64,000 nucleotides of DNA, taken from the sequence record KM190144. One strand, written 5' to 3'. Below are positions 1 through 64,000 of the stretch, piece by piece; within the stretch, counting starts at the first letter, position 1, and each line of letters starts with the position of its first letter. The notes under the pieces are model-generated. The model saw only the letters and a list, made by a program, of their open reading frames with translations, made no database searches and had not been told where the DNA came from. Made by a program: the position numbers and the translations under genes. Source of the DNA: Escherichia phage Av-05.

Positions 1-138
1 AAAAGATAACACAACACGCTTCTTGTGCAAGGTTAAAGATGAAGAGAAGGGTTTTTAACATCCCACACAAAAACCTAACAGTTTTGGATCTTAATGACAA
101 CATTGTTATCTCCAGATACAGAGATAGCCACTGAAAAT

Positions 139-170
139 AAAAAAGGCCAAGAGAAATCTTGGCCTTTTTC
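139..170 (-). terminator. Rho-independent terminator-like hairpin (palindromic, usable on both strands)
   Basis: GGCCAAGA-GAAA-TCTTGGCC stem-loop at 145-164 flanked by A-run and T-run; lies downstream of minus gene 496-1215. Confidence 0.5.
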
Positions 171-495
171 TGGGTAAAAATACCCTTTTACTTTTGGTAG
201 GTACTTAAAATAAATGTCTTACTATAGCACAAAGATATTTTTCAAAATGCTACAACTCGACCTTATCATCGACCTATAGATGCTTGCCTTCAGCACAACA
301 CAAGTGTTAACGAATGTTGCGAGTTGACTACACATCGGTCTTCAGGTGCTTCTTTCGGCTATCTATTACTAGACAAAATCCGTCACCATGAACATCTGGC
401 CTTTAAAATACAAAGCGGAGAGTTCTTATACTTACCAAACATAAATCTTTAATATAAGTATACCATACTCTCTATCATAATGCAACAGCCTATGT

Positions 496-1215
496 TTATT
501 CAAAATCATCAACACCGCTATCGGTAAGGTTTTCTCTGCTCGAGGGTTTTGTTGAAAGAACTTGCTCAAGCAGAGAGGAGAATTTCTGCAAATTGCTTAC
601 AGAAGAAGTTCCTGTTGCCATGGCAAGCATATCCACTTCTTTTTCGGTAGGTTGCGTCCAGTCTAGAAACATCTCTTTCATGTACAACGTTGATGTCCCT
701 ATTGGTGTGGCGTGGTCAACCCTATCAGCATAGACCCAGAAAAGAACTTCTTTCTCTATACATACACACAAAGCAGCACCCAACGAGTATCCTGTAACGA
801 GGATCTCGACATTCAGGTCATCCCAGTGAAATACAACACCCAAACACTTCATACCCACAATGTCTTCCACTGCGGGTTTTAGCTCCTCATGGGAAGAAAG
901 GGAGTCATAGTTAATATTCTTTATGAATTTAAGAACGTCTTGGCTGTTGTAGACGCAATCACTATCTCCTTGCTTCCAGTAACCCCAAAATGAAGTCGAC
1001 AAATTCAACCAAAAACTTGCAGTTGTCCCTAATGTCTCAGCCAGTTTTTCAGCCACATCCTCTGTTACTTCTTCCATGTTATATAGGATAGTTCTTAACT
1101 TATTTACAGGTATACCAGATCTGTCGGCAAGATCATCCACACACCAACCTAATGGATCCAGATATTCGTGGATAATAACCTCACCTGGTGACGCTGGTGC
1201 TCTTTCTTTCTGCAT
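496..1215 (-). CDS. HigA-like HTH (XRE) antitoxin-domain protein fused to unknown C-terminal domain
   Basis: N-terminal PGEVIIHEYLDPLGW...LRTILYN...VAEKLAETLGTTASFWLNL matches HigA/VapI antidote pattern; RBS AAGGGGAAAG before ATG at 1215 (track start 1275 lies upstream of hairpin). Confidence 0.5.
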   Translation of the reverse strand: MQKERAPASPGEVIIHEYLDPLGWCVDDLADRSGIPVNKLRTILYNMEEVTEDVAEKLAETLGTTASFWLNLSTSFWGYWKQGDSDCVYNSQDVLKFIKNINYDSLSSHEELKPAVEDIVGMKCLGVVFHWDDLNVEILVTGYSLGAALCVCIEKEVLFWVYADRVDHATPIGTSTLYMKEMFLDWTQPTEKEVDMLAMATGTSSVSNLQKFSSLLEQVLSTKPSSRENLTDSGVDDFE

Positions 1216-1238
1216 TCTTTCCCCTTTTTCTCTACCAG

Positions 1239-1264
1239 AAAACCCTGCAAAGCAGGGTTTTGTT
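1239..1264 (-). terminator. Terminator-like hairpin between Cys-rich gene and HigA-like gene
   Basis: AACCCTGC-AAA-GCAGGGTT perfect stem at 1241-1259, T-rich flank. Confidence 0.4.
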
Positions 1265-1268
1265 ACTA

Positions 1269-1472
1269 TCAGCATTTAGGCGAGCATTTATCGCACGGGC
1301 ATGAAATGCCGTGGAAACACAAACCTGTTCCGTCTTTCTTGACCCCTGTCCCACCACATTGGGGACAACTATCGTGTAAGCATTTTGTTTTTGTTGTCTC
1401 CTCTTCATCTTTATTAAAGAGGTTTTTCATAATCATTTTCTGTTGTTCAATCGTAAACATTTGCGTCCCCAA
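1269..1472 (-). CDS. Small Cys-rich (zinc-ribbon-like) protein
   Basis: 67 aa with CPQCGG...C...CPCDKCSPKC cysteine cluster. Confidence 0.4.
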   Translation of the reverse strand: MGTQMFTIEQQKMIMKNLFNKDEEETTKTKCLHDSCPQCGGTGVKKDGTGLCFHGISCPCDKCSPKC

Positions 1473-1753
1473 AATCTTTCAAGTGCTTCTGCCTCTTCCA
1501 TGTTTGGGAAGATACCATAGAAACAGAACTTACCTTTAGAGAAGTACGGAATAAATACCTGCCCATCAGATGTTTGAAACATCTTGTCAAAATTTGGTAG
1601 CTTCAGGTGGGATTTTATAGCCTCTTTAATACTTTTATCCCATTGATGCTGCCATTTACAGACTTTTAGGTACTCACTAATATTGTAAGAACCTACTCTC
1701 CCCACAATACTGGAAAGAAACTTTTTATTTTTACGAATAATCTTCTTTTTCAC
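1433..1753 (-). CDS. Hypothetical small basic protein (paralog A)
   Basis: GTG start with GAGG RBS; N-terminus KKKIIRKNKKFLSS resembles the next ORF. Confidence 0.4.
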   Translation of the reverse strand: MKKKIIRKNKKFLSSIVGRVGSYNISEYLKVCKWQHQWDKSIKEAIKSHLKLPNFDKMFQTSDGQVFIPYFSKGKFCFYGIFPNMEEAEALERFWGRKCLRLNNRK

Positions 1754-2036
1754 TCAAAGACCTCGTCTCTTCAAACTGCTCTGGTGTCAATAAACTTGTT
1801 CCTACACGACTGCCATTACCACACATAATGGGCACGGCAATCATGTGGCTATCCTTTTCTGCATTACTTAAATCAAGGTACTGCCCATAACGTTTAATAA
1901 GTCGATGTTTCATTTTTGACTTAGCAAAAGCCCTCTCATTATAGAGATAATCCTCAAGGTACAAATGCATTGCGTTTGCGGATTTTAAGGATTTCGATAA
2001 GAATAATTTATTACGCCGTACCAGTTTTTTCTTCAT
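1731..2036 (-). CDS. Hypothetical small basic protein (paralog B)
   Basis: ATG with GAGGG RBS; N-terminus MKKKLVRRNKLFLSK. Confidence 0.4.
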   Translation of the reverse strand: MKKKLVRRNKLFLSKSLKSANAMHLYLEDYLYNERAFAKSKMKHRLIKRYGQYLDLSNAEKDSHMIAVPIMCGNGSRVGTSLLTPEQFEETRSLSEKEDYS

Positions 2037-2221
2037 GCAACCCTCGCTTGTGCCTGTACATTGCTAAGGGCCATACAGAACTCACTATAAAGCATTTCCA
2101 TGCCCAGCCCCATGCAGTTTTTGGTGCATATACCTGCTCAAGTATTTTACTATTCTCCATCTCTGCGGTATGTACAAACCATACAGCAATATACAATGTA
2201 ACTATAATGTAGATAAAGCCA

Positions 2222-3283
2222 TTAATCATTCATCTTATCCCAGCACATTTGTTGCGCTGTCATCAAAACATCGGCAGCAAAGTTAAGATCTGTTGTCTTC
2301 GGTAAATGCGTGTTCTTGTACAGAGTGTTACGAATATAATCATCCTTCTCTTCTGCCCAAGCCAAGAGCTTCTCCAAAGACCATGCACCATTCCTGATTG
2401 CAAGAAGCTCCTGAGCATCAGGTCTTTTTACTAAGACTTTACCTTCTGCTAAGATCTCCTCAGCCATACGCATCAATCTTACCAAATGGAGGGCATGTTT
2501 GCAATCGTACCCGTACTTTTCTTCTAACTCATGCCGGACCGGATTTCTGTTTTCAACCCATGCCCAGTAGTTCTTATGCTTTTCCTTCGCTTGTTTATGG
2601 TCATCTGCCAGATATTTAACGATTAAAATTGGCTTACGTTTCTTATCCTCGTCAGAGAACTGCTCGTATGGAACTTTACGAATAGAACCATCAGAGTTAA
2701 ACAAACCAGCGTTGTCATGTGTACCAATCACACCATAGATATTATCACCCATCGGCAAAAAGACACACAACTTATTAAGGTCATCCAGCATTTTCTGGAA
2801 GTCTTTATGTTTTGTAAGATTATCATCCATCCACGAGTGTGTCAAGCGCATGAACTCTTTTTGTGTTGGTTGCTCTTTAGGTTGCGGGTTATTAATCCAT
2901 TTATTATGGCCTTTGATACGCTTAAGTTGCGCCATCGCGTACCCAGAAAATGTAAAAGCAACTTTGCTTGATAGAAGTTTTGGCGCTTGCTCGCGTAGGT
3001 ACTCGTAAACATCTGAAGTTTGCAGAATGTCACCTCTATCAACAAACATAAGCTCGATAATGTTTGGGTTCATATCAACGAACAGCTTCATATAGTTTGT
3101 TAGCTCATACAGCTTACCATCCTCTTCATCAATAAGAGTCATCTCCCTGTCAACGAAAAATGGGGTAAGAATGCTTTTAGGCTCTGCACAATAAATTCCG
3201 CGAATATCCACATCGGATGTTGGCAAGTTAGTTCCATAGGCAATACTGCCGGAGTAACAACGCATTAGTTCTAGTTTCTTCAT
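2222..3283 (-). CDS. Pol-beta superfamily nucleotidyltransferase
   Basis: N-terminal GSIAYGTNLPTSDVDIRG (GS...hG[ST]...SDxD minimal NTase motif); 353 aa. Confidence 0.5.
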   Translation of the reverse strand: MKKLELMRCYSGSIAYGTNLPTSDVDIRGIYCAEPKSILTPFFVDREMTLIDEEDGKLYELTNYMKLFVDMNPNIIELMFVDRGDILQTSDVYEYLREQAPKLLSSKVAFTFSGYAMAQLKRIKGHNKWINNPQPKEQPTQKEFMRLTHSWMDDNLTKHKDFQKMLDDLNKLCVFLPMGDNIYGVIGTHDNAGLFNSDGSIRKVPYEQFSDEDKKRKPILIVKYLADDHKQAKEKHKNYWAWVENRNPVRHELEEKYGYDCKHALHLVRLMRMAEEILAEGKVLVKRPDAQELLAIRNGAWSLEKLLAWAEEKDDYIRNTLYKNTHLPKTTDLNFAADVLMTAQQMCWDKMND

Positions 3284-3642
3284 TGTTGTACCTTTTTGTC
3301 TTTTCTTGCATTATCCCAAAAATTAAGGATATTTTGGTAACGGATTTTGTCTTCCATATATTCAGCTTCATCACGAAGACCACATACATGGTCTATTAAG
3401 GCACATACTTCATTATGGTATTCTGTGCCACTCGTGATGTGTTTAATCATACAAGATCCTGCTTTCCATTTCGAGAGGGAGTATCTCAGATTATCATCTT
3501 TTTCTGTGGGGAAAGCATCAACAAGCACCTTTGCTCTATTCCCTTGTATCGTTTGCACTGTTCCTCGGCGCAGTTCGTTATTACCCCAATAGATAAATAC
3601 TGTATCGCCAACAAATAATCTTGTTCCGCTTGCATCCCTCAT
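3280..3642 (-). CDS. Hypothetical protein
   Basis: ORF in track (3280-3660); GGGGG RBS before ATG at 3642. Confidence 0.4.
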   Translation of the reverse strand: MRDASGTRLFVGDTVFIYWGNNELRRGTVQTIQGNRAKVLVDAFPTEKDDNLRYSLSKWKAGSCMIKHITSGTEYHNEVCALIDHVCGLRDEAEYMEDKIRYQNILNFWDNARKDKKVQQ

Positions 3643-3643
3643 T

Positions 3644-3988
3644 TTATGCCCCCAACACAAAGAAATAATGAACTGTTACCGCTGCAAAGTAAAGCGTTTT
3701 GGAAATCAATCGTAGCCAGCAATCTCTGTTTGTATACACTTTTCCTGCTAAGATATTACTCCCTGTTACGATATTTCCCCACAGCCACACAACAAACAAG
3801 AATGCTCCGAGCAAACCACTTGTCGGTGGTGTTAATGTAGTAATCATCGCAATACCTTCGAGGGTGGCGAATATGAAGAAGTATGGAAATGCCTCCCTTA
3901 CACATTTTATTCCTTTGCCAGTAATGCAGGTATTAACTAAACCTATAAGACAAAATATCGTCCAAAGCACATACAATGTATAAACCAT
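3644..3988 (-). CDS. Membrane protein
   Basis: 114 aa, multiple hydrophobic segments. Confidence 0.4.
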   Translation of the reverse strand: MVYTLYVLWTIFCLIGLVNTCITGKGIKCVREAFPYFFIFATLEGIAMITTLTPPTSGLLGAFLFVVWLWGNIVTGSNILAGKVYTNRDCWLRLISKTLYFAAVTVHYFFVLGA

Positions 3989-4053
3989 AATCCACTTAAC
4001 CCCAAAAATGTTAACCTCTCCAAACCTATCAGAGAGGTTTCAAAAATAATCTA

Positions 4054-4551
4054 CTACTCACCTTTTAGCTTAAAACTTTTCAATGTTTTGATAAAGTCTT
4101 TCTCCGCTGGTGTGTAAGTGTGTACGAAACCTGTCTCTTCGCAGGTGTAGGTATCATTAACCTCCATTGCGTGTGGAGGGATAAATGCACCATCAGGAAC
4201 AGACTTATATTCCGGGTTGTAGATAAATTCCGGCAGCACAACAGCTACAGCAGTCATTGCCCCATTCAAGGCTTTCTTTTCTTCACGCCACCAAGCCACA
4301 GGGTAGGTTTGTAAAGACATTGCCTGATCAAGAAAATCTTCAAGCACGGACTGATAACCACCATTCAAAACAATAATGGTCTTATCTTCTTCTTTCCAGC
4401 ATTTCAGCCAATGGTGTGCAGTGATCTGCTCTGGTGTATATGCTTCACCACTATGCAAAACCATAAGCTCTGCAATGGCGTGTGCTGATTGGATACCTGC
4501 ATGGATACCGCAGATATACTGGTTAACAATACAATACATTCTTGTTTTCAT
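4054..4551 (-). CDS. PTH2-like (peptidyl-tRNA hydrolase 2 family) domain protein
   Basis: GIHAGIQSAHAIA and W..W...DKTIIVLNG resemble PTH2 core motifs (GKGKxAAQCSHAA; KVVLK); by-eye only. Confidence 0.35.
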   Translation of the reverse strand: MKTRMYCIVNQYICGIHAGIQSAHAIAELMVLHSGEAYTPEQITAHHWLKCWKEEDKTIIVLNGGYQSVLEDFLDQAMSLQTYPVAWWREEKKALNGAMTAVAVVLPEFIYNPEYKSVPDGAFIPPHAMEVNDTYTCEETGFVHTYTPAEKDFIKTLKSFKLKGE

Positions 4552-4766
4552 TTTTGTTTCTTCCTCAAAATTATCCGTTCAGGACTGAAAAATTCTTTCA
4601 AACACAGGAAGATGGCTAATGCGCCACCCAACCACCAAAAAGGTATCAACAGCAAAGCAGGTATTAAGTCCTCTCCTGTGATACAATCCTGTGTTTTATA
4701 GGTCATGGTAAGAAATACACCTGCTGCTACTATCCCAGCAACCACATACAAGATCAGTTCAATCAT
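4548..4766 (-). CDS. Small membrane protein
   Basis: 72 aa, two hydrophobic helices. Confidence 0.4.
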   Translation of the reverse strand: MIELILYVVAGIVAAGVFLTMTYKTQDCITGEDLIPALLLIPFWWLGGALAIFLCLKEFFSPERIILRKKQK

Positions 4767-5079
4767 TATCCCGTTTCTCCAGAAACGCTTTCACCGCAAG
4801 AGCCGCAGCGTAAATTGCCACAAGACAAATACAAAATGTGAAAATAATAGGTAAAACCATTACCGCAAACATCATAAACAGTGGTCCTGCAACAGTAACG
4901 AATGCTGTTCCAAGCAACAATAGAAATACCACATATTTATCTGCCGTCTCATCCACCTTCTTAAGATACACACCTAAACACACAGAAGACAACAGGAATG
5001 ACAGAATGGACAGCAATAGATACCAATTATCAATAAAGATGATAATTGGACCAGCAACATTTTCTAGCCACCACATCAT
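4759..5079 (-). CDS. Membrane protein
   Basis: 106 aa, strongly hydrophobic. Confidence 0.4.
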   Translation of the reverse strand: MMWWLENVAGPIIIFIDNWYLLLSILSFLLSSVCLGVYLKKVDETADKYVVFLLLLGTAFVTVAGPLFMMFAVMVLPIIFTFCICLVAIYAAALAVKAFLEKRDND

Positions 5080-5093
5080 ATATACTTACCTCT

Positions 5094-6350
5094 TTAGAAT
5101 AACATATCTCTGCTGATTGCTTTACGAATAGCATCAATACGGGCTACTCGCACAGCCTCACCAATCTCTTTACCCTTCTTACCTTTTTCCAGAAGGGGTT
5201 TTGTTATAGCTTTAGAATCAACTTTTGTCATAGCGTCGTAGGCTTCCAACAAAATATGACCCTGAGGATAAGGTTTATGTCTAAAATCACCACCTCTCCC
5301 TTTAGCATCACAATAACACGCATCTGCAAGTGTGTAAACCTTTATTTTCTGATCAGCTTGTCCAGCAGCTTCAAATATTTTCATGATGCTTTTTGGTTTC
5401 AAACCGTTGTTACCATCTTTGGGGGAGATGGCGTGCACTTTTGTGTGATTTTCCGCAACATATTTTGCCGTGTCACGATAGATATTATAAATCTTCAACC
5501 TTTCACACAAGGATTGGATAACATCTACACCAGCTTTTTCATGACCATGAAGATTACCATTGTCCTTATGAGTCACAGCTTTGCCAAAATCATGGCACAG
5601 CACAGCAAACTTGGTCAGTGGATCAGCTCCTAATTCATCAGCAACCCGTAACGCTAGAATTGTATGGGTGTAAGCATCCCCTTCTGGGTGATGTTCTTTA
5701 GGTTGTTGCACACCACGTAGGGCTTCCAGTTCAGGGAGTTCGCCAATACGTCCCATATTGACAGCAAAAGATCTGAAATAACCACTCTTTAAGGCTTTCA
5801 ACATTTCCTTCCATTTACGCTCGGCGCTTATTTCTGCCAAAGAGTGTCGGTTGTCATAAGCCAGTTTAAAAGTTTCTGGATGGATATGCCATTCTTCCCC
5901 AAGCTGGGCTTTAAATCTAAACAGGCGTAGAATACGTAATGGATCTTCAATAAATGCCTGTGATGTATGACGTAATGTTTTAAGTCCTAAGTCAACCTGA
6001 CCACCAAAAGGATCTATAATTTCACCACTCTCAACATCCATCGCCATGGAATTGATGGTTAGGTCTCTACGTGCCAAATCCTCTTCCAGAGTTACATCTG
6101 GACTAAAGCATACCTCAAATCCTTTATGGCCTTCACCTGTTTTTCTTTCTGTGCGTGCAAGAGCGTACTCTTCTCTTGTTTCTGGGTGAAGATAAACTGG
6201 AAAAGATGCGCCAACTTGTGTGAACCCTCTTTTCAACATCTCTTCATGCGTAGCACCAACAACCACATAATCACGGTCTGATATTTCACGACCTAACAAT
6301 TTATCTCTTACTGCGCCACCTACCAAGTATACCTTCATTTCTTCGCCCAC
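5094..6350 (-). CDS. cca: tRNA nucleotidyltransferase (CCA-adding enzyme) with HD domain
   Basis: MKVYLVGGAVRDKLLG...DRD head motif, RRDLTINS, HD motif HHPEGDAYTHT...CHDFGK; probable ATG at 6338 (track GTG 6350). Confidence 0.8.
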   Translation of the reverse strand: MGEEMKVYLVGGAVRDKLLGREISDRDYVVVGATHEEMLKRGFTQVGASFPVYLHPETREEYALARTERKTGEGHKGFEVCFSPDVTLEEDLARRDLTINSMAMDVESGEIIDPFGGQVDLGLKTLRHTSQAFIEDPLRILRLFRFKAQLGEEWHIHPETFKLAYDNRHSLAEISAERKWKEMLKALKSGYFRSFAVNMGRIGELPELEALRGVQQPKEHHPEGDAYTHTILALRVADELGADPLTKFAVLCHDFGKAVTHKDNGNLHGHEKAGVDVIQSLCERLKIYNIYRDTAKYVAENHTKVHAISPKDGNNGLKPKSIMKIFEAAGQADQKIKVYTLADACYCDAKGRGGDFRHKPYPQGHILLEAYDAMTKVDSKAITKPLLEKGKKGKEIGEAVRVARIDAIRKAISRDMLF

Positions 6351-6661
6351 GTATTCATATAATTAACAATATCTTTTACGGCTCTCTTTCCGTCTAGTGG
6401 ATAAACTATGTCATCGCTCATCCCACCGTGTTTTAGCATTGCTACCAGTCTAGTATATACCTCTTTTGGTCTTTTGCAAGTTCTTTTCTTCCATTTATGA
6501 CCGTCTGGGGAGTACTCCTTATCTTCAAGAGAGATATGAAGTATATCCCCTATAAACTCTTTAGCCTGTGTGCTGTAAAGTGGACGGTGGAATATGTAGA
6601 ATTTCATTGCTTGCTCCTTTGTTGTAATAACAATATCAGTGCAAGCCACCTGTGTCAACAC
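6335..6661 (-). CDS. Hypothetical protein
   Basis: ORF in track; overlaps cca start (coupled). Confidence 0.4.
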   Translation of the reverse strand: MLTQVACTDIVITTKEQAMKFYIFHRPLYSTQAKEFIGDILHISLEDKEYSPDGHKWKKRTCKRPKEVYTRLVAMLKHGGMSDDIVYPLDGKRAVKDIVNYMNTWAKK

Positions 6662-6696
6662 ATAAAGAAAAACCCGCTAAAAAGCGGGTTAATCTC

Positions 6697-6978
6697 TTAC
6701 CATGTTACAAATATGTTTATAGATGTGCCTTGTTTTGTTGGTTGATAGCTAATAATATCTACCGTGAAGCCACCACCACGAAGATCGCCAACAATATGAG
6801 GCAGGTAATCACCCATTTCCTCCGGGAACTGTAGTGACATACCCATTCCAAATAGACCTTTCTTTGCACACTGGCTGATCCCGTTTACTATCTGGTCGTA
6901 CAGTTCCACCAGAGATTTTGGGGTGTCCTTTTTCGACTTGTTCGCTATCTCTCTCATTTTGCTGGCGACATTTGCCAT
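6697..6978 (-). CDS. Hypothetical protein
   Basis: 93 aa; AGAGG RBS before ATG 6978; in-frame TAA immediately upstream. Confidence 0.45.
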   Translation of the reverse strand: MANVASKMREIANKSKKDTPKSLVELYDQIVNGISQCAKKGLFGMGMSLQFPEEMGDYLPHIVGDLRGGGFTVDIISYQPTKQGTSINIFVTW

Positions 6979-7489
6979 CTTTACCTCTTAAAAAATAGAA
7001 AGGCTTCAAATTAAGGGTGTTCTTTTTGTCCCACACATACCATGCATACCCGCTTCCATCTGTCTTACCATCATCTGTAAAAGATGGTCTTTGAGAAAGT
7101 ACAAGCAGAGATGTTGGAGGATTATCTTGCCACCACTCCCACCTTTTCATACTTTCAAGAAAACCAAGGCGTAGAAGCATGATAACGACATCAGCGTCAC
7201 GTAGAGCTTTCTCAACAAATTCCTGAGCCAGTGAGTATGGAGGGTTAGAGATTATGATGTCTGTGTGATTATACTCTGTTGCCAGATAATCAACACCTTG
7301 ACGTATTTCTCCCCAAGCACTTCCGATTGGTAGAAAATTATAAATCCTACCGGAAGCCCTGCACGGCTCCATATATTTCTTTTTCATATCTATGGGGATG
7401 ACTTCCAACAGGGCTTCAACAGCCCATACTGGGGTTTCATACGTATCGTATTCTCTCCGCTCACTCTTCCTTTTCAGGGGCGCTACCAT
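6809..7489 (-). CDS. Dam-like DNA N6-adenine methyltransferase (small phage type); 3' end probably artefactually extended
   Basis: DIIISNPPYS catalytic motif; removing one T from the T6 run at 6990-6995 gives a 166-aa protein ending ...KPFYF directly before the RBS of the next gene. Confidence 0.6.
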   Translation of the reverse strand: MVAPLKRKSERREYDTYETPVWAVEALLEVIPIDMKKKYMEPCRASGRIYNFLPIGSAWGEIRQGVDYLATEYNHTDIIISNPPYSLAQEFVEKALRDADVVIMLLRLGFLESMKRWEWWQDNPPTSLLVLSQRPSFTDDGKTDGSGYAWYVWDKKNTLNLKPFYFLRGKDGKCRQQNERDSEQVEKGHPKISGGTVRPDSKRDQPVCKERSIWNGYVTTVPGGNG

Positions 7490-8415
7490 CAGTTATTCAC
7501 CTTTTCCATAGCCTCTTTCAAAAGATCTTCTGAGACACCAAGAATCTGATTTAACAAAACGTCCCGCTTATGTGGTATTGTGCGTGTTTCACTTTCACCA
7601 TATCGTAGGCTATTCAGTTGCACAAGGATTCCTTTTAACTCCTCAACATTAAAACCGTCAAAATCACGTTCATTGAGTGTTAGCATATTGAAACTGAAAT
7701 TTTCACCCCCAATCGCTATATTTAGAGGCACTTCCTGTAGTTCATCTTCAGAAACAATATCTATATTTTGCAGTGCTACACTCTTCGACTTTGCAGGTTT
7801 TGTCGTTTTCGGTCCTGTTATATACTTCAGCCCTTGTTGCTCTCTTCGGATATTCTCTTTATCCAGTAAAGCGGCTTCTGTGCGTACCAAAATATCTTCT
7901 TCTGTCAGCCAAACTTCCCCACCACCTTTAATGGTTTCCATTTCTTCAGGTGTTAGCACATCTTTATAGAAATAATCGAAGACACGATCAAAGTAGTCTT
8001 TTTGGAACACAGCTTGGCGGTAAATATTGGATCCGTCTCCACCTATCCAACCCTGGTAGTTATGGAACATAAAAATTGTCAATGGTGAAACAGTTCTCCG
8101 CTCACATGCCAACCATAATACTGTTCCTGCTGAACACACTTGGCCTTCTGCATGAACAATAACCATGGCCTGACTTTCTCTGATGGCGCTAACGTATGCC
8201 ATAGCAATAGCAACATCCCCACCCAATGTATTTATAATAATGCGTACCGTATCCTCTGGGTTGGCTGCACGAATTGTTTGTAACCGCTCTTGGTGGTCTT
8301 CCAACCAATGCATCTCGTTAACGTACACGACATGATTATTGGCATAGGCACGATATGTGAAAACATTAGAAGTCTCTACACGGTTAATATCAAATCCGTT
8401 ATTCAGTTTTTGCAT
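7489..8415 (-). CDS. ClpP-like (S14 family) serine peptidase
   Basis: INTLGGDV...GQVCSAGTVLWLA...MFHNYQGW matches ClpP core with Ser and His motifs; extra N- and C-terminal extensions. Confidence 0.5.
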   Translation of the reverse strand: MQKLNNGFDINRVETSNVFTYRAYANNHVVYVNEMHWLEDHQERLQTIRAANPEDTVRIIINTLGGDVAIAMAYVSAIRESQAMVIVHAEGQVCSAGTVLWLACERRTVSPLTIFMFHNYQGWIGGDGSNIYRQAVFQKDYFDRVFDYFYKDVLTPEEMETIKGGGEVWLTEEDILVRTEAALLDKENIRREQQGLKYITGPKTTKPAKSKSVALQNIDIVSEDELQEVPLNIAIGGENFSFNMLTLNERDFDGFNVEELKGILVQLNSLRYGESETRTIPHKRDVLLNQILGVSEDLLKEAMEKVNN

Positions 8416-8896
8416 TACAAACCTCTTCGTTTTTAATGAGGATACCCCTCAGAATGTGACTATTGCTCAAAAGCCAATCTATATTTATACCGCACTCCTC
8501 GTCAACAATAACTTTGTCACTATATCTGGAGCACCGGATAACTCTACGCGCATACTCAGCCGCTATAGCTGCTTGATGTATGATTGTAAATATGTCAAGT
8601 TCATCTTTAGTAAGATGAATGAACTTAGATTTACCATTCATGCAGATGAGATGCTCTAGCAGCTCAATTCTGTTAGAGAACATCAATTCGGCATCCTTCT
8701 TAGCAGCACTTTCAGAATAAAACATACTAGCTAAGAGGCTTTTATTAACAACTCTTAAAGAATTAGCTACCGTGGTCATATATCTGTTATAAAGCTCAGT
8801 AGCCATCTCTTCAAACACGTCAGGCTCTACAACACCACAATTCTGTAACTTTACCAAGGTATCGTTTGTTAAGACACTGTAGACAGTATTTTTCAT
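8399..8896 (-). CDS. Hypothetical protein
   Basis: ORF in track, 165 aa. Confidence 0.4.
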   Translation of the reverse strand: MKNTVYSVLTNDTLVKLQNCGVVEPDVFEEMATELYNRYMTTVANSLRVVNKSLLASMFYSESAAKKDAELMFSNRIELLEHLICMNGKSKFIHLTKDELDIFTIIHQAAIAAEYARRVIRCSRYSDKVIVDEECGINIDWLLSNSHILRGILIKNEEVCNAKTE

Positions 8897-8902
8897 TGTC
8901 CC

Positions 8903-9211
8903 CTACCTAGCAATTAGATATTGTATCTTTCCGTCATCTTCCTGATACCCAACATCTACAACATAGTATTCCCCAACATCAGGAATCAACAACTTATCCC
9001 CAACCTCGTACTCTTTTGCGGTATGGTATACCATTGATTCTGTAAAATATTTGTACTTATCCATATCGTTAATGTTGCATGAGATTTCCATTTCTCCGTT
9101 GTTGTTGGGTATGAGAATATCCTCACCATTCTTTTTCCCAACCACATAACCACCTACCAATGTTTTAACTAAGCACAGTGTTTTATTGAGTTTGTCTTGG
9201 AACTTTGGCAA
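8903..9211 (-). CDS. Hypothetical protein
   Basis: ORF in track, 102 aa. Confidence 0.4.
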   Translation of the reverse strand: MPKFQDKLNKTLCLVKTLVGGYVVGKKNGEDILIPNNNGEMEISCNINDMDKYKYFTESMVYHTAKEYEVGDKLLIPDVGEYYVVDVGYQEDDGKIQYLIAR

Positions 9212-9728
9212 AAGAATCCTCCATTTTGTCCAGGAATGTTTCCAGGAGTTTTATTCTTTCTGGTGTGTTAAGATTAAGTGTTTTAATCCCTTTCATCTTA
9301 GCAAGATTGACAGCAGTAGCCGTGCCGCCTCTTGGATTGCCATTCTTATCTTCTTTTGCAAAGTAGAGCACAAAGGAAGATGGCTTTGGGTTGTTAATAT
9401 TCACTCCCAACACTTGATGCACATTCCTAGAATGCAACGCAAATGCTGATCTGTTTCTCAACAATGCTTGTGGGTTTGGATGCACCTTTTGCACCAACTC
9501 ATCTCGATATTCTATTTGGTCGATATATAGATGGTTAATATATTGTAAGGCATAATCCCAGTTATCGTACAAACCCACTTCTTTATCACCAAAACCTTTC
9601 CATGGTATGTAGATTTCTGCGAGTCTGTTACCATACAACATTTTGGTTTTATCGTCAAGGCCATCGAAATATCGCTGCATCCCTCTCTGGAACGCTGCAT
9701 CGGCTCCTTCTGCCTTACCGCTCCGCAA
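9183..9728 (-). CDS. Hypothetical protein
   Basis: TTG start; weak DprA/SLOG-like resemblance (GKAEGADAA, RNRSA) not relied on. Confidence 0.35.
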   Translation of the reverse strand: MRSGKAEGADAAFQRGMQRYFDGLDDKTKMLYGNRLAEIYIPWKGFGDKEVGLYDNWDYALQYINHLYIDQIEYRDELVQKVHPNPQALLRNRSAFALHSRNVHQVLGVNINNPKPSSFVLYFAKEDKNGNPRGGTATAVNLAKMKGIKTLNLNTPERIKLLETFLDKMEDSFAKVPRQTQ

Positions 9729-9762
9729 TGTAAACCCTATTTTTTTTTCAAGGAGTTAAGCA

Positions 9763-11013
9763 ATGACAGCAACAACAGGTGTTGGTGGTTTAATTTATGG
9801 TCGTGCATTGGTTGATCAGAGGACAGGAAAGAAAATAAATTTTGATGAACTGGGCGGCGGGAATATTCCAGAAGACATAACAGATCTTATTGCATCTAAA
9901 GCCCCAATAGAAAGCCCTTCATTTACAGGAAACCCCCAAGCACCAACACCGTTGGATGATGCTATTGGAAAGGAAATAGCTAATGTAGAATATGTGAGGG
10001 GTTTAATTGCAAAATTGGCTGACTCAGCGCCTGAAACATTAGATACTCTCAATGAATTAGCGAAGGCATTAGGTGATGACCCTAACTTTGCGACAACCAT
10101 AACTAACGCTCTTGCTGGTAAACAACCATTGAGTGAAATACTGACATCTTTGTCAGGATTGATTACTGCCGGAAATAAACTAGCTTATTTCAGTGACAAA
10201 AACGTAATGGCTTTGGCAAATCTCTCCGCTGTTGGTCGAGTTATTATAGGGCAAGACTCAAAAACTGGGGTTCTTGATTATCTGGGGATAAAAACCGCCG
10301 CTACAAAAGATGTACAAAACGATATCTATGATGCCACCGATGGGGTAGTATCTTTGCCTGGTGCATTTGGTTTTGGGGCGTTTATCCCTGCCGAGAAAGA
10401 AGTTGTTTTTCAAGAGAAGAATGGGCCAGAGGAATGGGTTTCTTGGTTGAGAAGTGCACAACCTGGTCGTTACCTTGTTCGCCAAGATTTACCTTCAGGT
10501 GGTATACGTATTATTGAAGGGATCACATTTAGAGGTATGGTTGAGGTATTGTCCCTATTTCCAGCGGAGAGTGCGGAACAGGCATCTAAAAATAACAAAT
10601 ATGCTTATTTTTATGGTATAAATGGGGAGTTATACTCTTATCGCTTACTGACTATTTTTGCCAGTGGTGACTGGGTGAATATAAAAGGACAATTCTCTTC
10701 TTTACAGTCTACGGTAGACAATTCATGGGGGAGTCCTGATGTTGGAGGAATAATGTTAGGAGTGTATCTTGGCGCTTCGGACACTGATTCAAACAGAAAA
10801 CTTGTTCGTGGTCAGACTATCCCAGGATCCCGCATAGGGTGTATAACTCTTTACAGCAATGTTTCCGCAACAGGTGCATATCAAAGTACACCAGTTTCTG
10901 TTACACACAGTAATGAAACACAGAGAGGCACGTTTGTAGCCTTATCTGGCTCACCAAGCAACAGCGGTGGTACAGCCACAGGTTACATAGGTCTTTTTAT
11001 GAGGATTGCATAA
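9763..11013 (+). CDS. Tail fibre protein
   Basis: SPSFTGNPQAPTP tail-fibre anchor motif; AAGGAG RBS; N-terminus MTATTGVGGLIYGRALVD. Confidence 0.6.
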   Translation: MTATTGVGGLIYGRALVDQRTGKKINFDELGGGNIPEDITDLIASKAPIESPSFTGNPQAPTPLDDAIGKEIANVEYVRGLIAKLADSAPETLDTLNELAKALGDDPNFATTITNALAGKQPLSEILTSLSGLITAGNKLAYFSDKNVMALANLSAVGRVIIGQDSKTGVLDYLGIKTAATKDVQNDIYDATDGVVSLPGAFGFGAFIPAEKEVVFQEKNGPEEWVSWLRSAQPGRYLVRQDLPSGGIRIIEGITFRGMVEVLSLFPAESAEQASKNNKYAYFYGINGELYSYRLLTIFASGDWVNIKGQFSSLQSTVDNSWGSPDVGGIMLGVYLGASDTDSNRKLVRGQTIPGSRIGCITLYSNVSATGAYQSTPVSVTHSNETQRGTFVALSGSPSNSGGTATGYIGLFMRIA

Positions 11014-11582
11014 TGCTGGATATTAAAGATATTAAGTCCCCGCAGTATCTTCTTAATGGTGACGTTGATTGCCTCGTCCTTTTTGAGGGTTTCTCTGATT
11101 ATCTCCCATACACCGCTTCCAGTAACGACTGTAGCGAAACAGGAAAGGCAGTTTGGGATTCCTTACAATCTGGTAATTTTGGGGAGATTGCCCCGTATGT
11201 AGTAAACCCTCAATTTATCGAGGCATTAAAGCAACAGATGTTATCAGAAATAAAAGAGTGGAGAAAACTGGAAGAAAGCTCTACGGCTATTGTTTCTTAT
11301 AATGGTGCAAGGTATGATGTTGATAATGCAACCCTTGGTCGTATTTATCCAGTATTATTAGCACAAAAAGCATCCCCAGCCAGACAAGCTGTGGTTTGGA
11401 GAGATGTTGATAACAAACCTGTAGAGATGAGTAGCTCTGAATTTGAAAATCTTGTTGTAGCTATGTCTTCCGAGTTGGCAACTAAGAATGATTCAATATA
11501 CATCAAGCAACGAGAAATGAAAGATCAAGTGCTTTCAGCCTCTACGATTGAGGAATTACAAAGGATAAAAATTGGGTGGTAG
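11013..11582 (+). CDS. Putative tail fibre assembly/accessory protein
   Basis: Start overlaps fibre stop (ATGA); position between fibre genes. Confidence 0.3.
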   Translation: MLDIKDIKSPQYLLNGDVDCLVLFEGFSDYLPYTASSNDCSETGKAVWDSLQSGNFGEIAPYVVNPQFIEALKQQMLSEIKEWRKLEESSTAIVSYNGARYDVDNATLGRIYPVLLAQKASPARQAVVWRDVDNKPVEMSSSEFENLVVAMSSELATKNDSIYIKQREMKDQVLSASTIEELQRIKIGW

Positions 11583-13222
11583 CTATGGATTATAAGGATA
11601 AAGTTGTCAATGCTGAAGTCATACTTCCAGATGGGCATAGTATTGGAGGATCAGGACTCCCAAGCCAATCTTTTAAATTATACACAGAAGACACCGCGAC
11701 CATAAAACTTTCAGGTAATGGTGAAAAAGCAACACCACTTAAAGGTGTTGTTGTGGTGGCAGAAGATGAAAATAATGCTCTCCAAGCTGGAGATAATGGG
11801 TTAGCTGTTAAGGTGAGTCCTGCTGCAAATAACCTGCTGGAGTTGAAGCAAGGAGCATTATATGTAACAGCACCAGAGATAAATATTCCAATTTCTCCTA
11901 AAGAAGGAAACGCTTTAACAAATATAACCTCTGAAGGGGAAGAGGGGTTGTATGTTGCGCCTACCAAAGTGCAAGGATGGCTTTATGATTCTGCACCTGG
12001 TGTTGCAGCTTTGCCTGGCGCTTTCGGCTACGGAATGACAGATCCTGGAGCAATTTCACTTATTGCTAACAGTCTTGGCGATGTTGCACGTTCTGCCCAT
12101 AACCTACACCCAGGAAGGTATTATACTTTCACCACACGATCTGAGGAAATGACCGGAATAACAGAAATTATCTGGTTGGATAATGGCTGGGGCAACAAAA
12201 CCAGTCAGACAGCAACAAAGCTGGTTCTGTTTTTTGGAAAAGACGGTCGTATGAAGTATACAATCCGTGGCGACAATCTAAGCGATCCGGCAGTGTGGTA
12301 TGATTTGTTAACTACTAAGCAAACAGATATCTATGATCGTACAGAAGGTGTTGTCGCCATACCTGGCATGTTTGGATTCGGTAGTGATTTCGTCGGTATT
12401 GATACTGTCTATTTTAACAACAAAGCGGAGTTCCTTACTTGGGTGCATAATACTCGTTCTGGTCGTTATCTGGTGAGCCAGATATATGGTAGCGAGCCTA
12501 TCATTAACAGCAATGTTACGTTTAGCGGTATTCTTGAGGTTATCCCAACTGGTAGTGTTGGCGTTGGTTACGAGGAGAATTTACCTAACGTATGGAAAAA
12601 CCTTATTTTTTACGGCGCTAATTACGGCGATATCTGGTACACACGTTTTACCACACAACCGAATAACTTGTCTGGTTGGAGGTGCTTAGATAAGACAACG
12701 GATATAATCAATTTGCAGAACTCGCTTAATAGAAAAGCTCCATTGTACAACCCTAATTTCTCTGGTACACCAACAGTACCTACACCAAGCGATTCAGCAT
12801 CAGGAACCCAGATTGCCAACGTAGATTTTGTTAAAAAACAGGTATCTAATAACACTTACACACTGTCTGCTGGCACGGTTACTGTTTTAGATAGTGGATC
12901 ACAACCTACTATTGAGATAACTGGTCAATCACCATCACAGGTTTTAAATTTGGGAATACCAAAAGCACCTGATGGACAAACAATAAAATCTGTCAATGCT
13001 GTTGTTAAAGAAATAGACAGCGCACAACAGGTTACACTAACTTTTACAATGACAGATGATTCAAGTCAACAGGCGAGCTTTAATATCCCGTTTTCTCCTC
13101 AGCCGACTATGAAGCTGTCAGCAACATCTGGGAATTTCTCTTTCAATTATGGCGATACACCTTCAGCGGAAAAACGCAGCGGGAAGATCTGGGTCTTCTA
13201 TATATTTGAAAACAACAGTTGA
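11576..13222 (+). CDS. Tail fibre protein, N-terminal part (frame-shifted relative to 13149-13553)
   Basis: PNFSGTPTVPTPSDSASGTQIANVDFV fibre motif; stop at 13220 inside overlap with next frame. Confidence 0.55.
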   Translation: MVAMDYKDKVVNAEVILPDGHSIGGSGLPSQSFKLYTEDTATIKLSGNGEKATPLKGVVVVAEDENNALQAGDNGLAVKVSPAANNLLELKQGALYVTAPEINIPISPKEGNALTNITSEGEEGLYVAPTKVQGWLYDSAPGVAALPGAFGYGMTDPGAISLIANSLGDVARSAHNLHPGRYYTFTTRSEEMTGITEIIWLDNGWGNKTSQTATKLVLFFGKDGRMKYTIRGDNLSDPAVWYDLLTTKQTDIYDRTEGVVAIPGMFGFGSDFVGIDTVYFNNKAEFLTWVHNTRSGRYLVSQIYGSEPIINSNVTFSGILEVIPTGSVGVGYEENLPNVWKNLIFYGANYGDIWYTRFTTQPNNLSGWRCLDKTTDIINLQNSLNRKAPLYNPNFSGTPTVPTPSDSASGTQIANVDFVKKQVSNNTYTLSAGTVTVLDSGSQPTIEITGQSPSQVLNLGIPKAPDGQTIKSVNAVVKEIDSAQQVTLTFTMTDDSSQQASFNIPFSPQPTMKLSATSGNFSFNYGDTPSAEKRSGKIWVFYIFENNS

Positions 13223-13553
13223 TCTGAACAGAGCACCTGCTGGCAGTACAGATGTTATGGTGGATGTTCGTTTGACAGAGATACCTTGTACGGAAGACGG
13301 TACGTATCTTGATTATGATATCTATGCAGAATACCCAAGTGTTGTCGGGTCAGGGCAACCCACAGTGGCTGTATGGCTTATTCTGCCAACAGTTCCCACG
13401 CATACCATTGATCCCAAGACGAAGATAATAACTAAACTTCTTCGCGGAGACGGTGGCTTATCAGGACTTAATGGAGTCATTCCTATTGCAGGTGCAGACG
13501 AACAAGTCCACGAGTTTAAATATTTCTTGCAATATTCTTATCTAAACAACTAA
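13149..13553 (+). CDS. Tail fibre C-terminal part (+1 frame continuation, no RBS)
   Basis: No Shine-Dalgarno before ATG 13149; frame is +1 to upstream ORF; A5 run at 13170-13174 in overlap. Confidence 0.4.
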   Translation: MAIHLQRKNAAGRSGSSIYLKTTVDLNRAPAGSTDVMVDVRLTEIPCTEDGTYLDYDIYAEYPSVVGSGQPTVAVWLILPTVPTHTIDPKTKIITKLLRGDGGLSGLNGVIPIAGADEQVHEFKYFLQYSYLNN

Positions 13554-13563
13554 GGGGATAATT

Positions 13564-13821
13564 ATGGCAACAACAGGTGTGGCTGGTAAAGTATATGCAT
13601 CAAGCCTTGTTGATATTAAGACAGGTAAATCTGTTAAAGTTGGAGATATAGTTGCTGGAGGATCCGGTGGCTATGTTCTTCCAGAAGCGACAACATCTAC
13701 ATTAGGAGGTGTAAAGAAAGCAGAGTCCCAATCTGATTCTGTAGCCTCTGAGGTAGCTCAATTAGTAACAGATTTTAATGCTCTGCTTTCCAAGTTAAAA
13801 GCCGCTGGCATCATGGCGTAA
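13564..13821 (+). CDS. Small protein with tail-fibre-like N-terminal module
   Basis: MATTGVAGKVYASSLVDIKTGK parallels N-terminus of fibre 9763-11013; AAGGGGA RBS; followed by terminator. Confidence 0.5.
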   Translation: MATTGVAGKVYASSLVDIKTGKSVKVGDIVAGGSGGYVLPEATTSTLGGVKKAESQSDSVASEVAQLVTDFNALLSKLKAAGIMA

Positions 13822-13825
13822 TATA

Positions 13826-13850
13826 AAGACCCTTCGGGGTCTTTTATTTT
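13826..13850. terminator. Bidirectional Rho-independent terminator between convergent genes
   Basis: GACCC-TTCG-GGGTC hairpin (13828-13841) flanked by A-run and TTTTATTTT. Confidence 0.6.
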
Positions 13851-14248
13851 AGGAAGCTCTGTACTCTTTTGTCCAAATTTGCATTAATATACGGCTCACG
13901 CCCATTTTTGTAGAAAGTACAAATATATTTTCCTGTGTAGGATTGTTTTCCTGAGATAATTGCGACATCATCAAAATATTGATATGCTTCTGCTTGCTCT
14001 GCAATTCTGCCTTCAAAACCTGATGACACAACAATAACGTCCGGTTTAAATGCTTCTCTGAATCTTTTATCGCAAGATAATTGCACAATACGGCTGATCG
14101 CCTCATCTTTTTCTTCTGGCGATAACCAACTTGCCTCGACAGATTTGTAATCGTCAAGATCTGGGTTGTTTTTTATATAGCTGGTAATACCCGCACCAAC
14201 AAGAGCACAAGCACATACTGCAAGCGTAACTTTCAAAATACTTTTCAT
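13844..14248 (-). CDS. Secreted protein / candidate lipoprotein (signal peptide)
   Basis: AAGGAG RBS 6 nt before ATG 14248; MKSILKVTLAVCACALVGAG signal-like N-terminus with Cys near end of h-region; inverted inside tail module. Confidence 0.5.
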   Translation of the reverse strand: MKSILKVTLAVCACALVGAGITSYIKNNPDLDDYKSVEASWLSPEEKDEAISRIVQLSCDKRFREAFKPDVIVVSSGFEGRIAEQAEAYQYFDDVAIISGKQSYTGKYICTFYKNGREPYINANLDKRVQSFLK

Positions 14249-14273
14249 AATATTCTCCTTAGTTGCTAAGGAC

Positions 14274-14302
14274 ATTTTACACATAAGGGTTTTTCGTGTC
14301 AA
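14274..14302 (-). promoter_or_regulatory. Sigma70-like promoter for 13844-14248
   Basis: On minus strand: TTGACA (14297-14302), 17-nt spacer, TAAAAT (14274-14279), about 25 nt upstream of ATG. Confidence 0.5.
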
Positions 14303-14311
14303 GTGTTTTTA

Positions 14312-14340
14312 ATGACAAAAATTGTATTTTGTGATAATAT
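14312..14340 (+). promoter_or_regulatory. Sigma70-like promoter (extended -10) for plus-strand genes from 14375
   Basis: ATGACA (14312-14317), 17-nt spacer, TGaTAATAT (14332-14340); GGAGAG RBS at 14365. Confidence 0.45.
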
Positions 14341-14374
14341 AGTTACTAACAAGTAACATAAAATGGAGAGTTAG

Positions 14375-14893
14375 ATGACAGACCAAGAAATTGTTGATTA
14401 CATCAGGCTCCTGCTTGGGTCAATATCCCCAGAGGCACTACCTGATGAAGTTATCACGGCATTCCTTGAGATGGAGAAAAAAAGAGCAAACTGGCCTAAT
14501 CCGTCATCCACACCGTGTGACATGTGGAGAGTAGTTTATAACACAATGGTAGCTGTATTAAGATGGTTAATTCTTCAAGAGATAAATTCTGGGGAAGCAT
14601 CTATCACAGAAAGACTGGAAAAGATAGGTGATGAGACGATACAGGTAAAAGGGGGATCTTCCTATCAGAACTGGAAAGATTTTCTGGACTGGTTGTTACA
14701 AAACCCTGATTACGTCAATAGCTGCCTGAATGGTGTCTCTGGTTTGGTTATTGTTGGTGGTGTGCGACAGGATGAGTTTTGGCGTGTTAAGAGTAATCCT
14801 AACTCAAGAAGCCCGTTTGATGTTTCCGGTATAGTTCCTCAAACAGGAGTTCCCGGTATTCCTCGGAGATACCCAAAACACAGGTATTGTTGA
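14375..14893 (+). CDS. Hypothetical structural protein (tail/neck module)
   Basis: ORF in track, 172 aa, upstream of sheath gene. Confidence 0.4.
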   Translation: MTDQEIVDYIRLLLGSISPEALPDEVITAFLEMEKKRANWPNPSSTPCDMWRVVYNTMVAVLRWLILQEINSGEASITERLEKIGDETIQVKGGSSYQNWKDFLDWLLQNPDYVNSCLNGVSGLVIVGGVRQDEFWRVKSNPNSRSPFDVSGIVPQTGVPGIPRRYPKHRYC

Positions 14894-14958
14894 CAATCGC
14901 ATTCCTAATTATTGATTTTGCTTGGATAATGTGGTAAAATACCTTAACGGGAGTTCTT

Positions 14959-15435
14959 ATGAGAACAAAATTTAAATCTCATCAAGATTTAAGTGCTGTG
15001 GAGAATTTTTATAATTCTGTACAGCAACTTGATAAAAAACAAGTCTCTTATGGTTATTATGATGATCCACACTATTCAGGACTGAATACTGCAACTCTGG
15101 CAGCTATCCATGAACAAGGCTGGAATAATCTTCCAGCCCGTACATTCATAACTAGCGCGGCTGTATCCTTTCAAAAGGATTTGGAGAAATTACAGAAGGA
15201 GTTATTCGGCACGTTAGCATCTGGAAGTAATAATCCAACCCCGATGCTGAAAAAAATTGGTAAAGCAGGTGCTGAAAAAATTAAGTTTGTGATAGACTCT
15301 GGGCTTTTCCCTCATAATACTGTATCAGATGCATGGGCAGATGTCAAAGGTTTTAGTGCGGCTATGTATCATTATGGGGATTTAAGAGATTCCACGACTT
15401 ATAAAATTTCGAACAGAAGAGGTTCAGGGGCGTAA
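14959..15435 (+). CDS. Hypothetical structural protein
   Basis: ORF in track, 158 aa. Confidence 0.4.
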   Translation: MRTKFKSHQDLSAVENFYNSVQQLDKKQVSYGYYDDPHYSGLNTATLAAIHEQGWNNLPARTFITSAAVSFQKDLEKLQKELFGTLASGSNNPTPMLKKIGKAGAEKIKFVIDSGLFPHNTVSDAWADVKGFSAAMYHYGDLRDSTTYKISNRRGSGA

Positions 15436-15438
15436 ATT

Positions 15439-15873
15439 ATGGCGGGATACAAACTTATAGGCAAGAACAAATTGATACCCAGAGTTACCATGAAAGGTAG
15501 ACACAGGCAGTTCAAAAAGACAGACTTAGATAACCCATTTGAAAATGGTGGGTTGGATATTGAGTATGTTGAATTTGATGTACCTGAATGTGTCGTTCAA
15601 CCTATTAGTGGTAAAGCGGCGAGAGATTACACATCTCAATTAGTTCCTGAAGGTGGTAGGCAGTATGATTCCTTTACTGTGTATTCATCTGTGATGTTGA
15701 AAGGTCCAGTTGAAGGATCTGATAACATGGCTGATCAGATCCTATTAATGAACTCTCGTGGTGAGATGGAGTGGTTCACAGTTATTAAATCTGATTTGTA
15801 TCAGACCACAGGTGTCTCTAGGTTCAGAGCTTATGTGGTGGCAATACCAGAAGGAACAAACGGGGGTATTTAA
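15439..15873 (+). CDS. Hypothetical structural protein
   Basis: ORF in track, 144 aa. Confidence 0.4.
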   Translation: MAGYKLIGKNKLIPRVTMKGRHRQFKKTDLDNPFENGGLDIEYVEFDVPECVVQPISGKAARDYTSQLVPEGGRQYDSFTVYSSVMLKGPVEGSDNMADQILLMNSRGEMEWFTVIKSDLYQTTGVSRFRAYVVAIPEGTNGGI

Positions 15874-16403
15874 TGGCTGATTTTATCAGTACAGATGAGA
15901 TCTTCGATGCCTTGACGAAAACAATAGGTTCTTTTTGTAAAGAGGTTACTGGTCGAAAAGTCGTGCTGGCAGGGGAAGATGAAATACCTAAAGTTGATGG
16001 TGAGTTTATTTTGGTGGATCTTACTGCGGTAGATCAGCTTGACTGGCAATCTGATGATGGATTTACTGATGATGGTCGAGCGATGACAGTCCATAACTAC
16101 GAGGTGGTATATACATTGACTGCTTATCGCGGTAAAGCACCAAATGCCCTAAGTCGTATTTTACAGGCTATGAACTTACCTTTTATATACGATAAGTATT
16201 TCCCAACTAATTCCCCTTTTGCGTATTCCTCTTCTTCAACAATATCTCGGTTAAGAGTTCCTTTGAATGTTCAAAAATATGAAACTCGTGCTGTCGTGTT
16301 GCTAACATTCAATGTTTGCTTTGCAGAAACAGACACTGGAGTTTTCGAAGATTTGGAAACCCTCAATGCGCAACTTTCATATCATTTTCCGAAAGAGGAT
16401 TAA
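15873..16403 (+). CDS. Hypothetical structural protein (possible tail completion/terminator)
   Basis: ORF in track, ATGA overlap with previous gene. Confidence 0.4.
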   Translation: MADFISTDEIFDALTKTIGSFCKEVTGRKVVLAGEDEIPKVDGEFILVDLTAVDQLDWQSDDGFTDDGRAMTVHNYEVVYTLTAYRGKAPNALSRILQAMNLPFIYDKYFPTNSPFAYSSSSTISRLRVPLNVQKYETRAVVLLTFNVCFAETDTGVFEDLETLNAQLSYHFPKED

Positions 16404-16527
16404 AAGAAATATTTTGGTTATTGATAAGCACTGGCTTATTAGTGATCGTAAAGGGCTTTTTGCCCAAAGTACAGCACAAATAAGTGCTGGTCAATAACTG
16501 TACGTACAGAAATAAAAGAGGAAATCG

Positions 16528-17940
16528 ATGGCTTATAATGACAAGGTGGTTGATGTAACAGTCACACTTGGTACTCAACCAATCGACACAAAAGGGTTTG
16601 AAACCCCACTGTTCCTTGCGATCCATAATGTCTTCCCAGAAAGAGTTCGTGCTTATACCGAACTTAGTCAGTTAGTTGATGATGGATTTGCTGTTGGAAC
16701 ACCTGCATACAATTATGCATCTAAGGCATTTTCTGGAACATTCCGTCCACAATATCTGATGATTGGTCGTCAAGGCTTCACCAACACCGTTGTGGATTTT
16801 ACAGGACAAACTAACACAGATCCAGAGACACCTGTTGCATTGAATTTTGTTTCCGGTGCTTACCAGAAAAGCATTATTGTTAACGTTTCAGCTTCCTCTG
16901 AAGCAAATGCGATAGCTACATCTCTGGCAGCTGCGATTAATGCAGACACAACCCTGCAAACAGTACTTACTGCGACAGCAAGTGAAGCCAAAGTAACAAT
17001 TGCTCCAAAAGATGATGGTAAGTTTAGTGTTGGTAAGGACAGTGGCAACATGGTCATCACCAATACCTCTGATGAAACAGTTTCTTCTGTTCTCCCACAG
17101 GTTATGACTGCCAATGAAAACTGGTATTTCGTCAGTACTGAATCCCACACTAAGACATCTATTTTGAGTGCTGCTGCCTTTGCTGCTGCAAATTACAAGA
17201 TGCATGTTTACTCAACTGCTGACGAAAAATCTAAAACTGCCGATACCGATTCTATTGCAGATCAACTCAAAGCATTGCAATACGACACATCTATCGGTAT
17301 GTATGATCCTTTGGCAGACAGTGAGTATCCCGAGGGTGGGATTATCGGAGCGATGGCTTCGAATGACCCTTCCTATGGGGATTCTATCCACCTGAAAACT
17401 ATGGATGGGGTCATTGCTCCAACCTTAAGCGCAACGGAACGTATGACTATCTGGGGTAAGAATCTGAACTTCTACCGCATGATTAATGGTGTGGGATCCT
17501 TCTATGAAGGCAAATGTGCTTCCGGCAATTATGTAGATGTTGTGAGATTTGGTCACTGGCTTAAGTTCCGCACCGAAGAAAGTGTTTTCGGATATATGTC
17601 CCGCAGATCCAACATGGGGCTGTCTGTTAAAATGAGTGATGATGACCTCCCTAACCTGAAGTCTGTCATCATGAATAACCCTATCAACGTAGGTATTTCT
17701 AACGGAGCTATTTTAACAGGTTATGATGAGGTTAACAAGGTCTTCTTCGATCCTGTAATCACAATCCCTCTGCGTGGAAGCATACCCACTAACGATCTGG
17801 CAGCACGTACACTTAACAACGTGAAAGTGGAACTAGTGTACAACACACCACTACATTTTGTCAAGATCCGTATGACTGTCATGCTGGACAAAACAGGTTC
17901 AAATTCTGGCAACGCACAGACAGTAACAGCAGGAGTGTAA
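16528..17940 (+). CDS. Tail sheath protein (putative)
   Basis: 470 aa acidic protein directly upstream of a 157-aa tube-sized gene, chaperones and tape measure; AAGAGG RBS. Confidence 0.5.
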   Translation: MAYNDKVVDVTVTLGTQPIDTKGFETPLFLAIHNVFPERVRAYTELSQLVDDGFAVGTPAYNYASKAFSGTFRPQYLMIGRQGFTNTVVDFTGQTNTDPETPVALNFVSGAYQKSIIVNVSASSEANAIATSLAAAINADTTLQTVLTATASEAKVTIAPKDDGKFSVGKDSGNMVITNTSDETVSSVLPQVMTANENWYFVSTESHTKTSILSAAAFAAANYKMHVYSTADEKSKTADTDSIADQLKALQYDTSIGMYDPLADSEYPEGGIIGAMASNDPSYGDSIHLKTMDGVIAPTLSATERMTIWGKNLNFYRMINGVGSFYEGKCASGNYVDVVRFGHWLKFRTEESVFGYMSRRSNMGLSVKMSDDDLPNLKSVIMNNPINVGISNGAILTGYDEVNKVFFDPVITIPLRGSIPTNDLAARTLNNVKVELVYNTPLHFVKIRMTVMLDKTGSNSGNAQTVTAGV

Positions 17941-17943
17941 TAA

Positions 17944-18417
17944 ATGAATACAGCTATTCTAACGCCGTATGCATATGACCCTAAAAAAGTAAAACTGTAT
18001 CTGATGACTCAAAGAGTAACAGGATTCGCAGCGGACACGAAAATTGTGGTGTCCCGTAATGAAGACAATATCATTCCCCACATGGGGGTTGATGGTGAGC
18101 TATCTGCTGCACTGTCCCGTAACCAATCTGGTGTTATGACGGTTTCTCTTCAGAATACAGCATCATGGAATGGTAATTTAGCAAACTGGCAAAAACAAGC
18201 ATCCGTAACTGGTCTTATTTTCTTCCCTGTTCTTCTGGAAGGTTCTCAAGGTATGGGTTTGAGTACAATTGGATGGATTCAGAAGCAGCCTGACCTTACT
18301 TACGGAACGGAAGTTGGTCAAATGGACTGGGAAATTGGTATTCTGGATGCTTGGTTGAGTCCTGATACTCTGTCCTCTGTTGGCTTCGGCCTCGCTGGAC
18401 TTTCCGGTATCGTTTAA
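17944..18417 (+). CDS. Tail tube protein (putative)
   Basis: 157 aa, follows sheath gene by 3 nt. Confidence 0.5.
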   Translation: MNTAILTPYAYDPKKVKLYLMTQRVTGFAADTKIVVSRNEDNIIPHMGVDGELSAALSRNQSGVMTVSLQNTASWNGNLANWQKQASVTGLIFFPVLLEGSQGMGLSTIGWIQKQPDLTYGTEVGQMDWEIGILDAWLSPDTLSSVGFGLAGLSGIV

Positions 18418-18426
18418 TAATTTCGT

Positions 18427-18960
18427 GTGCCACATGGATGTGGCCTTTATACACGTAAGGATAATTCAACTTTTAAAGACGCAGGAGCGTGCATGAAAAT
18501 TAGACAAACAACTGAAATTGACCTCGCAGGTCACAACTTTGTTATCACACATTGGTCTCCAACAAAAGCATTTAAAAATATTCCTAAGATAGGACGTTAT
18601 ATTGCTGTTCCAATGGCATCCATCTCTGGGGCACTTATGTCTGGTGGGCAGAATCTTTCTGATGCTATCCCAACAGCAGTATTATACCTGTTTGACCAGA
18701 TGGAGCAAGATAATATTGAAGAACTTTTTGCCTTAATTCTGGACGATGTATCTGTTGATGGTATGGCAGGTAAGGTAGACATTGATGATATTTTCCAAGG
18801 GAAGATGATGGACCTTATCAAACTCGTGGCAAAAGTGCTGGAGGTTAATTACGGCTGTTTTTTCACGAAAGACGGTTTCGCAAGCCTTCAGGATCTTCTG
18901 GGACGCCTGGGTCAGACCCATCAACTGAACACGATGGATCAGGCAGAGGAAGCGGAGTAA
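18427..18960 (+). CDS. Tail assembly chaperone (putative)
   Basis: 177 aa acidic protein between tube and tape measure. Confidence 0.4.
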   Translation: MPHGCGLYTRKDNSTFKDAGACMKIRQTTEIDLAGHNFVITHWSPTKAFKNIPKIGRYIAVPMASISGALMSGGQNLSDAIPTAVLYLFDQMEQDNIEELFALILDDVSVDGMAGKVDIDDIFQGKMMDLIKLVAKVLEVNYGCFFTKDGFASLQDLLGRLGQTHQLNTMDQAEEAE

Positions 18961-18995
18961 CACCGTCCAATATTTCGAAAGTTGTCCTGAGAGCT

Positions 18996-19238
18996 ATGAA
19001 TTATGCAAGAAAAAATAGCTCATTGACTTGGTTCGATTATTTGTGGTGTCGTGCTCTGAAGAGTTTTAAAGGTGAGTCTTATTCCTCACTTGAGTCTGCT
19101 GACATGGCCTACCTGCTTAAACTGAACGAATATCTTGATATTGAAGAGTTTATCCAAGACGTACAGGAGAGAGAGGAACAAAGTGCAGCCAATGCTGCCG
19201 CCGCTGCAAATAGGTCGCGCCGAGGTAGAAGAGGTTAA
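18996..19238 (+). CDS. Small tail assembly protein (putative)
   Basis: 80 aa, immediately upstream of tape measure. Confidence 0.35.
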   Translation: MNYARKNSSLTWFDYLWCRALKSFKGESYSSLESADMAYLLKLNEYLDIEEFIQDVQEREEQSAANAAAAANRSRRGRRG

Positions 19239-19243
19239 TCTCA

Positions 19244-19278
19244 AGCCAGGTTCCTTCTCGGAACCTGGCTTTTTTATT
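19244..19278 (+). terminator. Rho-independent terminator
   Basis: AGCCAGGTTCC-TTCTC-GGAACCTGGCT 11-bp perfect stem then TTTTTTATT. Confidence 0.65.
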
Positions 19279-19289
19279 GAGGAAAATCT

Positions 19290-21671
19290 ATGGCGAATAT
19301 CATAGTAACTAAAACCGTAAATACTGTCGAGTGGTCTGTAGATCGCACCAGTTACGGTCGTGCAATGAAAGCTATAAAATCCCTGAAGAAGGAATGGGAA
19401 AAGACTAACAGAGCTTTCACTTCTAATAAAAGTAATCCGGCAGCAATTTATAAACGTTCTGCACAAGAGGCTCGTCTTGTAGCTAAAAGATTACACCAAA
19501 CTGAACGTGCAGAGCAAGCAAAATCTACGGCACATGCTATTGCAATGGCAAAAAAGGAAGCTCGTGCTCGTGAACAAATAGCTAAAGTTGAGAGCGCGAG
19601 AAGAAAGCAAGCAGTAGCCAGACTAACAAACAGAAGAACACCCGAAGAACAAAAAGAATATAATGCATTAAAATCAAAGTTGAAGCAGATGGAAAAAACA
19701 GGTTCTGGGTATGGGACAAATCCAGAAATATCTGCTGCCCGTCAAGCAAGATTGCAGCAAGAACTTGCAGCAAGGAAGTCTTCAGGATCTGCCTCTGGTA
19801 TTGTTGGGGATCCTAATAGTCGCCACGACCCAAGTCTTGTGGCTGCTCAGAACTCTGCTATGGAACGCTATCATAAATCTATCCCGAAAGAAAAAACAGC
19901 GGATGAGATTAAGGCAGAAAAAGATGCTAATAAGAAGAAAGAAAGAGAAGCGTTAAGAGCAGAAAGAATAAAGGCTGCAAAACAATCAACGATTGCTAAT
20001 GCTGCTGTAAGACTTCGTGCTAAGTATGGTGATGATTTCAGATCTAAAATTAAAGGTTATGATGATCTGGAAAAGAGATTTATGCAAAGCCAGACTATGA
20101 GAGCTTCTAATTTCCGTGCTGAATTGGCAGCAATGGAAACAGGACTCCGCAAAGCTAAGGCAAATACACTATCTCTTGATCAAGGATTGAAGAACCTTCG
20201 TAGCACATTAATTAGTGTTTCTGCTGCATACGGGGCTTTTAATGCTGCCGCAAGTGTTGTGAAAACAGGGCAATTCTTTCAAGGCATGGAAGCTACCATG
20301 TTAATGGTTTCTGATGACTCAGAAGAAGCTGCGAAAAGAATGCAGTTTGTTCGGGAGCAATCTTACAGATTGGGTTTGGATTTAAAAACCGCCGCTCAAG
20401 GTTATACCCAAATGGCTATCTCTGCTAACGGTGTTTTGAGCAAGGCGCAAAATGACGAACTGTTCAAAGGCCTCTCAGAATATGCTACTGCACTTCAGGT
20501 TGATCCTGTAAAATACCAGCGTGGTATCACTGCTATCCAACAAATGATGGGTAAAGGTCAGATCATGGCTGAGGAGTTAAAATCACAACTTTCCGAAGGT
20601 ATTCCAGGTTCTCTTAATGTATTCCTTAAAGCCACACAAGAAGCATTCAATGATTCATCTATAGACATTGCAAAATTAATGGATATGATGAAGAATGGAG
20701 AGCTAAAGGCTTCAAAAATTCTTCCTTTGGTTGCTAAGTATTATGCCGAGGCCGCAAGAAAAGGTGGTGCACTTACCAAGGCACAACAAAGCAACCGTGT
20801 TGCTATGCAGCGTTTACAACAAACGTGGATGAACTTTCAGAATCAAATATTTGAAAGTGGTTTTGGTGAAGCCTTGACAGACACGTTTAACAATCTGGCA
20901 AAAGCCTTGGATAGTAATGGGGAATTGGCACGTAACATAGGACAGATAACAAAAGGTTTTGTTGAAGGCTTTATGTGGGTATTCTACCAAATATATAATA
21001 TCTTTATAGATATTGACGGGATTTTGCAGAGATATATCCCAATTTTCAGAAGAAATGGTGATGAATTAGGGAAGGCTTGGGAATGGACAGGAATGGCTAT
21101 AGGAGCTTTGTTCTTCGCCACTTCGCTAGGTAGAGTTTTCACTATCTTATCTAAAATCGCAGGACTTTCGAAGTCTCTCAAATTTTTGAAAACACTTGGT
21201 GGTGGGGTAGCTACGCCAACCGCTCCAAGCAAAGGCCCGTGGGGGGGAGGTGGATCTGGAAAAGGATCATTTCCGTTTTTCTTAAATCCCTATGCTGCTG
21301 CAACAGTTTGGGGTTTGGATTATGCGGTCTCCACTGATAGTGAGAAAGATGATAAAAAGCGGCAGCTTGGTAATGCCTATTCCTATGGTAGTGGTGACTT
21401 CATGGCTGTGGTTGGAGGGATGTTAACAAACTGGTGGTCATCCCTGTGGGCTGGGCATATGCAGGATAAAGCTAACTATCTCCAATCCCATAATCTAATG
21501 CCTGGTGGTTCGACGGGTCAAACTGTAGCCCCTATGGTCATTCCTACCGAGCCTGTCAGTGGTGAAATAACCATTAAAATAGATGCTGGTGAATTACGCA
21601 ATATGATTGATCAGCAAATAGAGACAGCCAATATGGATAACATTAATCTTATTCTCGCTGTCCCTCAATAA
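19290..21671 (+). CDS. Tail tape measure protein
   Basis: 793 aa, long A/K/E/R-rich coiled-coil N-half, hydrophobic and Gly-rich segments (GGGVATPTAPSKGPWGGGGSGKG). Confidence 0.7.
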   Translation: MANIIVTKTVNTVEWSVDRTSYGRAMKAIKSLKKEWEKTNRAFTSNKSNPAAIYKRSAQEARLVAKRLHQTERAEQAKSTAHAIAMAKKEARAREQIAKVESARRKQAVARLTNRRTPEEQKEYNALKSKLKQMEKTGSGYGTNPEISAARQARLQQELAARKSSGSASGIVGDPNSRHDPSLVAAQNSAMERYHKSIPKEKTADEIKAEKDANKKKEREALRAERIKAAKQSTIANAAVRLRAKYGDDFRSKIKGYDDLEKRFMQSQTMRASNFRAELAAMETGLRKAKANTLSLDQGLKNLRSTLISVSAAYGAFNAAASVVKTGQFFQGMEATMLMVSDDSEEAAKRMQFVREQSYRLGLDLKTAAQGYTQMAISANGVLSKAQNDELFKGLSEYATALQVDPVKYQRGITAIQQMMGKGQIMAEELKSQLSEGIPGSLNVFLKATQEAFNDSSIDIAKLMDMMKNGELKASKILPLVAKYYAEAARKGGALTKAQQSNRVAMQRLQQTWMNFQNQIFESGFGEALTDTFNNLAKALDSNGELARNIGQITKGFVEGFMWVFYQIYNIFIDIDGILQRYIPIFRRNGDELGKAWEWTGMAIGALFFATSLGRVFTILSKIAGLSKSLKFLKTLGGGVATPTAPSKGPWGGGGSGKGSFPFFLNPYAAATVWGLDYAVSTDSEKDDKKRQLGNAYSYGSGDFMAVVGGMLTNWWSSLWAGHMQDKANYLQSHNLMPGGSTGQTVAPMVIPTEPVSGEITIKIDAGELRNMIDQQIETANMDNINLILAVPQ

Positions 21672-21675
21672 TTTG

Positions 21676-21700
21676 AAGGGGCTTTTGCCCCTTTTATTGT
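21676..21700 (+). terminator. Rho-independent terminator
   Basis: AAGGGGC-TTTT-GCCCCTT hairpin followed by TTATTGTTTT. Confidence 0.55.
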
Positions 21701-21751
21701 TTTAATAAAAGATTTATGATAAAATCATACAAGAACAAGTGAGGGTTTTTC

Positions 21752-22624
21752 ATGGCTTCAGTTTCTAATAACCAGTCAAAACCACAGCAAGGGAAGGCCA
21801 CGGCAAATGTTGAAAGAAAAGTAAACAATGCGCAGGATACAAGTGCTGGCGTTAAGTATACACTTTTTGCTAGTGGTCTTAATTATGGTGGTCGTAATAT
21901 TGAGTTAAAAGACAAAAATTATACAGATGATCTGGCAATAATTTTCGATGTTGTCGAGGAACACACCTATACAAGAGAAGTGGATAAAACATCTTACGCA
22001 GTTGAAGATAGGGTTAAATTCAGCGACCACGGTGTAATAAAAGATGGGAAATTCTCTTTTAGCGCAAGGGTTAGCTCATCACCACTCTCAATTATTCAGT
22101 TTAACTACATAGATAAAGATACTGATAATAAAAACCCTGCTGCATCAAAAAGACCAGAAAAAGCCCTAGAGATTCTTGAACGTCTTATAGACCAACGACA
22201 AATTGTAACTCTTGTGACAGAGGATAGAATCTTAGATAATTACATCCTCACTTCAATGGAAGCATCACGTAGTAATTCTGATGGTGCGGCATTAGTTTTT
22301 CAATTAGAGTTTACAGAGTTCCGTACATTTACATTGGGAAAGACCATCTTAGCCACCATCTATACAGACGCTAAAAAAACAGGAAAGACAAAGCAAAAAG
22401 GGGCTGTTCAATCTTCGGCTAACCAAGAAGAGTTAGATGTTACAGCTATGAGAACACGGTATATAGGGCCGGATGCTGAGAACAGGCAGAAAATGGCAGA
22501 CGCGAGAGGGTATGGCAATTTTACGAAACATGACACCAAAGTTGGCACATTATCTCCAGATGGGAAATTAAGAGATTTAGAAGGTAATATCACAGATTAT
22601 GATAGCCTAGTGGGGAAAAATTAA
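21752..22624 (+). CDS. Baseplate/tail protein (putative)
   Basis: 290 aa, first gene after tape measure. Confidence 0.35.
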   Translation: MASVSNNQSKPQQGKATANVERKVNNAQDTSAGVKYTLFASGLNYGGRNIELKDKNYTDDLAIIFDVVEEHTYTREVDKTSYAVEDRVKFSDHGVIKDGKFSFSARVSSSPLSIIQFNYIDKDTDNKNPAASKRPEKALEILERLIDQRQIVTLVTEDRILDNYILTSMEASRSNSDGAALVFQLEFTEFRTFTLGKTILATIYTDAKKTGKTKQKGAVQSSANQEELDVTAMRTRYIGPDAENRQKMADARGYGNFTKHDTKVGTLSPDGKLRDLEGNITDYDSLVGKN

Positions 22625-22971
22625 TGAAAGTTACATTTTCGTGGGATATTGATGGATTTGCCGACCAAACAATGAGAGTCGTTTTGGACAGCAGGACTTA
22701 TGAAATGAGATTCCAATGGAATGAGAGAGATGAATCTTGGTTGGTATATTTTGGGGATGTTGGTTCAGAACCTACGGTGTCCTTCAAATTAACAACAATA
22801 TTCGATATACTGGAACCTTTTAAGTATATGGAAAACATTCCTAATGGTGTTTTGAGTGTTTGGTCATTCAGTTCATCTACAAAACGTGTTGGAAGGTACA
22901 ATATCGGATTTCTTGCAGATCTCCAACTTCTTTATTCATCTCCTGATGAGGAGTTAACAGGTGAGGAGTAA
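22624..22971 (+). CDS. Baseplate assembly protein (putative)
   Basis: 115 aa, ATGA-coupled to previous gene. Confidence 0.35.
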   Translation: MKVTFSWDIDGFADQTMRVVLDSRTYEMRFQWNERDESWLVYFGDVGSEPTVSFKLTTIFDILEPFKYMENIPNGVLSVWSFSSSTKRVGRYNIGFLADLQLLYSSPDEELTGEE

Positions 22972-22976
22972 TAATT

Positions 22977-23975
22977 ATGCCATCTTACAGAACAAGAACA
23001 TATAAACTAACAATAGGCAAACCAGTATATATCGGAGAAAAGCCTACAAATATTTCCGATTATACAAATAAAAACAGTAAAGATGCTTATGTTGTAAGTA
23101 ATGAGTACGGTTCTGCAAATATAGAATTTGAAGTTAAAAAAGATAACTCGAAAGACCCCAACAAAGGTTACGTAACAATTTACAATTTGAGTGATGAAAC
23201 AGTTAGCTATTTAGATGCTAACCAGAGAGAATCTATAGCCATAGTGTTGGAGGCTGGGTTTGATGGTGAAAACCAAATGTTATTCTCTGGGACAGTAGAG
23301 TTTGTTCAGGATAAATGGGATGGAAATACCCGCCAAACAAAGATGATCCTTGGTGATGCAACCACAAATATTATGACTGCTAAAACAGCAAGATCATATA
23401 AAAAAGGAACACCTTTAGATACTGTTCTTAATGATTTGATTTCCGATTTAAAATTACCTATCGGAAAAGTTGTTAAATTCGGGAATAGGACTCTTCAACA
23501 ATCAATGGCATTCACAGGGAATGCTGCTAATAATCTTGAGAGATTAGCCAGAAATACAGGTTCCACATTTAGTGTCCAGGATGGCGCTGTGTACTGGACA
23601 ACACAAGGTAAAAGATTTAAGAACGCTGTTTTTGAAATAAGCGCAGAATCTGGGATGCATGATTCTCCAACCCCACAGAATCCAGAACCTGCTAAAAGAA
23701 GACTTGAGAAAGAAAGCAAAAAGAAAAAAAGGAAACCTAAACCTGGCACGGATACAAGACCAAGTAGAGCAAGAATAAAAGAAGACGCTGGGTTGGTTGT
23801 AACCACAGAGCTTAATGGGGCAATTATTCCTGAGAGCACAATTTATTTGAAGAGTCATAAATATACAGGTTTCTATAAAGTAGTATATTTGACACACAAA
23901 GGGCAACTTGAAGGTGGAGATTGGATTTCCGAAATTGGCCTTGCTGAAGCCCGTGGTGGTGTTGTGGAGGAATAA
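22977..23975 (+). CDS. Baseplate hub protein (putative, gpD/late-control-D-like)
   Basis: 332 aa, position upstream of spike; internal Lys-rich linker. Confidence 0.35.
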   Translation: MPSYRTRTYKLTIGKPVYIGEKPTNISDYTNKNSKDAYVVSNEYGSANIEFEVKKDNSKDPNKGYVTIYNLSDETVSYLDANQRESIAIVLEAGFDGENQMLFSGTVEFVQDKWDGNTRQTKMILGDATTNIMTAKTARSYKKGTPLDTVLNDLISDLKLPIGKVVKFGNRTLQQSMAFTGNAANNLERLARNTGSTFSVQDGAVYWTTQGKRFKNAVFEISAESGMHDSPTPQNPEPAKRRLEKESKKKKRKPKPGTDTRPSRARIKEDAGLVVTTELNGAIIPESTIYLKSHKYTGFYKVVYLTHKGQLEGGDWISEIGLAEARGGVVEE

Positions 23976-24676
23976 TGGCAGCAATTCAAAGAATGGACGC
24001 AGCATTGAATCAGTGGTTTGCGAGACAAGCCAGAGACATCCATACAGGATTAAGGGCGAAGGTTGTTGAGGTTGATTATAGCATACCCTCAGCAACTGTA
24101 CAACCTTTAGCATCCACCAATTTCGATGACGGAACAGTAGATGCATATCCTGCTGTTTTCGATGTGCCGCTTTCGATGCCAAGCGCAAACGGCGGTAAGG
24201 CAAGACTTACATTGCCTGTTAAACCCGGTGATATTGTCGGGTTATCTTTTTCAGAGAGAAATGAGTCAGATGCTAATGACTTAACGACACACGGTTTATT
24301 TCCTGGGTGGTCAATCATTGGTGTTCACAGTGATGGGAATGCAATGGTTATCGACCCAAACAATGTGGAATTATGGAACGATCAAGTTCATTTCTCTCTT
24401 GCCCCTGAAGGAGATTTTGTATTAAAAGGCCCAGTGGGAACATTTACTGTTGATAAAGATGGCAAAATGTCTTTTACCAACGGGTCTGCGACATTGACAG
24501 CGAAGCCTGATGGGAATATAGAGATGAATGGGGCGAAGGTGACACCAGATGGGAATATTGTGACAGCTAGAGGTGTGAATTTAAATGATTTCTACGACTG
24601 GTTTGCAAGGCACACACACCACTATGTTTGGACAGACCCATCTGGTGAAAGTGACACAAATGTCCCTAACAAATAA
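23975..24676 (+). CDS. Baseplate central spike (putative)
   Basis: 233 aa; C-terminal HTHHY (HxH-like tip motif). Confidence 0.4.
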   Translation: MAAIQRMDAALNQWFARQARDIHTGLRAKVVEVDYSIPSATVQPLASTNFDDGTVDAYPAVFDVPLSMPSANGGKARLTLPVKPGDIVGLSFSERNESDANDLTTHGLFPGWSIIGVHSDGNAMVIDPNNVELWNDQVHFSLAPEGDFVLKGPVGTFTVDKDGKMSFTNGSATLTAKPDGNIEMNGAKVTPDGNIVTARGVNLNDFYDWFARHTHHYVWTDPSGESDTNVPNK

Positions 24677-24685
24677 GGAGTCTAA

Positions 24686-25213
24686 ATGGCAACTCTCTAT
24701 TCTGATTTATTAATGGATCCTGTTACTGGGGATCTCGATGTCTCAGAAGGTCTTAAACTGATAGAATCAAACCAAGTTAGTCTTCGTCAACGTTTATGGC
24801 TAAGGTTTAATGTCTGGCAAGGAGACTGGTATTTCGATGAGACATTCGGATTCCCATATCGAACATATATTAGCAAGAAGGTTATGAAGACTGTACTTGA
24901 TAATAAGATAAAAGAGGTGACGAGGCAGGAACCGGACGTTTTGGAAATAACTTATTTTCATTCCACAATGGATTCAGGAACAAGAAGCTATCAAGCATAT
25001 TTTGAAGTGACAACCAAAGAACAAGAGGTTGTTAGGATTGCCTTTATAGGGCAGGATGAGTATTATTATCCAGAAGCTGATGCAGGGACAACAATCCTTT
25101 GCGATGATGATGGCTGGATACTTTGGGCTAACAAACTCTATTATCTCATCAATTTCCGTTTGCCTCGTACAGGCGACGCAACTTGGTGGAATAAGTGGGC
25201 AACTAATGAATAA
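24686..25213 (+). CDS. gp25-like baseplate wedge protein
   Basis: VSLRQRLWLRFNVWQGDWYFDETFGFPY resembles GPW/gp25 core. Confidence 0.45.
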   Translation: MATLYSDLLMDPVTGDLDVSEGLKLIESNQVSLRQRLWLRFNVWQGDWYFDETFGFPYRTYISKKVMKTVLDNKIKEVTRQEPDVLEITYFHSTMDSGTRSYQAYFEVTTKEQEVVRIAFIGQDEYYYPEADAGTTILCDDDGWILWANKLYYLINFRLPRTGDATWWNKWATNE

Positions 25214-25216
25214 TGG

Positions 25217-25245
25217 AAAGGGGCATAAGCCCCTTTATTTGTGTT
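25217..25245 (+). terminator. Rho-independent terminator
   Basis: AGGGGC-ATAA-GCCCCT hairpin then TTATTTGTGTTT. Confidence 0.5.
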
Positions 25246-25318
25246 TACTATTTATAATTAAGACATATTGTGGTAAAATAACCACATCTTATAATAATTT
25301 ACAAGAGGAGGCATAATC

Positions 25319-25633
25319 GTGGCTGCTCAATTTGGATTAAATGACTACGGTTTTTCAATTCCGTCCCTTGATGACTTGATAACAGATACCAAGCAATCCC
25401 TTATTAGAGCTTTTGGTGAAAACTTTAACACCCAAACTAACTCCGTTGTTGATAAGATCACTACTATTTTCAACGAAAGGGAATATCAATTAATTCTTTT
25501 GGCTGCATCTATTTATGCAGCACAAACGTTAGCAGGGGCAGAAGGTATATATCTTGACGAGATTCTTGGTCGTCGTGGGATATTCCGTAGAGGAAAAACC
25601 AAAGGGTCCGGTACTGGTTCAAATGGTAATTAA
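25319..25633 (+). CDS. Baseplate J-like protein, N-terminal part (frame-shifted)
   Basis: N-terminus of baseplate J-type protein; stop at 25631 inside overlap with next frame. Confidence 0.45.
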   Translation: MAAQFGLNDYGFSIPSLDDLITDTKQSLIRAFGENFNTQTNSVVDKITTIFNEREYQLILLAASIYAAQTLAGAEGIYLDEILGRRGIFRRGKTKGSGTGSNGN

Positions 25634-26813
25634 TAACACAGTGCCGTATAATATGATTTATGATGCCGCAACATACAGTATTGACGGTGGGAATTTTGTG
25701 TTAACAGAAGATACTGCCGTTGCTGGTAATATCATAGCGCAGCAAATAACCAATCAGGATTGGGTTCTTGGTAACTACACCATCCAGATAGTTAACCAGA
25801 ATGATGGGACAACAAAGACACTGAACCTATCTCTGAAAAACAAAACCCCAAACAGCACCGAATTAAACTCTTTTATGATGGCTATGAAAGAGTTTATAGT
25901 CGATAATACAACTTATCTGAACGAAGATAAGATCTTTATCGAATCTTCTTCAGGAAGTATGTTTATAGGTTATGATCAAAATAAGAAAATGATTGGTCTT
26001 AATGCTCCTGTTGACTTTAGAACATCACCCCTGCTTGGTCAAAGAACAATAACCATGGATGTTATTGCTGTTGAAGCAGGAGAAATATCTAGAGAAGCAG
26101 AGACAGTTACCAACATAAGCCCGACACCAAGTGGTTTTGTTAGCTTGACGAACAGGGAAGCATTTAGTGATGGTACAGATGTTGAGACGGATACAGAATA
26201 TAAGCTGAGGGCTTCGAGCACCACATCAACAGGTGCTGCCGCAACACGGCCAGCTATTGTTTCTGCTGTTTTAAATGTGCCTGGTGTAAGTAAGGTTAAA
26301 ATTTTCTCCAACAATACTGGTGTGACAAACGAGTACGGTGTTCCAGCGTATAAGTTTGAGACAGTAGTCTATGGTGGGGCCACAGAAGATATCAGTAAGG
26401 CACTTTATAATACCATAGCACTCTCTAATGCTACTTATGGTGATGTATTCTATGATGTGACTACAGAAGATGACCAAGTAGAAAGAATTTATCATAGCAA
26501 GGCAAAAGTAAGGCAACTTGAAATTCGTGTCAGATATAAAGGTAAATTACTATCCCTTACAGAACAGAACACGATCAGGGATTCCCTTAAAGCTGTTGTT
26601 GATCCTCTTAACATTGCAGATACGTTGTACAATATCCAACTTGTTTCTGCTGTGGGGTCATCCATCTCATCAGGTAGATTTACTCAACTTTTAGTAGATG
26701 TCAAAAACAAAGGTGAACCAGACAGTACGTATACTAATGATGATATTGTTGCTACTATGACAGAAGTTTTCGCTGTAGAGTTAAATGACATAACTTTCCA
26801 GCAAGTTCTTTAA
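25554..26813 (+). CDS. Baseplate J-like protein, C-terminal part (+1 frame continuation)
   Basis: 419 aa in +1 frame; A5 run at 25594-25598 in the overlap. Confidence 0.45.
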   Translation: MTRFLVVVGYSVEEKPKGPVLVQMVINNTVPYNMIYDAATYSIDGGNFVLTEDTAVAGNIIAQQITNQDWVLGNYTIQIVNQNDGTTKTLNLSLKNKTPNSTELNSFMMAMKEFIVDNTTYLNEDKIFIESSSGSMFIGYDQNKKMIGLNAPVDFRTSPLLGQRTITMDVIAVEAGEISREAETVTNISPTPSGFVSLTNREAFSDGTDVETDTEYKLRASSTTSTGAAATRPAIVSAVLNVPGVSKVKIFSNNTGVTNEYGVPAYKFETVVYGGATEDISKALYNTIALSNATYGDVFYDVTTEDDQVERIYHSKAKVRQLEIRVRYKGKLLSLTEQNTIRDSLKAVVDPLNIADTLYNIQLVSAVGSSISSGRFTQLLVDVKNKGEPDSTYTNDDIVATMTEVFAVELNDITFQQVL

Positions 26814-26823
26814 GGATGTTATT

Positions 26824-27501
26824 ATGGCAGACTATTTAAAAGATGTAAATCATATACACACACTGCCAGATTTCGTTGAGGGAGGTATTGACTATCTCCC
26901 TGGTGATTTTCTGAAAGAGAAAAAGAATCTTGTAAAATTTCTGACAATATACCTTGAAAGATTGAAAGCTGTTGATGAGATGCTTGTAAAGCTATCAGAA
27001 GGTAGATTATTAAGGAATGCCGCAGGGCTGAATCTTGATGAGATAGGTAATCAGGTTGGTATTGAGAGAAACGGGCTTGATGATGCCACCTATAGGGCAA
27101 TAATAATGATCTTGGCTGCTGGATCTGCAAGACACGGTACAAGACCAGAGTTTATTGAAACATTAAATCAACTGTTTGGTGTTGGAAATTTTACAACTTA
27201 CAAAGGGGATAATTACCGTTTTGACGTAAACGTATCGAAAAGCTGTTTCGACTTAGCAGCAGCGATAGATGAGATACTTGACCTATTACCGTTACCAACG
27301 CATCTTAGACTAACAGAGTCTGTGGGTTTGGCGTTTGGTTTTAAGAATGACAAACATGCACTTGGATTCGGATCTGTGACAGAGAAATCAAGAACTGGTG
27401 ATGGTGGTTTAGCCCATCTAGTTTACGTACCGGATCCACCAAGAACATCGGATGACATCCTTATTTATGTTGACAATATTTCTGTAGATGCTACAGAGTA
27501 G
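26824..27501 (+). CDS. Baseplate wedge protein (putative, tail-protein-I-like position)
   Basis: 225 aa directly after J-like gene. Confidence 0.35.
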   Translation: MADYLKDVNHIHTLPDFVEGGIDYLPGDFLKEKKNLVKFLTIYLERLKAVDEMLVKLSEGRLLRNAAGLNLDEIGNQVGIERNGLDDATYRAIIMILAAGSARHGTRPEFIETLNQLFGVGNFTTYKGDNYRFDVNVSKSCFDLAAAIDEILDLLPLPTHLRLTESVGLAFGFKNDKHALGFGSVTEKSRTGDGGLAHLVYVPDPPRTSDDILIYVDNISVDATE

Positions 27502-27513
27502 AGGAGACCACAT

Positions 27514-29577
27514 ATGACAGAGGCTATTTTCACAGCCAGAAGAGAAGATGACTCTGTAGCTGTTAGCTTTGACTATGAAACAATATCAAACACAGCTATT
27601 GCTGGAAGAGATTATACACCCAAAGTAGGTACGGCAACAATTCCTAAAGGGGAAAAGTCTGTACAGATACCTGTGGAGATAAAACAACATCCTAAAAACT
27701 CATTACCAAGAGAATTTACCTTGAAAATGAGTAATCCGTCTTTTGGTGCAAGGCTAGACAGGCTGGCTTCCAGATGTGTTATTAGCACCAAGGAGGATAT
27801 GTCTGAGTTGGGGTGGGGAACAAAAGAAGAGAAAATGTTTCTACCTAAATATTGGACAATTGATTCTCAGCCCACAGAAAGTTGCTCTATAATATCTAAT
27901 GGTAATATACTTACAGCTTATATGACTAATAGAACTGTAAGCGGTTTAGCAGGGGTTATTTGGAGCACAAAAGATAAGTATGATCATAAAGGGATCTCTT
28001 TTCAAGATCACACAGATCTTCGAAACGCTAAACTGTGGTTCGATATAGAGTTGGGCGACGGAATGCCTGATTTTAATAATGAGAAATTGACCCCGACATT
28101 AACTCTTAAACTTTTAGATGGGGCGACCCATTATATCCCTCTGTACGCTTATGCTGAAAATATCGGTGAGGATTATAAAAGAGCCACAATCAAACTTGAT
28201 TTTTCAAATTTAAAATCCGGCCCTGATGTGAACGTGCCAGTGGATACCTCTCAAGTGGATCAGTTTTTCTTTTCTATGATATCTGAGAAGTATGCAGAAG
28301 GAGAAGATGTTGTCCCTAAAGAAAATCAGAACCTTATGTTGAAAATAACTCTTAAAGAGCCTGATACAGGCTATACAATGATGAGAGTTAATAATTTGAC
28401 AATTCCTGCACATGATGTGCGTATGTGTACATCCTATGATGATATGTATAACCTGACACCTGAACGAGTGGTGGACAACTGCTTGAAACTTGGGTACAGG
28501 GATATGATAAACCACTATAATGGTATGTCGCATTATTACGAGTTCTCTTGGGAAAGCTCCGCATGGAAACTGAACAAAGATGTCCCTGTCAATAATGCAA
28601 CCCTACAATGGATGAATAACTATTTCGCACTGACACGAGCAAATGGTTATAAGGTTATCAATTCTATTAGTTTTGAGTTGATGAGTACTGTATGTCCGGC
28701 AGAATGGGTGCAGCATGATTGGAATGATGCATTAGCTGAAACAGGATACACACCACCAAGTTGGGTATTATCTCCTAATATTAATGAGGGTATGCAATAT
28801 ATCCAAAGTGTGATAAATAAAATAGCAGCCACATGCGAACAAGCTAACCAGGTTGTTATCATTCAGATAGGGGAGCCTTGGTGGTGGTATAATACTGCTA
28901 CAAATTTACCTTGTGTGTATGATTATACTACAAAAGCGCGTTTTAATGAAGAGACTGGATTGTATGCTCAAGACATGGGGACAATTTATGACTTTAAGAC
29001 CGGAACACCCTATGATGAGTATGTAGATTTTCTAAGACAGTGCTTAGGGGAGCGAGTGGTAAAATTCGGTGCTGATCTTAAAAAATCTTATCCTAATGCA
29101 AAAATAACACTTTTACCGTTTTTACCATCCATTATTGGTAATGGTATTATGGAAAAGATAAATTTCCCTAGTGGTAGTTATACACCTGAGAATTTTGATC
29201 TCTATTGCTCCGAGTGCTATGACTGGTTACTCCAAGGGAAAATGGAAAAATCATTCCAAGCCATCACCATTCCGCGAGATGTCTTAAAATTTAAAGAAGA
29301 TAAGATACATTATCTGGCAGGATTTGTTCCAGACGAAGGGCTAGCACCATTATACGGATTTGACCCTAATTCTAATTATAGAGAATATCTTTGGAAAATG
29401 ATTATAGGGAACATTGTCCTTAATGAGTTTAAGTTTCCAGGTATTTATCAATACATATGGGCGTATCCACAAGTAATGCATGATTCTATAACAGTGCACA
29501 ACTCTCAATCCGCAGTCTTTCATATGGGGCATACAGCATTGAAAGGGTATTTAAAAGATACCCCACCAGAAGTTTAA
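27514..29577 (+). CDS. Calx-beta domain tail protein (putative receptor-binding or glycan-interacting)
   Basis: N-terminal AVSFDYETISNTAIAGRDYTPKVGTATIPKGEKSVQIPVEI fits Calx-beta pattern; 687 aa W/Y-rich. Confidence 0.4.
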   Translation: MTEAIFTARREDDSVAVSFDYETISNTAIAGRDYTPKVGTATIPKGEKSVQIPVEIKQHPKNSLPREFTLKMSNPSFGARLDRLASRCVISTKEDMSELGWGTKEEKMFLPKYWTIDSQPTESCSIISNGNILTAYMTNRTVSGLAGVIWSTKDKYDHKGISFQDHTDLRNAKLWFDIELGDGMPDFNNEKLTPTLTLKLLDGATHYIPLYAYAENIGEDYKRATIKLDFSNLKSGPDVNVPVDTSQVDQFFFSMISEKYAEGEDVVPKENQNLMLKITLKEPDTGYTMMRVNNLTIPAHDVRMCTSYDDMYNLTPERVVDNCLKLGYRDMINHYNGMSHYYEFSWESSAWKLNKDVPVNNATLQWMNNYFALTRANGYKVINSISFELMSTVCPAEWVQHDWNDALAETGYTPPSWVLSPNINEGMQYIQSVINKIAATCEQANQVVIIQIGEPWWWYNTATNLPCVYDYTTKARFNEETGLYAQDMGTIYDFKTGTPYDEYVDFLRQCLGERVVKFGADLKKSYPNAKITLLPFLPSIIGNGIMEKINFPSGSYTPENFDLYCSECYDWLLQGKMEKSFQAITIPRDVLKFKEDKIHYLAGFVPDEGLAPLYGFDPNSNYREYLWKMIIGNIVLNEFKFPGIYQYIWAYPQVMHDSITVHNSQSAVFHMGHTALKGYLKDTPPEV

Positions 29578-29592
29578 GAAGGAGATACTTTT

Positions 29593-30663
29593 ATGGCTAT
29601 ACCAAGTATACCAATCGAGATTTGGGCAGCGGGAGATGTAATTCTCCCTAATACTCACGGGGAGAACAAAATAAGACCTATTGACGACCTTTGGTTAAAA
29701 GGTTGGGATATGGGAGAAAAACCAGCTTGTGAAGAGTTTAACTATGTTCTTCATATGATGACAAGTTGGATAAAATATGTTACAGGGGATCAAATTCCTG
29801 AATTAGATACAAGATTTTTAAGAAGAAGTGAAAATCTGTCTGATTTAGCGGATAAGGAAACATCCAGAGTCAACCTTGATGTGTGGAGCAGATCAGAGGC
29901 CGACAACCGTTACGTGAATGTAACGGGAGATACAATGACAGGAGCTTTGTCATTGCCGAGATTGAATTTTCAACCTTCTGAGACAGATACTGCGTATATC
30001 ACAACTACAAATCCGGCTTCTGACTGGACGTACTGGGATTTTGTTCTTGGAGATAATCCAGGAACAGCAGGGACAAACGGTGTAGATTCTATACGTTTCC
30101 GATTCTCTCCTTCAGGTAACTCTGGGATGTTCACTATGATGGAGCTTAATGCTATTAGCTCCTCAGCGGCTTTGTGTAAAGTAACAGGAAATGTTGTTGC
30201 CACAGGCACTGTACAAGGAACAAATGTTAATGGCACAAATGCAACATTCACCACAACAAGAACATCCTCTTTGACGGCTACAGGGCAAATTCAAGGTCAA
30301 ACTGTTGTAGCAACAAGCTCATTAACAACACCATATGCAAGGGTTAATGGGGAAGCGAATGTAAATTCACTGGTTGTAAATAATAACTCTGCAAGGGTTG
30401 CGGGGAGAAATATCGTAAGATCTGTTAATGGTGTAGGTGCTGACGGGAATGGTAATGTTAACTTACCAACAGGAAGTGTTCAGCAAATAAGACTTGGTAA
30501 TCGTTTCTCTGCGGGGGTTGTTGAGTCTACGTTTTATCCTGGACATGTAATGACTGGCTGGGCATTTGGTAATAAAAAGGAATTGAGAGGTGGTACGTAT
30601 TACACTGCTCCTTTGCAATATCTTGTGAATGGTCAATGGGTAACAGTAACAAATTTAAACTAA
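29593..30663 (+). CDS. Tail fibre protein
   Basis: T/S/G/N/V-rich beta-repeat region (TGNVVATGTVQGTNVNGTNATFTTTRTSSLTATGQIQGQTVVATSSLTT). Confidence 0.5.
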   Translation: MAIPSIPIEIWAAGDVILPNTHGENKIRPIDDLWLKGWDMGEKPACEEFNYVLHMMTSWIKYVTGDQIPELDTRFLRRSENLSDLADKETSRVNLDVWSRSEADNRYVNVTGDTMTGALSLPRLNFQPSETDTAYITTTNPASDWTYWDFVLGDNPGTAGTNGVDSIRFRFSPSGNSGMFTMMELNAISSSAALCKVTGNVVATGTVQGTNVNGTNATFTTTRTSSLTATGQIQGQTVVATSSLTTPYARVNGEANVNSLVVNNNSARVAGRNIVRSVNGVGADGNGNVNLPTGSVQQIRLGNRFSAGVVESTFYPGHVMTGWAFGNKKELRGGTYYTAPLQYLVNGQWVTVTNLN

Positions 30664-30666
30664 GGG

Positions 30667-31218
30667 GTGCATATGTACAAAATCTATGGTAATTTTCAGC
30701 CTTACACACCTGAAAGAACAGAGTATAATTCGGCCTTCATAGACACAGGGGCAGGTTTCCTTAAAGACAGTGATGGTAGAGATTGGTATGAATTATCAAA
30801 AGAACTAGCTGATAACAAAGCGGAAAACCAAAAATTTTTGCTTCTGACTTCGGATGATATAGTCCTCTGTGTCTCACAAGACCCAACCGCTTATTTTCCT
30901 TATGGAATGAAAATAGTAGTTATTGAGAATCTTACTGTAAACTTAGACCCTAAACTCGGGCATATAAAATTTACAGATGGAGAATTTTTTGATTATAACA
31001 AAGAAGCGGTAGAACAAGCTCAATCAATTATAGAAACAGAAATGATGTGGGCTTCTAATCAAATCTCTACCTTGGAGGATATGATCTCTATGGGATTGGG
31101 TACAGAGAGTAGAAAAAAATATCTGGAAAAATTAAAAGAGTATCGCATAAAACTGTTTTCGTTAGACCCTGAAGAAGATATGAATATTTCTTTACCAGAC
31201 AGACCTTCTAAAAAATAA
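30667..31218 (+). CDS. Tail fibre assembly protein (Tfa-like chaperone)
   Basis: C-terminus LKEYRIKLFSLDPEEDMNISLPDRP resembles Tfa C-terminal signature; follows a fibre gene. Confidence 0.45.
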   Translation: MHMYKIYGNFQPYTPERTEYNSAFIDTGAGFLKDSDGRDWYELSKELADNKAENQKFLLLTSDDIVLCVSQDPTAYFPYGMKIVVIENLTVNLDPKLGHIKFTDGEFFDYNKEAVEQAQSIIETEMMWASNQISTLEDMISMGLGTESRKKYLEKLKEYRIKLFSLDPEEDMNISLPDRPSKK

Positions 31219-31229
31219 GGAGACAAGGA

Positions 31230-31544
31230 ATGTCTATTGACCTATTTGCTATCTTAAAAGCCGTATGGGGTGTATTGACGTTTTTCTTAGTTGGTGTTCT
31301 GAAGTTAACATACTCAGACTATAAAAAGACACAGCAACGTCTTGATGAACTTGATAGGGACATCATAAGAATTAAGGCAGAGATGGTCACTAAAGAGAAA
31401 CTTGATGAGATTCTTGATAAAAAACTGAAAGCTGTCCGCGATGATGTTTCAGATTTTAGAAAAGACTTAAAAGAGGATGTGAGCAGTTTGAGAGTTGATC
31501 TTATAGACCAGCTTAAAATTCTTATAGAGAGTCAAATGAAATGA
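31230..31544 (+). CDS. Membrane-anchored coiled-coil protein
   Basis: N-terminal TM (LFAILKAVWGVLTFFLVGVL) then heptad-rich charged segment. Confidence 0.4.
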   Translation: MSIDLFAILKAVWGVLTFFLVGVLKLTYSDYKKTQQRLDELDRDIIRIKAEMVTKEKLDEILDKKLKAVRDDVSDFRKDLKEDVSSLRVDLIDQLKILIESQMK

Positions 31545-32014
31545 TAAGTTCTGCACTGTACTTTATATGCTTTGCAGTGCTACTTCTTGATAATGACAAA
31601 GGGATCCGAGCCATGTCAGTATTTGGCATGGTTCATATCGTGGCAGAGAATATACTGTACTGGTGGTTCTGTTCCCATATCTACGCATTTGACTTGTCAC
31701 TCTACCTAACCTTTTGTTGGTTCTTGGATATATCTCTGATTTTCTTTACTGCATGTGCTTTGACAGGATGGAGAAAAAAGCTAATGCTTACACTATCTCT
31801 TCCTGTTCTGTTTTGCCAAATTTTAGTTATGCAGTTCCCATTTATTTTACCAATCGCATTAGGCTTCACGATAAATTCATCATATCCAACATTTATGGAA
31901 GTTCTTTTATTATGCGCAGCATACAAAAGCGGCACAATAAAAGAATTGCTTGAGACTTCTGTTGTTGTTGGTTTCATAATTATAGCCAGAATTGTTCCTG
32001 GAGTAAATTATTGA
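31541..32014 (+). CDS. Polytopic membrane protein
   Basis: 157 aa with about four hydrophobic helices; ATGA-coupled to previous gene. Confidence 0.4.
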   Translation: MISSALYFICFAVLLLDNDKGIRAMSVFGMVHIVAENILYWWFCSHIYAFDLSLYLTFCWFLDISLIFFTACALTGWRKKLMLTLSLPVLFCQILVMQFPFILPIALGFTINSSYPTFMEVLLLCAAYKSGTIKELLETSVVVGFIIIARIVPGVNY

Positions 32015-32029
32015 GGATTCTAATGTATT

Positions 32030-32293
32030 ATGCTAAAATCAATATTGAAATTTTTAAAAGACCTTGTCAGATCCCCAGTAAATCCAGAGAAGGCCTCTCA
32101 CACAAAATTTTGGAGTAATATCGGCTTGGCTGCAATGACAGCAGTTTTTTTAGATTGGGGTTTCAAAGGCACATTGACGGAGTGGTATATGTGGGTGTAT
32201 GCCCCCACAGTGGCTGCTCCACAGTTAATAAGTAAGTTAATATCTCTACGTTGGGGTGTAGAAGCACAACGTAGGGAAGAATCAGACCAATAA
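32030..32293 (+). CDS. Small single-TM membrane protein
   Basis: 87 aa, central hydrophobic helix NIGLAAMTAVFLDWGF. Confidence 0.4.
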   Translation: MLKSILKFLKDLVRSPVNPEKASHTKFWSNIGLAAMTAVFLDWGFKGTLTEWYMWVYAPTVAAPQLISKLISLRWGVEAQRREESDQ

Positions 32294-32303
32294 GGAGATT
32301 CTT

Positions 32304-34058
32304 GTGGCAGACATGACTAAATTTGAACAGGCGGTCGATCAGGTTGTAGAAGATTCTGAACGCCTTCATAAAGTTGTCAATGGGGCAGCTACTGAAACTG
32401 TAGTTACAGAGGATGGCAGTCTGATACCTACAGTCAGAAAAGCATTTCTTGACAATTTATTCTTTAAAACACCTCCACTACCGTGGGTTGCTGGACAACA
32501 GGCAACGGTATTTAATCAGTTGTATGCTTATACAGGGGAAAGAGGTGTCCAATGGTGGTATGCACCCGGTGCGACAGAGAGTTCACCTGTAACACTACCT
32601 TCTAATCCAGTCAACAATGTTAACTGGAGATTATACAACGATTCAGAATCTATGTCTCAGCTATTTGCGCCTATTGACAGCCCTATCTTTACAGGGAACC
32701 CTCAAGCACCAACACCATCAGCGGATAGTAACAGTACAACTCTGGCAACAACACAATTCGTTACCAGAGCTATTGCTACCGCTTTGGCTGGAATTGCGGG
32801 TGGAAATGGTACATTCGCAGATCTTACTGTAACAGGTTTAGCTAGTCTTAATACGCTTTCTGTTGGCGGTGTATCAACATTTAATGGGCCTGTTAATGCT
32901 GACAACCAAACAGGAAAATTCCAGAATCTTATCTTAACAAAAGATAATTCAAGCCTATCTTTTGCCTACAGTGATGATTCTAACCCGACGTTTATAAAAA
33001 CAAGGCTTGAAGCATACTCAGCACAGACCCATCAGTTACATACAGATATCATCATAAACGGTGTGCCAGTAGCAGACAATACAACAATGTCTTTCACAGG
33101 TCTTGGTAATAATACCTTCGACTATGTTTATATTACAGGCAACTCTAAAAAAGACCCATCTGAAGCTCGTCTCAAAGTTTCTGGGATGACAGAACTTGAA
33201 AACTTAAAGATCACAGGTACTGTAACAGGACTTTCTTTTTCTGTCAATGGGGAAGACATCTCGCCTAATTCTGTAACAACGGCACAAGGGGTTACTGTAG
33301 GTGGTGATTTACAAGTCAATGGTAACACCAATCTCAACAGTACAACATGTGAGAGCTTAGAAGTTACTAACAACCTTGTTGTTAATGGACAAACCAGCCT
33401 CAAGGATTTCTCCTCTACAACTGGTAATGTCACAGGGCTATTAACTTTAGGGGAGGGATTCACTGCGACTGGTGACGGGTCTGTAGGTGGTGATCTAACT
33501 GTCAACGGAACTTCAACCCTTGGTAAGATAATATCTGATGGTGATGTGACTTTAAATAGATCTTCTGGCACAACAACAGTAAACAATTTGGTTGTTAAGG
33601 GGACTGTATCTGGTATTACGTTTGATTTGACAGGACAAAACGTAAACGTAGCATCTCTTTCTGCTCAAAGCAGTGTAACGACAAATCAGTTATTTGTTAA
33701 CGGCCAGGCACAACTTTCTTCCACCAATGTAAGTTTCCTAACTTTACAATCGGAAGAGGTTGACGATCCAACAGCAACATGGACACCAAGCGGCACATCC
33801 AACATTTATAATATCACAGTGAATAAAAATCTGACAATCGGAGCATGGCCTGATCCACAGCAACCTTTCTCCGCTATGATTTATCTGACGCAGGATGCCA
33901 CAGGTGGACACAGTGTAACTCTGGATCCTAATTATGTTGTCCTTAACAGTGAAACTGTTAATACGGCAGCAAATTCAGTTACCATCCTTCAATTAACCTT
34001 TAATGGTGTTGAAGATGGGGTTGTTGACACCATTATTGTCCGTAGACCACAACCATAA
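32304..34058 (+). CDS. Tail fibre protein
   Basis: SPIFTGNPQAPTPSADSNSTTLATTQFV anchor motif; repeated NGxTxL/VxG beta-repeats. Confidence 0.6.
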   Translation: MADMTKFEQAVDQVVEDSERLHKVVNGAATETVVTEDGSLIPTVRKAFLDNLFFKTPPLPWVAGQQATVFNQLYAYTGERGVQWWYAPGATESSPVTLPSNPVNNVNWRLYNDSESMSQLFAPIDSPIFTGNPQAPTPSADSNSTTLATTQFVTRAIATALAGIAGGNGTFADLTVTGLASLNTLSVGGVSTFNGPVNADNQTGKFQNLILTKDNSSLSFAYSDDSNPTFIKTRLEAYSAQTHQLHTDIIINGVPVADNTTMSFTGLGNNTFDYVYITGNSKKDPSEARLKVSGMTELENLKITGTVTGLSFSVNGEDISPNSVTTAQGVTVGGDLQVNGNTNLNSTTCESLEVTNNLVVNGQTSLKDFSSTTGNVTGLLTLGEGFTATGDGSVGGDLTVNGTSTLGKIISDGDVTLNRSSGTTTVNNLVVKGTVSGITFDLTGQNVNVASLSAQSSVTTNQLFVNGQAQLSSTNVSFLTLQSEEVDDPTATWTPSGTSNIYNITVNKNLTIGAWPDPQQPFSAMIYLTQDATGGHSVTLDPNYVVLNSETVNTAANSVTILQLTFNGVEDGVVDTIIVRRPQP

Positions 34059-34064
34059 TATAAA

Positions 34065-34090
34065 AGGCCACAGCAGTGGCCTTTGTTTTA
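34065..34090 (+). terminator. Rho-independent terminator
   Basis: AGGCCAC-AGCA-GTGGCCT hairpin then TTGTTTTA. Confidence 0.6.
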
Positions 34091-34099
34091 GGAGGATTA

Positions 34100-36043
34100 A
34101 TGTATCCAATCCCTTGTTTTTATATCATAATTTCCAATAACCCTCTAGCCAACTCCATTTCCTTAACCTCCCTCGGTACGTGTCTTAAAGGAGGCAAAGC
34201 ACAATTAATATGGTCTGTTGTGCCAGAAGGTGCAGACTTGCATGATATAACATTTACACCAGACAAACCGACAATTGTATCTGTTGATCCTACGGGGCTA
34301 GTATCTTTTCTTGAAGATGGTGATTTTATCATCACAATGTCTGCAAAGACTGGCAAAGGAGATGAAGAAAAGACCTTAACAGCACAAATCAATGGGCATG
34401 TTGACACATTACGCATTGATGTTGATCCTATAGGCAGCAGAAGCATTAGTGATAGATTCTGGTTTGTCTACAAAGGCGACCCGTCTTTTGACCCAGGCAA
34501 TCCGAATCCGAATATGATTGGCTTTAACATCTCCCCAGCAGAAGTTATGGAGGAGGATGACTTTTATGTCACCGCAGTTTCTGAAACACCTGATATATTA
34601 AGTCTGGCTCCTAGTGGTATCATTACATGTGTTAGTAAAGGTGTTGGGCATTGTGGCATGAAAGGAACCTATAAAGATGTGACAGTAACGACGCTTACCG
34701 ATGTATATGTGGATATAGCACCAGCACTTATAAATCCGACTGCTGTAGCCAACAGTTATGGTGACGTTAAGATAGCGTGGGATGTTCAATTTCCCTCCTC
34801 GGATGATATTTATACCGTAGAGGTTTATGACCCTAAAATGCCAGATGCTGTGTGGAGTAAGAAAACCAAAGACACATTCGTATTCTTTGATGTTACAGAA
34901 TCAGTGCCTATCTTTGGATTCGCCCCTACATATCTTGATGTGGTCATCAAAGGATCAAATCCAGAAACACAACCTATAAGTCCTGATAGGAATATAACTG
35001 TTGACGACTCTTTTGTTAAAGAGGTGCTTGTTTTTGCTGGCGGTGATAACGCAGCAGCGCATTTTAACTCTTTTTCTGGTAGGGATAAAACAACCCAAAG
35101 TGCGACCACAGCACGTAATGAGTATGCTCTCAGCAAAGGGTTTTACCCAGCAGAAGTATTACCAATCAATGCCGCATTCATTACATCTTGTGCAGAAGCA
35201 CAGGCAAACTCCTCTACAGGGTTAGCCACAAATTACTGGTATGACGTTAGTTCCTCCACAGCAGGTCCGTGTCTAACACAGTTCCTTGCGAAGGTTAAAC
35301 CTTATAAGGATAAAATTAAGGCTGTTTTCTGGTCGTTAGGGGAACAAGATGCCATGGTAGCAGCAGCAAAACAAGAGGGAAAACATAGCGATGATGCTCG
35401 TTTTCAGACTGCTATGACCGCCATCTTTGAAAATATCCGATCTGTTATCACAAATCCTGAAGCCAAGATTGTATTGCAGACACTTGGCAGATGCTTTGAT
35501 GATGATGTGGAAGTAGGTGGTGTTGAGTGGTATCGTTATAGAAATATTCAACAACAGTTAGTGGTAGATTCCAAGGGTGGAGTTATAATTGGCTCTTGGG
35601 TTGATGGCGCTGAACACTACGGCAATTATGTTGTTTCAGGGGCAGGGGGTGGTTTAAGAATACACTACCGACCAACAATTTATAAGAATGCCGCAATATC
35701 CTTGGCTAACATGGAGGACTTGTCGAGCACACCTCCTGCTTGGGTGGATATGAAAGTTCCCATGGGAGGAAAGGCAGTAAGGCAAGCAAACCAAGATATT
35801 CTTTTATCATGGGATACCAGAGACTACAGCAAGTTCTCTCTTTTTAACTTTGATGTCCTGACAGGGGCTGTTATATCCCAACAAACATTGACCACCAATA
35901 GTTACACATTTACCTACGCAGATCAAGTAAAACAGTACGGGTATGCTGCGGGTACAGTTTTGTTTGGTGTTGCATATGTTCAAACAACCAGTAAAGGTGA
36001 TATTACATCTCCGTTGGCGAAATTCAATATTAATGTAGCGTGA
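34100..36043 (+). CDS. Tail fibre/spike protein with Ig-like and SGNH/SASA-like esterase domains (putative)
   Basis: GGAGG RBS 4 nt before ATG 34100 (track GTG 34076 is inside terminator hairpin); VLVFAGGDNA and FWSLGEQDA resemble SASA/SGNH esterase motifs. Confidence 0.4.
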   Translation: MYPIPCFYIIISNNPLANSISLTSLGTCLKGGKAQLIWSVVPEGADLHDITFTPDKPTIVSVDPTGLVSFLEDGDFIITMSAKTGKGDEEKTLTAQINGHVDTLRIDVDPIGSRSISDRFWFVYKGDPSFDPGNPNPNMIGFNISPAEVMEEDDFYVTAVSETPDILSLAPSGIITCVSKGVGHCGMKGTYKDVTVTTLTDVYVDIAPALINPTAVANSYGDVKIAWDVQFPSSDDIYTVEVYDPKMPDAVWSKKTKDTFVFFDVTESVPIFGFAPTYLDVVIKGSNPETQPISPDRNITVDDSFVKEVLVFAGGDNAAAHFNSFSGRDKTTQSATTARNEYALSKGFYPAEVLPINAAFITSCAEAQANSSTGLATNYWYDVSSSTAGPCLTQFLAKVKPYKDKIKAVFWSLGEQDAMVAAAKQEGKHSDDARFQTAMTAIFENIRSVITNPEAKIVLQTLGRCFDDDVEVGGVEWYRYRNIQQQLVVDSKGGVIIGSWVDGAEHYGNYVVSGAGGGLRIHYRPTIYKNAAISLANMEDLSSTPPAWVDMKVPMGGKAVRQANQDILLSWDTRDYSKFSLFNFDVLTGAVISQQTLTTNSYTFTYADQVKQYGYAAGTVLFGVAYVQTTSKGDITSPLAKFNINVA

Positions 36044-36052
36044 TAGCAAAAT

Positions 36053-36077
36053 AAAAGGGAGCTAAAAGCTCCCTTTT
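36053..36077. terminator. Bidirectional Rho-independent terminator between convergent blocks
   Basis: GGGAGC-TAAAA-GCTCCC hairpin flanked by AAAA and TTTT. Confidence 0.6.
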
Positions 36078-36096
36078 ATATTAACAAATGCTACTT

Positions 36097-37269
36097 TTAG
36101 AAAGGAATATCTTCATCGTAGTCAAACTCAGGTGCTGGCGACTCCATATTCGGAATATCGCTGTTAGCACTGTTCAAAGGTTCCTTAGCATCCTGTTTGT
36201 TCTCTTGTTGTGTCTTCCCATCACCTTTAGATAAGAACTCGTAAAAAGGCTCTGACAGCGTTAGGTAAACATCTTTAGCGGCATTAAGAATGCCATCTTC
36301 TGTTAGTTTATCGATTTGATGATACAAAGCACAAGCTACTAAGATAGCATTACCCGCACTAGCACCCACCGCATTAGATTCCACATCTTTTCCTGTTCTC
36401 TCTGCCACAAAAGCCTTCATAGCTACTGTAGCGTTGTGAACCATCTTCGCGGCAGAGAGACGATCCTCGATCTTAAAACCAGCTTTAATGAGTTCCTTCA
36501 CACCGTTGATGCCGTGCCCACAAGCAACACCTAAAGCATCATAGCCGCCAGATGACTTCTTAGTCTGCCCAGCAGGACCGTAGGCTTTAAATCCACTTAA
36601 GACCGTACCATCACTTAGGTTAACAATCGCAGTGACACGACCACCTACTGCAACTTGCGACAATTGCTCATCTGTGAGGACAAGGTTTCCTTGACCATTC
36701 TTCTCATCATTAACTGTCACCACATTGCCAACGATTGCAGCAATCTCACCATAAATTTTAGTGCCTTTAACTTGGGCATTTGCAGGTGATTGGGTCGAAG
36801 ATTGCTGGCGAGGAGCACTTTGACCAACTTTGCTTTCATCAAGAATGCTGAAGGTCTTTCCGTTTAAAGTGCCGTTTGTATACGTTTTATCCACACTCTT
36901 AGTAATTTTGAGAGGGAAAGAAACAACCATCCCCGCCACAATATCTTTGTATCCAGAATCAAATTTCACCTGAATTTTGTCTGCATGGCTTGGGTGAAGT
37001 TTTTTCTCACCCATAGAAATCCACTCACCTTGGCTCTGTGGGTCAATAACGTTGTTATTATCGTCAACCTCTTGCATCAGGAAACTGATTGAGTGCGTGG
37101 CCTCAATAACTTTAGCTGGTTGCCCATTGCGAGCAGGGATATGGGTACGCCGGATACCATCTGCGTCAGCGTTTTTCACTGGACGAATATTAACATACTT
37201 GATAAAACCTTTCGCAAAATAATCAACTTTTCCGTTGATTGGGTTTTTAAATTCATTGATTACGCTCAT
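36097..37269 (-). CDS. Putative ssDNA-binding protein with SSB-like acidic C-terminal tail
   Basis: Ends PEFDYDEDIPF (bacterial SSB tails end DDDIPF); AAGGAG RBS before ATG 37269. Confidence 0.4.
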   Translation of the reverse strand: MSVINEFKNPINGKVDYFAKGFIKYVNIRPVKNADADGIRRTHIPARNGQPAKVIEATHSISFLMQEVDDNNNVIDPQSQGEWISMGEKKLHPSHADKIQVKFDSGYKDIVAGMVVSFPLKITKSVDKTYTNGTLNGKTFSILDESKVGQSAPRQQSSTQSPANAQVKGTKIYGEIAAIVGNVVTVNDEKNGQGNLVLTDEQLSQVAVGGRVTAIVNLSDGTVLSGFKAYGPAGQTKKSSGGYDALGVACGHGINGVKELIKAGFKIEDRLSAAKMVHNATVAMKAFVAERTGKDVESNAVGASAGNAILVACALYHQIDKLTEDGILNAAKDVYLTLSEPFYEFLSKGDGKTQQENKQDAKEPLNSANSDIPNMESPAPEFDYDEDIPF

Positions 37270-37282
37270 TCTCTCTCCTTTA

Positions 37283-37624
37283 TTACTTAACGCCTTCAGC
37301 AGTTTCGTTTCCAACGCTCAACATCTTATCTACCACTAAATCTTCAACTTGATTTAGCAGGTTCAATGCAAAAGTGGAAGCAGTATTTAATTTCAACAAA
37401 TTGTTGCGGTGTCCTCGGATCCATGAAATTGCATCCTCTACCGTTTTATAGTTACCACTTTGGATGAGCTTTAGCATCTCTTCTCGAATTTCTTTCGACC
37501 CGATTACTGTTCCCATCTGGTGGCTGGCGCTGGACAAGTATACAATTGTTCCAAACTGCCCTTCATCAAGATCAAGAAAACGGATATCTTCTTTGCTTTC
37601 AGGTGTTTGTTTTTCTTCAGACAT
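37283..37624 (-). CDS. Hypothetical protein
   Basis: ORF in track, 113 aa. Confidence 0.4.
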   Translation of the reverse strand: MSEEKQTPESKEDIRFLDLDEGQFGTIVYLSSASHQMGTVIGSKEIREEMLKLIQSGNYKTVEDAISWIRGHRNNLLKLNTASTFALNLLNQVEDLVVDKMLSVGNETAEGVK

Positions 37625-37680
37625 GTCTATTCCTTACAAGGTTGGTGAGTATTACATCTTACACTATGCGTGTATGTATG

Positions 37681-37872
37681 TCAAGATGATTTTTTGTCTT
37701 TTTCTTGGAGAAAAGACAGGACAAATGCTGTAACCGCTATAATCAAAGGTGGCATGACAACAATTGCCCATGGTAGGTATAGAGGGGCAAGAACTAACCA
37801 CCAAGACCAGTCTATAATCTCACACAACTTCAACGCTATGAAGAGAATGCTTAACGCAGATAAAAATCTCAT
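37681..37872 (-). CDS. Small membrane protein
   Basis: 63 aa, two hydrophobic helices. Confidence 0.4.
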   Translation of the reverse strand: MRFLSALSILFIALKLCEIIDWSWWLVLAPLYLPWAIVVMPPLIIAVTAFVLSFLQEKDKKSS

Positions 37873-37879
37873 AGAGACC

Positions 37880-38161
37880 TCAAGAGAAAAACTCTTCTAT
37901 AACTTCCCAAACCCTTTCCGAATCCCCTCCTGAAAGGATACTCCAAATAACCATATCTTGATAGCCTTTCTTACACACATCCACTTGTCGAAATGCTTTA
38001 TGGAAACCCTCTGGACAACTATATTCCACAGGGAGCATATCCACATTATCTTCGAAATATTTAAGTAGCAATTCCTCTTCTAAAGAGGGATTGTTGCGAA
38101 GTTTCTCTTTGAGATTCTCAACAAGTTGTGCACCTGTTAACTTTTTGTTTGTCATGTCCAA
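37880..38161 (-). CDS. Hypothetical protein
   Basis: ORF in track, 93 aa. Confidence 0.4.
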   Translation of the reverse strand: MDMTNKKLTGAQLVENLKEKLRNNPSLEEELLLKYFEDNVDMLPVEYSCPEGFHKAFRQVDVCKKGYQDMVIWSILSGGDSERVWEVIEEFFS

Positions 38162-38508
38162 TCTCCATTTTTAATTTCTAGTACATCCACGCTCTCTGTT
38201 GGTACAAAACCAACAACAGGCTTCATACATTTCTCTTTTACATTGTCGAAAACATACATTTCATCCAATGCTTTTTGTGTTGTGCACGATTCCCAGTTTT
38301 TTGTGTACTCTTTGTAGCCATCCTCGTAAAGGAGAAAGTAGTTAATAGTTGTTGCCCCAAGAATAACGAACATAACAAAAGAGACAACAACGTGTTTCCA
38401 TGTTCCTTTGTACGATAAAATGAAAGCCCAAATAGAACACAACACATAAAACGATAAAGCAGGGAACCAGTTATTATGCACCTGGACCCACTCTAAAAAA
38501 GACATCAT
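38152..38508 (-). CDS. Membrane protein
   Basis: 118 aa, N-terminal hydrophobic helices. Confidence 0.4.
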   Translation of the reverse strand: MMSFLEWVQVHNNWFPALSFYVLCSIWAFILSYKGTWKHVVVSFVMFVILGATTINYFLLYEDGYKEYTKNWESCTTQKALDEMYVFDNVKEKCMKPVVGFVPTESVDVLEIKNGDWT

Positions 38509-38512
38509 GTTT

Positions 38513-38806
38513 CTATCCTTTATTCATATATCTCTTCCAGTCAGAAACAATGTTAGATGCAAGCTGATAAGTTCCGTTGGCATGCCCATCAGCTTTTGCA
38601 GCCGCTTTTACATATGGTAGGGCTTGTTCGAGAGCATCCACAATCAAGGGACACATTGCAATAGCCAAAGCTAGGTTCCCGTTTTCAGCGGTACAGATTG
38701 GGGAGTAGCTCTCTATTCCGTTTCCGTATTTCTCAAGACTACCTTTAACAATAACTTGGTTTTCACCGAACAAATCCTCGTGATGTTCCCACATTTCTTT
38801 GGTCAT
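38513..38806 (-). CDS. Hypothetical protein
   Basis: ORF in track, 97 aa. Confidence 0.4.
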   Translation of the reverse strand: MTKEMWEHHEDLFGENQVIVKGSLEKYGNGIESYSPICTAENGNLALAIAMCPLIVDALEQALPYVKAAAKADGHANGTYQLASNIVSDWKRYMNKG

Positions 38807-39028
38807 CTAGTTGTTCCTCAATTTTGCCATTGCATTATTAAATATTTTTTCGAGTTTCCTGTATTTAATCTTTTGTTTTATGCTTAACTTTTTTCTCTCT
38901 CCGGCAACCATTGCGCCATAATACTTAAATAAAACAACACGTCTATTGCTTACTTTTAATACTTGGGATTCCCTTTTCCTTGGCAGGAGAAGGATTTTAG
39001 CTTTGCGATTTTTCAACTTTACCTCCAA
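38807..39028 (-). CDS. Small basic protein
   Basis: 73 aa, K/R-rich. Confidence 0.35.
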   Translation of the reverse strand: MEVKLKNRKAKILLLPRKRESQVLKVSNRRVVLFKYYGAMVAGERKKLSIKQKIKYRKLEKIFNNAMAKLRNN

Positions 39029-39539
39029 TCATCTTATCCAGTTTTCGCCACATATCCCACACACCACCATTACCTATTGTGTTTTTCGATGGAGTCACAC
39101 AGGCGATAAATTCCAGATCAGTGCCCTTATTCATAAGATATTCAGATACCAACCCTGAAGCGATCAGTTTTATATTTTCAAGGTCTTCTTCAAGCTCCTG
39201 AATACGAGCCTGTGCTTTTTCAATTTCTTCCTTATGTCTTTTGTATTCTTGAAAAGCGTGCCAAGATTGTCCTTTATGAACACTTTCACAAATGGCCTCT
39301 ACTTGCTCTTTTGAGAGCACAGTGAGTGGTTGAGATGGGAAAATCATTATTTGTCCACTATCCCAATCGAATCCTGCATGTATAGATTGAACATCAACCG
39401 AAGGTGTTGCTCCAACAGTGCCTGGGGAATGAATAACGATTGTTACTTTAGTGTCTGGATCCAGATATTGTTTTCCACGTAGAGATGCTATGTGATTAAC
39501 CAAGTCTGTAAATTTTGAAAATTTCATGTAAAACCTCAA
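38997..39539 (-). CDS. Hypothetical protein
   Basis: ORF in track, 180 aa, C-terminal coiled-coil-like segment. Confidence 0.4.
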   Translation of the reverse strand: MRFYMKFSKFTDLVNHIASLRGKQYLDPDTKVTIVIHSPGTVGATPSVDVQSIHAGFDWDSGQIMIFPSQPLTVLSKEQVEAICESVHKGQSWHAFQEYKRHKEEIEKAQARIQELEEDLENIKLIASGLVSEYLMNKGTDLEFIACVTPSKNTIGNGGVWDMWRKLDKMIGGKVEKSQS

Positions 39540-39946
39540 TATGCAAAATAAACTGTTGCCACGCCGTTATAGTGGTCAAACGATACGGCGTTTACTTCAT
39601 AGCTGGCCGGGAGCTTCGAGCCGAGAACGTATCTGGGCCACGTATTCCATGGAGTTTCTATACCCTTACCATTTTTATATACGACACATCCAAGCGAACC
39701 TACAACCTCCCCAGAACGTTTGCCACATGTTACGAAACCTATATTTTTGTTGCTGTCATTAATAACTATTTGGTCATACCTGACTGATGCATTAGCAGCA
39801 CGCTGTGCCAGTTGAGTTGCGATATTCGTAGAGTTCGCAGCAGCCACAGTAGCCATGGTCGCGGCGGTAGATGCCATAATAGCCGTTGAAGCCTGCACCT
39901 GTTGGGTAATTGTCAGCAATGCCGCTGCAAAAATGATCTTCTTCAC
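39536..39946 (-). CDS. Secreted (signal-peptide) early protein
   Basis: MKKIIFAAALLTITQQVQA signal peptide with AxA-type cleavage site. Confidence 0.45.
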   Translation of the reverse strand: MKKIIFAAALLTITQQVQASTAIMASTAATMATVAAANSTNIATQLAQRAANASVRYDQIVINDSNKNIGFVTCGKRSGEVVGSLGCVVYKNGKGIETPWNTWPRYVLGSKLPASYEVNAVSFDHYNGVATVYFAY

Positions 39947-40011
39947 TTGTTATCTCCTTGATGAAGCTGGGCAACTAACCTATCACAGATATGCCAAATA
40001 TTTGTTAATGT

Positions 40012-40266
40012 TCATGCGGCATCGCTATGGTAGATAAAGTCTTCTTTGAACTGTTTGTATGTTAAGCAGTGCTCTAAATAACCCTCGTTAATTTTAATCA
40101 AAGGGAAGTCAGTAATCAAGACATGATTTAAACCAACGGCAGTAACAAGGTATTTCTGCTCTGGATCCCAAGACAATTTAGACTTGTACAAACAACCTTG
40201 TCTAATTTTAAAATCTTCCATATACCCACCCTTCGCAGTTGTGATCACGACATCCTTCAAAATCAT
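40012..40266 (-). CDS. Hypothetical protein
   Basis: ORF in track, 84 aa. Confidence 0.35.
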   Translation of the reverse strand: MILKDVVITTAKGGYMEDFKIRQGCLYKSKLSWDPEQKYLVTAVGLNHVLITDFPLIKINEGYLEHCLTYKQFKEDFIYHSDAA

Positions 40267-40981
40267 AAGGATTGTACTGCCAGGTTATTTTTCCGCAGTG
40301 CGGACAATTCCAGCGCACCTTCCCGCTTCGCGACTTCTTTCTTCTGTTCTGCTTTTTCAACCAGTCAGGCATGACCAAACCTGCGCCCTGAACCATTGTT
40401 CTGCGGTTAAAGTTATTGATATTGAACGTCAGGCGCTTTGCTGAATCAGCAATGGAAAATGGCAACCAAACTATTCCTGGTTCGTTTTTGTTGGCGACGC
40501 TAAAGATGGTCGCTTTACTGAAGTCATCTGTTGGCAATCCACCGTGTTGAAGCCAGTAAACATCGTTGCCGTTCCAGCTACCTTTTTTGTAGGCCACATA
40601 CGCAGTGCAATCTGGCTCAATCAGGTTTTCTGTAGGGATGTACTGGCAATCAACGTGCCACACAGCCATTGCATCAACGCTATCAGCGCAAACAGGCCGA
40701 TCGATATCTCGACCACAATTCCAGGCTTTTTGGGCTTCTTCCAGCGTGTAAACATGGGCGCGATCGATATCAGAACTGTAACCATTACCGTTATGGCAAT
40801 GGAATGAGGCGTTATTACCTACAGTTTCACGCAAGCACATCATGTAAAAACGATTTTTACACATCTTTAGCAACCACCTGTAGACAAGTGAGTAAACCCA
40901 TGATAAAAGCACCAATATGCCCAGCAAAAAGCAGCCCTTTATGAACAGGTAGCCCCGCCATAACCAACGCCACAGGAACAC
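40208..40981 (-). CDS. Cys-rich hypothetical protein (true start uncertain)
   Basis: C-terminal CPHCGKITWQ...CRDHNCEGW zinc-binding-like cluster; N-terminal part of track ORF may be non-coding. Confidence 0.35.
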   Translation of the reverse strand: MFLWRWLWRGYLFIKGCFLLGILVLLSWVYSLVYRWLLKMCKNRFYMMCLRETVGNNASFHCHNGNGYSSDIDRAHVYTLEEAQKAWNCGRDIDRPVCADSVDAMAVWHVDCQYIPTENLIEPDCTAYVAYKKGSWNGNDVYWLQHGGLPTDDFSKATIFSVANKNEPGIVWLPFSIADSAKRLTFNINNFNRRTMVQGAGLVMPDWLKKQNRRKKSRSGKVRWNCPHCGKITWQYNPYDFEGCRDHNCEGWVYGRF

Positions 40982-41195
40982 TTACAAGTGTGAACAGGAA
41001 TGCCCATAATAATTCTTTCATTATTTTCTCTTATGTTTTGACTTTCTACGTATCTTAGCTGCTCGTCGTGCCGCTGCAATACCTGTACGGCGTTTCGAGG
41101 TTGTGATGCCGTTGCCACCCTTCTCTGGCTCTAGAGTGCCTGTGGCATCCAAAAACGGATCGGATATGGTAATAAACTACATAATGCCACACGCA

Positions 41196-41654
41196 TTACT
41201 CACCTCCTTTGCGAAGCTCTGCGGCGAAATATACGGCTGCGGAAACAATAGCTGCATGTAGGTTTTCACCATCAGAAAATAAAGGATCCCCCTTAAGTGC
41301 ATTGACGATACTCTGATGATTTTTTGCCAACATCTCCACCCCCTGCGCCCGTACTTCAGCCAAGAAAGCATCTGTTGCCGGAGTTTCAGGAATCAGTCTC
41401 CTCATCAGTCCTATTGCATGATTGAACCCGAAATCTTCAGCAAGAGATACGTCATCCATATTGTCATTGTCGTCCTCAATATCCCGTGGTTCTGGAATTG
41501 CAGACTTTATTGCCGCATTCTCCGCAGCCAGCGCCGCAAGATTAGCTTCCAGTTCTGAGATTTTCTTTTTGTCATGGTATTTCTCTTCTAAAAGAGTTGC
41601 ACATTTAGCACCAAGGCGTTTGATTTCATCAATGTACACCGATTTCTCAGTCAT
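41196..41654 (-). CDS. Hypothetical protein
   Basis: ORF in track, 152 aa, coiled-coil-like. Confidence 0.4.
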   Translation of the reverse strand: MTEKSVYIDEIKRLGAKCATLLEEKYHDKKKISELEANLAALAAENAAIKSAIPEPRDIEDDNDNMDDVSLAEDFGFNHAIGLMRRLIPETPATDAFLAEVRAQGVEMLAKNHQSIVNALKGDPLFSDGENLHAAIVSAAVYFAAELRKGGE

Positions 41655-41874
41655 GGCTAATTACCTCTCCCTTCAACAACTTGACATTAATTTTGAGTTC
41701 TGCAATTTGACACATAGCGTCAATATTTGTGTCTTCTAACTTCTTAATTTCATCAAGAAGTGCCAGCACAAGCTGGGGCGTGACCATAGCACGGTAGTCA
41801 GTTATTTCTTGATGAGTACCACCATCTTTTGCTATCTCTGCTAACTTACGTAATTCTTGGTAGTCAATTTTCAT
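41647..41874 (-). CDS. Hypothetical protein
   Basis: Track ORF 41647-41994 trimmed to internal Met MKIDYQELRK to avoid overlap. Confidence 0.35.
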   Translation of the reverse strand: MKIDYQELRKLAEIAKDGGTHQEITDYRAMVTPQLVLALLDEIKKLEDTNIDAMCQIAELKINVKLLKGEVISHD

Positions 41875-42250
41875 AACTTGATAAGTCCTGTGTTGTTTTA
41901 TTGACTGCATTATATGCCTCTTTGAGCACCCAGTCAACAGCATCTTTCCATGCTCCGGTTTCGACGGGTGGATTCTCACGCTTAACCTGCTCATAGAAGC
42001 GCACTGCTTTAATCAATCCTTCTAAGGTTACAGGTGTGGTGTATAACGCCTGAATTTCGTAGTTTGGTCTGTCGTTACAATCTTCTTTTGTTGGGACATA
42101 TTTCCAGTCACCAGTCCACAGATTTCCCTGTTTTACATAACGATAGCGCCAAGCAACTGGTTGTTGGGTTGCTGTTTTAAGGCTTGGTGACGAAGGTGGG
42201 AGCGAAACATTAGCCATTTCCGAGATGACAGGTTGATAACCATTGCTCAT
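41864..42250 (-). CDS. Hypothetical protein
   Basis: ORF in track, 128 aa. Confidence 0.4.
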   Translation of the reverse strand: MSNGYQPVISEMANVSLPPSSPSLKTATQQPVAWRYRYVKQGNLWTGDWKYVPTKEDCNDRPNYEIQALYTTPVTLEGLIKAVRFYEQVKRENPPVETGAWKDAVDWVLKEAYNAVNKTTQDLSSYEN

Positions 42251-42425
42251 CTAAATCTCCTCCTGCCTCATATGCCACTTGTAACCAATACATAAATGTT
42301 TCAATAGAAACACAACCACAATCCACATCAATCTGGTCATGTTGTTGTTCCAACCACTGCTGAAAACGTGATTTTTGAGTGTCATTCTCTGGCTGTTCTT
42401 TTATCATTATCACCCCCATCGGCAA
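42210..42425 (-). CDS. Hypothetical protein
   Basis: ORF in track, 71 aa. Confidence 0.35.
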   Translation of the reverse strand: MPMGVIMIKEQPENDTQKSRFQQWLEQQHDQIDVDCGCVSIETFMYWLQVAYEAGGDLDEQWLSTCHLGNG

Positions 42426-42489
42426 ACTGAGTACACTGCAAAGGCTACAGCCATTACAACCCCTACCGTTGTGAATGCTTCAGGCCAAG

Positions 42490-43152
42490 TCATTGATTCA
42501 TCCCCTTCTTCTTGAGCATGGCGGCACGGCAAGCGTTCCAGCCATCAACATAATCAAACGTATTACTATCGTCTGGCTCGATTTCATCCGGTACTGCCAA
42601 TGTCGGCTGGGCGGCAACATTGGCAAAGGCTGCACGCAACCCTGTCTTAATTTCCTCTACCTCATCAGCGCCTAGCGATGAATCTGACAGTGCATGATGG
42701 AATGCGTATGCCATGTCGTCGTTTACTGTTATCGGTTCCACTTTCTGTACTGTAAGTGTTGGCGGCACATGATACAACGGGATTACACGACGCGGGTCTG
42801 TGCCTTTACCTGGTGGGTACGGCATTATCCAGCCTAAACCAATCTGATCAACATCCCGCAACTCCTCTTCGTCCGTCCATCCCACCGGTTCTGCTCTCAA
42901 CTCCACCTGTGCATTAGGGGAGGTGTAGAGCGGGATTCCTTTCCTCCCACCAGAAAATTCATTGCGAGCGTTATACTCACGACCATCTGCGTCCTCACAC
43001 ATCCATGCTACAGGCTTTGTCTCCAGCACTGCCAAAGCAATCCGTGCCAGTTCTTGCGCTTCTTCTGCTGGCAGTACAACGTTGCTACCAAGTCCGTATG
43101 TTTCACGCCACTGCTTGATTGTCAGAAGGCGTTCTTTGGTAAGAATACTCAT
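42490..43152 (-). CDS. Hypothetical protein
   Basis: ORF in track, 220 aa. Confidence 0.4.
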   Translation of the reverse strand: MSILTKERLLTIKQWRETYGLGSNVVLPAEEAQELARIALAVLETKPVAWMCEDADGREYNARNEFSGGRKGIPLYTSPNAQVELRAEPVGWTDEEELRDVDQIGLGWIMPYPPGKGTDPRRVIPLYHVPPTLTVQKVEPITVNDDMAYAFHHALSDSSLGADEVEEIKTGLRAAFANVAAQPTLAVPDEIEPDDSNTFDYVDGWNACRAAMLKKKGMNQ

Positions 43153-43154
43153 AT

Positions 43155-43418
43155 CTATTTCACCTTAATCTCAACATTTCTCACATCTAGCTCTACGGGG
43201 AGTTCTGCCTTTCCAGTCAGTGCTAATGCAAGATTTTCTGGAGTAATAATGACAGTTATTGTTTTTCCTCTCTCCAGACGAATAGCCATTCTTATCTTGT
43301 CATCATCATCACCTGTGTTAGGTCGAGTAATTGATATTTGTCCGTTCATATATTTATCCTCTGTTATTAACATGCCAATCCTTAACAAATGGTTATGTGA
43401 ATGAAAGAAAGCAGCCAA
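43155..43418 (-). CDS. Hypothetical protein
   Basis: ORF in track, 87 aa. Confidence 0.4.
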   Translation of the reverse strand: MAAFFHSHNHLLRIGMLITEDKYMNGQISITRPNTGDDDDKIRMAIRLERGKTITVIITPENLALALTGKAELPVELDVRNVEIKVK

Positions 43419-43525
43419 AGAATTGACTCAATAGCTGCCCAACCAATAACTGCACAAACAACACCAAGAAACAAGAAAAAACCAGGACCTGGCAAATTAT
43501 TGAACATCCTCACTCCCCTTTGTTA

Positions 43526-43831
43526 TTAGCACGCTGTAAAAGCAAGTGGTGAAGTGTACACTTCAATTTTTCCGTTATCAATAGGCCATTCTCCATCTTT
43601 GATATAGTCGCTTGTACCATCGACTCGCTGCTCTGCGATATGGAAAGCACCAATCGGTTTTGCTTCTAATGCATTTAATGCGATCTTGGCAATCTCCAAA
43701 TCAAGAGATACCATATCAAAAATCTTCTTATACTCATCCCCAGCCTCACCAACACGCTGTTGGAGGTCTTTCAGATGGTCAACATTAGAGCGCACATGCT
43801 TAAGTAGCTTCTCTTTTGTAAATCTTTTCAT
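43526..43831 (-). CDS. Hypothetical protein
   Basis: ORF in track, 101 aa. Confidence 0.4.
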   Translation of the reverse strand: MKRFTKEKLLKHVRSNVDHLKDLQQRVGEAGDEYKKIFDMVSLDLEIAKIALNALEAKPIGAFHIAEQRVDGTSDYIKDGEWPIDNGKIEVYTSPLAFTAC

Positions 43832-43839
43832 AAGTCACC

Positions 43840-44103
43840 TTATCCTGCTGTACTTGCCACTACCGAGGGAAATGTAATACTCTCTTCAAACAAAGCGCCA
43901 AGGTTTTCAACAGCCATGCAAAAATCAAATGCCGTCCCAGAGTCCAGTGCCTTAAAAATTTCATCTTCACGGCGTAAATCGTACAGATAAATATGCCTAT
44001 CCCCTATGGTATAAAAACCTATCCTTTTTGGGGATGGGTAACGATCAATGATGCTTTGAAGGTCTCTTAACCACTTCTTTTCTTCTTTTGTCAGTTTTGG
44101 CAT
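43840..44103 (-). CDS. Hypothetical protein
   Basis: ORF in track, 87 aa. Confidence 0.4.
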   Translation of the reverse strand: MPKLTKEEKKWLRDLQSIIDRYPSPKRIGFYTIGDRHIYLYDLRREDEIFKALDSGTAFDFCMAVENLGALFEESITFPSVVASTAG

Positions 44104-44105
44104 AG

Positions 44106-44597
44106 TTACTCTTCCCTTTTGAATAATACATCCCGTAATACAGGAACGCTTTTATCCATACTTGCTTCAAGTTGCTTACTGTCCGCACTTGCCCATGCAT
44201 ACACAACCATTTTAGCAACGTCGCTCAAAGTTTCATACTTATTTCTTAAAGCTCCTTGCTCCTTCTTGAAAAAATCTATATTGTCTTGTACCCATTGCAA
44301 GCGTTCTTTGTTCTCATGGCAAGTATTTTTAAACATTTCTCTACTATAGGGACTTGTCTGGTTAAAAGGCAATCTTTTATCTAGCCCCGCCTTTTCGAAA
44401 TCATCATGCAGCATGTCTAGTAGGTCATCTCTGTAGCCGGACAAATGATTCACATTACACCAATCATATAAATTAGCACACAAACCGCAGTCACGAGAGA
44501 AAATATCAGAGTCTGGTGCTCCTCTTTTTACCCAAGCATCGTAAGAAAGGTAAAAACTTTGTAATAAGACATGTAGCTTTGTAATATCAAAATTCAT
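44106..44597 (-). CDS. Hypothetical protein
   Basis: ORF in track, 163 aa. Confidence 0.4.
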   Translation of the reverse strand: MNFDITKLHVLLQSFYLSYDAWVKRGAPDSDIFSRDCGLCANLYDWCNVNHLSGYRDDLLDMLHDDFEKAGLDKRLPFNQTSPYSREMFKNTCHENKERLQWVQDNIDFFKKEQGALRNKYETLSDVAKMVVYAWASADSKQLEASMDKSVPVLRDVLFKREE

Positions 44598-45055
44598 TGC
44601 TCGAAATCTCCATTGCGAAGTTGCTCTGCATAAAGAAGGGCTTGTTTTCCCGCATAGATGATGCTTTCTTCTTGCTCCTGCTCTCCGATACGGATTGTGA
44701 GCATACCGTACATATGAACACCTTGAGCCATCATCTCTGTGGAGAACTTCTTTGTGGCTTCCAAACTGGGCATCAAAGGTGACTGATCTGCTGGGGTATA
44801 TGCATCAGAGATATCAGATTGTTCCCCATCAAAAACATAACAACTCTCACGAATGAACTTCTTTAGGAGTGCATTTTCTGATGCTACGTCAATGAACATA
44901 CCCTCCAGTTTCTTGTAGTCATCGTAAGAAACCATGTCTGTACAGAAGGAACTCCCTTGTACAGGGGGTGATAAATAGTCACTTGGTATTGCATGTATCT
45001 TTACATTTCTCATAGAAATTCTCCACAAAGTGTCAGGTAGTGAAATGATACACAA
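44594..45055 (-). CDS. Hypothetical protein
   Basis: ORF in track, 153 aa. Confidence 0.4.
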   Translation of the reverse strand: MCIISLPDTLWRISMRNVKIHAIPSDYLSPPVQGSSFCTDMVSYDDYKKLEGMFIDVASENALLKKFIRESCYVFDGEQSDISDAYTPADQSPLMPSLEATKKFSTEMMAQGVHMYGMLTIRIGEQEQEESIIYAGKQALLYAEQLRNGDFEQ

Positions 45056-45079
45056 ACAGATTGCCTATAGCAAGTGTTC

Positions 45080-45451
45080 TTAATTAGCCAATTCAGCATC
45101 CAACGACATTATATACTCAGGTAGCTTTCGAATGTTCTCATACAGCACAATCTCTCCGTGTGTCAATGGCCTGATTTCTTTATCCACACCAACATTATTA
45201 TGGTAATCCCAATCTGCATCGACATGGACGAAGACCAGCGTTCCTCTATTGCCAGTCTTAGCGGCCTTTCTTACGATAATCTCTCCGTCTATTGAAGGTA
45301 GGCATCTTTTAAAGAACTTGTTTAAAAGTTTTTGTTGAATTGCTTCTGCCAAGATCATTTTGTCTTGGCTATCTATGATTCTTTTAATTTCAGAGTTGTT
45401 TACTTCAACATCAATAAGTTGTGTTGTTGTCTGGGTTCCTTTTACTTTCAT
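45080..45451 (-). CDS. Hypothetical protein
   Basis: Track ORF 45080-45544 trimmed to Met MKVKGTQ (45451) so it does not overlap the HNH gene. Confidence 0.35.
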   Translation of the reverse strand: MKVKGTQTTTQLIDVEVNNSEIKRIIDSQDKMILAEAIQQKLLNKFFKRCLPSIDGEIIVRKAAKTGNRGTLVFVHVDADWDYHNNVGVDKEIRPLTHGEIVLYENIRKLPEYIMSLDAELAN

Positions 45452-45461
45452 TATTTTTACC

Positions 45462-46100
45462 TTACTCTGATATAGGGTCTGTTTTTGATCTTCTTTTCTG
45501 GACTTTCTTGGGTCTTCCTGTGATATGTGACCATGAGTATCCATTATTTAAAGAAGATATTGTATTTCTGGAAACTCCGAATAGTTCCGCAATAGCTTTG
45601 TGTGTTATCCCACAATCAATAAGCCGTACAATCTCTAAAACTTTCTCCTTTGTAAGGACAGATAAATGATAATCATCACCAAATTTTTGGATTCTCCCCA
45701 TACTATAAGCCACTGTATTGTTATGGCTATAGGTACACCACTCAAGATTTTCAACTCTATTATTATGTCTGTTACCATCTATGTGGTTTATAATTGGAAC
45801 TCCTAGCACAGTTTTTCTGCATTCTTTCTGCAATTCTGGAGAAGGAGGCTCTTTAAAAGCCTCCGCTACAAGTCTATGGACTGAAAAACTTTTCCCTGAA
45901 TCTTTACCCCTTTTGTACAAGCACACGCTCGGATAGCATTGTGGAGATAAATTTTCACTTTTAGTTTTTAAATATTTCCACATTCCTGATTTAAAAGATC
46001 TTACATTTCCATAATTACTTACTTGATAATCAGGATACCCTACAATATCCTTCCAAATTTCCTCTACTTCATCAGTGGGAATCTGCCCATGTGTATCCAC
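45462..46100 (-). CDS. Free-standing HNH homing endonuclease (NUMOD4-like N-terminus)
   Basis: GYPDYQVSNYGNVRS motif and NHIDGNRHNNRVENLEW HNH motif; GTG start overlaps 3' end of polymerase exon 3. Confidence 0.65.
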   Translation of the reverse strand: MDTHGQIPTDEVEEIWKDIVGYPDYQVSNYGNVRSFKSGMWKYLKTKSENLSPQCYPSVCLYKRGKDSGKSFSVHRLVAEAFKEPPSPELQKECRKTVLGVPIINHIDGNRHNNRVENLEWCTYSHNNTVAYSMGRIQKFGDDYHLSVLTKEKVLEIVRLIDCGITHKAIAELFGVSRNTISSLNNGYSWSHITGRPKKVQKRRSKTDPISE

Positions 46101-46371
46101 AAAGATATTCTCCTGTAATTAAAACGGGAAGCCCCATTATCTTAGACGCTTTTTCTACACATTTTGTTGCAAGCTCTCCTACTGGGCAATGCAGTATCCT
46201 GTATTTCCCATACACATCAGGTTCAACAATAACTTTACCTGCTTTCACATAATGTCCGTCGAAACGATGGCCTTTTTCAAGCATCATATCTACATAGCTT
46301 TGTGCAGCCTCTAAGTTAGAATGCTCCGTTATTGATTTAAATCTTTCCGGTACTTGTACCTGTATCTCATC
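46072..46371 (-). CDS. DNA polymerase (family A), exon 3
   Basis: Begins DEIQV (completes motif C as ...YYH|DEIQV) and ends GLPVLITGEYLCGYTWADSH, like Pol I/T7 pol C-terminus. Confidence 0.6.
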   Translation of the reverse strand, partial: DEIQVQVPERFKSITEHSNLEAAQSYVDMMLEKGHRFDGHYVKAGKVIVEPDVYGKYRILHCPVGELATKCVEKASKIMGLPVLITGEYLCGYTWADSH

Positions 46372-47214
46372 CACTAGTTCAAGGAGTTCGCTACTCTCCC
46401 CCGCACCGTTACGTGCATAGCCACAAGATTTCTCCTGTGGGTCAGACTATATCATAACCCTTTTTCAAGGGTTCCTCCCGTTTGGACCGCGCTTGCTGGC
46501 CTACTCTACTCGCTTCTTCACATCAGATGAAGCTGATGCTATGCTTTCGATAGTCGTTGAACGTCACTTACCAAGTATAGTCTTTAGAGATATGCACCCA
46601 CAATCTCCGTTGTTTAATTCCTTTTACGGATGGGTAGGGGTATCCGAGATCTCTAATCTCGCATTGCCTTAGCCCTGACTGTAGCAATTCACAAATCTCT
46701 CTCACATCTTTTTCTGTGAGAATGGCATTCGCATTGTTTTCACCAATAGGTATAACACGTAATCCTGTATCGTAAGCATGTTTTATATTGCTGCCATGTG
46801 TCCCCCACTCAAGATTCCACGCTGCGTTATTAAGTTTGTTTCCATCTTTATGATTAACGCTGGTGAATCTTTCTGGATCTGGATTAGGCACAAAACATTC
46901 TGCCACCATCCGATGTATGGCTTTCGTACAGGACTTACCGTCTATCCTTATAATTGTACACAGATATCCCCTCCCATTATCAAATACCTGCAAGGGAAGT
47001 TTATCTCTTTTTGAAAGAGGCGTGGAACCATCTTCAAAAACTGTATACCCATGGTAATCTTTTGCTTTTACCATTTTACTATACCTCTTTAAGTTTTCGC
47101 TGCGGATTGGCATATTGTCCTTATAACACAATACATTATAAGAATCAACTTAGCTTTCCCGACAATTAGAGAGGTTTTCGACATGCATTACTGCATGAAG
47201 CCACAATGTTATTT
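46372..47214 (-). mobile_element. Group-I-intron-like insertion 2 in DNA polymerase gene, with HNH ORF
   Basis: Splits motif C; minus strand has R-like GTTCAACGACTA and S-like ATGATATAGTC elements; 5' exon ends U, insertion ends G. Confidence 0.55.
46568..47131 (-). CDS. Intron-encoded HNH homing endonuclease
   Basis: VNHKDGNKLNNAAWNLEWGTHGSN HNH motif; 187 aa inside insertion 2. Confidence 0.65.
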   Translation of the reverse strand: MCYKDNMPIRSENLKRYSKMVKAKDYHGYTVFEDGSTPLSKRDKLPLQVFDNGRGYLCTIIRIDGKSCTKAIHRMVAECFVPNPDPERFTSVNHKDGNKLNNAAWNLEWGTHGSNIKHAYDTGLRVIPIGENNANAILTEKDVREICELLQSGLRQCEIRDLGYPYPSVKGIKQRRLWVHISKDYTW

Positions 47215-47547
47215 ATGGTAGTAGATAACCCTTCTGACACCCTGGTCGTACCATCCCCGTTTCACCAATTCCCAATGGAACAGGACTCCCATGAGGTCAA
47301 ACAATGAAGCACCACCGTTTTGTTGGTAAGCATTCAGCAGAGAATGTTTAGAACGAGTCCAAATTTTACGCCCATCCATACCTGGAATATAGCGTCTCCC
47401 ATTTGCCTCCCAGAATTTTTCTAACCACTCCCTACGCATTTTCAACCCGAAGTTACTATCCCAGAATGCGTCTATTACAGCCTGTGCTCTATTAAGGGGG
47501 ATACCCAGCATTGCGGCTATCTTAGGAGCTTGTGCTCCATACATGAT
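47215..47547 (-). CDS. DNA polymerase (family A), exon 2
   Basis: IMYGAQAPKIAAMLG...YIPGMDGRKIWTRSKHSLLNAYQQNGGASL parallels T7 gp5 region FLYGAG...IKGLDGRKVHVRSPHAALNTLLQSAG. Confidence 0.6.
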
Positions 47548-48281
47548 CATATTGTTCAACATGGCTCGCTACACCATGCCCGTCCTTTTAGGAACTGCTA
47601 CATATTTCTATGCAGATCAGACTATATCTTCATCCTTTTCAGGATGCCCACCGCTTCGGCAGTCTGAAAGACTGGAGGTTTCCCTCACCGCTTGGCCCTA
47701 CGCCTTTCGGCTAGTCGTTGAAGTTTCGAATGCTTCCCAACATTTATGTTCTATTTGATGGCATTTTTTACAAAGTAATTCAAAATTACTTATTTCGTTA
47801 TTCGTCCTGTCATGGTCAATATGATGAACGCACCATTCATCTTTACCTGCATAAAGAAGATCTTTATTACATCTATTACAGTATCTTCTCTGTTCCTTTA
47901 TGACAGGGGATAACTTACGAAACATCGATATGCCATTTTTATAAAATTTGGACAATTTCCCACGAGGCTGCCCACCACCTTTTCCTATGCCAACTCTGTC
48001 AAGCCTATTTTCTCTTTCGGCCTTTCTGCGTCTATATTCTCTGGTTTTTATCTTTGAATATTCTCTTCTACAACCTTCAGAGAGACATACTTTTTGATTT
48101 TTACCAGTTTTAACACATTGTTCACCGCAGATTATACAACAAAATGTGCCCATATTCTCCCTCCTTTTGTAAGAGGGAAGCATTCGCTTACCTGCTGATT
48201 ATCTTCGACATAACTCGGTCAGATTTCCCAGCAATTCAATGGGTGCACCTTACAAATTACTTTGTAAGGGGGCTATCATTA
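47548..48281 (-). mobile_element. Group-I-intron-like insertion 1 in DNA polymerase gene, with HNH ORF
   Basis: Splits motif B region; R-like CTTCAACGACTA and S-like GAAGATATAGTC on minus strand; TAATGATAG stops in all frames right after exon 1. Confidence 0.55.
47698..48183 (-). CDS. Intron-encoded HNH endonuclease (Cys-rich zinc-finger N-terminus)
   Basis: CVHHIDHDRTNNEISNFELLCKKCHQIEH HNH motif; GGAGGGAG RBS. Confidence 0.65.
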   Translation of the reverse strand: MLPSYKRRENMGTFCCIICGEQCVKTGKNQKVCLSEGCRREYSKIKTREYRRRKAERENRLDRVGIGKGGGQPRGKLSKFYKNGISMFRKLSPVIKEQRRYCNRCNKDLLYAGKDEWCVHHIDHDRTNNEISNFELLCKKCHQIEHKCWEAFETSTTSRKA

Positions 48282-50318
48282 ACCATACGTAATCCCCTTT
48301 CCTCCAGAGCGTGTTACCTCCTTTCCTGCTGCTATTGTGTATGCTCTTGCGTTTCGTTCATGGGCATCCTCTTCCATCATGATACGTAAATACTCACCAC
48401 CATCAAACTCAAAAGCCCCTGCTGCAGCAATCATACCTTCTAAGTTAGACCCGTCACAACCCATCAGGTAGTAGCCTTCAGGGACTGTCCAAAGACCCCG
48501 CATTTCTTTTCCCAACAAAACCTTCGGATCAGGCTTGGGCATGTTTGCGCAAACAGTGTGCTTGCACCTGCCCGTGTTAGTGATTCCAGAAAAACGTGCT
48601 GGAAGTTTTCCGTCAATGTCTAAACGAGGGTGATTTAATAACCCTGTATCCGTCTTGTCCTCATCCATTGGGTCTAAAACAGATCGCCTGTTACGAAGTG
48701 ATAACCACTTAACAATCTGTTTTGCCATATGCACATCAATTTTCTCCAGATTTGGACACAGATGCCCAAAATTATCTTTTAGTTGAGGAGATGTCGGTAA
48801 CTGGCGTGCCTTACGCCGAAATTTCTTAAATATCTCTGAATAACCTCTTTCAGATGCATGTCGATGGTCAAACTTACGCTCTGAAATGTTGAATTTCTCA
48901 TCTGAATCATTAAGGTAGTCAAGAATAAGAGATTTATACTCAGACTCAGCCAACTCTTCTATGTACTTCTTAACTAGTACATCAATTTCAGAATCTTCTC
49001 TGGCCTTTTTAAATTGATCCTTCGTAACGTCCTTTACACGCCACAGTGTAGGTTTCCAACCAGCATCTTTGATCAGATATTTTTTAATGTCATCTTGATT
49101 GGAGATTTTCATTGGAACCATTAAATCTGGCATTTTTCTGTTTCGAAGGTCTTCTTTAGCCTTCTCTAGAAGATCCGGCGGCAAAGGTTCGAGTGTGTTC
49201 TCTTTGGTTCGCTGGGAACGAATGAAATTACCGTATAAAGCCGGATCTTCAATGCCATTCTGGATGCAATATCTCTCCCCTGCTGCACTTACATCCCCAT
49301 TACTCTTAAAAGCTGTTTTTGGTGGGGCTTTAAACTCTAGAGCTTCTCTGTTAACAGGATAACCAAGTTTATATTCCAACCAATTCCACCCATGATAAGA
49401 TATATTACCCGCTGTGTCAAAAGGGTTAGCTGGGAATTTTGGTTGTTGGGATTTCGTCATCTCTTTTTTTGGAAGAAGTGGTTCTACCTCTTCTTCAATC
49501 TCCCGCATCATCTTATCTATGCGGTCTCTTAATTTTTCTGCCTCCTCTCGATTAAAGTATACACCCTGTATTTCTTGCTCTATCATCAAATAGTCTGTGA
49601 GCATTCTCCTACGTAATGCATTTTTCCAATTAATCTGGTGCATCCCGTGAGGTTTATCAGCATACATGAACTGCTTGTCATCAGGCCATCGCGTACCATT
49701 TGACTCGTCAATAAGAGCTTTCCACACAAGTTCGTTAATGATAACGTCTTCCCACACACGGTTTACATATTCCCACAATGGTTGATTACGCCAATCATCA
49801 ATCTGTACTTTCTTGTTTGCCACACGATAACCCCATGCCAATAAGCCGTGTGGCCCAACCCTATCACGTTTTCCTGTTACAGGGTTTAATACAGAGTCTG
49901 GGCAGCCATTAGGCAATGGGCGATCTGGGTAAAGAACACGACTCATTGAAAGAGTGTCGTAAAGATTTACCTGTTTATTACCTATCGTCCCCATACATTT
50001 TGGGTCTTTGAACATATCATATTCAATCCCAGAAAGTTTTTTCCACAGACGTAAATCATAGCCAAACAGGTTATGTATTGCTATCCCTCTTGGTTCGGTC
50101 TGTAACCAAGAGTAAAAATCATCATAAGAAAGGATTCGTAAATTAACACCTTCTTTGCTGCGTGCAAAATTAACTGCACTCTGGTATTCCTTGTGAGCAG
50201 GATCGAGAAACAACACCCAGTTATTTACAGCATATTCTTTAAAAAGTGTGCAGTGATATTTAGTTGCCTCTTCTAATAATCCGTCAGCCTCTGTATCGGC
50301 TAAAAAAAGTCCTTTCAT
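48282..50318 (-). CDS. DNA polymerase (family A, T7-like), exon 1 (3'-5' exo plus N-terminal polymerase part)
   Basis: Exo I motif FLADTEADGL; motif A region CDGSNLE; ends ...RSGGKGITYG; AGGAGG RBS before ATG 50318 (track start 50360 upstream of RBS). Confidence 0.65.
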
Positions 50319-50513
50319 ACTCCTCCTATTCAAGATGGGCTTGACTGTATCGTCGCCCATCTCTTAGTTGGTTATAGATTATGTGGAAAACTACCTATTT
50401 TTGATTTATGTTTCTTTGCCAAAGGGCTTCTCTTGGCGGGAATGTATCCCTCAAGCCCCTTGGCAACACGAATAGCTAACTCATCATATTTTACATGTAT
50501 CCTCTTTTTTCTC

Positions 50514-52514
50514 TCAAAATGGAGAATCGCTATCTAAATCTTCAGGTTGCTCAATCACAACAGCAGGTTCTTGTTGAGGAACAGAAACAGCAATTTTCCC
50601 CACAGGTGTTTCAAGTTCCAGACTTTGAATCATTGATTTAGGTCTTAGCATTACCTCCCCATTAAGTTTAAACATACCATCTTCCCACACCCAACCAGAT
50701 GCATCAGAAAACTGACCATTATCATCCATAATCAGAGTATCCGCTATGCCTAATTTTTTGTGTGGACGGTTTTTCAAAACAACACTACGAATACGCCCAC
50801 GAGATCGGTCAGGGAGTTCTTCAGGCTCGACACCTAAGACAACCCACGATAACTGTTCGAGTGCTGCACTTCCCCTTAAAGATTCTTTTCTCACCGGATA
50901 CCAGAAAGGTAACAAATTACCTTCTTTATCTTTCGGAATTTGTATATCAACACGCTTCATATGACTGATACTGAGGATAAACACGTCATATTTTTTGCAG
51001 AAGGCAGCCAATTCCGTCATGATGTTATCTAAATCTCTTCTCTCGTTATCAGATTTTAATCCTGATATCACCATCGACAAGTGATCTAAAATAATCCACC
51101 TACACCCGTCAAGGAAAACCATCTGTTTCAATTTTTGTAGTAATTGGTCAGTCGGTATTGAACCAAAGTGATCAAAAATTTTAACCTTATCTTCGGCAAT
51201 CCACCGTTGGTGTATAGCTAAGTGCTGCTCATCGGTAAGAAATTGCTCTGGATCTGCAACAAATGCTTTCGGGTCAATTTTTAACTCCTCAGCATATAGA
51301 CTGTTTACAGACTCCTCTTCATCCTCCTCTAGACGGATAATTGCAATTTTCTCGTTCTCTTTCCAACCGTCCAGTCGGGGAATATCCATGTTACGGAGGT
51401 ACTCGATAATTGCATACTCAATCTTTCTTGAGAAAGTTGATTTCCCAGCTCCAGATGGGCCTGTCAGTGTCCACAATTCTCCTGTTCGTGGGCCTCTTGT
51501 TAGTTCATACAAACGAGGAAAGCACGGCAACGGAACGCCATCTTTTTTCTTTTTACGGAGATTTTCAATAGATATTCTCTCCAACCCAATCAATTTGTCT
51601 GGAACATATTTATCCTGCGCTTTAGCAAACATGTTCCAGATATCCATCCACTTACCTTTTTTGTAAATATCCCGGATATCTTTAACACCATTTGGGTCAT
51701 TGCGTTCATTTGGGTATCGTGCAACGTAGATATTGTCAGACAGTAAAAAACCTGCGACATCATCTGTAGCTTCCTTGCCTTTCTTAATTCTGTGTTCTTT
51801 TTCCCTTGCTGTGGCTTCATCATTGTCTAAACCAAGGACAATCTTTTCATATTCCCTGATAAACTTTTCGTTGTGGGCAAATGTATCTACCGCATTGGCT
51901 GTTCCACAGTTCAACCCGATAAAAGGTAATGTCGGGCAATTAGAAACCTCCTCACCATCCTGAATGGCTTTGATACCTTTTAAAGCATTGTTTGCCCACT
52001 CACGTACTGAACGTGACGTATTAGGATTACTATGAAGAAATTTAATATACTCAAACCCAGCTTGCCAGCCAGCCGTTACATCGCCTTCCCCCTCAACAAT
52101 AAAGATCTGTTTTTTACCAGATCCCATAGAGGCCTCATGTTGACCAAAAAATTGAGAGGAAGCCTTTACTGTGCCAACAACAGAGAAATGCCCCTTTTTC
52201 TCTTTCGGAACAGTCCAGTCTCGTTTCTTGTACCCTGTCAATTTCCCATATTTGTCATAATATGGAAGATATGTTGCCACTACTGTAGTACCGTCTTTCA
52301 AATCTGTTGCAGATCTGATCTTGAAGTACTTAGCTGCATCTAAACTAATATCCATTTGGGGGACAGCCAAGATCCTTGTACTATCCAGGACAGACTCTAC
52401 AGTTTCTTCTTCTTTTTTCTGATAATTCACTTTACCACCACTTTTTGTAGGTCGGAATGCTTTTGGGTTCTCACCTTCAAAGTATGCACCAGCCCCCCAT
52501 TTTGTAATCTTCAT
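50514..52514 (-). CDS. Primase-helicase (TOPRIM primase fused to DnaB-like helicase, T7 gp4-like)
   Basis: TOPRIM IFIVEGEGD and LGLDNDEAT; Walker A LTGPSGAGKST; Walker B WIILDHLS; acidic C-terminus ending DSDSPF. Confidence 0.7.
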   Translation of the reverse strand: MKITKWGAGAYFEGENPKAFRPTKSGGKVNYQKKEEETVESVLDSTRILAVPQMDISLDAAKYFKIRSATDLKDGTTVVATYLPYYDKYGKLTGYKKRDWTVPKEKKGHFSVVGTVKASSQFFGQHEASMGSGKKQIFIVEGEGDVTAGWQAGFEYIKFLHSNPNTSRSVREWANNALKGIKAIQDGEEVSNCPTLPFIGLNCGTANAVDTFAHNEKFIREYEKIVLGLDNDEATAREKEHRIKKGKEATDDVAGFLLSDNIYVARYPNERNDPNGVKDIRDIYKKGKWMDIWNMFAKAQDKYVPDKLIGLERISIENLRKKKKDGVPLPCFPRLYELTRGPRTGELWTLTGPSGAGKSTFSRKIEYAIIEYLRNMDIPRLDGWKENEKIAIIRLEEDEEESVNSLYAEELKIDPKAFVADPEQFLTDEQHLAIHQRWIAEDKVKIFDHFGSIPTDQLLQKLKQMVFLDGCRWIILDHLSMVISGLKSDNERRDLDNIMTELAAFCKKYDVFILSISHMKRVDIQIPKDKEGNLLPFWYPVRKESLRGSAALEQLSWVVLGVEPEELPDRSRGRIRSVVLKNRPHKKLGIADTLIMDDNGQFSDASGWVWEDGMFKLNGEVMLRPKSMIQSLELETPVGKIAVSVPQQEPAVVIEQPEDLDSDSPF

Positions 52515-52665
52515 CTCTTCTCCTTAGAAGGGTTTGGCAACTACAGCCATATACCAGCCATTACACACAGATATGCCACCTGAGATACAGTAGCCTTTTC
52601 TAAACCAAGTGTTTAGTTTTGATTCTAATTCTGAAATACTGGTTCCTGTGAGAATCTTGACATTT

Positions 52666-53406
52666 TTATCCACCAACCCTCCTAAAATCATTATATAGGA
52701 ATACAGCTTTGGCAAAACCTCTTGGGGTTAACGATCTTATAACCTTTGTCTTTTTTGATTTGCCACCCAATTTTAGGTGCTGCTCAGAATACCCGTCTAA
52801 CACGGGGACGGGTAATTTCTCAGGCATCTTAAAACCATTGCCTGTCCACAAACAAGTCTTTTTAGGGTAGGCATCTCTGGGTTTTATGTATTCTGGAAAA
52901 AATGGATGAACATCATTCTCTGGTAGATACCCGCCGTACTCATAAGGATGAAATGAATAGTCTGGTTTACGCCACAGAGAAGATAGAACACTAACTGGAT
53001 TTTCTATCATGTAAGGGCAGCCGTATTCATCTGCCAGCCTTGCTGCCACTTTTGCTGTATTTACAGCCTTTATCTGGAATAAAGGGTCTTTTGCAGCTTT
53101 TCTTGCGAAATGCGCTGCGCCACTAACAGCCATATCTGTGCATGGTGGGAATGCGAATATAATACTTGGCGTACATATCCCTATCTCTACTGGGTTAAAC
53201 TGGTCGTCTATCCAAACATTGATATATTCTATATTTTTGTGTTTTATTCTGATACTTTCATAACCACCGTGATCAGCGCCATCATAGTTAAGGCATATTA
53301 CTTTGTACCCATTCTTTGCCCACTCATAACCCATGATGCCGGATCCGTCAAACATGCACAAAACTGTATCACTCAATACACCTCCTATACCAGAAAACAG
53401 GCCCAT
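52666..53406 (-). CDS. DNA (cytosine-5)-methyltransferase-like protein
   Basis: Motif I LFSGIGG, motif IV FPPCTDMAVSG, ENV-like IENPVS; short (246 aa) for this family. Confidence 0.45.
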   Translation of the reverse strand: MGLFSGIGGVLSDTVLCMFDGSGIMGYEWAKNGYKVICLNYDGADHGGYESIRIKHKNIEYINVWIDDQFNPVEIGICTPSIIFAFPPCTDMAVSGAAHFARKAAKDPLFQIKAVNTAKVAARLADEYGCPYMIENPVSVLSSLWRKPDYSFHPYEYGGYLPENDVHPFFPEYIKPRDAYPKKTCLWTGNGFKMPEKLPVPVLDGYSEQHLKLGGKSKKTKVIRSLTPRGFAKAVFLYNDFRRVGG

Positions 53407-53433
53407 AGCTGGGCCTTTTAAGTTACGCTAAAA

Positions 53434-53655
53434 TCAGTGCAATACTGCATGAACAGGGCTTCCATCAGCCCCGTAAGGAATGTCTCGTACCTGGGCCAGC
53501 CTTTTCACTAAAGTATACACCAGCCAACCTTCAGCTTCATGTTGTCCTGCAATATCATAACCATCATCAAGAAGTTCAGCCAGTTTGTTCTCTACTTCTT
53601 CTCTTTTTGTTCTGCTAATTTTGAACTCAATGAGTTTAACAGTGTTTTTAACCAT
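53434..53655 (-). CDS. Hypothetical protein
   Basis: ORF in track, 73 aa. Confidence 0.35.
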   Translation of the reverse strand: MVKNTVKLIEFKISRTKREEVENKLAELLDDGYDIAGQHEAEGWLVYTLVKRLAQVRDIPYGADGSPVHAVLH

Positions 53656-53659
53656 AATT

Positions 53660-53944
53660 CTAGAAACCTTCTTCTCTATTGTAACACCCGTTTATCTCTA
53701 GATCTCTCAGGTATTCTCTTAAATGATGGTATAGCACATCATCTGGAATGTCAAGATAGATTTGCTTACCGTTTTTGAATACAGCGTAATATTCCAGTTC
53801 CTGAAAGCCGTTGTAATCCCAGTCGCTTTCTTTACTGAAGAAGTCAGGTTTTTGAACAGAAAATAGAGCTTCGACAACCACCAATCCGCAATCCTCATGG
53901 TCGTATTCGAACTCAATGTCTACCATAGGGGATTTGCTATTCAT
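53660..53944 (-). CDS. Hypothetical acidic protein
   Basis: ORF in track, 94 aa. Confidence 0.4.
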   Translation of the reverse strand: MNSKSPMVDIEFEYDHEDCGLVVVEALFSVQKPDFFSKESDWDYNGFQELEYYAVFKNGKQIYLDIPDDVLYHHLREYLRDLEINGCYNREEGF

Positions 53945-54410
53945 ACTCCCCCAACTCTTGTTTTAACTCAATATTTTCTTTTAACAGGGCATTCACAAAA
54001 GCTAATATGTGAACAAGAGAACTCTGACAACCATTAGCATATAGTTCAGCTTCTACACGCTTTTTCAATTTCGCACCATAACCGTCTAAGTTGTCGAGAT
54101 GCTCTTTAATTTTATCATAAGCATCTCGTTTTCCTCTTAGCTCATTAATAATGTACAGAACATTATCTGGGCTTGCGGTGGCAATGTAACTGGCATCGTA
54201 GTCATTTTGCCAGTGAGATAAATTCCCAGTTCCCTCATGTCTCTTTGCCGGACCCATTTTAGGATCTGTGATGAAAACAGTTTTTACCTCCTTATCATCC
54301 TGAAAGGATACCATCGAATGTCCATGGCTATCTATCCACCAGTGCCCTCTGGTGGCTTTCTTTGCCAGTTTCTCAATATCTCCGATTAAGATATCAGCTT
54401 TTGTCTGCAT
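53937..54410 (-). CDS. Hypothetical protein
   Basis: ORF in track, 157 aa. Confidence 0.4.
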   Translation of the reverse strand: MQTKADILIGDIEKLAKKATRGHWWIDSHGHSMVSFQDDKEVKTVFITDPKMGPAKRHEGTGNLSHWQNDYDASYIATASPDNVLYIINELRGKRDAYDKIKEHLDNLDGYGAKLKKRVEAELYANGCQSSLVHILAFVNALLKENIELKQELGEYE

Positions 54411-54663
54411 TGATATCCTCCTTCTTCAAGACTAAACTTGCTCTTGAGATCTCAGAAGAAACATACTCTATGTGACTAATCACATATGTCGTTACTTCGC
54501 TTCCATCGCCAAAAATATTATCAAGATCTACGATAACAAGATCACCATTCTCCGGTTTTTCTACATCATCGGATAAGATAATCACAGCTTCTGCAACCTC
54601 CCCAGATTGGTTGAGACGCAGTGTAATATCATGACCATTACCCCTATACTCAGTAAAATCCAA
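54394..54663 (-). CDS. Hypothetical protein
   Basis: ORF in track, 89 aa. Confidence 0.4.
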   Translation of the reverse strand: MDFTEYRGNGHDITLRLNQSGEVAEAVIILSDDVEKPENGDLVIVDLDNIFGDGSEVTTYVISHIEYVSSEISRASLVLKKEDINADKS

Positions 54664-54701
54664 AACCTTTTTCTGCTTTTTGGTGTGGTGGGAAAAACCA
54701 C

Positions 54702-54884
54702 TTAAAGAGCTTCTTCAACATGCATTCGCTCCTTAATTTCATTTAGGATGTCTTCGTATCGCTGCCACGACTCTTCGGCAGACAACTTTGCTTCGAGAAA
54801 GTTGTCTCGTGCAACATCTCGTAATTTCAACAATTTTTCAGTTGAAACTTGACTCAAATCTGTAAAGTCTTCGACTTTAAACAT
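54702..54884 (-). CDS. Small hypothetical protein
   Basis: Track ORF 54702-55100 trimmed to Met MFKVEDF with AAGGA RBS; start overlaps stop of upstream gene. Confidence 0.35.
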   Translation of the reverse strand: MFKVEDFTDLSQVSTEKLLKLRDVARDNFLEAKLSAEESWQRYEDILNEIKERMHVEEAL

Positions 54885-55248
54885 CTTTATTTTCCTTAAA
54901 GTAGTTAAATAAATCAGTGATTTTCTCTTCCACACCTTTATAGAAGAGATACTTTGTGTCTGCCATACGAGAATTATATGCGTCTTGACCTTTTTCCTGC
55001 AACCAGAAGAACGCTTGTGCAAACTCACCCTCTTTGAGGGTCGGGTCATATTCAAAACCAATTCTTTTACAGGCTTGCAAAGACTGATGGATAAGAACAT
55101 CCAAGGAGTTTATTATATGTGCAGCATTCTCAACATCGCACGCCATACGATGCTCACCTTTTGCAGAGAGTTCTTTAGAAATCTCCATAAGTCGACGGAA
55201 AGTTTCTTCTGCCACTGTTCTTGTACCTTTACTTGTAGATATTTTCAT
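54877..55248 (-). CDS. Hypothetical protein
   Basis: ORF in track, 123 aa. Confidence 0.4.
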   Translation of the reverse strand: MKISTSKGTRTVAEETFRRLMEISKELSAKGEHRMACDVENAAHIINSLDVLIHQSLQACKRIGFEYDPTLKEGEFAQAFFWLQEKGQDAYNSRMADTKYLFYKGVEEKITDLFNYFKENKDV

Positions 55249-55250
55249 AA

Positions 55251-55676
55251 TTAGTCCTCGAATTTAATCCAACGCTTCTGGGATTTGATCTGACCTTTCT
55301 CACCTTTACCTTTCAAACGCTGGACAGCCACCTGTTGTACAATTTTACTCCGTAAAGCAAAGCTGATAGCGTCAGGAGCTAAAACACGAGCTTTACAAAC
55401 ACAATTATTATGAAGTGACACAGCATCTTCAAAAGACAGGTTTAAAGGGTGTTTTTCAGAACCCCAAACACGATAATATCCAAAACGACCATCCTTAACA
55501 TCTGGGTAGTTAGGTAGTAAACGAGGTGCATATCCTAATGCAGCCATCATTTCATCAACCGATGCCATCTGGATATGTGTGGTGTCTTTACCATGATGAG
55601 ATTCTTTATTATCCCACCAACCCTTTAATTCAGCTTTAAATTTCTTCAAAAGTTCACTTTTTGAATATGAGGTCAT
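55251..55676 (-). CDS. Hypothetical protein
   Basis: ORF in track, 141 aa. Confidence 0.4.
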   Translation of the reverse strand: MTSYSKSELLKKFKAELKGWWDNKESHHGKDTTHIQMASVDEMMAALGYAPRLLPNYPDVKDGRFGYYRVWGSEKHPLNLSFEDAVSLHNNCVCKARVLAPDAISFALRSKIVQQVAVQRLKGKGEKGQIKSQKRWIKFED

Positions 55677-55686
55677 CAGCTATCTC

Positions 55687-56991
55687 CTACTTACCAGGGA
55701 AAGTCTCTTCATAAAACTTAACAAGACGTTGATCAACGATAATATCTTTATCCCTGATCCTACGTAATAACCTTAATCCTTTTGCACTTGTTGCTCTGCT
55801 AAAAGCCACGTATGCCATGCCCGGTGCAAAAGTCCCATTGCCAAAGTCAACATTAACTTCCGGTAATGTTAATCCTTGTGCTTTGTGTATTGTAACAGCC
55901 CACCCAAGACGAATCGGTAAAGCCCTGTACTCACCAATGATAATCTTCTCAATTTCTTCAGTTATTGTACCATCTGGGTTTTTCACCTTTATGGGGTTAT
56001 ACTCAACATTTTCCCACACATAAGGTTCTACGTCAACAATATCCCCATTTTCAAGACGGACTCTAACACTGTACCTACGTAGTTCAACAATCTCTCCACG
56101 GGAACCATTCACATAGCTTGGTTCATTTAGTCCTTTAGGGTCATTGACAGTAATCATCACCTGCGCCCCCTCTTTCAGATACAACTCTTCCGGTACAGGT
56201 GTCTGGTTAAATTGCCCTGTCTTTTTTGCCTTGTAAACTGTTGGGATTCCAGGTATTGCATCAAAACGTTTTTTGTTTATTTTGTCTGCTGCCGCGTTTG
56301 TTGAGGTTATTGTTATAGCATCCAAGGGTTTTCCCATGTTGTAGCAATAAGTATTCATAAACTCAACAATCTCTGGAATACGCTCTCCCTTGCGAAGGCA
56401 ATTAAGAAGTGTTGAAAAATGAACACTACTTTGCCTGTATATTTTATCAAGAAATACAGGATATGGGTTCAATTCTTTCCATGTTTTAGAAAAGCAACAA
56501 AGTTCTGTGTCGTGGAACTGGTAGTAGATCTCTTTTTCTTCACCTTTCAAAACAGGTGGATTCTGTAAGAAATCCCCGAACATGCACACCTGCAAACCAC
56601 CGAAAGGCTCTTTAGGTTTTTTACGTGCCAGACGACATTTCATGTCCATTTCCCAAAGTTTGTCTGCCCTGAACATACTTATCTCTTCAATAATAAGAAT
56701 CTTCAGTGCTTTACTTTTAAGCAACTTCTTAGCCTTTGCCTTTATCTCTTCTGCATCTTTTTTAGTGGACACGCCTAATGAAAGTCCGAAAGCTCTGTGT
56801 GCCGTCATACCATCCACATTAATGGCAGCAGCCCCTGTAGGGGCCACTGTCAAGACTGAACCTGCGTATAAGGATTGGATAGTTTTTATGGTATGGCTCT
56901 TTCCAGCACCTGCATAACCACTGATAAACACATTTTCACCGGACATTATAGCGCCAAGAGCATCTTCAACGCCAACCCCGTATTGAGACAT
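55687..56991 (-). CDS. Dda/RecD-like SF1 DNA helicase
   Basis: Walker A ISGYAGAGKS, VLTVAPTGAAA, Walker B IIEEISM, TIHKAQGLT and AYVAFSRA motifs. Confidence 0.7.
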   Translation of the reverse strand: MSQYGVGVEDALGAIMSGENVFISGYAGAGKSHTIKTIQSLYAGSVLTVAPTGAAAINVDGMTAHRAFGLSLGVSTKKDAEEIKAKAKKLLKSKALKILIIEEISMFRADKLWEMDMKCRLARKKPKEPFGGLQVCMFGDFLQNPPVLKGEEKEIYYQFHDTELCCFSKTWKELNPYPVFLDKIYRQSSVHFSTLLNCLRKGERIPEIVEFMNTYCYNMGKPLDAITITSTNAAADKINKKRFDAIPGIPTVYKAKKTGQFNQTPVPEELYLKEGAQVMITVNDPKGLNEPSYVNGSRGEIVELRRYSVRVRLENGDIVDVEPYVWENVEYNPIKVKNPDGTITEEIEKIIIGEYRALPIRLGWAVTIHKAQGLTLPEVNVDFGNGTFAPGMAYVAFSRATSAKGLRLLRRIRDKDIIVDQRLVKFYEETFPGK

Positions 56992-58004
56992 CAGTCCTCC
57001 TTAGATTCTTGTAGATAAATCTCTTCAAGAATTTTACCCTGTACACCAATGACAATAATATCTGGCGCACCTGCTGGTTTTGGTGTTCCTGTCAGAACTT
57101 CATAACGACAGCAACGGCATTTTTTCTGGTTATAGTCATAAGGGACACTGACAATATCTGCCGGATCCACAGATACTTCTACAAGTACCCTTGAAGTCTT
57201 CTCAAAGGTAGTGGCATAGTCAATAGATGCAACATGCAAACCTTGGCTACATGTTCTATTGGGATTATCCTCAACCATATTACGTGGCATGGAAATAACT
57301 TGCCCTTTATAATTAGGAACTTTACCTGTATGACAATCTCGTGGGCCATCTACAGTTATCTTAATTTTCTTGTATGCCTTAATATTTCCGTTTTCAAGGA
57401 TCTCAAGATCATTATGTTTTACAAAATCATAAAGCATTTTAACAGAAGCATACGACGGGTTGTGTAGCAACTTCTGCATGAATTTGACATATCGTTCGTC
57501 AAAGCAATCATTCTCAATATCTTTAATGATTCGTTTAGCAATACTGCTTTCCTGTTTTTGCCCGTGCCAATACAAAACACCATCTATCAATACTAAATTA
57601 TCACCAAAATCAATGGTCTTTTTCTTTTCTGCTTCTTTCTCTTCTAAAATACGTTGTACAGCAGCATCTATTCCTCCTGTCCAAAGGATAACACCAACTT
57701 CTTTGAAGATGGGGCTGCTACTATTTAGAGTATATTGTTCACCATTTAACAAAGTGATATGAATATTGTCTTGGGTAACAAGGACAATTGGTTGTGCAAG
57801 AGAATGCACTGGCTTCATAATACCTACAGGATCTTCCTTGGCCTTTTTGGTTGTCGGCATTCCTTTTTTGGGTGCAACTGTCCAGCGTTTAAGAACATTT
57901 AGACCACGATCAACAACCATCATATTATTTTTCTTAGCGTATTCACGAGCTTCACGACGTGACATGAATAAAGGATTACTCACCTTTTCCTCCTTTGCTG
58001 TCAA
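56991..58004 (-). CDS. rIIB: rIIB-like protein
   Basis: Immediately downstream of rIIA-like gene; C-terminal MPRNMVEDNPNRTCSQGLHV...DPADIVSVPYDYNQKKCRCCRYEV resembles rIIB conserved C-terminus as recalled. Confidence 0.45.
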   Translation of the reverse strand: MTAKEEKVSNPLFMSRREAREYAKKNNMMVVDRGLNVLKRWTVAPKKGMPTTKKAKEDPVGIMKPVHSLAQPIVLVTQDNIHITLLNGEQYTLNSSSPIFKEVGVILWTGGIDAAVQRILEEKEAEKKKTIDFGDNLVLIDGVLYWHGQKQESSIAKRIIKDIENDCFDERYVKFMQKLLHNPSYASVKMLYDFVKHNDLEILENGNIKAYKKIKITVDGPRDCHTGKVPNYKGQVISMPRNMVEDNPNRTCSQGLHVASIDYATTFEKTSRVLVEVSVDPADIVSVPYDYNQKKCRCCRYEVLTGTPKPAGAPDIIVIGVQGKILEEIYLQESKED

Positions 58005-59976
58005 TAAATTTACGATACTCTAGCATCTCTGGAGTATTGAAATGCCTAATATTAATGTATTTTAACAATGGGTAGCGATCTTTCTTAATTTGTAGCAGCT
58101 TTTTACCAATTCTCTTCTTGGCCTCTATCATCCATAATGCTTTCTCACGGCTATCTTCGTAGCCAGGAACTGAACAATAACTGGGCATGTTTACCTTCAT
58201 CTCCCATTTTGGGAAACTGGCTACCATCACACCAAAATAGCTAAGCTCTTTAACAATGTTATGATACTCATGATCTTTCCCCACTTCTTGATATAAATGA
58301 TATTCAAGAAGGTTAGTTTTTGCAAGAGCATGAATATCCTCCTCAGTTATAACCCGTGCCTCATCTGGCAGCCAACTTGATCTGTTTAAAGGCACAATGT
58401 ATAACTTACCTGCCACACCAAGATGTTTAAGAAATGTTGGTGGTTGCTTTCTCCAAGTTGTTCTAAGATTGGAAACGTATCCTAACGGGCATAATCCTTT
58501 CACCTGCCCACCCCAGTAGACCATAGCCGCCTCAATATCTTCAAATTGAGCACGGGAAATACGGGTTACATCTACGGAGCCATCTTGGTTGATTATCCAA
58601 ACTTTATGACCCGGTTCGTAATAACCATAGCCACCATACTTTTTATCTGCTTTTTGCACTGGTCGTTTTTCAAGTTCAGATAACTTGAAAATCATCCCTT
58701 CAAAGAATTTATCACTGTATAAGGACAGAGCGTAATCAGCATCGGTTATAAACGATCTCTTACCGAACTTCTCTGCAAGCCAGTTACATTTAGAACGCAC
58801 ATACTTGCGATCATCATTGTAAACCAGTGGATGACCATTCATCAACTCTGCGTATGAATAACGCTCATCCTTACCACGGCGTGAGCCTTCGCCACCATAT
58901 GTTTCACAGTAATCTATGTAAGAACCATCAGTATAATTCTTGAATTTATTTGCAATAAAAGCAGCACCGTATTTTGTGGCGAAGTAACCGCCAATAAACT
59001 TCATATGATCAAGGACTGCTTTTAAAGTTGGCAGATCGCTTAATTCTTTTGTGATTTCTTCTCCGCGAAGTCGGATAGCTTTCGTCACAAAACTTTCAAG
59101 TTTATCACGGAATCCTCCGTCATTCTTTCCTTCTACTGTCCATTCTCGGCCTGGGTCTACATTACAATCCCCAATAGGGATAGATACCGTCATCATGGGC
59201 AGTTCTTTACGAGTCGAGAGATAATCAGAAAGATATGGTTGCTGACCCATGATAACAACACTATCCGCGTTTCTTGAAATGCTACTATACATCTCAAGAA
59301 CCCAGCCAGTCTCCTCATCCTCATAACGATACTGAACAGGATAAGTGCGATCTTCAATCTGAGTTTTAACAAAAGGATCGTTAATGATATATGGAAATTT
59401 AGCATAGCGAAGGCATTTTACAATAGCCAGCCGATAAGCTCCTGTTTCCCAAGTGTTTACGTTAAATTTAACCTCTACACCATTCTCCTCTGTTGTTTCA
59501 CAAGAGAATAAAGGCACAACCTCTGGGATTCCACTGTTTTTATGGACAGAGTATGTTGTTTTCACTCCATCTTTAACAGAAATAACTGTGAACATATCTG
59601 TTACTGCAAGAGGCGCTTTTGACCCAATACCTTTCGCGCCAATCAGATCATTACTGTTTCTTTTTGTGGACTCACCAATCATCATGAATGTACGTGTTAC
59701 CATCTCATGATCCATACCTAACCCTGTATCCTTAACAGAATACCAAGGTTCCAAGTCTGTTGGTGAGTGGATGATGATGGGTTTGTCAGAACACCCTGCC
59801 TCTGTGTGAGCATCTACAGCGTTGAAGAGAGGCTCTCGTACTGCTGCTAAAGGTTTATCTTTATAAATTCCATCGATAAGAATACTGAAAGTCTCAGGAT
59901 TCATTGCAATTGATGCTTGGTATCTTTCTACGTTCCCAGTTACCTGAACTTTGTTGTCAGATCTTTGAATAATCAT
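57976..59976 (-). CDS. rIIA: rIIA-like protein (N-terminal GHKL ATPase-like domain)
   Basis: N-box AVREPLFNAVDAH, G1 VKDTGLGM, G2 GAKGIGSKA. Confidence 0.55.
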   Translation of the reverse strand: MIIQRSDNKVQVTGNVERYQASIAMNPETFSILIDGIYKDKPLAAVREPLFNAVDAHTEAGCSDKPIIIHSPTDLEPWYSVKDTGLGMDHEMVTRTFMMIGESTKRNSNDLIGAKGIGSKAPLAVTDMFTVISVKDGVKTTYSVHKNSGIPEVVPLFSCETTEENGVEVKFNVNTWETGAYRLAIVKCLRYAKFPYIINDPFVKTQIEDRTYPVQYRYEDEETGWVLEMYSSISRNADSVVIMGQQPYLSDYLSTRKELPMMTVSIPIGDCNVDPGREWTVEGKNDGGFRDKLESFVTKAIRLRGEEITKELSDLPTLKAVLDHMKFIGGYFATKYGAAFIANKFKNYTDGSYIDYCETYGGEGSRRGKDERYSYAELMNGHPLVYNDDRKYVRSKCNWLAEKFGKRSFITDADYALSLYSDKFFEGMIFKLSELEKRPVQKADKKYGGYGYYEPGHKVWIINQDGSVDVTRISRAQFEDIEAAMVYWGGQVKGLCPLGYVSNLRTTWRKQPPTFLKHLGVAGKLYIVPLNRSSWLPDEARVITEEDIHALAKTNLLEYHLYQEVGKDHEYHNIVKELSYFGVMVASFPKWEMKVNMPSYCSVPGYEDSREKALWMIEAKKRIGKKLLQIKKDRYPLLKYINIRHFNTPEMLEYRKFIDSKGGKGE

Positions 59977-59996
59977 TCAATACCTCTATGAACTAA

Positions 59997-60515
59997 TTAT
60001 GCGTCAGGATGCTTGTAAAAAATATGATTCCCAACCTTCACTGTTCTCACCATAACTTTTGTCCAAGATGGTCTAACAGTAGTTGCATGATAGTACGTTG
60101 CTGATTTTGTGTAGTCAAGAGCTTTGTATAAACTTTTGTGGTCTTTATGCAATCTCATCAAGATTTTAGCATAAAATTTAGCCCTCAACCATCTATCCTT
60201 TTCATAAACTTTAAAGGATTGCCCACCGAATGTCCAAGAGAATTGCCCTCGCTGATAAACTACTTTCTTGATAGTACGAGGGAAATTTTTGTCATCCTTT
60301 CTGTTCAGCGTGGCAAACGCGACACCCATCATTCCATAATCGCCTTCACCTCTTCCTTCTTTATACATATTACAGGCAAGAATATTAAGCTCTGTATCAT
60401 TCTTCTTGCAAATGTGAAGAACTCTGGGCTTCTTTGCACTTTCTTTGGCTAGAACAGGAGTAATAGACAGAGAAAGTGCACAGCAAACTGCAAATAATAA
60501 AGATCTTATTTTCAA
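59997..60515 (-). CDS. SleB-like cell wall hydrolase (Hydrolase_2 family) with signal peptide
   Basis: LACNMYKEGRGEGDYGMMGVAFATLNR and YQRGQFSW motifs; probable TTG start at 60515 with GGAG RBS gives MKIRSLLFAVCCALSLSITPVLA signal peptide; track ATG 60542 lies in a hairpin. Confidence 0.5.
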   Translation of the reverse strand: MKIRSLLFAVCCALSLSITPVLAKESAKKPRVLHICKKNDTELNILACNMYKEGRGEGDYGMMGVAFATLNRKDDKNFPRTIKKVVYQRGQFSWTFGGQSFKVYEKDRWLRAKFYAKILMRLHKDHKSLYKALDYTKSATYYHATTVRPSWTKVMVRTVKVGNHIFYKHPDA

Positions 60516-60534
60516 AACTAACTCCAGACAAATA

Positions 60535-60551
60535 AGCCCCATGAAGGGGCT
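60535..60551 (-). terminator. Terminator-like hairpin after 60557-60901
   Basis: Minus strand AAGCCCC-TTCAT-GGGGCTT then ATTTGT; weak U-tract. Confidence 0.35.
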
Positions 60552-60556
60552 TCTTG

Positions 60557-60901
60557 TTAACGATGGGTAATATCTCCAGATATTGTGTTCACACTACCAT
60601 GGATCGTATTTGCGCAAACATCACCAGACACCGAAGACACATTGCCTAAAATATCTTTTTCAACATTAATATCCCCAGATGTTGAGATCACACCATTAGA
60701 GACATTTCCATAAACATTGATACCACCTGATGTTGTGCGTACCTCTTTAGCATCACCTTTGATAATAACTGTGATGTTTTTATCGTTTGTGGTGTGAACT
60801 AAATCACCATTGATATATACATTATCACCCTTAGTAGTGATAGAGATACTACCATTGGTATAGTTTCCAGAAATTGTATTGCCGTTAATTGTAATCATTG
60901 T
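60557..60901 (-). CDS. Beta-helical repeat protein (bactofilin-like repeats)
   Basis: Repeats of G(N/D)xxVxGxV/I (ITINGNTISGNYTNGSISITTKGDNVYINGD...); start taken at MITINGN. Confidence 0.35.
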   Translation of the reverse strand, partial: TMITINGNTISGNYTNGSISITTKGDNVYINGDLVHTTNDKNITVIIKGDAKEVRTTSGGINVYGNVSNGVISTSGDINVEKDILGNVSSVSGDVCANTIHGSVNTISGDITHR

Positions 60902-61070
60902 TTTGTTTCTCTTTAACAATATGTGCTTTCTGAACAGAGTATACAAATGTTTTATTGTCTTCAATAAACTCTCTGCCCTGTTCTTCATTCTCAAAAATAA
61001 TTGTGTCACACTTTGCCTTTAACATACCACGTTCTACAGTTGTGTGTGTCGTAGAAACAATTAAAGCCAT
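60885..61070 (-). CDS. Small hypothetical protein
   Basis: ORF in track, 61 aa. Confidence 0.35.
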   Translation of the reverse strand: MALIVSTTHTTVERGMLKAKCDTIIFENEEQGREFIEDNKTFVYSVQKAHIVKEKQNNDYN

Positions 61071-62110
61071 TAAGACACCTCGTTAAGTTGTTCCATGTAC
61101 CAGCTACGGGCTTTATTTGTTGTAAATTTTGCCACGTCTTTCATAGAAAGAGAATTGGCTTCTAGCACATCAGCTTCTTCTTTGTTGATATCTCGGTTAA
61201 CCCATGCGATAAATGCCCCCAGAGATGCGATGTCCAATCCAATCTCTTGCAAACCTTGTTGCAAGCGGTTCTCGGTGACTGCATACTCCACAAAATCTTT
61301 GATAGATTGCAGTTTCACAGGATCAACAAAGGCTAGGGTTTTCACTTTAGAGACAGAATGTTTTTGCCCTTTCACTTTAAACCAAAGTGCAGAAACATGT
61401 GCCAAGTGGCGATCTTTAGGTGTCCATACCACACCCTCACCAACACCAGATACACCAAAATATTTACCTACTGGGCACTCTTTTTCCACACCTTCGGTGA
61501 TCTGTGCAATTTCTGATTGCACTGTCTCTGGCATGTTAAAAGGAATATCCAGTTCCCACTTACCAAAAGTTAAAATATTATAAATGCGTTGTTCTGGTAA
61601 TCCAATGCCAAGAATATCGTCTAAAGCTAACCATTTTCGATGGTCATTCTCTTTTCCTACTGCCACACGGAAAATAGTAAAGAAAGGCATGATTTCAGAT
61701 ACCGCAACACCTTTCTGGATACCTTTTCCTGAAAATTCTCCAGCAATTTCTACTGGGAACTTAAATTCAATACCCCGATCTTCGCAGAGTTGCTTAACTT
61801 GCTCCAACAGGAGCTTATGGTCCTTTTCAACCATAAAGGCCATAAACCCATAATTGTCTTCTTCCAAAGACAAAACGCGTTCTTTGGACTGGTATACAAC
61901 CTCATCTTCAGAATTAAAGACTACACGGCAATTAGTCCCGTGAATTTTAACTGTTCCCACATAAGGAATGAGATATTGGTCTGGAGAGGCAACCTTACGC
62001 TTTATATTGCCATTCTCATCACGACCATCATAGGTTAAACGATCATGAATCGCTCGGATAACATTGCGAAATTGGCTAGTGCTTGGATACTTAGTTACTT
62101 GCATTATCAT
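61070..62110 (-). CDS. RNA ligase (T4 Rnl2-like)
   Basis: Motif I KIHGTN, motif III-like GEFSGKGIQKGV, motif IV EGVVW, motif V WFKVKG. Confidence 0.6.
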   Translation of the reverse strand: MIMQVTKYPSTSQFRNVIRAIHDRLTYDGRDENGNIKRKVASPDQYLIPYVGTVKIHGTNCRVVFNSEDEVVYQSKERVLSLEEDNYGFMAFMVEKDHKLLLEQVKQLCEDRGIEFKFPVEIAGEFSGKGIQKGVAVSEIMPFFTIFRVAVGKENDHRKWLALDDILGIGLPEQRIYNILTFGKWELDIPFNMPETVQSEIAQITEGVEKECPVGKYFGVSGVGEGVVWTPKDRHLAHVSALWFKVKGQKHSVSKVKTLAFVDPVKLQSIKDFVEYAVTENRLQQGLQEIGLDIASLGAFIAWVNRDINKEEADVLEANSLSMKDVAKFTTNKARSWYMEQLNEVS

Positions 62111-62477
62111 CTTCCTTATTAATAAAAGTCACACCAAGAGTTGCCTGGGCAAGAAGTTTCGTGATCTCCTGGCTCCATACAGGACTGGAGATAAAATGTT
62201 GTAATTGGAGGCTACCTAAGCGATAGGCACTGTTCATCGTAATAGCATAGATTTCTCCATCGTGCAGGATCAGACTTTCGACAACAGAAGTCCTGATATT
62301 AGAACCACTAAATCCACGCTTTTTGAGGTCATCTGCTAAGTATCCACAAATGCATCGAACATCTTTTGTATAACCAAAACCGAAATAGGGTTCAGCACCG
62401 AACAGGATACCAGCGTATCTCTTCCCACAGACATAGGTATCTTTAGATATGCCTGTTACAGATTTACTTTCCATCAT
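62091..62477 (-). CDS. Hypothetical protein
   Basis: ORF in track, 128 aa. Confidence 0.4.
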   Translation of the reverse strand: MMESKSVTGISKDTYVCGKRYAGILFGAEPYFGFGYTKDVRCICGYLADDLKKRGFSGSNIRTSVVESLILHDGEIYAITMNSAYRLGSLQLQHFISSPVWSQEITKLLAQATLGVTFINKEDDNASN

Positions 62478-62677
62478 TGGCCCTCCACATCGTCAATATC
62501 TTCCATACCATCTTGCCACAGAACTTCATAGCAAGCGTCATAAATTGCGCTCATAGCATCTTTACGATCTAACACATCTACAATTTTTGGATCAATACTT
62601 TTAATTGCTTCCGCAATTTTATCGTAAGCAATATCAGGATGCATGTTCTTTTTTGCCATCTGGGATCTCCTCTTCAT
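62474..62677 (-). CDS. Small acidic hypothetical protein
   Basis: ORF in track, 67 aa. Confidence 0.35.
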   Translation of the reverse strand: MKRRSQMAKKNMHPDIAYDKIAEAIKSIDPKIVDVLDRKDAMSAIYDACYEVLWQDGMEDIDDVEGQ

Positions 62678-63242
62678 TTAAGACATAAATTGTCACATCA
62701 CAATCATGGAGAACAGATTCTATCATAGTTTCTATGATTTTCCAATCCCCACCTGCTAGTCCAGCACCTATTTTTGGCAGCCCGATCTTATAATCAGACA
62801 TAAAACCATCTGTGTGCCTTTGCAAACAATCTCGCATTGCTGCTAAGGAATCGTAAAGGGCGTTATAATTCAGATCCCTCACACCCATTCTACGCCCATT
62901 ATAACCGTATTGTGTGTACAGATTAAAACCAGCCAGTTTACCTTCGTTCATGACAACCCAAGTATAACTGCCCAGTTTTGTTCGATCACCTTTCTCTGTC
63001 TTTAAATCTTCAGCATACATTTTTGGGAATGCATTCTTTATTTCTTTAGCAATTCCAGACCCCATGGTGCAAAATGTATTACAACCATGAGCTATTACAT
63101 TAACATCCCTTTTAAGTGCTGCCTCTATTAAGCAACCAACTTTATACTTAAGCATTGTCTGATACCTCTTCGCATTCGTATGGATAGATATCCAGTCTTT
63201 TCCCATTCCATTCGCAAGAGTAACACTCAAGAAAACTACCAT
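62634..63242 (-). CDS. Macro-domain-like protein (ADP-ribose binding/processing fold)
   Basis: VNVIAHGCNTFCTMGSGIAKEI and KIGLPKIGAGLAGGDW resemble the two glycine-rich macro domain loops. Confidence 0.45.
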   Translation of the reverse strand: MVVFLSVTLANGMGKDWISIHTNAKRYQTMLKYKVGCLIEAALKRDVNVIAHGCNTFCTMGSGIAKEIKNAFPKMYAEDLKTEKGDRTKLGSYTWVVMNEGKLAGFNLYTQYGYNGRRMGVRDLNYNALYDSLAAMRDCLQRHTDGFMSDYKIGLPKIGAGLAGGDWKIIETMIESVLHDCDVTIYVLNEEEIPDGKKEHAS

Positions 63243-63330
63243 TAAATATTTCTTCTCTTACTTCAAGAATATCTCCTGTTTTTGGATATCCATCAACATC
63301 CGAAAAATCAGAAATCATTTTAACCTTCAT
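63148..63330 (-). CDS. Small hypothetical protein
   Basis: ORF in track; GAAAGGAG RBS. Confidence 0.4.
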   Translation of the reverse strand: MKVKMISDFSDVDGYPKTGDILEVREEIFNGSFLECYSCEWNGKRLDIYPYECEEVSDNA

Positions 63331-63502
63331 TCACAACTCCTTTCAAGGAAGGCATTCATACTTTCCAATGCCTCGCTTTTATTTTTAGCACAAACAACAA
63401 ACACACGCTTATTTTTATAGGTGTATCCTGCCATGACCATATCGGATCTTTCAATCCACCATTTCTCATGTAGCTGGTCTTTCTTAAATTTATGTTTTGC
63501 CA
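63327..63502 (-). CDS. Small hypothetical protein (58 aa, below track cutoff)
   Basis: ATG at 63502 to TGA at 63327 (MAKHKFKKDQ...); stop overlaps next start (ATGA). Confidence 0.3.
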
Positions 63503-63919
63503 TCAACGATTATACCATACCACATGTGTGGCCCAGTCTGGTTTTTTATCCCATACTGAAACGTCAGATTCATAGCTATCGTTAGGACACCAGTATCCGT
63601 TCCCATCTTCAGGGCTGAAAATCGCAGCTAGGACACCAAAATTCCAATCATCAAGATCCATCACCTTAGCCCCAGCGGTCTTAAAATTAGCCTCTGTTTT
63701 AAGATGATCTTTCAGAAAATCACTGATAGATGGAATTGGCATGTAAGCAATAACAGGTTCAAAATCAAAGTAGAAAGACCCATTGATGACATGAATAATA
63801 CAGTTATTGCCTTGATAGGATTCACAAATGCCAATCTTACCATCTGCCAAGACGACAAGCCATCTACCAACATCAAGATCTTCAACACCATTGGGAGTTT
63901 TTATCCACACATCATTCAT
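63503..63919 (-). CDS. Hypothetical protein
   Basis: ORF in track, 138 aa. Confidence 0.4.
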   Translation of the reverse strand: MNDVWIKTPNGVEDLDVGRWLVVLADGKIGICESYQGNNCIIHVINGSFYFDFEPVIAYMPIPSISDFLKDHLKTEANFKTAGAKVMDLDDWNFGVLAAIFSPEDGNGYWCPNDSYESDVSVWDKKPDWATHVVWYNR

Positions 63920-64000
63920 TTAGGTATTCCTAGGAAAAGCAGCCATTAGGCTGCTGCTATTAATTTAAAATTGCATCTACATCTTTTGCAAAGTTCTTGT

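What the first reader, a model, noticed from the sequence alone, without database searches (positions are those of the whole stretch)
37283..45451. Block of about 22 small early ORFs including a secreted protein and membrane proteins
Between the SSB-like gene and the HNH/polymerase region lie tightly packed, often overlapping small ORFs (60-260 aa) with no recognisable enzymatic motifs. One has a clear signal peptide (39536-39946), several are membrane proteins and one has a Cys-rich C-terminus (40208-40981). Such blocks in virulent phages are where host-takeover and anti-defence proteins are usually found.
Basis: inference. Interest (0 to 1): 0.4.

Follow-up and report, generated by a model that had tools for sequence, protein, structure and literature searches.

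The report
Swappable accessory-gene island in lytic phage
The block is a real run of about 23 small genes in a lytic rV5-like coliphage, but most of it is a fast-changing cargo slot filled with function-unknown accessory genes that are traded with temperate phages (lambda-like prophages, P1/P7), which is a known kind of thing and only moderately interesting.

Summary
Observation confirmed: 37283-45451 holds 23 supported minus-strand genes (41-220 aa), one doubtful 27-aa ORF and one frameshifted remnant. They are tightly packed or overlapping. One product has a Sec signal peptide, four are small membrane proteins, and one has a zinc ribbon.

The window is an Avunavirus-like (Vequintavirinae, rV5-like) lytic myovirus. 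The block is not a uniform native takeover operon. It is a hypervariable slot between conserved anchor genes: 45080-45451 upstream, and 38508-37283 plus the 390-aa "SSB-like" gene downstream. About 17 cargo genes lie between the anchors, and at least 14 have homologues in temperate phages (lambdoid exo-xis/"ea" region, P22 ea genes, the P7 hea operon, P1-like plasmids). Nucleotide identity reaches 96.7%, and a sister phage's copy is 99.8% identical to P7 upf87.6.

Five closely related genomes differ gene by gene in this slot; one carries an extra Dam-like methylase. dN/dS of 0.03-0.31 shows the genes are maintained.

Function stays unknown. There are no defence-family hits, and two confident structure models have no known fold relative. 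An anti-defence or host-takeover role is plausible but untested, and "early" timing is not shown.

The parts
45080..45451 (-). g01, 123 aa: upstream anchor gene (homologue of PVP-SE1 gp21, annotated there as rV5 gp216-like), conserved across Vequintavirinae-type phages
   Evidence: phrog_6273 E 1e-47. 38-50% aa identity in FFH2, PVP-SE1, 4MG and Klebsiella-type contigs, always upstream of the variable slot. dN/dS 0.18.
44594..45013 (-). g02, 139 aa: Ead/Ea22-type C-terminal-domain protein (cargo)
   Evidence: phrog_492/10746/368. tblastn hits to P22 EaE and to Stx-phage ead/Ea22-like genes. dN/dS 0.06.
44106..44597 (-). g03, 163 aa: carries an uncharacterised ~100-aa helical domain (FY..W..GAP...GLC...PF...R..W) plus a long C-terminal helix (cargo)
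43840..44103 (-). g04, 87 aa (cargo; absent from relative L022)
   Evidence: phrog_1714 E 3e-40. Homologues in P1-like CMS-2020a and in Salmonella phages. Missing in L022.
43526..43831 (-). g05, 101 aa: shares the N-terminal module of lambdoid DUF551-type proteins (cargo)
   Evidence: phrog_660/5117/60. 83% aa identity over half its length to the N-terminus of the 611R6 DUF551 protein.
43382..43507 (-). g06, 41 aa small membrane protein (cargo; absent from L022)
   Evidence: Hydrophobic over residues 4-41. 95-98% aa identity in 18-1-2 and L026, dN/dS 0.20.
43155..43373 (-). g07, 72 aa (cargo, lambdoid)
   Evidence: phrog_1222 E 7e-34. 68-71% aa identity to small genes next to DUF551 genes in E. 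coli prophages.
42490..43152 (-). g08, 220 aa 'EaA'-type modular protein: N-terminal module shared with DUF551 proteins, variable middle (cargo)
   Evidence: phrog_60/660/12449. The first 130 nt are 90-95% identical to P1, P7, Stx and 611R6 genes. Only 70-74% aa identity to the 18-1-2 and L026 versions, and replaced in L022. GC 0.51 against 0.40 for the phage. No Pfam DUF551 hit.
42410..42493 (-). Possible 27-aa hydrophobic ORF, unsupported
   Evidence: ATG with an AAGG RBS and one hydrophobic stretch. No family hit, and not called in relatives.
42210..42407 (-). g10, 65 aa acidic protein (cargo)
   Evidence: phrog_924. 58-66% aa identity in P7 and a P1-like plasmid. dN/dS 0.03.
41864..42250 (-). 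g11, 128 aa (cargo); contains an internal sigma-70-like promoter at 41937-41909
   Evidence: phrog_660 E 1e-32. The promoter-like site TTGACT-17-TATAAT scores 11/12, and its hexamers are identical in L022 and 18-1-2.
41647..41874 (-). g12, 75 aa coiled-coil, Ea22 N-terminal-like (cargo)
   Evidence: phrog_250/368. Pfam Ead_Ea22 at 20 bits, below the cutoff of 27. 31-33% aa identity to the P7 Upf88.3 N-terminus.
41196..41654 (-). g13, 152 aa Ead/Ea22-like family protein (cargo; allele differs between relatives)
   Evidence: Pfam PF13935 at 30 bits, above the cutoff of 27. 212 nt are 94.3% identical to Stx2a-phage ead genes. Only 48-68% aa identity to the 18-1-2, L022 and L026 alleles.
41021..41196 (-). 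Frameshifted remnant of a small basic prophage gene (WP_001261532-like)
   Evidence: 72-73% nt match to a gene downstream of ead/Ea22 in E. coli prophages. The N- and C-terminal halves lie in different frames.
40857..41021 (-). g14, 54 aa two-helix membrane protein
   Evidence: Hydrophobic throughout. 100% aa identity in L026 despite 5 nt differences, all synonymous. No family hit.
40208..40864 (-). g15, 218 aa HK620 hkaG / P7 Upf87.6-family protein: alpha/beta N-domain, basic linker, C-terminal zinc ribbon (cargo)
40012..40221 (-). g16, 69 aa (cargo)
   Evidence: phrog_20019 E 1e-39. 100% aa identity in L026. Absent from 18-1-2.
39536..39946 (-). g17, 136 aa Sec-exported protein (cargo; single-gene presence/absence polymorphism)
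   Evidence: Signal peptide with VQA|ST cleavage site. phrog_8805 E 2e-76. 74% aa and 78% nt identity to a gene of E. coli prophages and P1-like plasmids that lies between the recombination genes and ead/xis/int. 13 of 17 differences from L026 are at third codon positions. Absent from L022 and 18-1-2.
38997..39527 (-). g18, 176 aa: N-domain (one phage record annotates the matching region as 'pmgU domain protein') plus a coiled coil (cargo)
   Evidence: phrog_6026 E 4e-52 and phrog_368. 62% aa identity to ead/Ea22-like genes that follow the exported-protein gene in prophages.
38807..39016 (-). g19, 69 aa very basic protein (pI 11.4) (cargo)
   Evidence: phrog_1380 E 1e-21. 54% aa identity to a P1-like plasmid gene. 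TTG start with a GGAGG RBS.
38513..38806 (-). g20, 97 aa; patchily present in Vequintavirinae-type phages
   Evidence: No PHROG match. tblastn hits in Klebsiella phage KP13-16 (54%) and in an IMG/VR contig (41%). Absent from 18-1-2 and L026.
38152..38508 (-). g21, 118 aa two-TM membrane protein; start of the downstream conserved anchor set (PVP-SE1 gp33 homologue)
   Evidence: phrog_7941 E 3e-46. TM windows at residues 14-33 and 37-61. 31-39% aa identity in PVP-SE1, 4MG and Klebsiella-type contigs, in conserved order. Lost in 18-1-2 and L026.
37880..38155 (-). g22, 91 aa DUF7238 protein (anchor set)
   Evidence: Pfam PF23885 at 38.5 bits, above the cutoff of 27. 57-65% aa identity across relatives. 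dN/dS 0.09.
37681..37872 (-). g23, 63 aa two-TM membrane protein (anchor set)
   Evidence: phrog_1374 E 2e-19. TM windows. 57-74% aa identity across relatives.
37283..37624 (-). g24, 113 aa (anchor set), preceded by a sigma-70-like promoter at 37684-37656
   Evidence: phrog_7310 E 5e-51. 52-65% aa identity across relatives. In the promoter-like site TTGACA-17-TAAGAT, both hexamer positions are kept (TTGACA unchanged; TAAGAT becomes TAATAT in 18-1-2) while the spacer diverges.
36097..37269 (-). Downstream boundary gene, 390 aa (PVP-SE1 gp39 homologue, annotated there as rV5 gp209-like); 'SSB-like' only by its C-terminal DEDIPF tip
   Evidence: phrog_4477 E 2e-155, function unknown. No SSB Pfam or PDB hit. 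Followed by a bidirectional terminator hairpin at 36051-36079.
45462..46100 (-). Upstream boundary: free-standing HNH homing endonuclease, itself a presence/absence polymorphism
   Evidence: NUMOD4, HNH_3 and HTH domains. Present in L022; absent from 18-1-2, L023 and L026.

Best explanation
The interval is a hypervariable accessory-gene island (a cargo slot) at the promoter-distal end of the leftward replication-gene cluster of an Avunavirus-like, rV5-type lytic myovirus.

Shown:
1. It contains 23 real, co-oriented small genes under purifying selection.
2. Both ends are conserved Vequintavirinae genes. These are g01 upstream, and g21-g24 plus the 390-aa gp209-like gene downstream. They keep their order in distant relatives (PVP-SE1, 4MG, Klebsiella-type phages).
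3. The roughly 17 genes between the anchors are absent from those relatives. At least 14 of them instead have homologues in the non-essential early accessory regions of temperate enterobacterial phages: the lambdoid pL operon between the recombination genes and xis/int, the P22 ea genes, the P7 C1-controlled hea operon, and P1-like plasmids. DNA identity reaches 96.7% in the window. In the sister phage 18-1-2, the copy is 99.8% identical to P7 upf87.6.
4. Five genomes with 93-96% identical backbones differ here by whole-gene gains, losses and allele replacements. These include an extra Dam-family methyltransferase and an HNH endonuclease.

Inferred:
- Cargo is exchanged by recombination with resident prophages or P1-type plasmids during infection. 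The likely substrates are shared modules such as the EaA/DUF551-type N-terminal module and the Ea22 coiled coil.
- The genes are co-transcribed with the replication cluster, with help from internal sigma-70-like promoters.
- The products are dispensable modulators of the host. The cytoplasmic ones are Ea22-type coiled-coil adaptors, the zinc-ribbon protein and a very basic protein. The envelope-directed ones are four small membrane proteins and one Sec-exported protein, which could act in superinfection exclusion or envelope remodelling.
- These genes are kept because they improve infection in particular hosts, possibly against host or prophage defences. No biochemical function could be assigned to any of them.
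For: Identity of the phage.

Gene reality: PHROG matches, dN/dS of 0.03-0.31, and all-synonymous differences in g14.

Anchors versus cargo.

Temperate-phage homology and context:
- pieces of 39900-43600 occur in 1304 of 5426 complete E. coli genomes.
- context in 611R6, an E. coli prophage, P7 and a P1-like plasmid.
- the exported-protein gene lies between the anti-RecBCD/kil/cIII genes and ead/xis/int.
- no single phage covers more than 30% of the central block, so the block is a mosaic.

Repeated exchange: the window's hkaG-like allele is 96.0-96.7% identical to every copy examined, temperate or from 18-1-2. The 18-1-2 allele differs from P7's by 1 nt in 630.

Gene-by-gene flux among close relatives: 18-1-2, the L022/L023 scaffolds, and the L026-L028 scaffolds, which include the Dam-like MTase insertion.

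A decayed cargo gene lies inside the block. GC content is raised in three cargo genes.

Transcription: no strong terminator on the minus strand before 36051-36079, and the promoter-like hexamers are conserved.

The general phenomenon of temperate-virulent gene flow is documented in PMC8136500. The exo-xis genes of lambda are early, non-essential and affect host replication and the lysis-lysogeny decision (PMC10834534).
Against: - No functional evidence exists for any gene. There are no matches to defence models, NCBIfam or solved structures. The two good structure models gave no informative fold match.
- Timing and transcription are inferred only from consensus scans, whose totals do not exceed shuffled controls.
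- The direction of transfer (temperate to virulent) is inferred from distribution, not from a phylogeny.
- Several cargo genes (g03, g04, g16, g20) also occur in virulent phages or have no detected temperate homologue.
- Vequintavirinae tested in the BASEL study were exceptionally sensitive to restriction-modification systems. This argues against broadly effective anti-restriction cargo in the subfamily.
Confidence: 0.8

Rival explanations
1. One reading: this is a native early operon of a virulent phage whose small proteins shut down the host and inhibit its defence systems.
For: - The phage belongs to a lytic subfamily.
- The genes are small, dense and of unknown function.
- The same slot in PVP-SE1 carries NMN adenylyltransferase and PnuC. 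NAD+ reconstitution is a published counter-defence strategy (bioRxiv 10.1101/2024.02.11.579819).
- One haplotype carries an orphan Dam-like methyltransferase.
- Homologous exo-xis genes of lambda are expressed very early.
Against: - Most of the interior is not native. It is shared with temperate phages and varies among sister genomes.
- No anti-defence or defence family was detected with the libraries at hand.
- The position is distal to the replication genes, and timing is unknown.
- Vequintavirinae were found to be highly RM-sensitive.
Confidence: 0.3
2. Assembly artefact: prophage or P1-plasmid reads from the host were mis-joined into the phage contig, so the lambdoid-type genes are not really in this phage.
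For: - Up to 96.7% identity to E. coli prophage and plasmid DNA.
- The four GenBank relatives come from one study, and one of their genes is 99.8% identical to P7.
Against: - The same junctions recur in independent metagenome scaffolds from different samples. Examples are g14-hkaG-g16-exported protein-g18-g19 followed by Vequintavirinae anchors and tail-fibre genes. One of these is a 137.9-kb scaffold, and 16 contigs carry the exported-protein gene.
- The cargo genes show about the same 4-7% divergence from these relatives as the backbone does, with mostly synonymous changes.
- Junctions fall at gene boundaries, with overlapping start and stop codons.
Confidence: 0.03
3. The phage is in fact temperate or plasmid-like, and the block is its own lysogeny-associated 'ea' region doing what it does in lambda: tuning the lysis-lysogeny decision.
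For: - Presence of Ead/Ea22-like genes; lambda Ea22 is reported as pro-lysogenic.
- Homologues in P1/P7 are under C1 repressor control.
Against: - The backbone is Vequintavirinae.
- In this locus the genes lie between DNA polymerase/HNH and tail-fibre genes. No exo, xis, int, repressor or partition genes are adjacent.
- Relatives of 134-138 kb are classified with lytic rV5-like phages.
- I did not screen the whole genome for integrase.
Confidence: 0.04

Closest known systems
Lambdoid exo-xis / 'ea' region (lambda ea22, Stx-phage ead/Ea22-like genes, P22 eaA-eaI, HK620 hka genes)
   Same: It shares gene families: Ead/Ea22-like (Pfam PF13935 for g13), EaA-type N-terminal module proteins, the hkaG-like zinc-ribbon protein, the exported protein, and small neighbouring ORFs. 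The genes are small, dense, co-oriented, dispensable-looking and highly mosaic. DNA identity reaches 94-97%.
   Different: The genomic setting differs. There is no pL/N, exo/bet/gam, xis/int or repressor. Here the genes sit in a lytic 130-kb-class myovirus, between replication genes and the tail-fibre cluster. Gene order differs: hkaG lies downstream of Ea22 here but upstream of it in 611R6 and prophages. The lambda Ea22 C-terminal domain is not detectable in g13.
P7/P1 variable region between pap and hot/IS903 (the P7 'hea' operon: upf87.4-upf91.7)
   Same: Homologues of Upf87.6 (hkaG-like), Upf88.3 (Ead-like) and Upf89.5 N-terminal module proteins are present. P1-like plasmids also carry homologues of g04, g10, g17-g19.
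   Different: In P7 the operon has a predicted C1 operator. No such control element was looked for or seen here, and the content overlaps only partly, at most 30%.
Hypervariable accessory regions of large lytic phages, including the same slot in other Vequintavirinae-type phages
   Same: Conserved flanking anchors enclose lineage-specific cargo. The slot runs from g01 to the g21/g22-type anchor set. It measures 4.6-5.5 kb in PVP-SE1, 4MG and Klebsiella-type contigs, about 1.2 kb in FFH2, and 6.6 kb here. Homing endonucleases are nearby.
   Different: The cargo here is mainly from the temperate-phage pool. In PVP-SE1 it includes NAD+ salvage genes (NMNAT, PnuC).
[quoted passage not shown] 2021, PMC8136500)
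   Same: Highly similar genes occur in otherwise unrelated phages of different lifestyles, and a large virulent genome is the recipient.
   Different: That study reports enrichment for energetics, nucleotide metabolism, packaging and virion functions. Here the transferred genes are function-unknown early accessory genes.

Membership tests
Ead/Ea22-like protein family (Pfam PF13935) | Match to the family HMM above the gathering score | tested here: met
   g13 (41196-41654) scores 30 bits against a cutoff of 27, E 9e-7. g12 (41647-41874) scores only 20 bits and fails. g02 and g18 join only through PHROG families 368/492.
Lambda Ea22 proper (solved C-terminal domain) | Sequence similarity to the lambda Ea22 C-terminal domain deposited in the PDB | tested here: not met
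   phmmer of g13 and g02 against all PDB chains at E<=10 gives no Ea22 hit. The literature says Stx-type Ea22 CTDs differ from lambda's.
Lambdoid exo-xis region (as a locus) | Location in the pL operon between the recombination genes (exo/bet/gam or equivalents) and xis/int | tested here: not met
   Homologues in prophage L007 and phage 611R6 do lie there. In the window the genes lie between DNA polymerase/HNH and the gp209-like gene.
DUF551 (the label given to relatives of g05/g08) | Match to the Pfam DUF551 domain | tested here: not met
   No Pfam hit for 42490-43152 or 43526-43831 at E<=0.01. Only the N-terminal module upstream of DUF551 is shared.
Protein tyrosine phosphatase (P7 record's note for Upf87.6) | Conserved catalytic Cys in an HCX5R(S/T) loop | tested here: not met
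   The Cys of 'FHCHNGNGY' is replaced by R, A or G in many of the 45 family members, and no Arg follows at +6. There is no phosphatase Pfam, PDB or fold match.
Zinc ribbon (C4) | Two CxxC-type knuckles, invariant across the family, on short beta-hairpins | tested here: met
   C180, C183, C198 and C203 (211-aa numbering) are invariant in 45 sequences. The model shows short strands at 176-179 and 186-189. Metal binding itself was not tested.
Sec-dependent exported protein | N-terminal positive n-region, hydrophobic h-region, AXA-type cleavage site | tested here: met
   MKK / IIFAAALLTIT / QQVQA|ST by inspection. The feature is conserved full-length in 50+ homologues, one named 'Prophage exported protein' by a source. 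No dedicated predictor was available, and export was not tested.
Known anti-phage defence proteins (PADLOC-DB) | HMM match to any defence-system component | tested here: not met
   0 families for 20 proteins at E<=0.01.
Known anti-defence proteins (Ocr, Ard, Acr, Gad/Tad, NARP and others) | HMM match to curated anti-defence families | not testable with these tools
   No anti-defence HMM library was available. Pfam, NCBIfam and PDB searches gave no such names.
   No SSB Pfam or PDB sequence match. The C-terminus ...FDYDEDIPF resembles the E. coli SSB tip. The fold was not modelled.
Vequintavirinae / Avunavirus-like phage (for the window as a whole) | Nucleotide similarity and synteny with classified members | tested here: met
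   95.7% identity over 97% of 46000-64000 to records classified as Vequintavirinae; Avunavirus. Anchor synteny with PVP-SE1 and FFH2.

The most novel reading that the evidence does not exclude
The accessory genes shared here between a lytic rV5-like phage and lambdoid or P1-type temperate phages may be lifestyle-independent host-manipulation or counter-defence effectors. The main candidates are three:
- the hkaG/Upf87.6-family zinc-ribbon protein (confident model, no detectable fold relative);
- the ~100-aa 'GLC...PF...RxxW' helical domain of g03 (775 sequence clusters, no Pfam family);
- the Ead/Ea22-type coiled-coil proteins.

If so, their retention under purifying selection in an obligately lytic phage would mean that the 'pro-lysogenic' phenotype described for lambda Ea22 is a by-product of a more general activity on the host.
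Probability: 0.3. Interest if true: 0.6.

Novelty: new member of a known kind. Interest (0 to 1): 0.35.

Why it matters
It gives a concrete, well-resolved example of ongoing gene traffic between temperate coliphages (Stx and lambdoid prophages, P1/P7 plasmids) and a lytic phage type that is often proposed for therapy. This matters for judging how 'clean' therapeutic phages stay.

It also narrows down candidates for experiments. A handful of widespread dark-matter families are kept under selection in both lifestyles: the hkaG/Upf87.6 family, the g03 domain, the exported protein and the Ea22-type proteins. That makes them reasonable candidates for host-interaction or counter-defence screens. Natural presence/absence variants (window, 18-1-2, L022, L026) already exist and could serve as isogenic-like comparisons.

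Tried and rejected
- Pfam, PHROGs, NCBIfam and PADLOC scans of all genes gave only Ead_Ea22, DUF7238 and 'unknown function' PHROGs.
- Sequence searches against the PDB for g02, g13, g15, g08, g17 and the SSB-like gene, plus a profile search for the g03 family, found nothing meaningful.
- The AFDB Foldseek library was unavailable.
- Repeat search found no repeated boundary sequences or arrays in the block.
- Rfam found nothing inside the block.
- An IMG/VR scan with g01 returned only distant relatives.
- A word-indexed protein search for g03 found one hit only; the exhaustive search was needed.
- Literature searches for hkaG and for rV5 transcriptomics gave nothing useful.
- The P7 note 'putative tyrosine phosphatase' was rejected on non-conservation of the Cys.
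- My first hkaG allele comparison was mis-registered for the window sequence and was redone.
- dN/dS values for g08 and g11 are invalid because of indels and were ignored.

Full report
**What the window is.** The 8.2-kb interval and its flanks match four GenBank phage records: Escherichia phages 18-1-2, 19-1-2, 24-2-1 and vB_EcoM_TH18. These are classified as Vequintavirinae; Avunavirus. The replication genes at 46000-64000 are 95.7% identical over 97% of their length. The interval itself is only 65% covered, at 92.8%. More distant Vequintavirinae-type phages (Klebsiella, Salmonella, Cronobacter) match the polymerase region at about 75%. So the window comes from an rV5-like large myovirus, a group handled in the literature as lytic phages.

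GC skew and the ORF map show a convergent junction. Structural genes run rightward to 36043. A 13-bp-stem bidirectional hairpin sits at 36051-36079. Everything from 64000 down to 36097 is on the minus strand.

**Checking the observation.** All substantial ORFs in 37283-45451 are on the minus strand. I refined the starts using RBS, homologue lengths and family alignments. This gives 23 supported genes of 41-220 aa, one unsupported 27-aa ORF and one frameshifted remnant. Gaps between genes run from -41 to +82 nt, apart from the remnant.

- 20 of the 22 ORFs scanned match PHROG families, all labelled 'unknown function'.
- Pfam gives only Ead_Ea22 for 41196-41654 and DUF7238 for 37880-38155.
- 13 cleanly alignable ORFs have dN/dS of 0.03-0.31 against 18-1-2.
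- The 54-aa ORF 40857-41021 has no family hit, but it differs from a metagenomic relative by five substitutions, all synonymous.

These are genes, not chance ORFs.

- 39536-39946 starts with a textbook Sec signal peptide (MKKIIFAAALLTITQQVQA|ST). It belongs to a family found in E. coli prophages, and one source names a member 'Prophage exported protein'.
- Four products are small membrane proteins.
- The Cys-rich C-terminus of the 40208 gene is a zinc ribbon, with four Cys invariant in 45 homologues.
- One correction is needed. That gene starts at 40864 (MCKNRFY...), not 40981. The hydrophobic 'N-terminus' is the out-of-frame shadow of the separate membrane gene 40857-41021.

**Anatomy: anchors and cargo.** I ran tblastn of the flanking proteins against the phage collection, and a local comparison with fetched loci. 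Two sets of genes are conserved, in the same order, in PVP-SE1, 4MG, Klebsiella-type contigs and partly FFH2:

- g01 (45080-45451) on the upstream side.
- The set 38152-38508, 37880-38155, 37681-37872, 37283-37624 plus the 390-aa gene 36097-37269 on the downstream side.

None of the genes from 44594-45013 down to 38807-39016 occurs in those relatives. The distance between the anchors is about 1.2 kb in FFH2, 4.6-5.5 kb in PVP-SE1, 4MG and Klebsiella-type contigs, and 6.6 kb here. In PVP-SE1 the slot holds, among others, an NMN adenylyltransferase and a PnuC transporter.

**Where the cargo comes from.** The DNA of the central part matches temperate phages, not lytic ones.

- The hits include Stx-converting phages, P1, P7, SJ46, IME10 (gene hkaG) and Lederbergvirus 611R6.
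- Pieces of 39900-43600 occur in 1304 of 5426 complete E. coli genomes, on chromosomes and on P1-like plasmids.
- In 611R6 and in prophages, the homologues lie in the leftward early operon between N/recombination genes and xis/int.
- In P7 they lie in an operon with a predicted C1 operator, between pap and IS903.
- The exported-protein gene and the gene after it are 78% identical to a pair found in prophages and P1-like plasmids. In the prophage examined, that pair sits between anti-RecBCD/kil/cIII and ead/xis/int.

At the protein level, at least 14 of the roughly 17 cargo genes have temperate-phage homologues. No single phage covers more than 30% of the central block, and gene order differs from the temperate loci. 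The block is therefore a patchwork, not one transferred segment. A frameshifted remnant of a small prophage gene fills the only sizeable gap, 41021-41196. Three cargo genes have raised GC: 0.46-0.51 against 0.40 for the phage.

**Evidence for ongoing exchange and gene-by-gene flux.**

- The hkaG-like gene of the window is 96.0-96.7% identical to the copies in 18-1-2, 611R6, an E. coli prophage, P7 and a P1-like plasmid. It is no closer to its sister phage than to temperate phages. The 18-1-2 copy differs from P7 upf87.6 by 1 nt in 630.
- Relative to 18-1-2, the window has an extra 2 kb (38190-40225), a different Ea22 allele and an HNH gene.
- Metagenome scaffold L022 (58.6 kb, 96% backbone identity) lacks g04, g06, most of the EaA-type gene, g13, three quarters of the hkaG-like gene and the exported-protein gene.
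- Scaffold L026 (137.9 kb, 95%) shares the window's g14-hkaG-g16-exported protein-g18-g19 run. It lacks the HNH gene, g20 and g21. It carries an additional Dam-family methyltransferase (PF02086, DPPY motif) between g05 and g06.

These independent assemblies reproduce the junctions between lambdoid-type genes and the Vequintavirinae backbone. That disposes of an assembly-chimera explanation.

**Function.** Nothing could be assigned.

- PADLOC, NCBIfam and PDB sequence searches were empty.
- Published work on the lambda exo-xis region reports early expression, dispensability, effects on host replication and on the lysis-lysogeny decision, and a tetrameric coiled-coil Ea22. This is the only functional lead, and g13 does not share the lambda Ea22 C-terminal domain.

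**How it most likely works.** Shown: this is a bounded, hypervariable slot whose cargo is shared and exchanged with temperate phages, and the cargo is maintained by selection.

Inferred:

- Exchange happens by recombination with resident prophages or P1-type plasmids during infection, using shared modules. The mechanism is discussed in general terms in PMC8136500.
- The genes are transcribed with the replication cluster, since no convincing terminator occurs before 36051. Two sigma-70-like sites may contribute. Their hexamers are conserved in relatives: 41937-41909, and 37684-37656 where the spacer diverges but the hexamers persist.
- The products modulate the host from the cytoplasm and the envelope.

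A counter-defence role is suggested only by association: NAD+ salvage genes in PVP-SE1's slot, a Dam-like methylase in L026, and the NARP literature. It is weakened by the reported RM sensitivity of Vequintavirinae.

**Verdict.** The locus is a new example of known kinds of things: an accessory island in a large lytic phage, and temperate-virulent gene flow. It is of moderate interest. Its main value is that it points to a few widespread dark-matter families and to natural presence/absence variants that make them testable.

Noticed in passing
window 46424-47224 (minus strand): Two sub-threshold Rfam matches to group I introns: 46961-47224 (41 bits, E 9e-8) and 46424-46728 (24.5 bits). They lie in the split DNA-polymerase region, with an HNH ORF (46568-47131) between or inside them. 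This suggests an intron-interrupted polymerase gene.
   Followed up: partly
window 45462-46100: A free-standing NUMOD4/HNH/HTH homing endonuclease abuts g01 with a 10-nt gap. It is present in the window and in L022 but absent from 18-1-2, L023 and L026, so it is a mobile-endonuclease polymorphism at the edge of the slot.
   Followed up: yes
window 36097-37269: The 'SSB-like' gene has no SSB domain by Pfam or PDB sequence search and belongs to a function-unknown PHROG. It ends in ...FDYDEDIPF, which resembles the E. coli SSB C-terminal tip that recruits replication and repair proteins.
   Followed up: partly
L026 2687-3577 (inserted at the equivalent of window 43525-43535): A close relative (137.9-kb metagenome scaffold) carries a 296-aa Dam-family N6-adenine methyltransferase (PF02086, DPPY motif) inside the same slot. 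It is absent from the window.
   Followed up: partly
L001 7100-7729 vs L004 5328-5957: The hkaG-like gene of Escherichia phage 18-1-2 differs from phage P7 upf87.6 by a single nucleotide in 630. This implies a very recent exchange between a P1/P7-type element and that lytic phage, or contamination of those records.
   Followed up: partly
window 37656-37684 and 41909-41937 (minus strand): Two sigma-70-like promoter matches have conserved hexamers in relatives. The first lies in the only clean intergenic spacer (56 nt) before g24 and the gp209-like gene. There the hexamer positions persist with one -10 change in 18-1-2 while the spacer has diverged.
   Followed up: partly
L009 (PVP-SE1) 2756-7268: The syntenic slot of Salmonella phage PVP-SE1 holds an NMN adenylyltransferase and a PnuC-type NMN transporter among small unknown genes. 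A promoter is annotated upstream of the block and a bidirectional terminator after the gp209-like gene.
   Followed up: no
window 41021-41196: A frameshifted remnant of a small, very basic prophage gene (WP_001261532-like) lies immediately after the Ea22-like gene, as in E. coli prophages. This is a sign of cargo decay.
   Followed up: yes

Follow-up and report, generated by a model that had tools for sequence, protein, structure and literature searches.

The closest described counterpart of the locus presented here is the DNA polymerase gene of Pectobacterium phage vB_PatM_CB7 (CB7_53/52/51/50/49; Vequintavirinae, Certrevirus), which is likewise made up of three exons and two introns with an HNH ORF each. 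RT-PCR and cDNA sequencing demonstrated that both CB7 polymerase introns splice (PMC7344957). In the same phage one HNH-associated interruption, that of the nicotinamide phosphoribosyl transferase gene, failed to splice (PMC7344957), and splicing can therefore not be assumed for every HNH insertion. Group IA2 introns with HNH endonucleases are also present in the family A polymerase genes of phages SPO1, SP82 and Bastille (I-HmuI, I-HmuII, I-BasI), Pf-WMP3 (I-PfoP3I) and the T7-like phages PhiI, W31 and Yep-phi (I-TslI). The td, nrdB and sunY introns of phage T4 likewise belong to subgroup IA2 and have a homing-endonuclease ORF looped out from a peripheral helix, but they reside in host genes other than polymerase. 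The td and sunY endonucleases are GIY-YIG enzymes, a family differing from HNH.

We analyzed a stretch of 64,000 nucleotides (the window) from Escherichia phage Av-05 (KM190144), which is an rV5-like (Vequintavirinae) phage. The features of the locus are listed in Table 1. In agreement with a previous sequence-only reading, three minus-strand ORFs were found to encode consecutive segments of one polymerase: ORF 48279-50360 ends with ...GKGITYG, ORF 47209-47562 holds IMYGAQAPK...GMDGRKIW...QQNGGASL...IYYH, and ORF 46072-46374 reads DEIQV...GYTWADSH. Exon 1 encodes the exonuclease motif (FLADTEADGL), motif A (CDGSNLEG) and one half of motif B, up to ...RSGGKGITYG. The other half of motif B (IMYGAQAPK...) opens exon 2, which closes with the motif C His (...VIYYH), and exon 3 extends from the motif C Asp-Glu (DEIQVQVP...) to the C-terminal ...GYTWADSH. 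The gene start at 50318, also chosen in that reading, is better than the ORF start at 50360, because the Shine-Dalgarno sequence AGGAGG (50327-50322) lies 3 nt upstream of it and the polymerase of the related phage 18-1-2 is annotated from the equivalent start. No terminator-like sites were found on the minus strand within the polymerase gene.

Table 1. Coordinates of the split polymerase gene, its introns and the associated HNH genes in the window.
Feature	Coordinates	Strand	Remarks
Polymerase exon 1	48282..50318	-	679 codons; ATG start 50318
Intron 1, group IA2 (predicted), 734 nt	47548..48281	-	ribozyme core between exons 1 and 2
Intron 1 HNH ORF, 151 aa	47698..48153	-	phrog_25862; ATG 48153, SD AAGGAGGG 48166-48159
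Polymerase exon 2	47215..47547	-	111 codons
Intron 2, group IA2 (predicted), 843 nt	46372..47214	-	ribozyme core between exons 2 and 3
Intron 2 HNH_3 (I-HmuI-like) ORF, 181 aa	46568..47113	-	ATG 47113, SD AAGGA 47122-47118
Polymerase exon 3	46072..46371	-	99 codons + TGA stop
Free-standing HNH gene, 212 aa	45462..46100	-	NUMOD4 + HNH_3 + HTH

Joining 48282 to 47547 and 47215 to 46371 keeps the reading frame, the lengths of all three exons being multiples of three, and the joined exons encode an 889-aa family A DNA polymerase that matches Pfam DNA_pol_A with 39.8 bits (cutoff 34.3). In line with the sequence-only reading, the two joins restore motifs B and C. Residues 470-660 of T7 gp5 align with the joined protein as one continuous stretch that covers both junctions and takes in motifs A (CDGSNLE / IDASGLE), B and C; at join 1, TRsggKgitYGimYGa is aligned to TRDNAKTFIYGFLYGA, and at join 2, yyHDEIQV to wvHDEIQV. 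At the N-terminus, the DxE exonuclease motif is matched by T7 residues 3-138. The domain match, motifs A, B and C in this order and the 3'-5' exonuclease motifs place the protein in family A (Pol I / T7 gp5-type). In EspYZU12 (81% identity) and V18 the polymerase is not interrupted; these sequences are gapless at both joins and read GKGVTYGIMYGAQ and IYYHDEYQ at the split points. Moreover, for Klebsiella phage NDO71, which is devoid of intron 2, blastn joins window position 47215 straight to 46371. Thus, the junction coordinates given in the sequence-only reading are exact, and the uncertainty of a few nucleotides that it attached to them can be dropped.

Translation of an unspliced transcript would terminate immediately, as exon 1 is followed by GGT/TAA and exon 2 by CAT/AAA TAA (the slash marks the exon-intron border). 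These stops bear on the idea that the inserts are inteins or are passed over by translational bypass, i.e. that protein splicing or ribosome hopping takes the place of RNA removal. Inteins do occur in other replication genes of relatives, for instance in the helicase, NrdA and NrdB of CB7 (PMC7344957). An intein would however be an in-frame insert free of stops, and here in-frame stops are present at codon 1 of intron 1 and codon 2 of intron 2. In addition, neither HNH ORF continues the reading frame of the exons, each being equipped with an SD and an ATG of its own, and Pfam gave no intein domain match. The reading frames thus contradict this explanation, which we consider to have practically no chance of being correct.

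The two intervening segments have the lengths assigned to them previously, and ORF and profile matches confirmed that each holds an HNH ORF. Both can be folded into a group I ribozyme core. Intron 1 begins with an in-frame stop, UAA, and its last nucleotide is the G at 47548. Its P1 is formed by GGU/UA and UAGCC (48284-48271) and is followed by P2 (48269-48248), P3 (48243-48237 paired with 47653-47647), P4/P5 (48234-48192), P6 (48186-48175 paired with 47738-47727, enclosing the ORF), P7 (GACUA 47716-47712 paired with UAGUC within 47630-47619), P7.1 (47711-47702), P8 (47646-47631), P9 (47615-47598), P9.1 (47595-47582) and P9.2 (47580-47558). P10, as read from the sequence, pairs AUCAU of the 3' exon with AUGAU of the intron. 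Intron 2 ends with G at 46372. It has P1 (CCAU/AA paired with UUGUGG, 47218-47201), P2 (47197-47182), P3 (47174-47169 paired with 46479-46474), P4 (strands 47165-47158 and 47106-47100), a P6 closing stem that encloses the ORF (ACUUA 47094-47090 and UAAGU 46570-46566), P7 (GACUA 46555-46551 paired with UAGUC within 46455-46444), P7.2 (46501-46484), P8 (46473-46456), P9 (46440-46421), P9.1 (46416-46403) and P9.2 (46401-46381); its P10, read in the same way, pairs GAUG of the 3' exon with CAUU. The 3' end of the intron 1 ORF overlaps the P6 3' strand, P7 and P7.1, and the intron 2 ORF starts in the P5/P4 3' strands.

RNAalifold recovered P1 to P9.2 unaided in both introns. With the P7 pseudoknot added, 98.5% of the cells were paired for intron 1 and 98.9% for intron 2, compared with about 35-43% for slid-partner controls. 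Compensatory changes were present in 12 of 80 pairs of intron 1, for which the alignment comprises three independent lineages only, and in 24 of 64 pairs of intron 2, P3 and P7 included. The U-G wobble of P1 is invariant in all five homologues of intron 1 and all seven of intron 2, and all ten introns examined are preceded by a U at the end of the 5' exon and have a terminal G. Subgroup IA2 is distinguished by P7.1 and P7.2 between P7 and the P3 3' strand, with a G-U-A linker (PMC3428280). This hallmark was found in both introns: the region reads GACUA-GCCGAAAGGC-GUA-GGGCC... in intron 1 and ...GCGA-GUA-GAGUA-GGCCAGCAAGCGCGGUCC in intron 2, and GCCGAGAGGC-GUA-GGCG... in the intron 2 homologues of W70 and CB7. 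Judged by their predicted structures, both intervening sequences are group IA2 introns with an HNH ORF looped out of P6.

A default Rfam scan of the window gave no group I intron match at the gathering score. The sequence-only reading had suggested scanning both segments for group I introns; RF00028 indeed matched in each of them, at 47.5 bits (E 3e-10) for intron 1 and, as two halves, at 41.1 (E 2.5e-8) and 24.5 bits for intron 2, although the gathering threshold of 50 was not reached. The window introns score below this threshold because the ORF inserts break the model. Site-2 introns without ORF scored 91.2 (18-1-2), 75.6 (HMD-6) and 64.7 bits (navn), all above the gathering score. The ORF-bearing homologues of intron 1 scored 42-47.5 bits; no ORF-less copy of intron 1 was found, so that the curated model scored this core only in its ORF-interrupted form. 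The scores just under the threshold, and the consideration that two large ORF inserts might slow folding, would fit degenerate introns that splice inefficiently, with the polymerase being a pseudogene or poorly expressed and another polymerase replicating the phage. Yet the ORF insertions account for the low scores, given the 65-91 bits of ORF-less homologues, and none of the core helices is disrupted in the window copy of either intron. The exons lack frameshifts and stops and encode proteins 97-99% identical to those of 18-1-2, and ORF-bearing introns of the same architecture splice in CB7 (PMC7344957). We therefore regard degenerate introns as very unlikely. We favor functional introns, whose distribution and ORFs are described below.

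The intron 1 ORF matches phrog_25862 'HNH endonuclease' over its full length (1-149/149, E 4.7e-93); its Pfam scores (21.8 and 20.3 bits) are under the cutoffs, and CVHHIDHDRTNNEISNFELLCKKCHQIEH can be read in it. The intron 2 ORF matches Pfam HNH_3 (25.5 bits, cutoff 24.8), phrog_59 (E 4e-35) and the structure 1U3E of I-HmuI (E 6e-6), the endonuclease of the SPO1 polymerase intron. On the basis of these matches the ORFs of both introns are HNH homing-endonuclease genes with a predicted enzyme activity. The free-standing HNH gene overlaps the final 29 nt of the polymerase gene, starts with a GTG that AGGAG precedes by 9 nt, and encodes a paralogue of the intron 2 ORF product (34% identity) that matches HNH_3 (32.2 bits) and 1U3E (E 2e-11). 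It is associated with the locus and located outside both introns.

Both introns are present in the window, 18-1-2 and CB7; NDO71 and KpS11 have only the one at site 1, W70, FFH2, HMD-6 and navn only the one at site 2, and EspYZU12 and V18 neither. Across nine related phage loci the splits are confined to residues 693/694 and 804/805. Presence and absence at a fixed site in close relatives, the signature of mobility, was thus observed for both introns. Phage 18-1-2, which is 97% identical, contains an ORF-less intron 2, with 17 nt standing in for window positions 47095-46565, and is also devoid of the free-standing gene; relative to this phage, both ORFs are clean indels.

In Aeromonas phage Aeh1, NrdA is split by mobE and is reportedly produced as separately translated pieces that assemble. 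Free-standing homing-endonuclease genes might have split the Av-05 gene in the same way, the three pieces being translated separately and assembled into active enzyme without RNA splicing. GenBank records of relatives list the pieces as separate CDSs (for FFH2, FV3, HMD-6 and navn with no intron marked), a possible start codon exists for exon 2 (ATG 47562) and for exon 3 (GTG 46374), and the unspliced CB7 interruption (PMC7344957) provides a parallel. However, no Shine-Dalgarno sequence was found ahead of either candidate start, both are located inside the P9.2 hairpin of the preceding intron, and exon 3 has only the GTG and no ATG. One break divides motif B and the other separates His from Asp in motif C, and both would make poor borders of folding units. 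Separate translation also leaves the covarying group I ribozymes with their correct splice-site nucleotides unexplained, and the same sites splice in CB7 (PMC7344957). With ribozyme cores present and no SD for the downstream pieces, the locus does not conform to a split of the Aeh1 nrdA/mobE type, and we consider separate translation very unlikely.

Removal of two introns at the RNA level, the reading that we prefer, agrees with the described systems. The CB7 gene is split at the same residues as that of the window, between GK.(I/V)TYG and IMYGAQ and between YYH and DE. CB7 intron 1 is 69% identical to that of the window at the DNA level, ORF included, and CB7 intron 2 belongs to the same ribozyme family, its P1, P2, P3, P8 and P9 covarying with those of the window. 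CB7 differs in genus and host, its exon 1 protein being about 63% identical, and it has free-standing HNH genes on both sides (CB7_54, CB7_48), whereas in the window there is one at the 3' end only, overlapping the stop codon. As an experimental precedent, CB7 applies directly to the site and the ribozyme family and not to the exact window sequence, because CB7 intron 2 carries a different ORF (127 aa), unlike the I-HmuI-like ORF of the window. The Vequintavirus introns at site 2 (FFH2, FV3, HMD-6, navn) share the YYH/DE site and a homologous ribozyme with the window. In FFH2 and FV3 the HNH ORF is homologous as well and occupies the same place in P6; the DNA of FFH2 shows 72% identity to window region 47361-46346. 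Unlike the window, these four phages lack intron 1.

The introns of SPO1, SP82, Bastille, Pf-WMP3, PhiI, W31 and Yep-phi resemble those of the window in having P7.1/P7.2 with the GUA linker, a P6-region ORF reaching into the core, an I-HmuI-related HNH enzyme and an insertion site in catalytically essential motifs; the UAA stop at the start is shared with intron 1. Over 81 nt of its 3' core, intron 1 shares 81.5% identity with the polymerase intron of Yep-phi. The sites differ: the Yep-phi intron is at KTF/IYG, 10 nt upstream of window site 1, and that of Pf-WMP3 is at SSSKP/NIQQIP, upstream of motif A and unlike either window site; the SPO1, SP82 and Bastille introns occupy the same site as the latter (PMC3428280). 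None of these introns splits motif C at His/Asp, and in none of these phages does the gene contain two introns. The window introns share the conserved J8/7-P7 sequence AAGAUAUAGUCU with those of T4, and the match to T4-like nrdB introns is 90% over 50 nt.

Together, the restored motifs, the group I cores and the experimentally demonstrated splicing at the CB7 split points (PMC7344957) support the interpretation, put forward in the sequence-only reading, that the polymerase gene is split by introns. As splicing of this arrangement, with both splits at identical codons, has been demonstrated in CB7, the twice-interrupted gene of Av-05 is an ordinary case of an already known arrangement. Since the homologue split at the same sites splices, we infer that splicing also occurs in Av-05 itself. 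Very probably, then, the gene is interrupted by two self-splicing group IA2 introns, splicing restores the 889-aa polymerase, and HNH homing explains the patchiness. One minus-strand pre-mRNA would span the whole gene with both introns, and each intron would adopt the canonical fold of the ribozyme core, the HNH gene being looped out of P6. External guanosine would cut after the U of the P1 U-G wobble (after 48282 and after 47215), and the exons would be ligated at the terminal G (47548 and 46372), P10 serving to align the 3' exon. Double splicing would yield an mRNA for a T7-like family A DNA polymerase with motifs B and C intact. The intron-encoded HNH proteins would act as homing endonucleases: in co-infecting relatives, polymerase alleles lacking the intron would be nicked or cut, and their repair would copy the intron in. 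Such HNH-driven homing would explain the patchy occurrence of each intron among the Vequintavirinae.

The sequence-only reading had claimed that a minus-strand family A DNA polymerase gene is split into three exons by two HNH-carrying insertions, and both the observation and its interpretation proved right, with exons, joins and HNH ORFs as claimed. Two segments, each holding an HNH ORF, lie between the exon-bearing ORFs (see table; a slash marks a join or break in the text). Joining 48282/47547 and 47215/46371 preserves the reading frame, and the lengths of all three exons are multiples of 3. The joined protein scored above the Pfam DNA_pol_A threshold (39.8 versus 34.3 bits) and aligned to positions 470-660 of T7 DNA polymerase in one stretch running through both joins. 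The first join falls in motif B, where TRSGGKGITYG/IMYGAQAPKIA is aligned to T7 TRDNAKTFIYGFLYGAGDEKIG, and the second in motif C, where VIYYH/DEIQVQV is aligned to T7 MAWVHDEIQVGC; the breaks thus interrupt motif B and part the motif C His from its Asp. As read from the exon sequences, the predicted joined mRNA would be ACGTATGGT/ATCATGTATGGA between exons 1 and 2 and TACTACCAT/GATGAGATACAG between exons 2 and 3, and the predicted junction peptides are GITYGIMYGAQAPK and VIYYHDEIQVQVPER. The ATG at 50318, from which the gene had originally been read, is the likely start: AGGAGG lies just upstream, and Escherichia phage 18-1-2 (OK136180) is annotated from the equivalent position. The product from this start is 889 aa.

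Features of the polymerase region of the window
Feature	Coordinates	Strand	Remarks
T7 gp4-like primase/helicase gene, 666 aa	50514-52514	minus	directly upstream of polymerase gene; uninterrupted
ORF bearing exon 1	48279-50360	minus	exon 1: 50318-48282
Intron 1 (site 1)	48281-47548	minus	734 nt
Intron 1 ORF, 151 aa	48153-47698	minus	phrog_25862 'HNH endonuclease', full-length, E 4.7e-93
ORF bearing exon 2	47209-47562	minus	exon 2: 47547-47215
Intron 2 (site 2)	47214-46372	minus	843 nt
Intron 2 ORF, 181 aa	47113-46568	minus	above Pfam HNH_3 cutoff; I-HmuI match, E 6e-6
ORF bearing exon 3	46072-46374	minus	exon 3: 46371-46072
Free-standing HNH gene, 212 aa	46100-45462	minus	NUMOD4, HNH_3 and HTH; I-HmuI match, E 2e-11

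The junctions, to which an uncertainty of a few nt had been allowed, turned out to be exact. Klebsiella phage NDO71 carries the first insertion only, and blastn runs from window position 47215 straight into 46371 in its continuous gene. In addition, the polymerases of Cronobacter phage EspYZU12 (81% protein identity) and Escherichia phage V18 are wholly uninterrupted, read GKGVTYGIMYGAQ and IYYHDEYQLQVP, and align with the joined protein without gaps. A tblastn comparison of nine related loci showed splits only at residue 693/694 or 804/805 (numbered from ATG 50360); PhAPEC7, in which the joined protein gave no tblastn match, was left out. Both sites are occupied in the window phage, 18-1-2 and Pectobacterium phage vB_PatM_CB7 (CB7), only site 1 in NDO71 and KpS11, only site 2 in W70, FFH2, HMD-6 and navn, and neither in EspYZU12 and V18. 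Such patchy presence at fixed sites is the expected product of mobile introns. Among rV5-like Vequintavirus phages the site-2 intron is widespread (166 matching records), some copies having a homologous ORF and others none.

An Rfam scan of the whole window gave no match to RF00028 at its gathering score of 50 bits. The covariance-model scan of the insertions that the sequence-only reading had proposed did match RF00028 in both by E-value, at scores below 50 bits: 47.5 bits for the 3' half of intron 1 (E 3e-10), and 41.1 bits (E 2.5e-8) and 24.5 bits for the 5' and 3' halves of intron 2. The ORF-less site-2 introns of 18-1-2 (317 nt), HMD-6 and navn scored 91.2 (E 1e-22), 75.6 and 64.7 bits, respectively. 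Together with the E-value scans, these homologues indicate that the sub-threshold scores are a sensitivity artefact caused by the ORF insertions and not evidence against introns. No ORF-less form of intron 1 was found in the phage collection, in which every full-length match contains the ORF (two blast pieces). By E-value, the group I intron model was matched only at the polymerase locus, whether that locus or the whole window was scanned, and the 64-kb window contained no further group I intron matches or tRNA genes.

All ten extracted introns end in G, and the exon base before each of them is U. ORF-containing P6 loops were swapped for a GAAA tetraloop by editing and the cores were then aligned. 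Unguided RNAalifold predicted P1, P2, P3, P4, P5, P6, P8, P9, P9.1 and P9.2 in both introns, and the P7 pseudoknot (GACUA with UAGUC) was added before pairs were counted. For intron 2 (7 sequences) 98.9% of cells were in standard pairs, as against 36-41% with slid partners, and 24 of 64 pairs showed compensatory changes; for intron 1 (5 sequences from 3 lineages) the values were 98.5%, 35-43% and 12 of 80. The 12-bp P6 stem enclosing the intron 1 ORF holds two of that intron's compensatory changes. P10 is readable in both introns, pairing AUCAU to AUGAU in the first and GAUG to CAUU in the second. Both also have P7.1 and P7.2 linked by GUA, a hallmark of group IA2 (criterion from PMC3428280). 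The J8/7-P7 sequence AAGAUAUAGUCU is common to T4-like nrdB introns and to the polymerase intron of the T7-like Yersinia phage Yep-phi.

Separate translation of the three fragments was rejected on the absence of ribosome-binding sites and the presence of ribozyme cores. The ORFs of exons 2 and 3 have possible start codons at ATG 47562 and GTG 46374, but neither is preceded by a Shine-Dalgarno sequence and both lie inside P9.2 hairpins of the upstream introns. The position of the breaks in motifs B and C likewise favours splicing over separate translation. Read-through halts at once after exon 1 (GGT/TAA) and after one codon following exon 2 (CAT/AAA TAA), and an intein or translational bypass was rejected on the reading frames and the stop codons in the inserts. 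Within the polymerase gene no terminator-like site was found on the minus strand and internal promoter-like matches were at chance level only; these scans are uninformative except as being consistent with one transcript. We infer with high confidence that splicing occurs in this phage, on the basis of ribozyme anatomy, covariation and a same-site homologue shown to splice. The two mobile introns would be removed by ordinary group I self-splicing, after which a complete T7-like polymerase would be translated.

That homologue is found in CB7 (Vequintavirinae, genus Certrevirus). Its polymerase is reported to span three ORFs separated by two introns with HNH genes, and further, free-standing HNH genes flank it; splicing of both introns was established by RT-PCR and Sanger sequencing of cDNA (PMC7344957). 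The breaks in the CB7 polymerase fall at precisely the residues at which that of the window is split, CB7 intron 1 is homologous in DNA to window intron 1 (69% across intron and ORF), and the intron 2 ribozymes of the two phages are of one family. It has long been known that phage family A polymerase genes can harbour HNH-bearing group IA2 introns (SPO1, SP82, Bastille, PhiI/W31, phiL7 and Pf-WMP3; PMC3428280). The Pf-WMP3 site, SSSKP/NIQQIP, at which the SPO1, SP82 and Bastille introns are also placed (PMC3428280), lies upstream of motif A, and an SPO1/Pf-WMP3-type site was rejected for either window intron. Nor does intron 1 occupy the site of the T7-like phages: the Yep-phi intron (NC_023715, about 1210-1885) lies at KTF/IYG, still within motif B but 10 nt upstream. 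Over 81 nt its 3' core shares 81.5% identity with intron 1, and the polymerases are only ~30% identical, which indicates related ribozymes at neighbouring, distinct sites.

The HNH motif is readable in the intron 1 ORF, which scored slightly below the Pfam cutoffs. Within window 48186-48151 (minus strand), the Shine-Dalgarno sequence of this gene, AAGGAGGG, could pair with the adjacent upstream CCCUCU, which forms part of the 5' P6 strand of intron 1 (CGAAUGCUUCCC). Since CCCUCU is shared by the two pairings, ribozyme folding and endonuclease translation might compete.

The other two HNH proteins, with matches to I-HmuI, the endonuclease of the SPO1 polymerase intron, are paralogues with 34% identity. 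The free-standing gene starts with GTG, has AGGAG 9 nt before this codon and shares the final 29 nt of the polymerase gene; near-identical DNA was not found in the phage collection. The window differs from its relatives with ~97% DNA identity, Escherichia phages 18-1-2, 19-1-2, 24-2-1 and TH18, by two clean indels, namely the intron 2 ORF and the free-standing HNH gene. In intron 2 of 18-1-2 (positions 4687-5003 of its locus), 17 nt stand in for the 531 nt at window 47095-46565 that correspond to the HNH ORF; where the window has the free-standing gene (622 nt), 18-1-2 has 48 nt. The 17-nt segment forms a hairpin, CAUCCC-UAC-GGGAUG, a short P6, and the ORF-less intron of HMD-6 (Vequintavirus) has a like hairpin, CAUCC-GAGA-GGAUG; therefore, intron 2 coexists with and without its ORF in two genera. 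In the proposed pathway of collaborative homing, a free-standing endonuclease encoded beside a gene targets the intron insertion site and then enters the intron, giving a mobile intron. The indel pattern could be an example of an endonuclease gene entering an intron that had no ORF, but it is unlikely that the window phage is a natural snapshot of collaborative homing, in which a single genome would show the earlier state in one paralogue and the later state in the other. These differences between near-identical genomes are the sole mildly unusual aspect of the locus.

Judged by its sequence, the window phage is a member of the Vequintavirinae; its ~97%-identical relatives belong to the genus Avunavirus, and Klebsiella Mydovirus phages show ~75% identity to the locus. 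Public records of relatives (18-1-2, HMD-6 and two further loci, L008 and L011) leave the introns unmarked and break the polymerase up into individual CDSs, two or three in number, alongside 'hypothetical proteins'. Exon 3 of 18-1-2 (positions 5004-5300) lacks a polymerase annotation and its intron HNH protein is labelled 'hypothetical protein'. The rV5 polymerase, listed at 775 aa (PMC3606486), may likewise be a pre-intron fragment. Such fragmented annotation results in truncated proteins in Vequintavirinae polymerase phylogenies and pangenomes. The main value of these results is therefore in annotation, as the exact junctions permit the full 889-aa enzyme to be rebuilt. The present understanding of group I introns and homing endonucleases is unchanged; variants of intron 2 with and without the ORF in near-identical genomes are possible material for homing experiments. 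Two intron sites, within motif B and between the motif C His and Asp, are documented, unlike the SPO1-type and the T7-like PhiI/W31/Yep-phi sites, and this Avunavirus-like phage would join those that need RNA self-splicing to make their essential family A polymerase.

Follow-up and report, generated by a model that had tools for sequence, protein, structure and literature searches.

A free-standing I-HmuI-like HNH homing endonuclease gene directly after the DNA polymerase gene of Escherichia phage Av-05

The DNA polymerase gene of Escherichia phage Av-05 is followed by an HNH open reading frame (ORF) that begins within the last polymerase codons and carries, near its own end, a 20-nt sequence much like the one at its start, which raises the question of whether this ORF is a homing endonuclease gene inserted next to the polymerase gene and whether the near-repeat marks the edges of the insertion. 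In the 64,000-nt stretch of DNA that we analyzed (record KM190144; the window), the ORF lies on the minus strand at 45462–46100 and encodes 212 aa between a GTG start and a TAA stop. The preliminary description had placed its start inside the last polymerase codons, and this proved correct: the ORF overlaps the last polymerase exon (exon 3) by 29 nt, the polymerase TGA stop being at 46072–46074, and the HNH stop is followed after 10 nt by the ATG of the next gene. It is the third HNH ORF at the locus; the other two (47698–48183 and 46568–47131) lie inside group I introns.

The upstream gene encodes a T7-like family A DNA polymerase, as judged from the intact homologue of phage VIK251, which matches T7 gp5 (E=1.4e-18) and Pfam DNA_pol_A. 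In the window this gene is interrupted twice. Intron 1 (minus strand, 47548–48281, boundaries approximate) falls in motif B, between ITYG and IMYGA, and contains the HNH ORF 47698–48183; its exon ends were placed by comparison with the intact polymerases of KB57 and Iguana. Intron 2 (minus strand, 46372–47215) falls in motif C, between YYH and DE, and contains the HNH ORF 46568–47131. It is absent as one block from two sequences of an E. coli assembly (L009 and L010; GCA_018865545.1), and in L009, where exons 2 and 3 are contiguous, YYHDEIQ is read without interruption (junction at L009 2728–2730), which sets the start of exon 3 at 46371 and its extent, including the TGA, at 46072–46371 on the minus strand. 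The Rfam model Intron_gpI matched intron 1 at 47598–47801 (47.5 bits, E=5e-10) and intron 2 at 46961–47224 (41.1 bits) and 46424–46728 (24.5 bits). All three matches are below the gathering score of 50 bits, so the intron calls rest mainly on natural intron-less alleles and on published splicing in a related phage (PMC7344957). Intron 2 was found in three states: with its HNH ORF (window), without the ORF (phage TH18, where 17 nt at L001 5932–5948 stand in place of ~531 nt), and absent (L009/L010). On these grounds the name "exon 3" is justified.

The protein encoded by the third HNH ORF matches Pfam NUMOD4 (E=1e-10, residues 14–42), HNH_3 (E=8e-8) and HTH_7 (E=2.5e-6), in that order, with both HTH_7 and HTH_23 matching at residues 147–182. 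The homing endonuclease I-HmuI (1U3E) was the sole PDB match by sequence (E=2e-11) and also the sole significant Foldseek match in the PDB (E=2e-8, 189 aligned columns, probability 1.00) to an AlphaFold (AF2) model that was made with 60 homologues, has a pLDDT of 90.9 and shows strands at residues 16–43. The HNH (beta-beta-alpha-metal) motif of I-HmuI contains a catalytic His and a metal-binding Asn; I-HmuI H75 and N96 align with H106 and N127 of the window protein, and N105, H106, N118 and N127 vary little or not at all among 106 homologues. Residue 130 is V in the window and H in 94 of the 106 homologues, and this H is also absent from I-HmuI and from the homologues in Mydovirus phages described below. 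The I-HmuI-like traits present comprise a NUMOD4-type N-terminal beta domain, the HNH motif, a C-terminal helix-turn-helix and an extended two-domain fold. In gene identity and fold, the ORF is an I-HmuI-type HNH homing endonuclease gene, for the product of which we infer nuclease activity, a target site and homing.

Unlike the other two HNH ORFs, this gene lies outside any intron. The part of the protein that is homologous to relatives begins past the polymerase stop, the polymerase frame is complete at 46072 with a C-terminus like that of uninterrupted homologues, no intron signal was found downstream, and an Rfam search of 45400–46100 gave no intron match; the ORF was accordingly not classed as intron-encoded. 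A polymerase–HNH fusion produced by +1 frameshifting is unsupported, inspection of the sequence having found no slippery or RF2-like site around the stop codon. On its other side the gene is followed by a minus-strand gene of 123 aa (45080–45451), which matches no Pfam family and forms the right flank of the insertion.

The preliminary description had proposed a comparison with relatives lacking the HNH gene. A megablast search of phage records returned four close relatives (TH18, 18-1-2, 19-1-2 and 24-2-1), all as two-piece matches that skip the HNH gene; TH18 was aligned in detail, and the other three are represented by their two-piece matches. In TH18, the matching blocks of which are 94–97% identical to the window, a 48-nt spacer (L001 6428–6475) separates the polymerase stop from the same downstream gene, which aligns with the window from its ATG on (L001 6476). 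The spacer contains a terminator-like hairpin GGTGCTGAAAAGCACC, a T-run and a GAGGTGG ribosome-binding site. In its place the window and L009/L010 have, as located by blastn and alignment, an extra segment of 622 nt (window 45452–46073, minus strand) that is essentially ORF-sized, and no terminator-like site was found on the window minus strand between the polymerase gene and the next gene. A 7-mer, GTAAGGT, that occurs in both the window and TH18 was considered as the true right boundary of the segment and is too short to decide the matter. The reading of the ORF as a free-standing HNH gene was thus borne out: it lies outside introns, is I-HmuI-like, and is present in some and absent from other near-identical relatives.

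Two annotations or frames in this region call for comment. The TH18 gene "peg37" (L001 6401–6835) is annotated from the same GTG within the polymerase gene and runs through the hairpin in frame into the downstream gene, although the ATG at 6476 is more likely to be its start. An alternative ORF of the window (45080–45544) opens at an ATG in the second copy of the near-repeat and continues in frame into the downstream gene; it has no Shine-Dalgarno sequence and probably arose by chance. Both open frames are probably accidents of frame.

The HNH gene of L009/L010 is 99% identical to that of the window at the amino acid level and has identical junctions, and it occurs there without polymerase intron 2. 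Between the window and L009 copies there are 6 synonymous and 3 non-synonymous differences (over ~132 and ~504 sites, respectively), and the preponderance of synonymous differences, although the counts are small, suggests that the reading frame has been maintained. Together, the genomes present three configurations of three selfish elements in matching blocks that are mostly 94–98% identical, from which we conclude that the three elements assort independently; the high-identity sample comprises only two independent carrier sequences and one non-carrier lineage. A scan of IMG/VR with the conserved 20-mer ACAGGAGAATATCTTTGTGG recovered two loci only (Ro1 and an Iguana-like contig) and zero window-type alleles.

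These configurations bear on a possible action in trans of the free-standing enzyme at the intron 2 site (motif C, 300 nt upstream), which would mobilize intron 2 by collaborative homing. The intron-2 HNH ORF and the free-standing gene are paralogues with 34% identity and have a single 300-nt exon between them, the ORF-less intron 2 of TH18 would need a helper, and homing in trans by T4 MobE with the I-TevIII intron has been described (PMC2790892). However, L009/L010 carry the free-standing gene together with an intron-less exon 2/3 junction, so an enzyme with this specificity would cut its own genome; TH18 retains intron 2 without the free-standing gene; and VIK251 and Ro1 have a homologue after polymerase genes that lack introns. 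We therefore consider action in trans on the intron 2 site very unlikely.

The preliminary description also held that the gene is bounded by the near-repeat, which it took as either an insertion boundary or a coincidence. The two minus-strand 20-mers are as described: copy 1 (GTGGATACACATGGGCAGAT, 46081–46100) and copy 2 (ATGGATACTCATGGTCACAT, 45525–45544), in direct orientation, are identical at exactly 16 of 20 positions (about 16 had been given), and they encode GYTWADSH of the polymerase and GYSWSH of the HNH protein. Copy 1 covers the codons for (C)GYTWAD of the polymerase; read in the +1 frame, it contains the HNH ORF's GTG and opening codons. Copy 2 spans HNH codons N-G-Y-S-W-S-H (residues 186–192), just past the helix-turn-helix. 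A direct match of this quality, with one copy at the start of the ORF and the other near its end, speaks for reading the near-repeat as an insertion footprint, that is, a target-site duplication or a homology used at entry that marks both ends of the segment. Copy 2, however, sits 74 nt within the extra segment 45452–46073 as defined by the TH18 empty site, the similarity ends at ~20 nt with unrelated sequence past each copy, and nothing repeated was found when the flanks of the cassette 45452–46073 were compared with TH18. The match is also at the level expected by chance. The local 1 kb contains one direct pair with at least 16 of 20 identities, shuffled versions contain a mean of 0.31–0.34 such pairs and at least one in 26% of cases, and the whole 64-kb window holds 36 direct pairs at this level within 700 nt of one another (0.56 per kb).

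Each copy of the near-repeat has its origin in a motif of its own protein family. The polymerase C-terminus follows G-x-x-W-x-x-x-H in every relative compared (GYTWADSH, GANWAQCH, GRSWADCH and GRNWAECH), and E. coli Pol I and T7 gp5 share this ending. The corresponding HNH motif, G-x-x-W-x-H, is conserved among the 106 homologues, which come from unrelated contexts (G in 65, W in 94 and H in 46 of 106); the site reads GRSWSS in the Mydovirus homologues and RRLWVH in the intron-2 paralogue. Conservation of the copy 2 motif in such contexts, the paralogue included, speaks against a footprint, as does the absence of the similarity from the Mydovirus carriers of a homologue in the same position, in which the two sites are only 9–11 of 20 identical (the VIK251 value having been counted by hand).

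One further observation could be taken to favor a footprint. At 46090, 46093 and 46096 there are three adjacent synonymous differences, the codons G-Y-T being GGA TAC ACA in the two carriers and GGT TAT ACT in TH18, such that copy 1 is closer to copy 2 in the carriers than in TH18 (16 versus 13 of 20). When polarized with NDO71 and Iguana (GGA TAT ACG), however, the three codon differences are split between the lineages, and there is thus no directional conversion. These differences could reflect co-conversion or target-site immunity, and they are not statistically distinctive. In the comparison of the window with TH18, the final 25 nt of the polymerase gene contain 4 differences and its remaining ~280 nt contain 10, but 46315–46323 shows a similar cluster and the right flank is flat; because of that cluster, the flat flank and the outgroup's splitting of the changes across both lineages, we dropped a co-conversion gradient as evidence. 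Given that copy 2 is internal, that pairs of this quality occur at chance frequency, that both copies belong to family motifs and that the match is low in the Mydovirus carriers, we conclude that the near-repeat is not an insertion boundary and plays no role in insertion or homing. A footprint is contradicted by these comparisons and scarcely credible, and the near-repeat is best read, from the sequences compared, as a coincidence in which two family motifs share G-Y-[T/S]-W with similar codons. Of the preliminary account, then, the free-standing HNH gene stood, and the repeat as its boundary did not.

The GTG at 46098–46100 is the sole in-frame ATG, GTG or TTG in the ORF list that lies 5′ of the NUMOD4 domain. 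It is preceded at a distance of 9 nt by a Shine-Dalgarno-like AGGAG (46110–46114, minus strand), found by inspection of the sequence within the polymerase codons T-G-E, which is likely the ribosome-binding site of the HNH ORF. The N-terminal 10–13 residues of the HNH protein are unmatched in most homologues, which mostly begin at window residue 10–13; this stretch is the polymerase 3′ end in the +1 frame and is modelled without secondary structure. At the position of ATG-GAA-ATA-TGG in the Mydovirus homologues, the window reads GAG-GAA-ATT-TGG. The gene's own start region has thus been lost in the window, and translation is therefore most likely from the GTG that lies 29 nt inside the polymerase gene. 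The gene may be silent if translation does not begin at this GTG.

The missing start would also fit a gene that is no longer mobile, either as a decaying remnant or as one recruited, for example, to exclude co-infecting relatives without copying itself. Unlike the Mydovirus homologues, the window gene lacks an ATG and a ribosome-binding site of its own, its flanks show no clear co-conversion gradient, and interference with co-infecting phages has been raised as a role of such genes (PMC12654880). Against this reading stand an unbroken ORF in two genomes that differ there mostly by synonymous changes, an intact catalytic signature, a confidently predicted fold and a good AGGAG-N9-GTG upstream. 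Presence and absence with clean, ORF-sized boundaries fits an active or recently active homing gene, and exclusion and homing can coexist. We consider it unlikely that the gene has lost its mobility, and we return below to homing as the favored reading.

The best tblastn matches in annotated phages (38–41% identity) were HNH genes in the same slot, directly after the polymerase gene, of the Mydovirus phages NDO71, Ro1, VIK251, Seu621 and the K54 series. The intron count of the polymerase gene makes no difference, these carriers having 0, 1 or 2 polymerase introns, with VIK251 and Ro1 having the homologue in the slot and none in the polymerase gene. The slot is empty in KB57 and Mydo, where the polymerase stop is followed by a hairpin AGGGGCTTCGGCCCCT, a T-run and the next gene, and ~17 further Mydovirus records match only 3′ of the HNH gene. 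In Iguana_ER37 and in an IMG/VR sequence (L013, UViG_3300045988_120042) the slot holds an unrelated gene, HNH-AP2. Because the slot is variously filled with an I-HmuI-like gene, empty or filled with HNH-AP2, we conclude from these alignments that it is a recurrent landing site, and the cassette replaces the terminator in both lineages, the window group and Mydovirus.

Several irregularities were observed in these relatives. The Mydovirus HNH genes are themselves mosaic: the first ~70 residues (NUMOD4) differ strongly between NDO71/Ro1 and VIK251/K54 (L004, from NDO71, 3498–3714 versus L003/L006), the remainder is ~96–98% identical at the DNA level, and the megablast match begins at query position 615. 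In Ro1 (L005 ~3455–3465) a 1-nt deletion in the last polymerase codons, GTGGGCAG to GT-GGCAG, removes the W-A-D-S-H end, and the annotated ORF continues into the HNH gene; either a sequencing error or a genuine frameshift could account for this. Between genera, the polymerase gene is a mosaic, in that Iguana_ER37 (L002 3631–6300) is 97–100% identical to KB57 (L007 832–3474) over ~residues 120–600, whereas its last ~140 residues are window-like (83–95%) and 48–60% identical to KB57, with the switch near the intron and endonuclease sites. A switch at this place is what homing would be expected to leave if it carried neighboring sequence from one phage to another, and as evidence of co-conversion the mosaic is suggestive only.

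The Iguana_ER37 gene also begins as the window gene does. Its HNH-AP2 frame (L002 6272–6814) is open only from the same GTG in the last polymerase codons, and its homologues align from residue 9–12 on. The same GTG begins genes of two unrelated families, I-HmuI-like (window and L009) and HNH-AP2 (Iguana_ER37 and L013), and in both families the part common to homologues starts only past the polymerase stop. The AGGAG-N9-GTG is also found in TH18, where there is no endonuclease gene. A tentative explanation, which we regard as possible and somewhat doubtful, is that the last ten polymerase codons (…T-G-E-Y-L-C-G-Y…, read in the +1 frame) might serve as a ready-made translation start for invading endonuclease genes. 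If this were true, the polymerase gene would supply both a conserved target and expression signals, and invaders could shed their own.

In domain order and fold, the window protein resembles I-HmuI, I-HmuII as well as I-BasI of the Bacillus phages SPO1, SP82 and Bastille (1U3E). The nicks made by I-HmuI and its relatives are in one strand and lie a few nucleotides away from where the element is inserted (PMC3428280). The genes of this group are also tied to a phage DNA polymerase gene, but they are encoded inside a group I intron, whereas the window gene is free-standing past the stop. I-HmuI and the window protein share ~31% sequence identity. The free-standing endonuclease genes of T4 vary in presence and absence among relatives and spread by break repair. 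T4 MobE (HNH) and the Seg genes are, like the window gene, outside introns and wedged between conserved genes, although they belong to another phage group and MobE to another HNH subfamily; unlike these T4-type genes, the window ORF probably owes its start codon and its ribosome-binding site to the closing codons of the gene before it. T4 mobE has been characterized as a free-standing HNH homing endonuclease gene that mobilizes itself and flanking DNA (PMC2790892).

The Mydovirus homologues (NDO71 orf017, Ro1_00251, VIK251_00014 and K54_rec4_61) have the slot and architecture of the window gene, share with it a C-terminal G-x-S-W-S...TG-x-P-x-K tail, likewise replace the terminator hairpin and are likewise polymorphic within the genus. 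They differ in keeping their own TAAGGAG ribosome-binding site and an ATG after a 29-nt spacer, in their 38–41% amino acid identity to the window protein, and in the downstream gene. We found no paper that discusses these 3′-end homologues, which are annotated in GenBank. The closest published parallel to the window locus is that of the Pectobacterium phage CB7 (Certrevirus, Vequintavirinae), which belongs to the same subfamily and the polymerase gene of which has two HNH-bearing group I introns with splicing demonstrated by RT-PCR (PMC7344957). Like the window, the CB7 and phiTE polymerase loci have two HNH introns and an extra free-standing HNH gene alongside, but the extra gene of CB7 is described at the polymerase 5′ end (PMC7344957), whereas that of the window is at the 3′ end.

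Taken together, the evidence makes it probable that the locus holds a free-standing I-HmuI-type homing endonuclease gene in an ORF-sized 622-nt cassette that has replaced a 48-nt hairpin spacer and that homes by an intron-less route; among free-standing HNH homing endonuclease genes it is an ordinary one, of a known type. By analogy with the systems above, the enzyme would be expressed from the GTG at 46098–46100, nine nt past the polymerase-encoded AGGAG. In a mixed infection it would nick or cut the HNH-less allele near the conserved polymerase 3′ end, and the gene would then be copied in, along with some flanking sequence, through recombinational repair from the carrier genome, as in the intron-less homing of free-standing phage endonucleases like T4 MobE (PMC2790892).

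In annotation, the ORF is best named as a free-standing HNH homing endonuclease gene of I-HmuI-like type, the polymerase is best entered as a single gene interrupted by two group I introns, and the near-repeat can be ignored. In related genera the same slot is held by different endonuclease families, and the polymerase gene seems to have been exchanged between genera in its 3′ part, so that the locus fits the published idea that nuclease genes lie at the boundaries of genetic exchange (PMC10448857). The finding has little importance beyond annotation; still, it is a tidy natural example of three independently assorting selfish elements at one polymerase gene.
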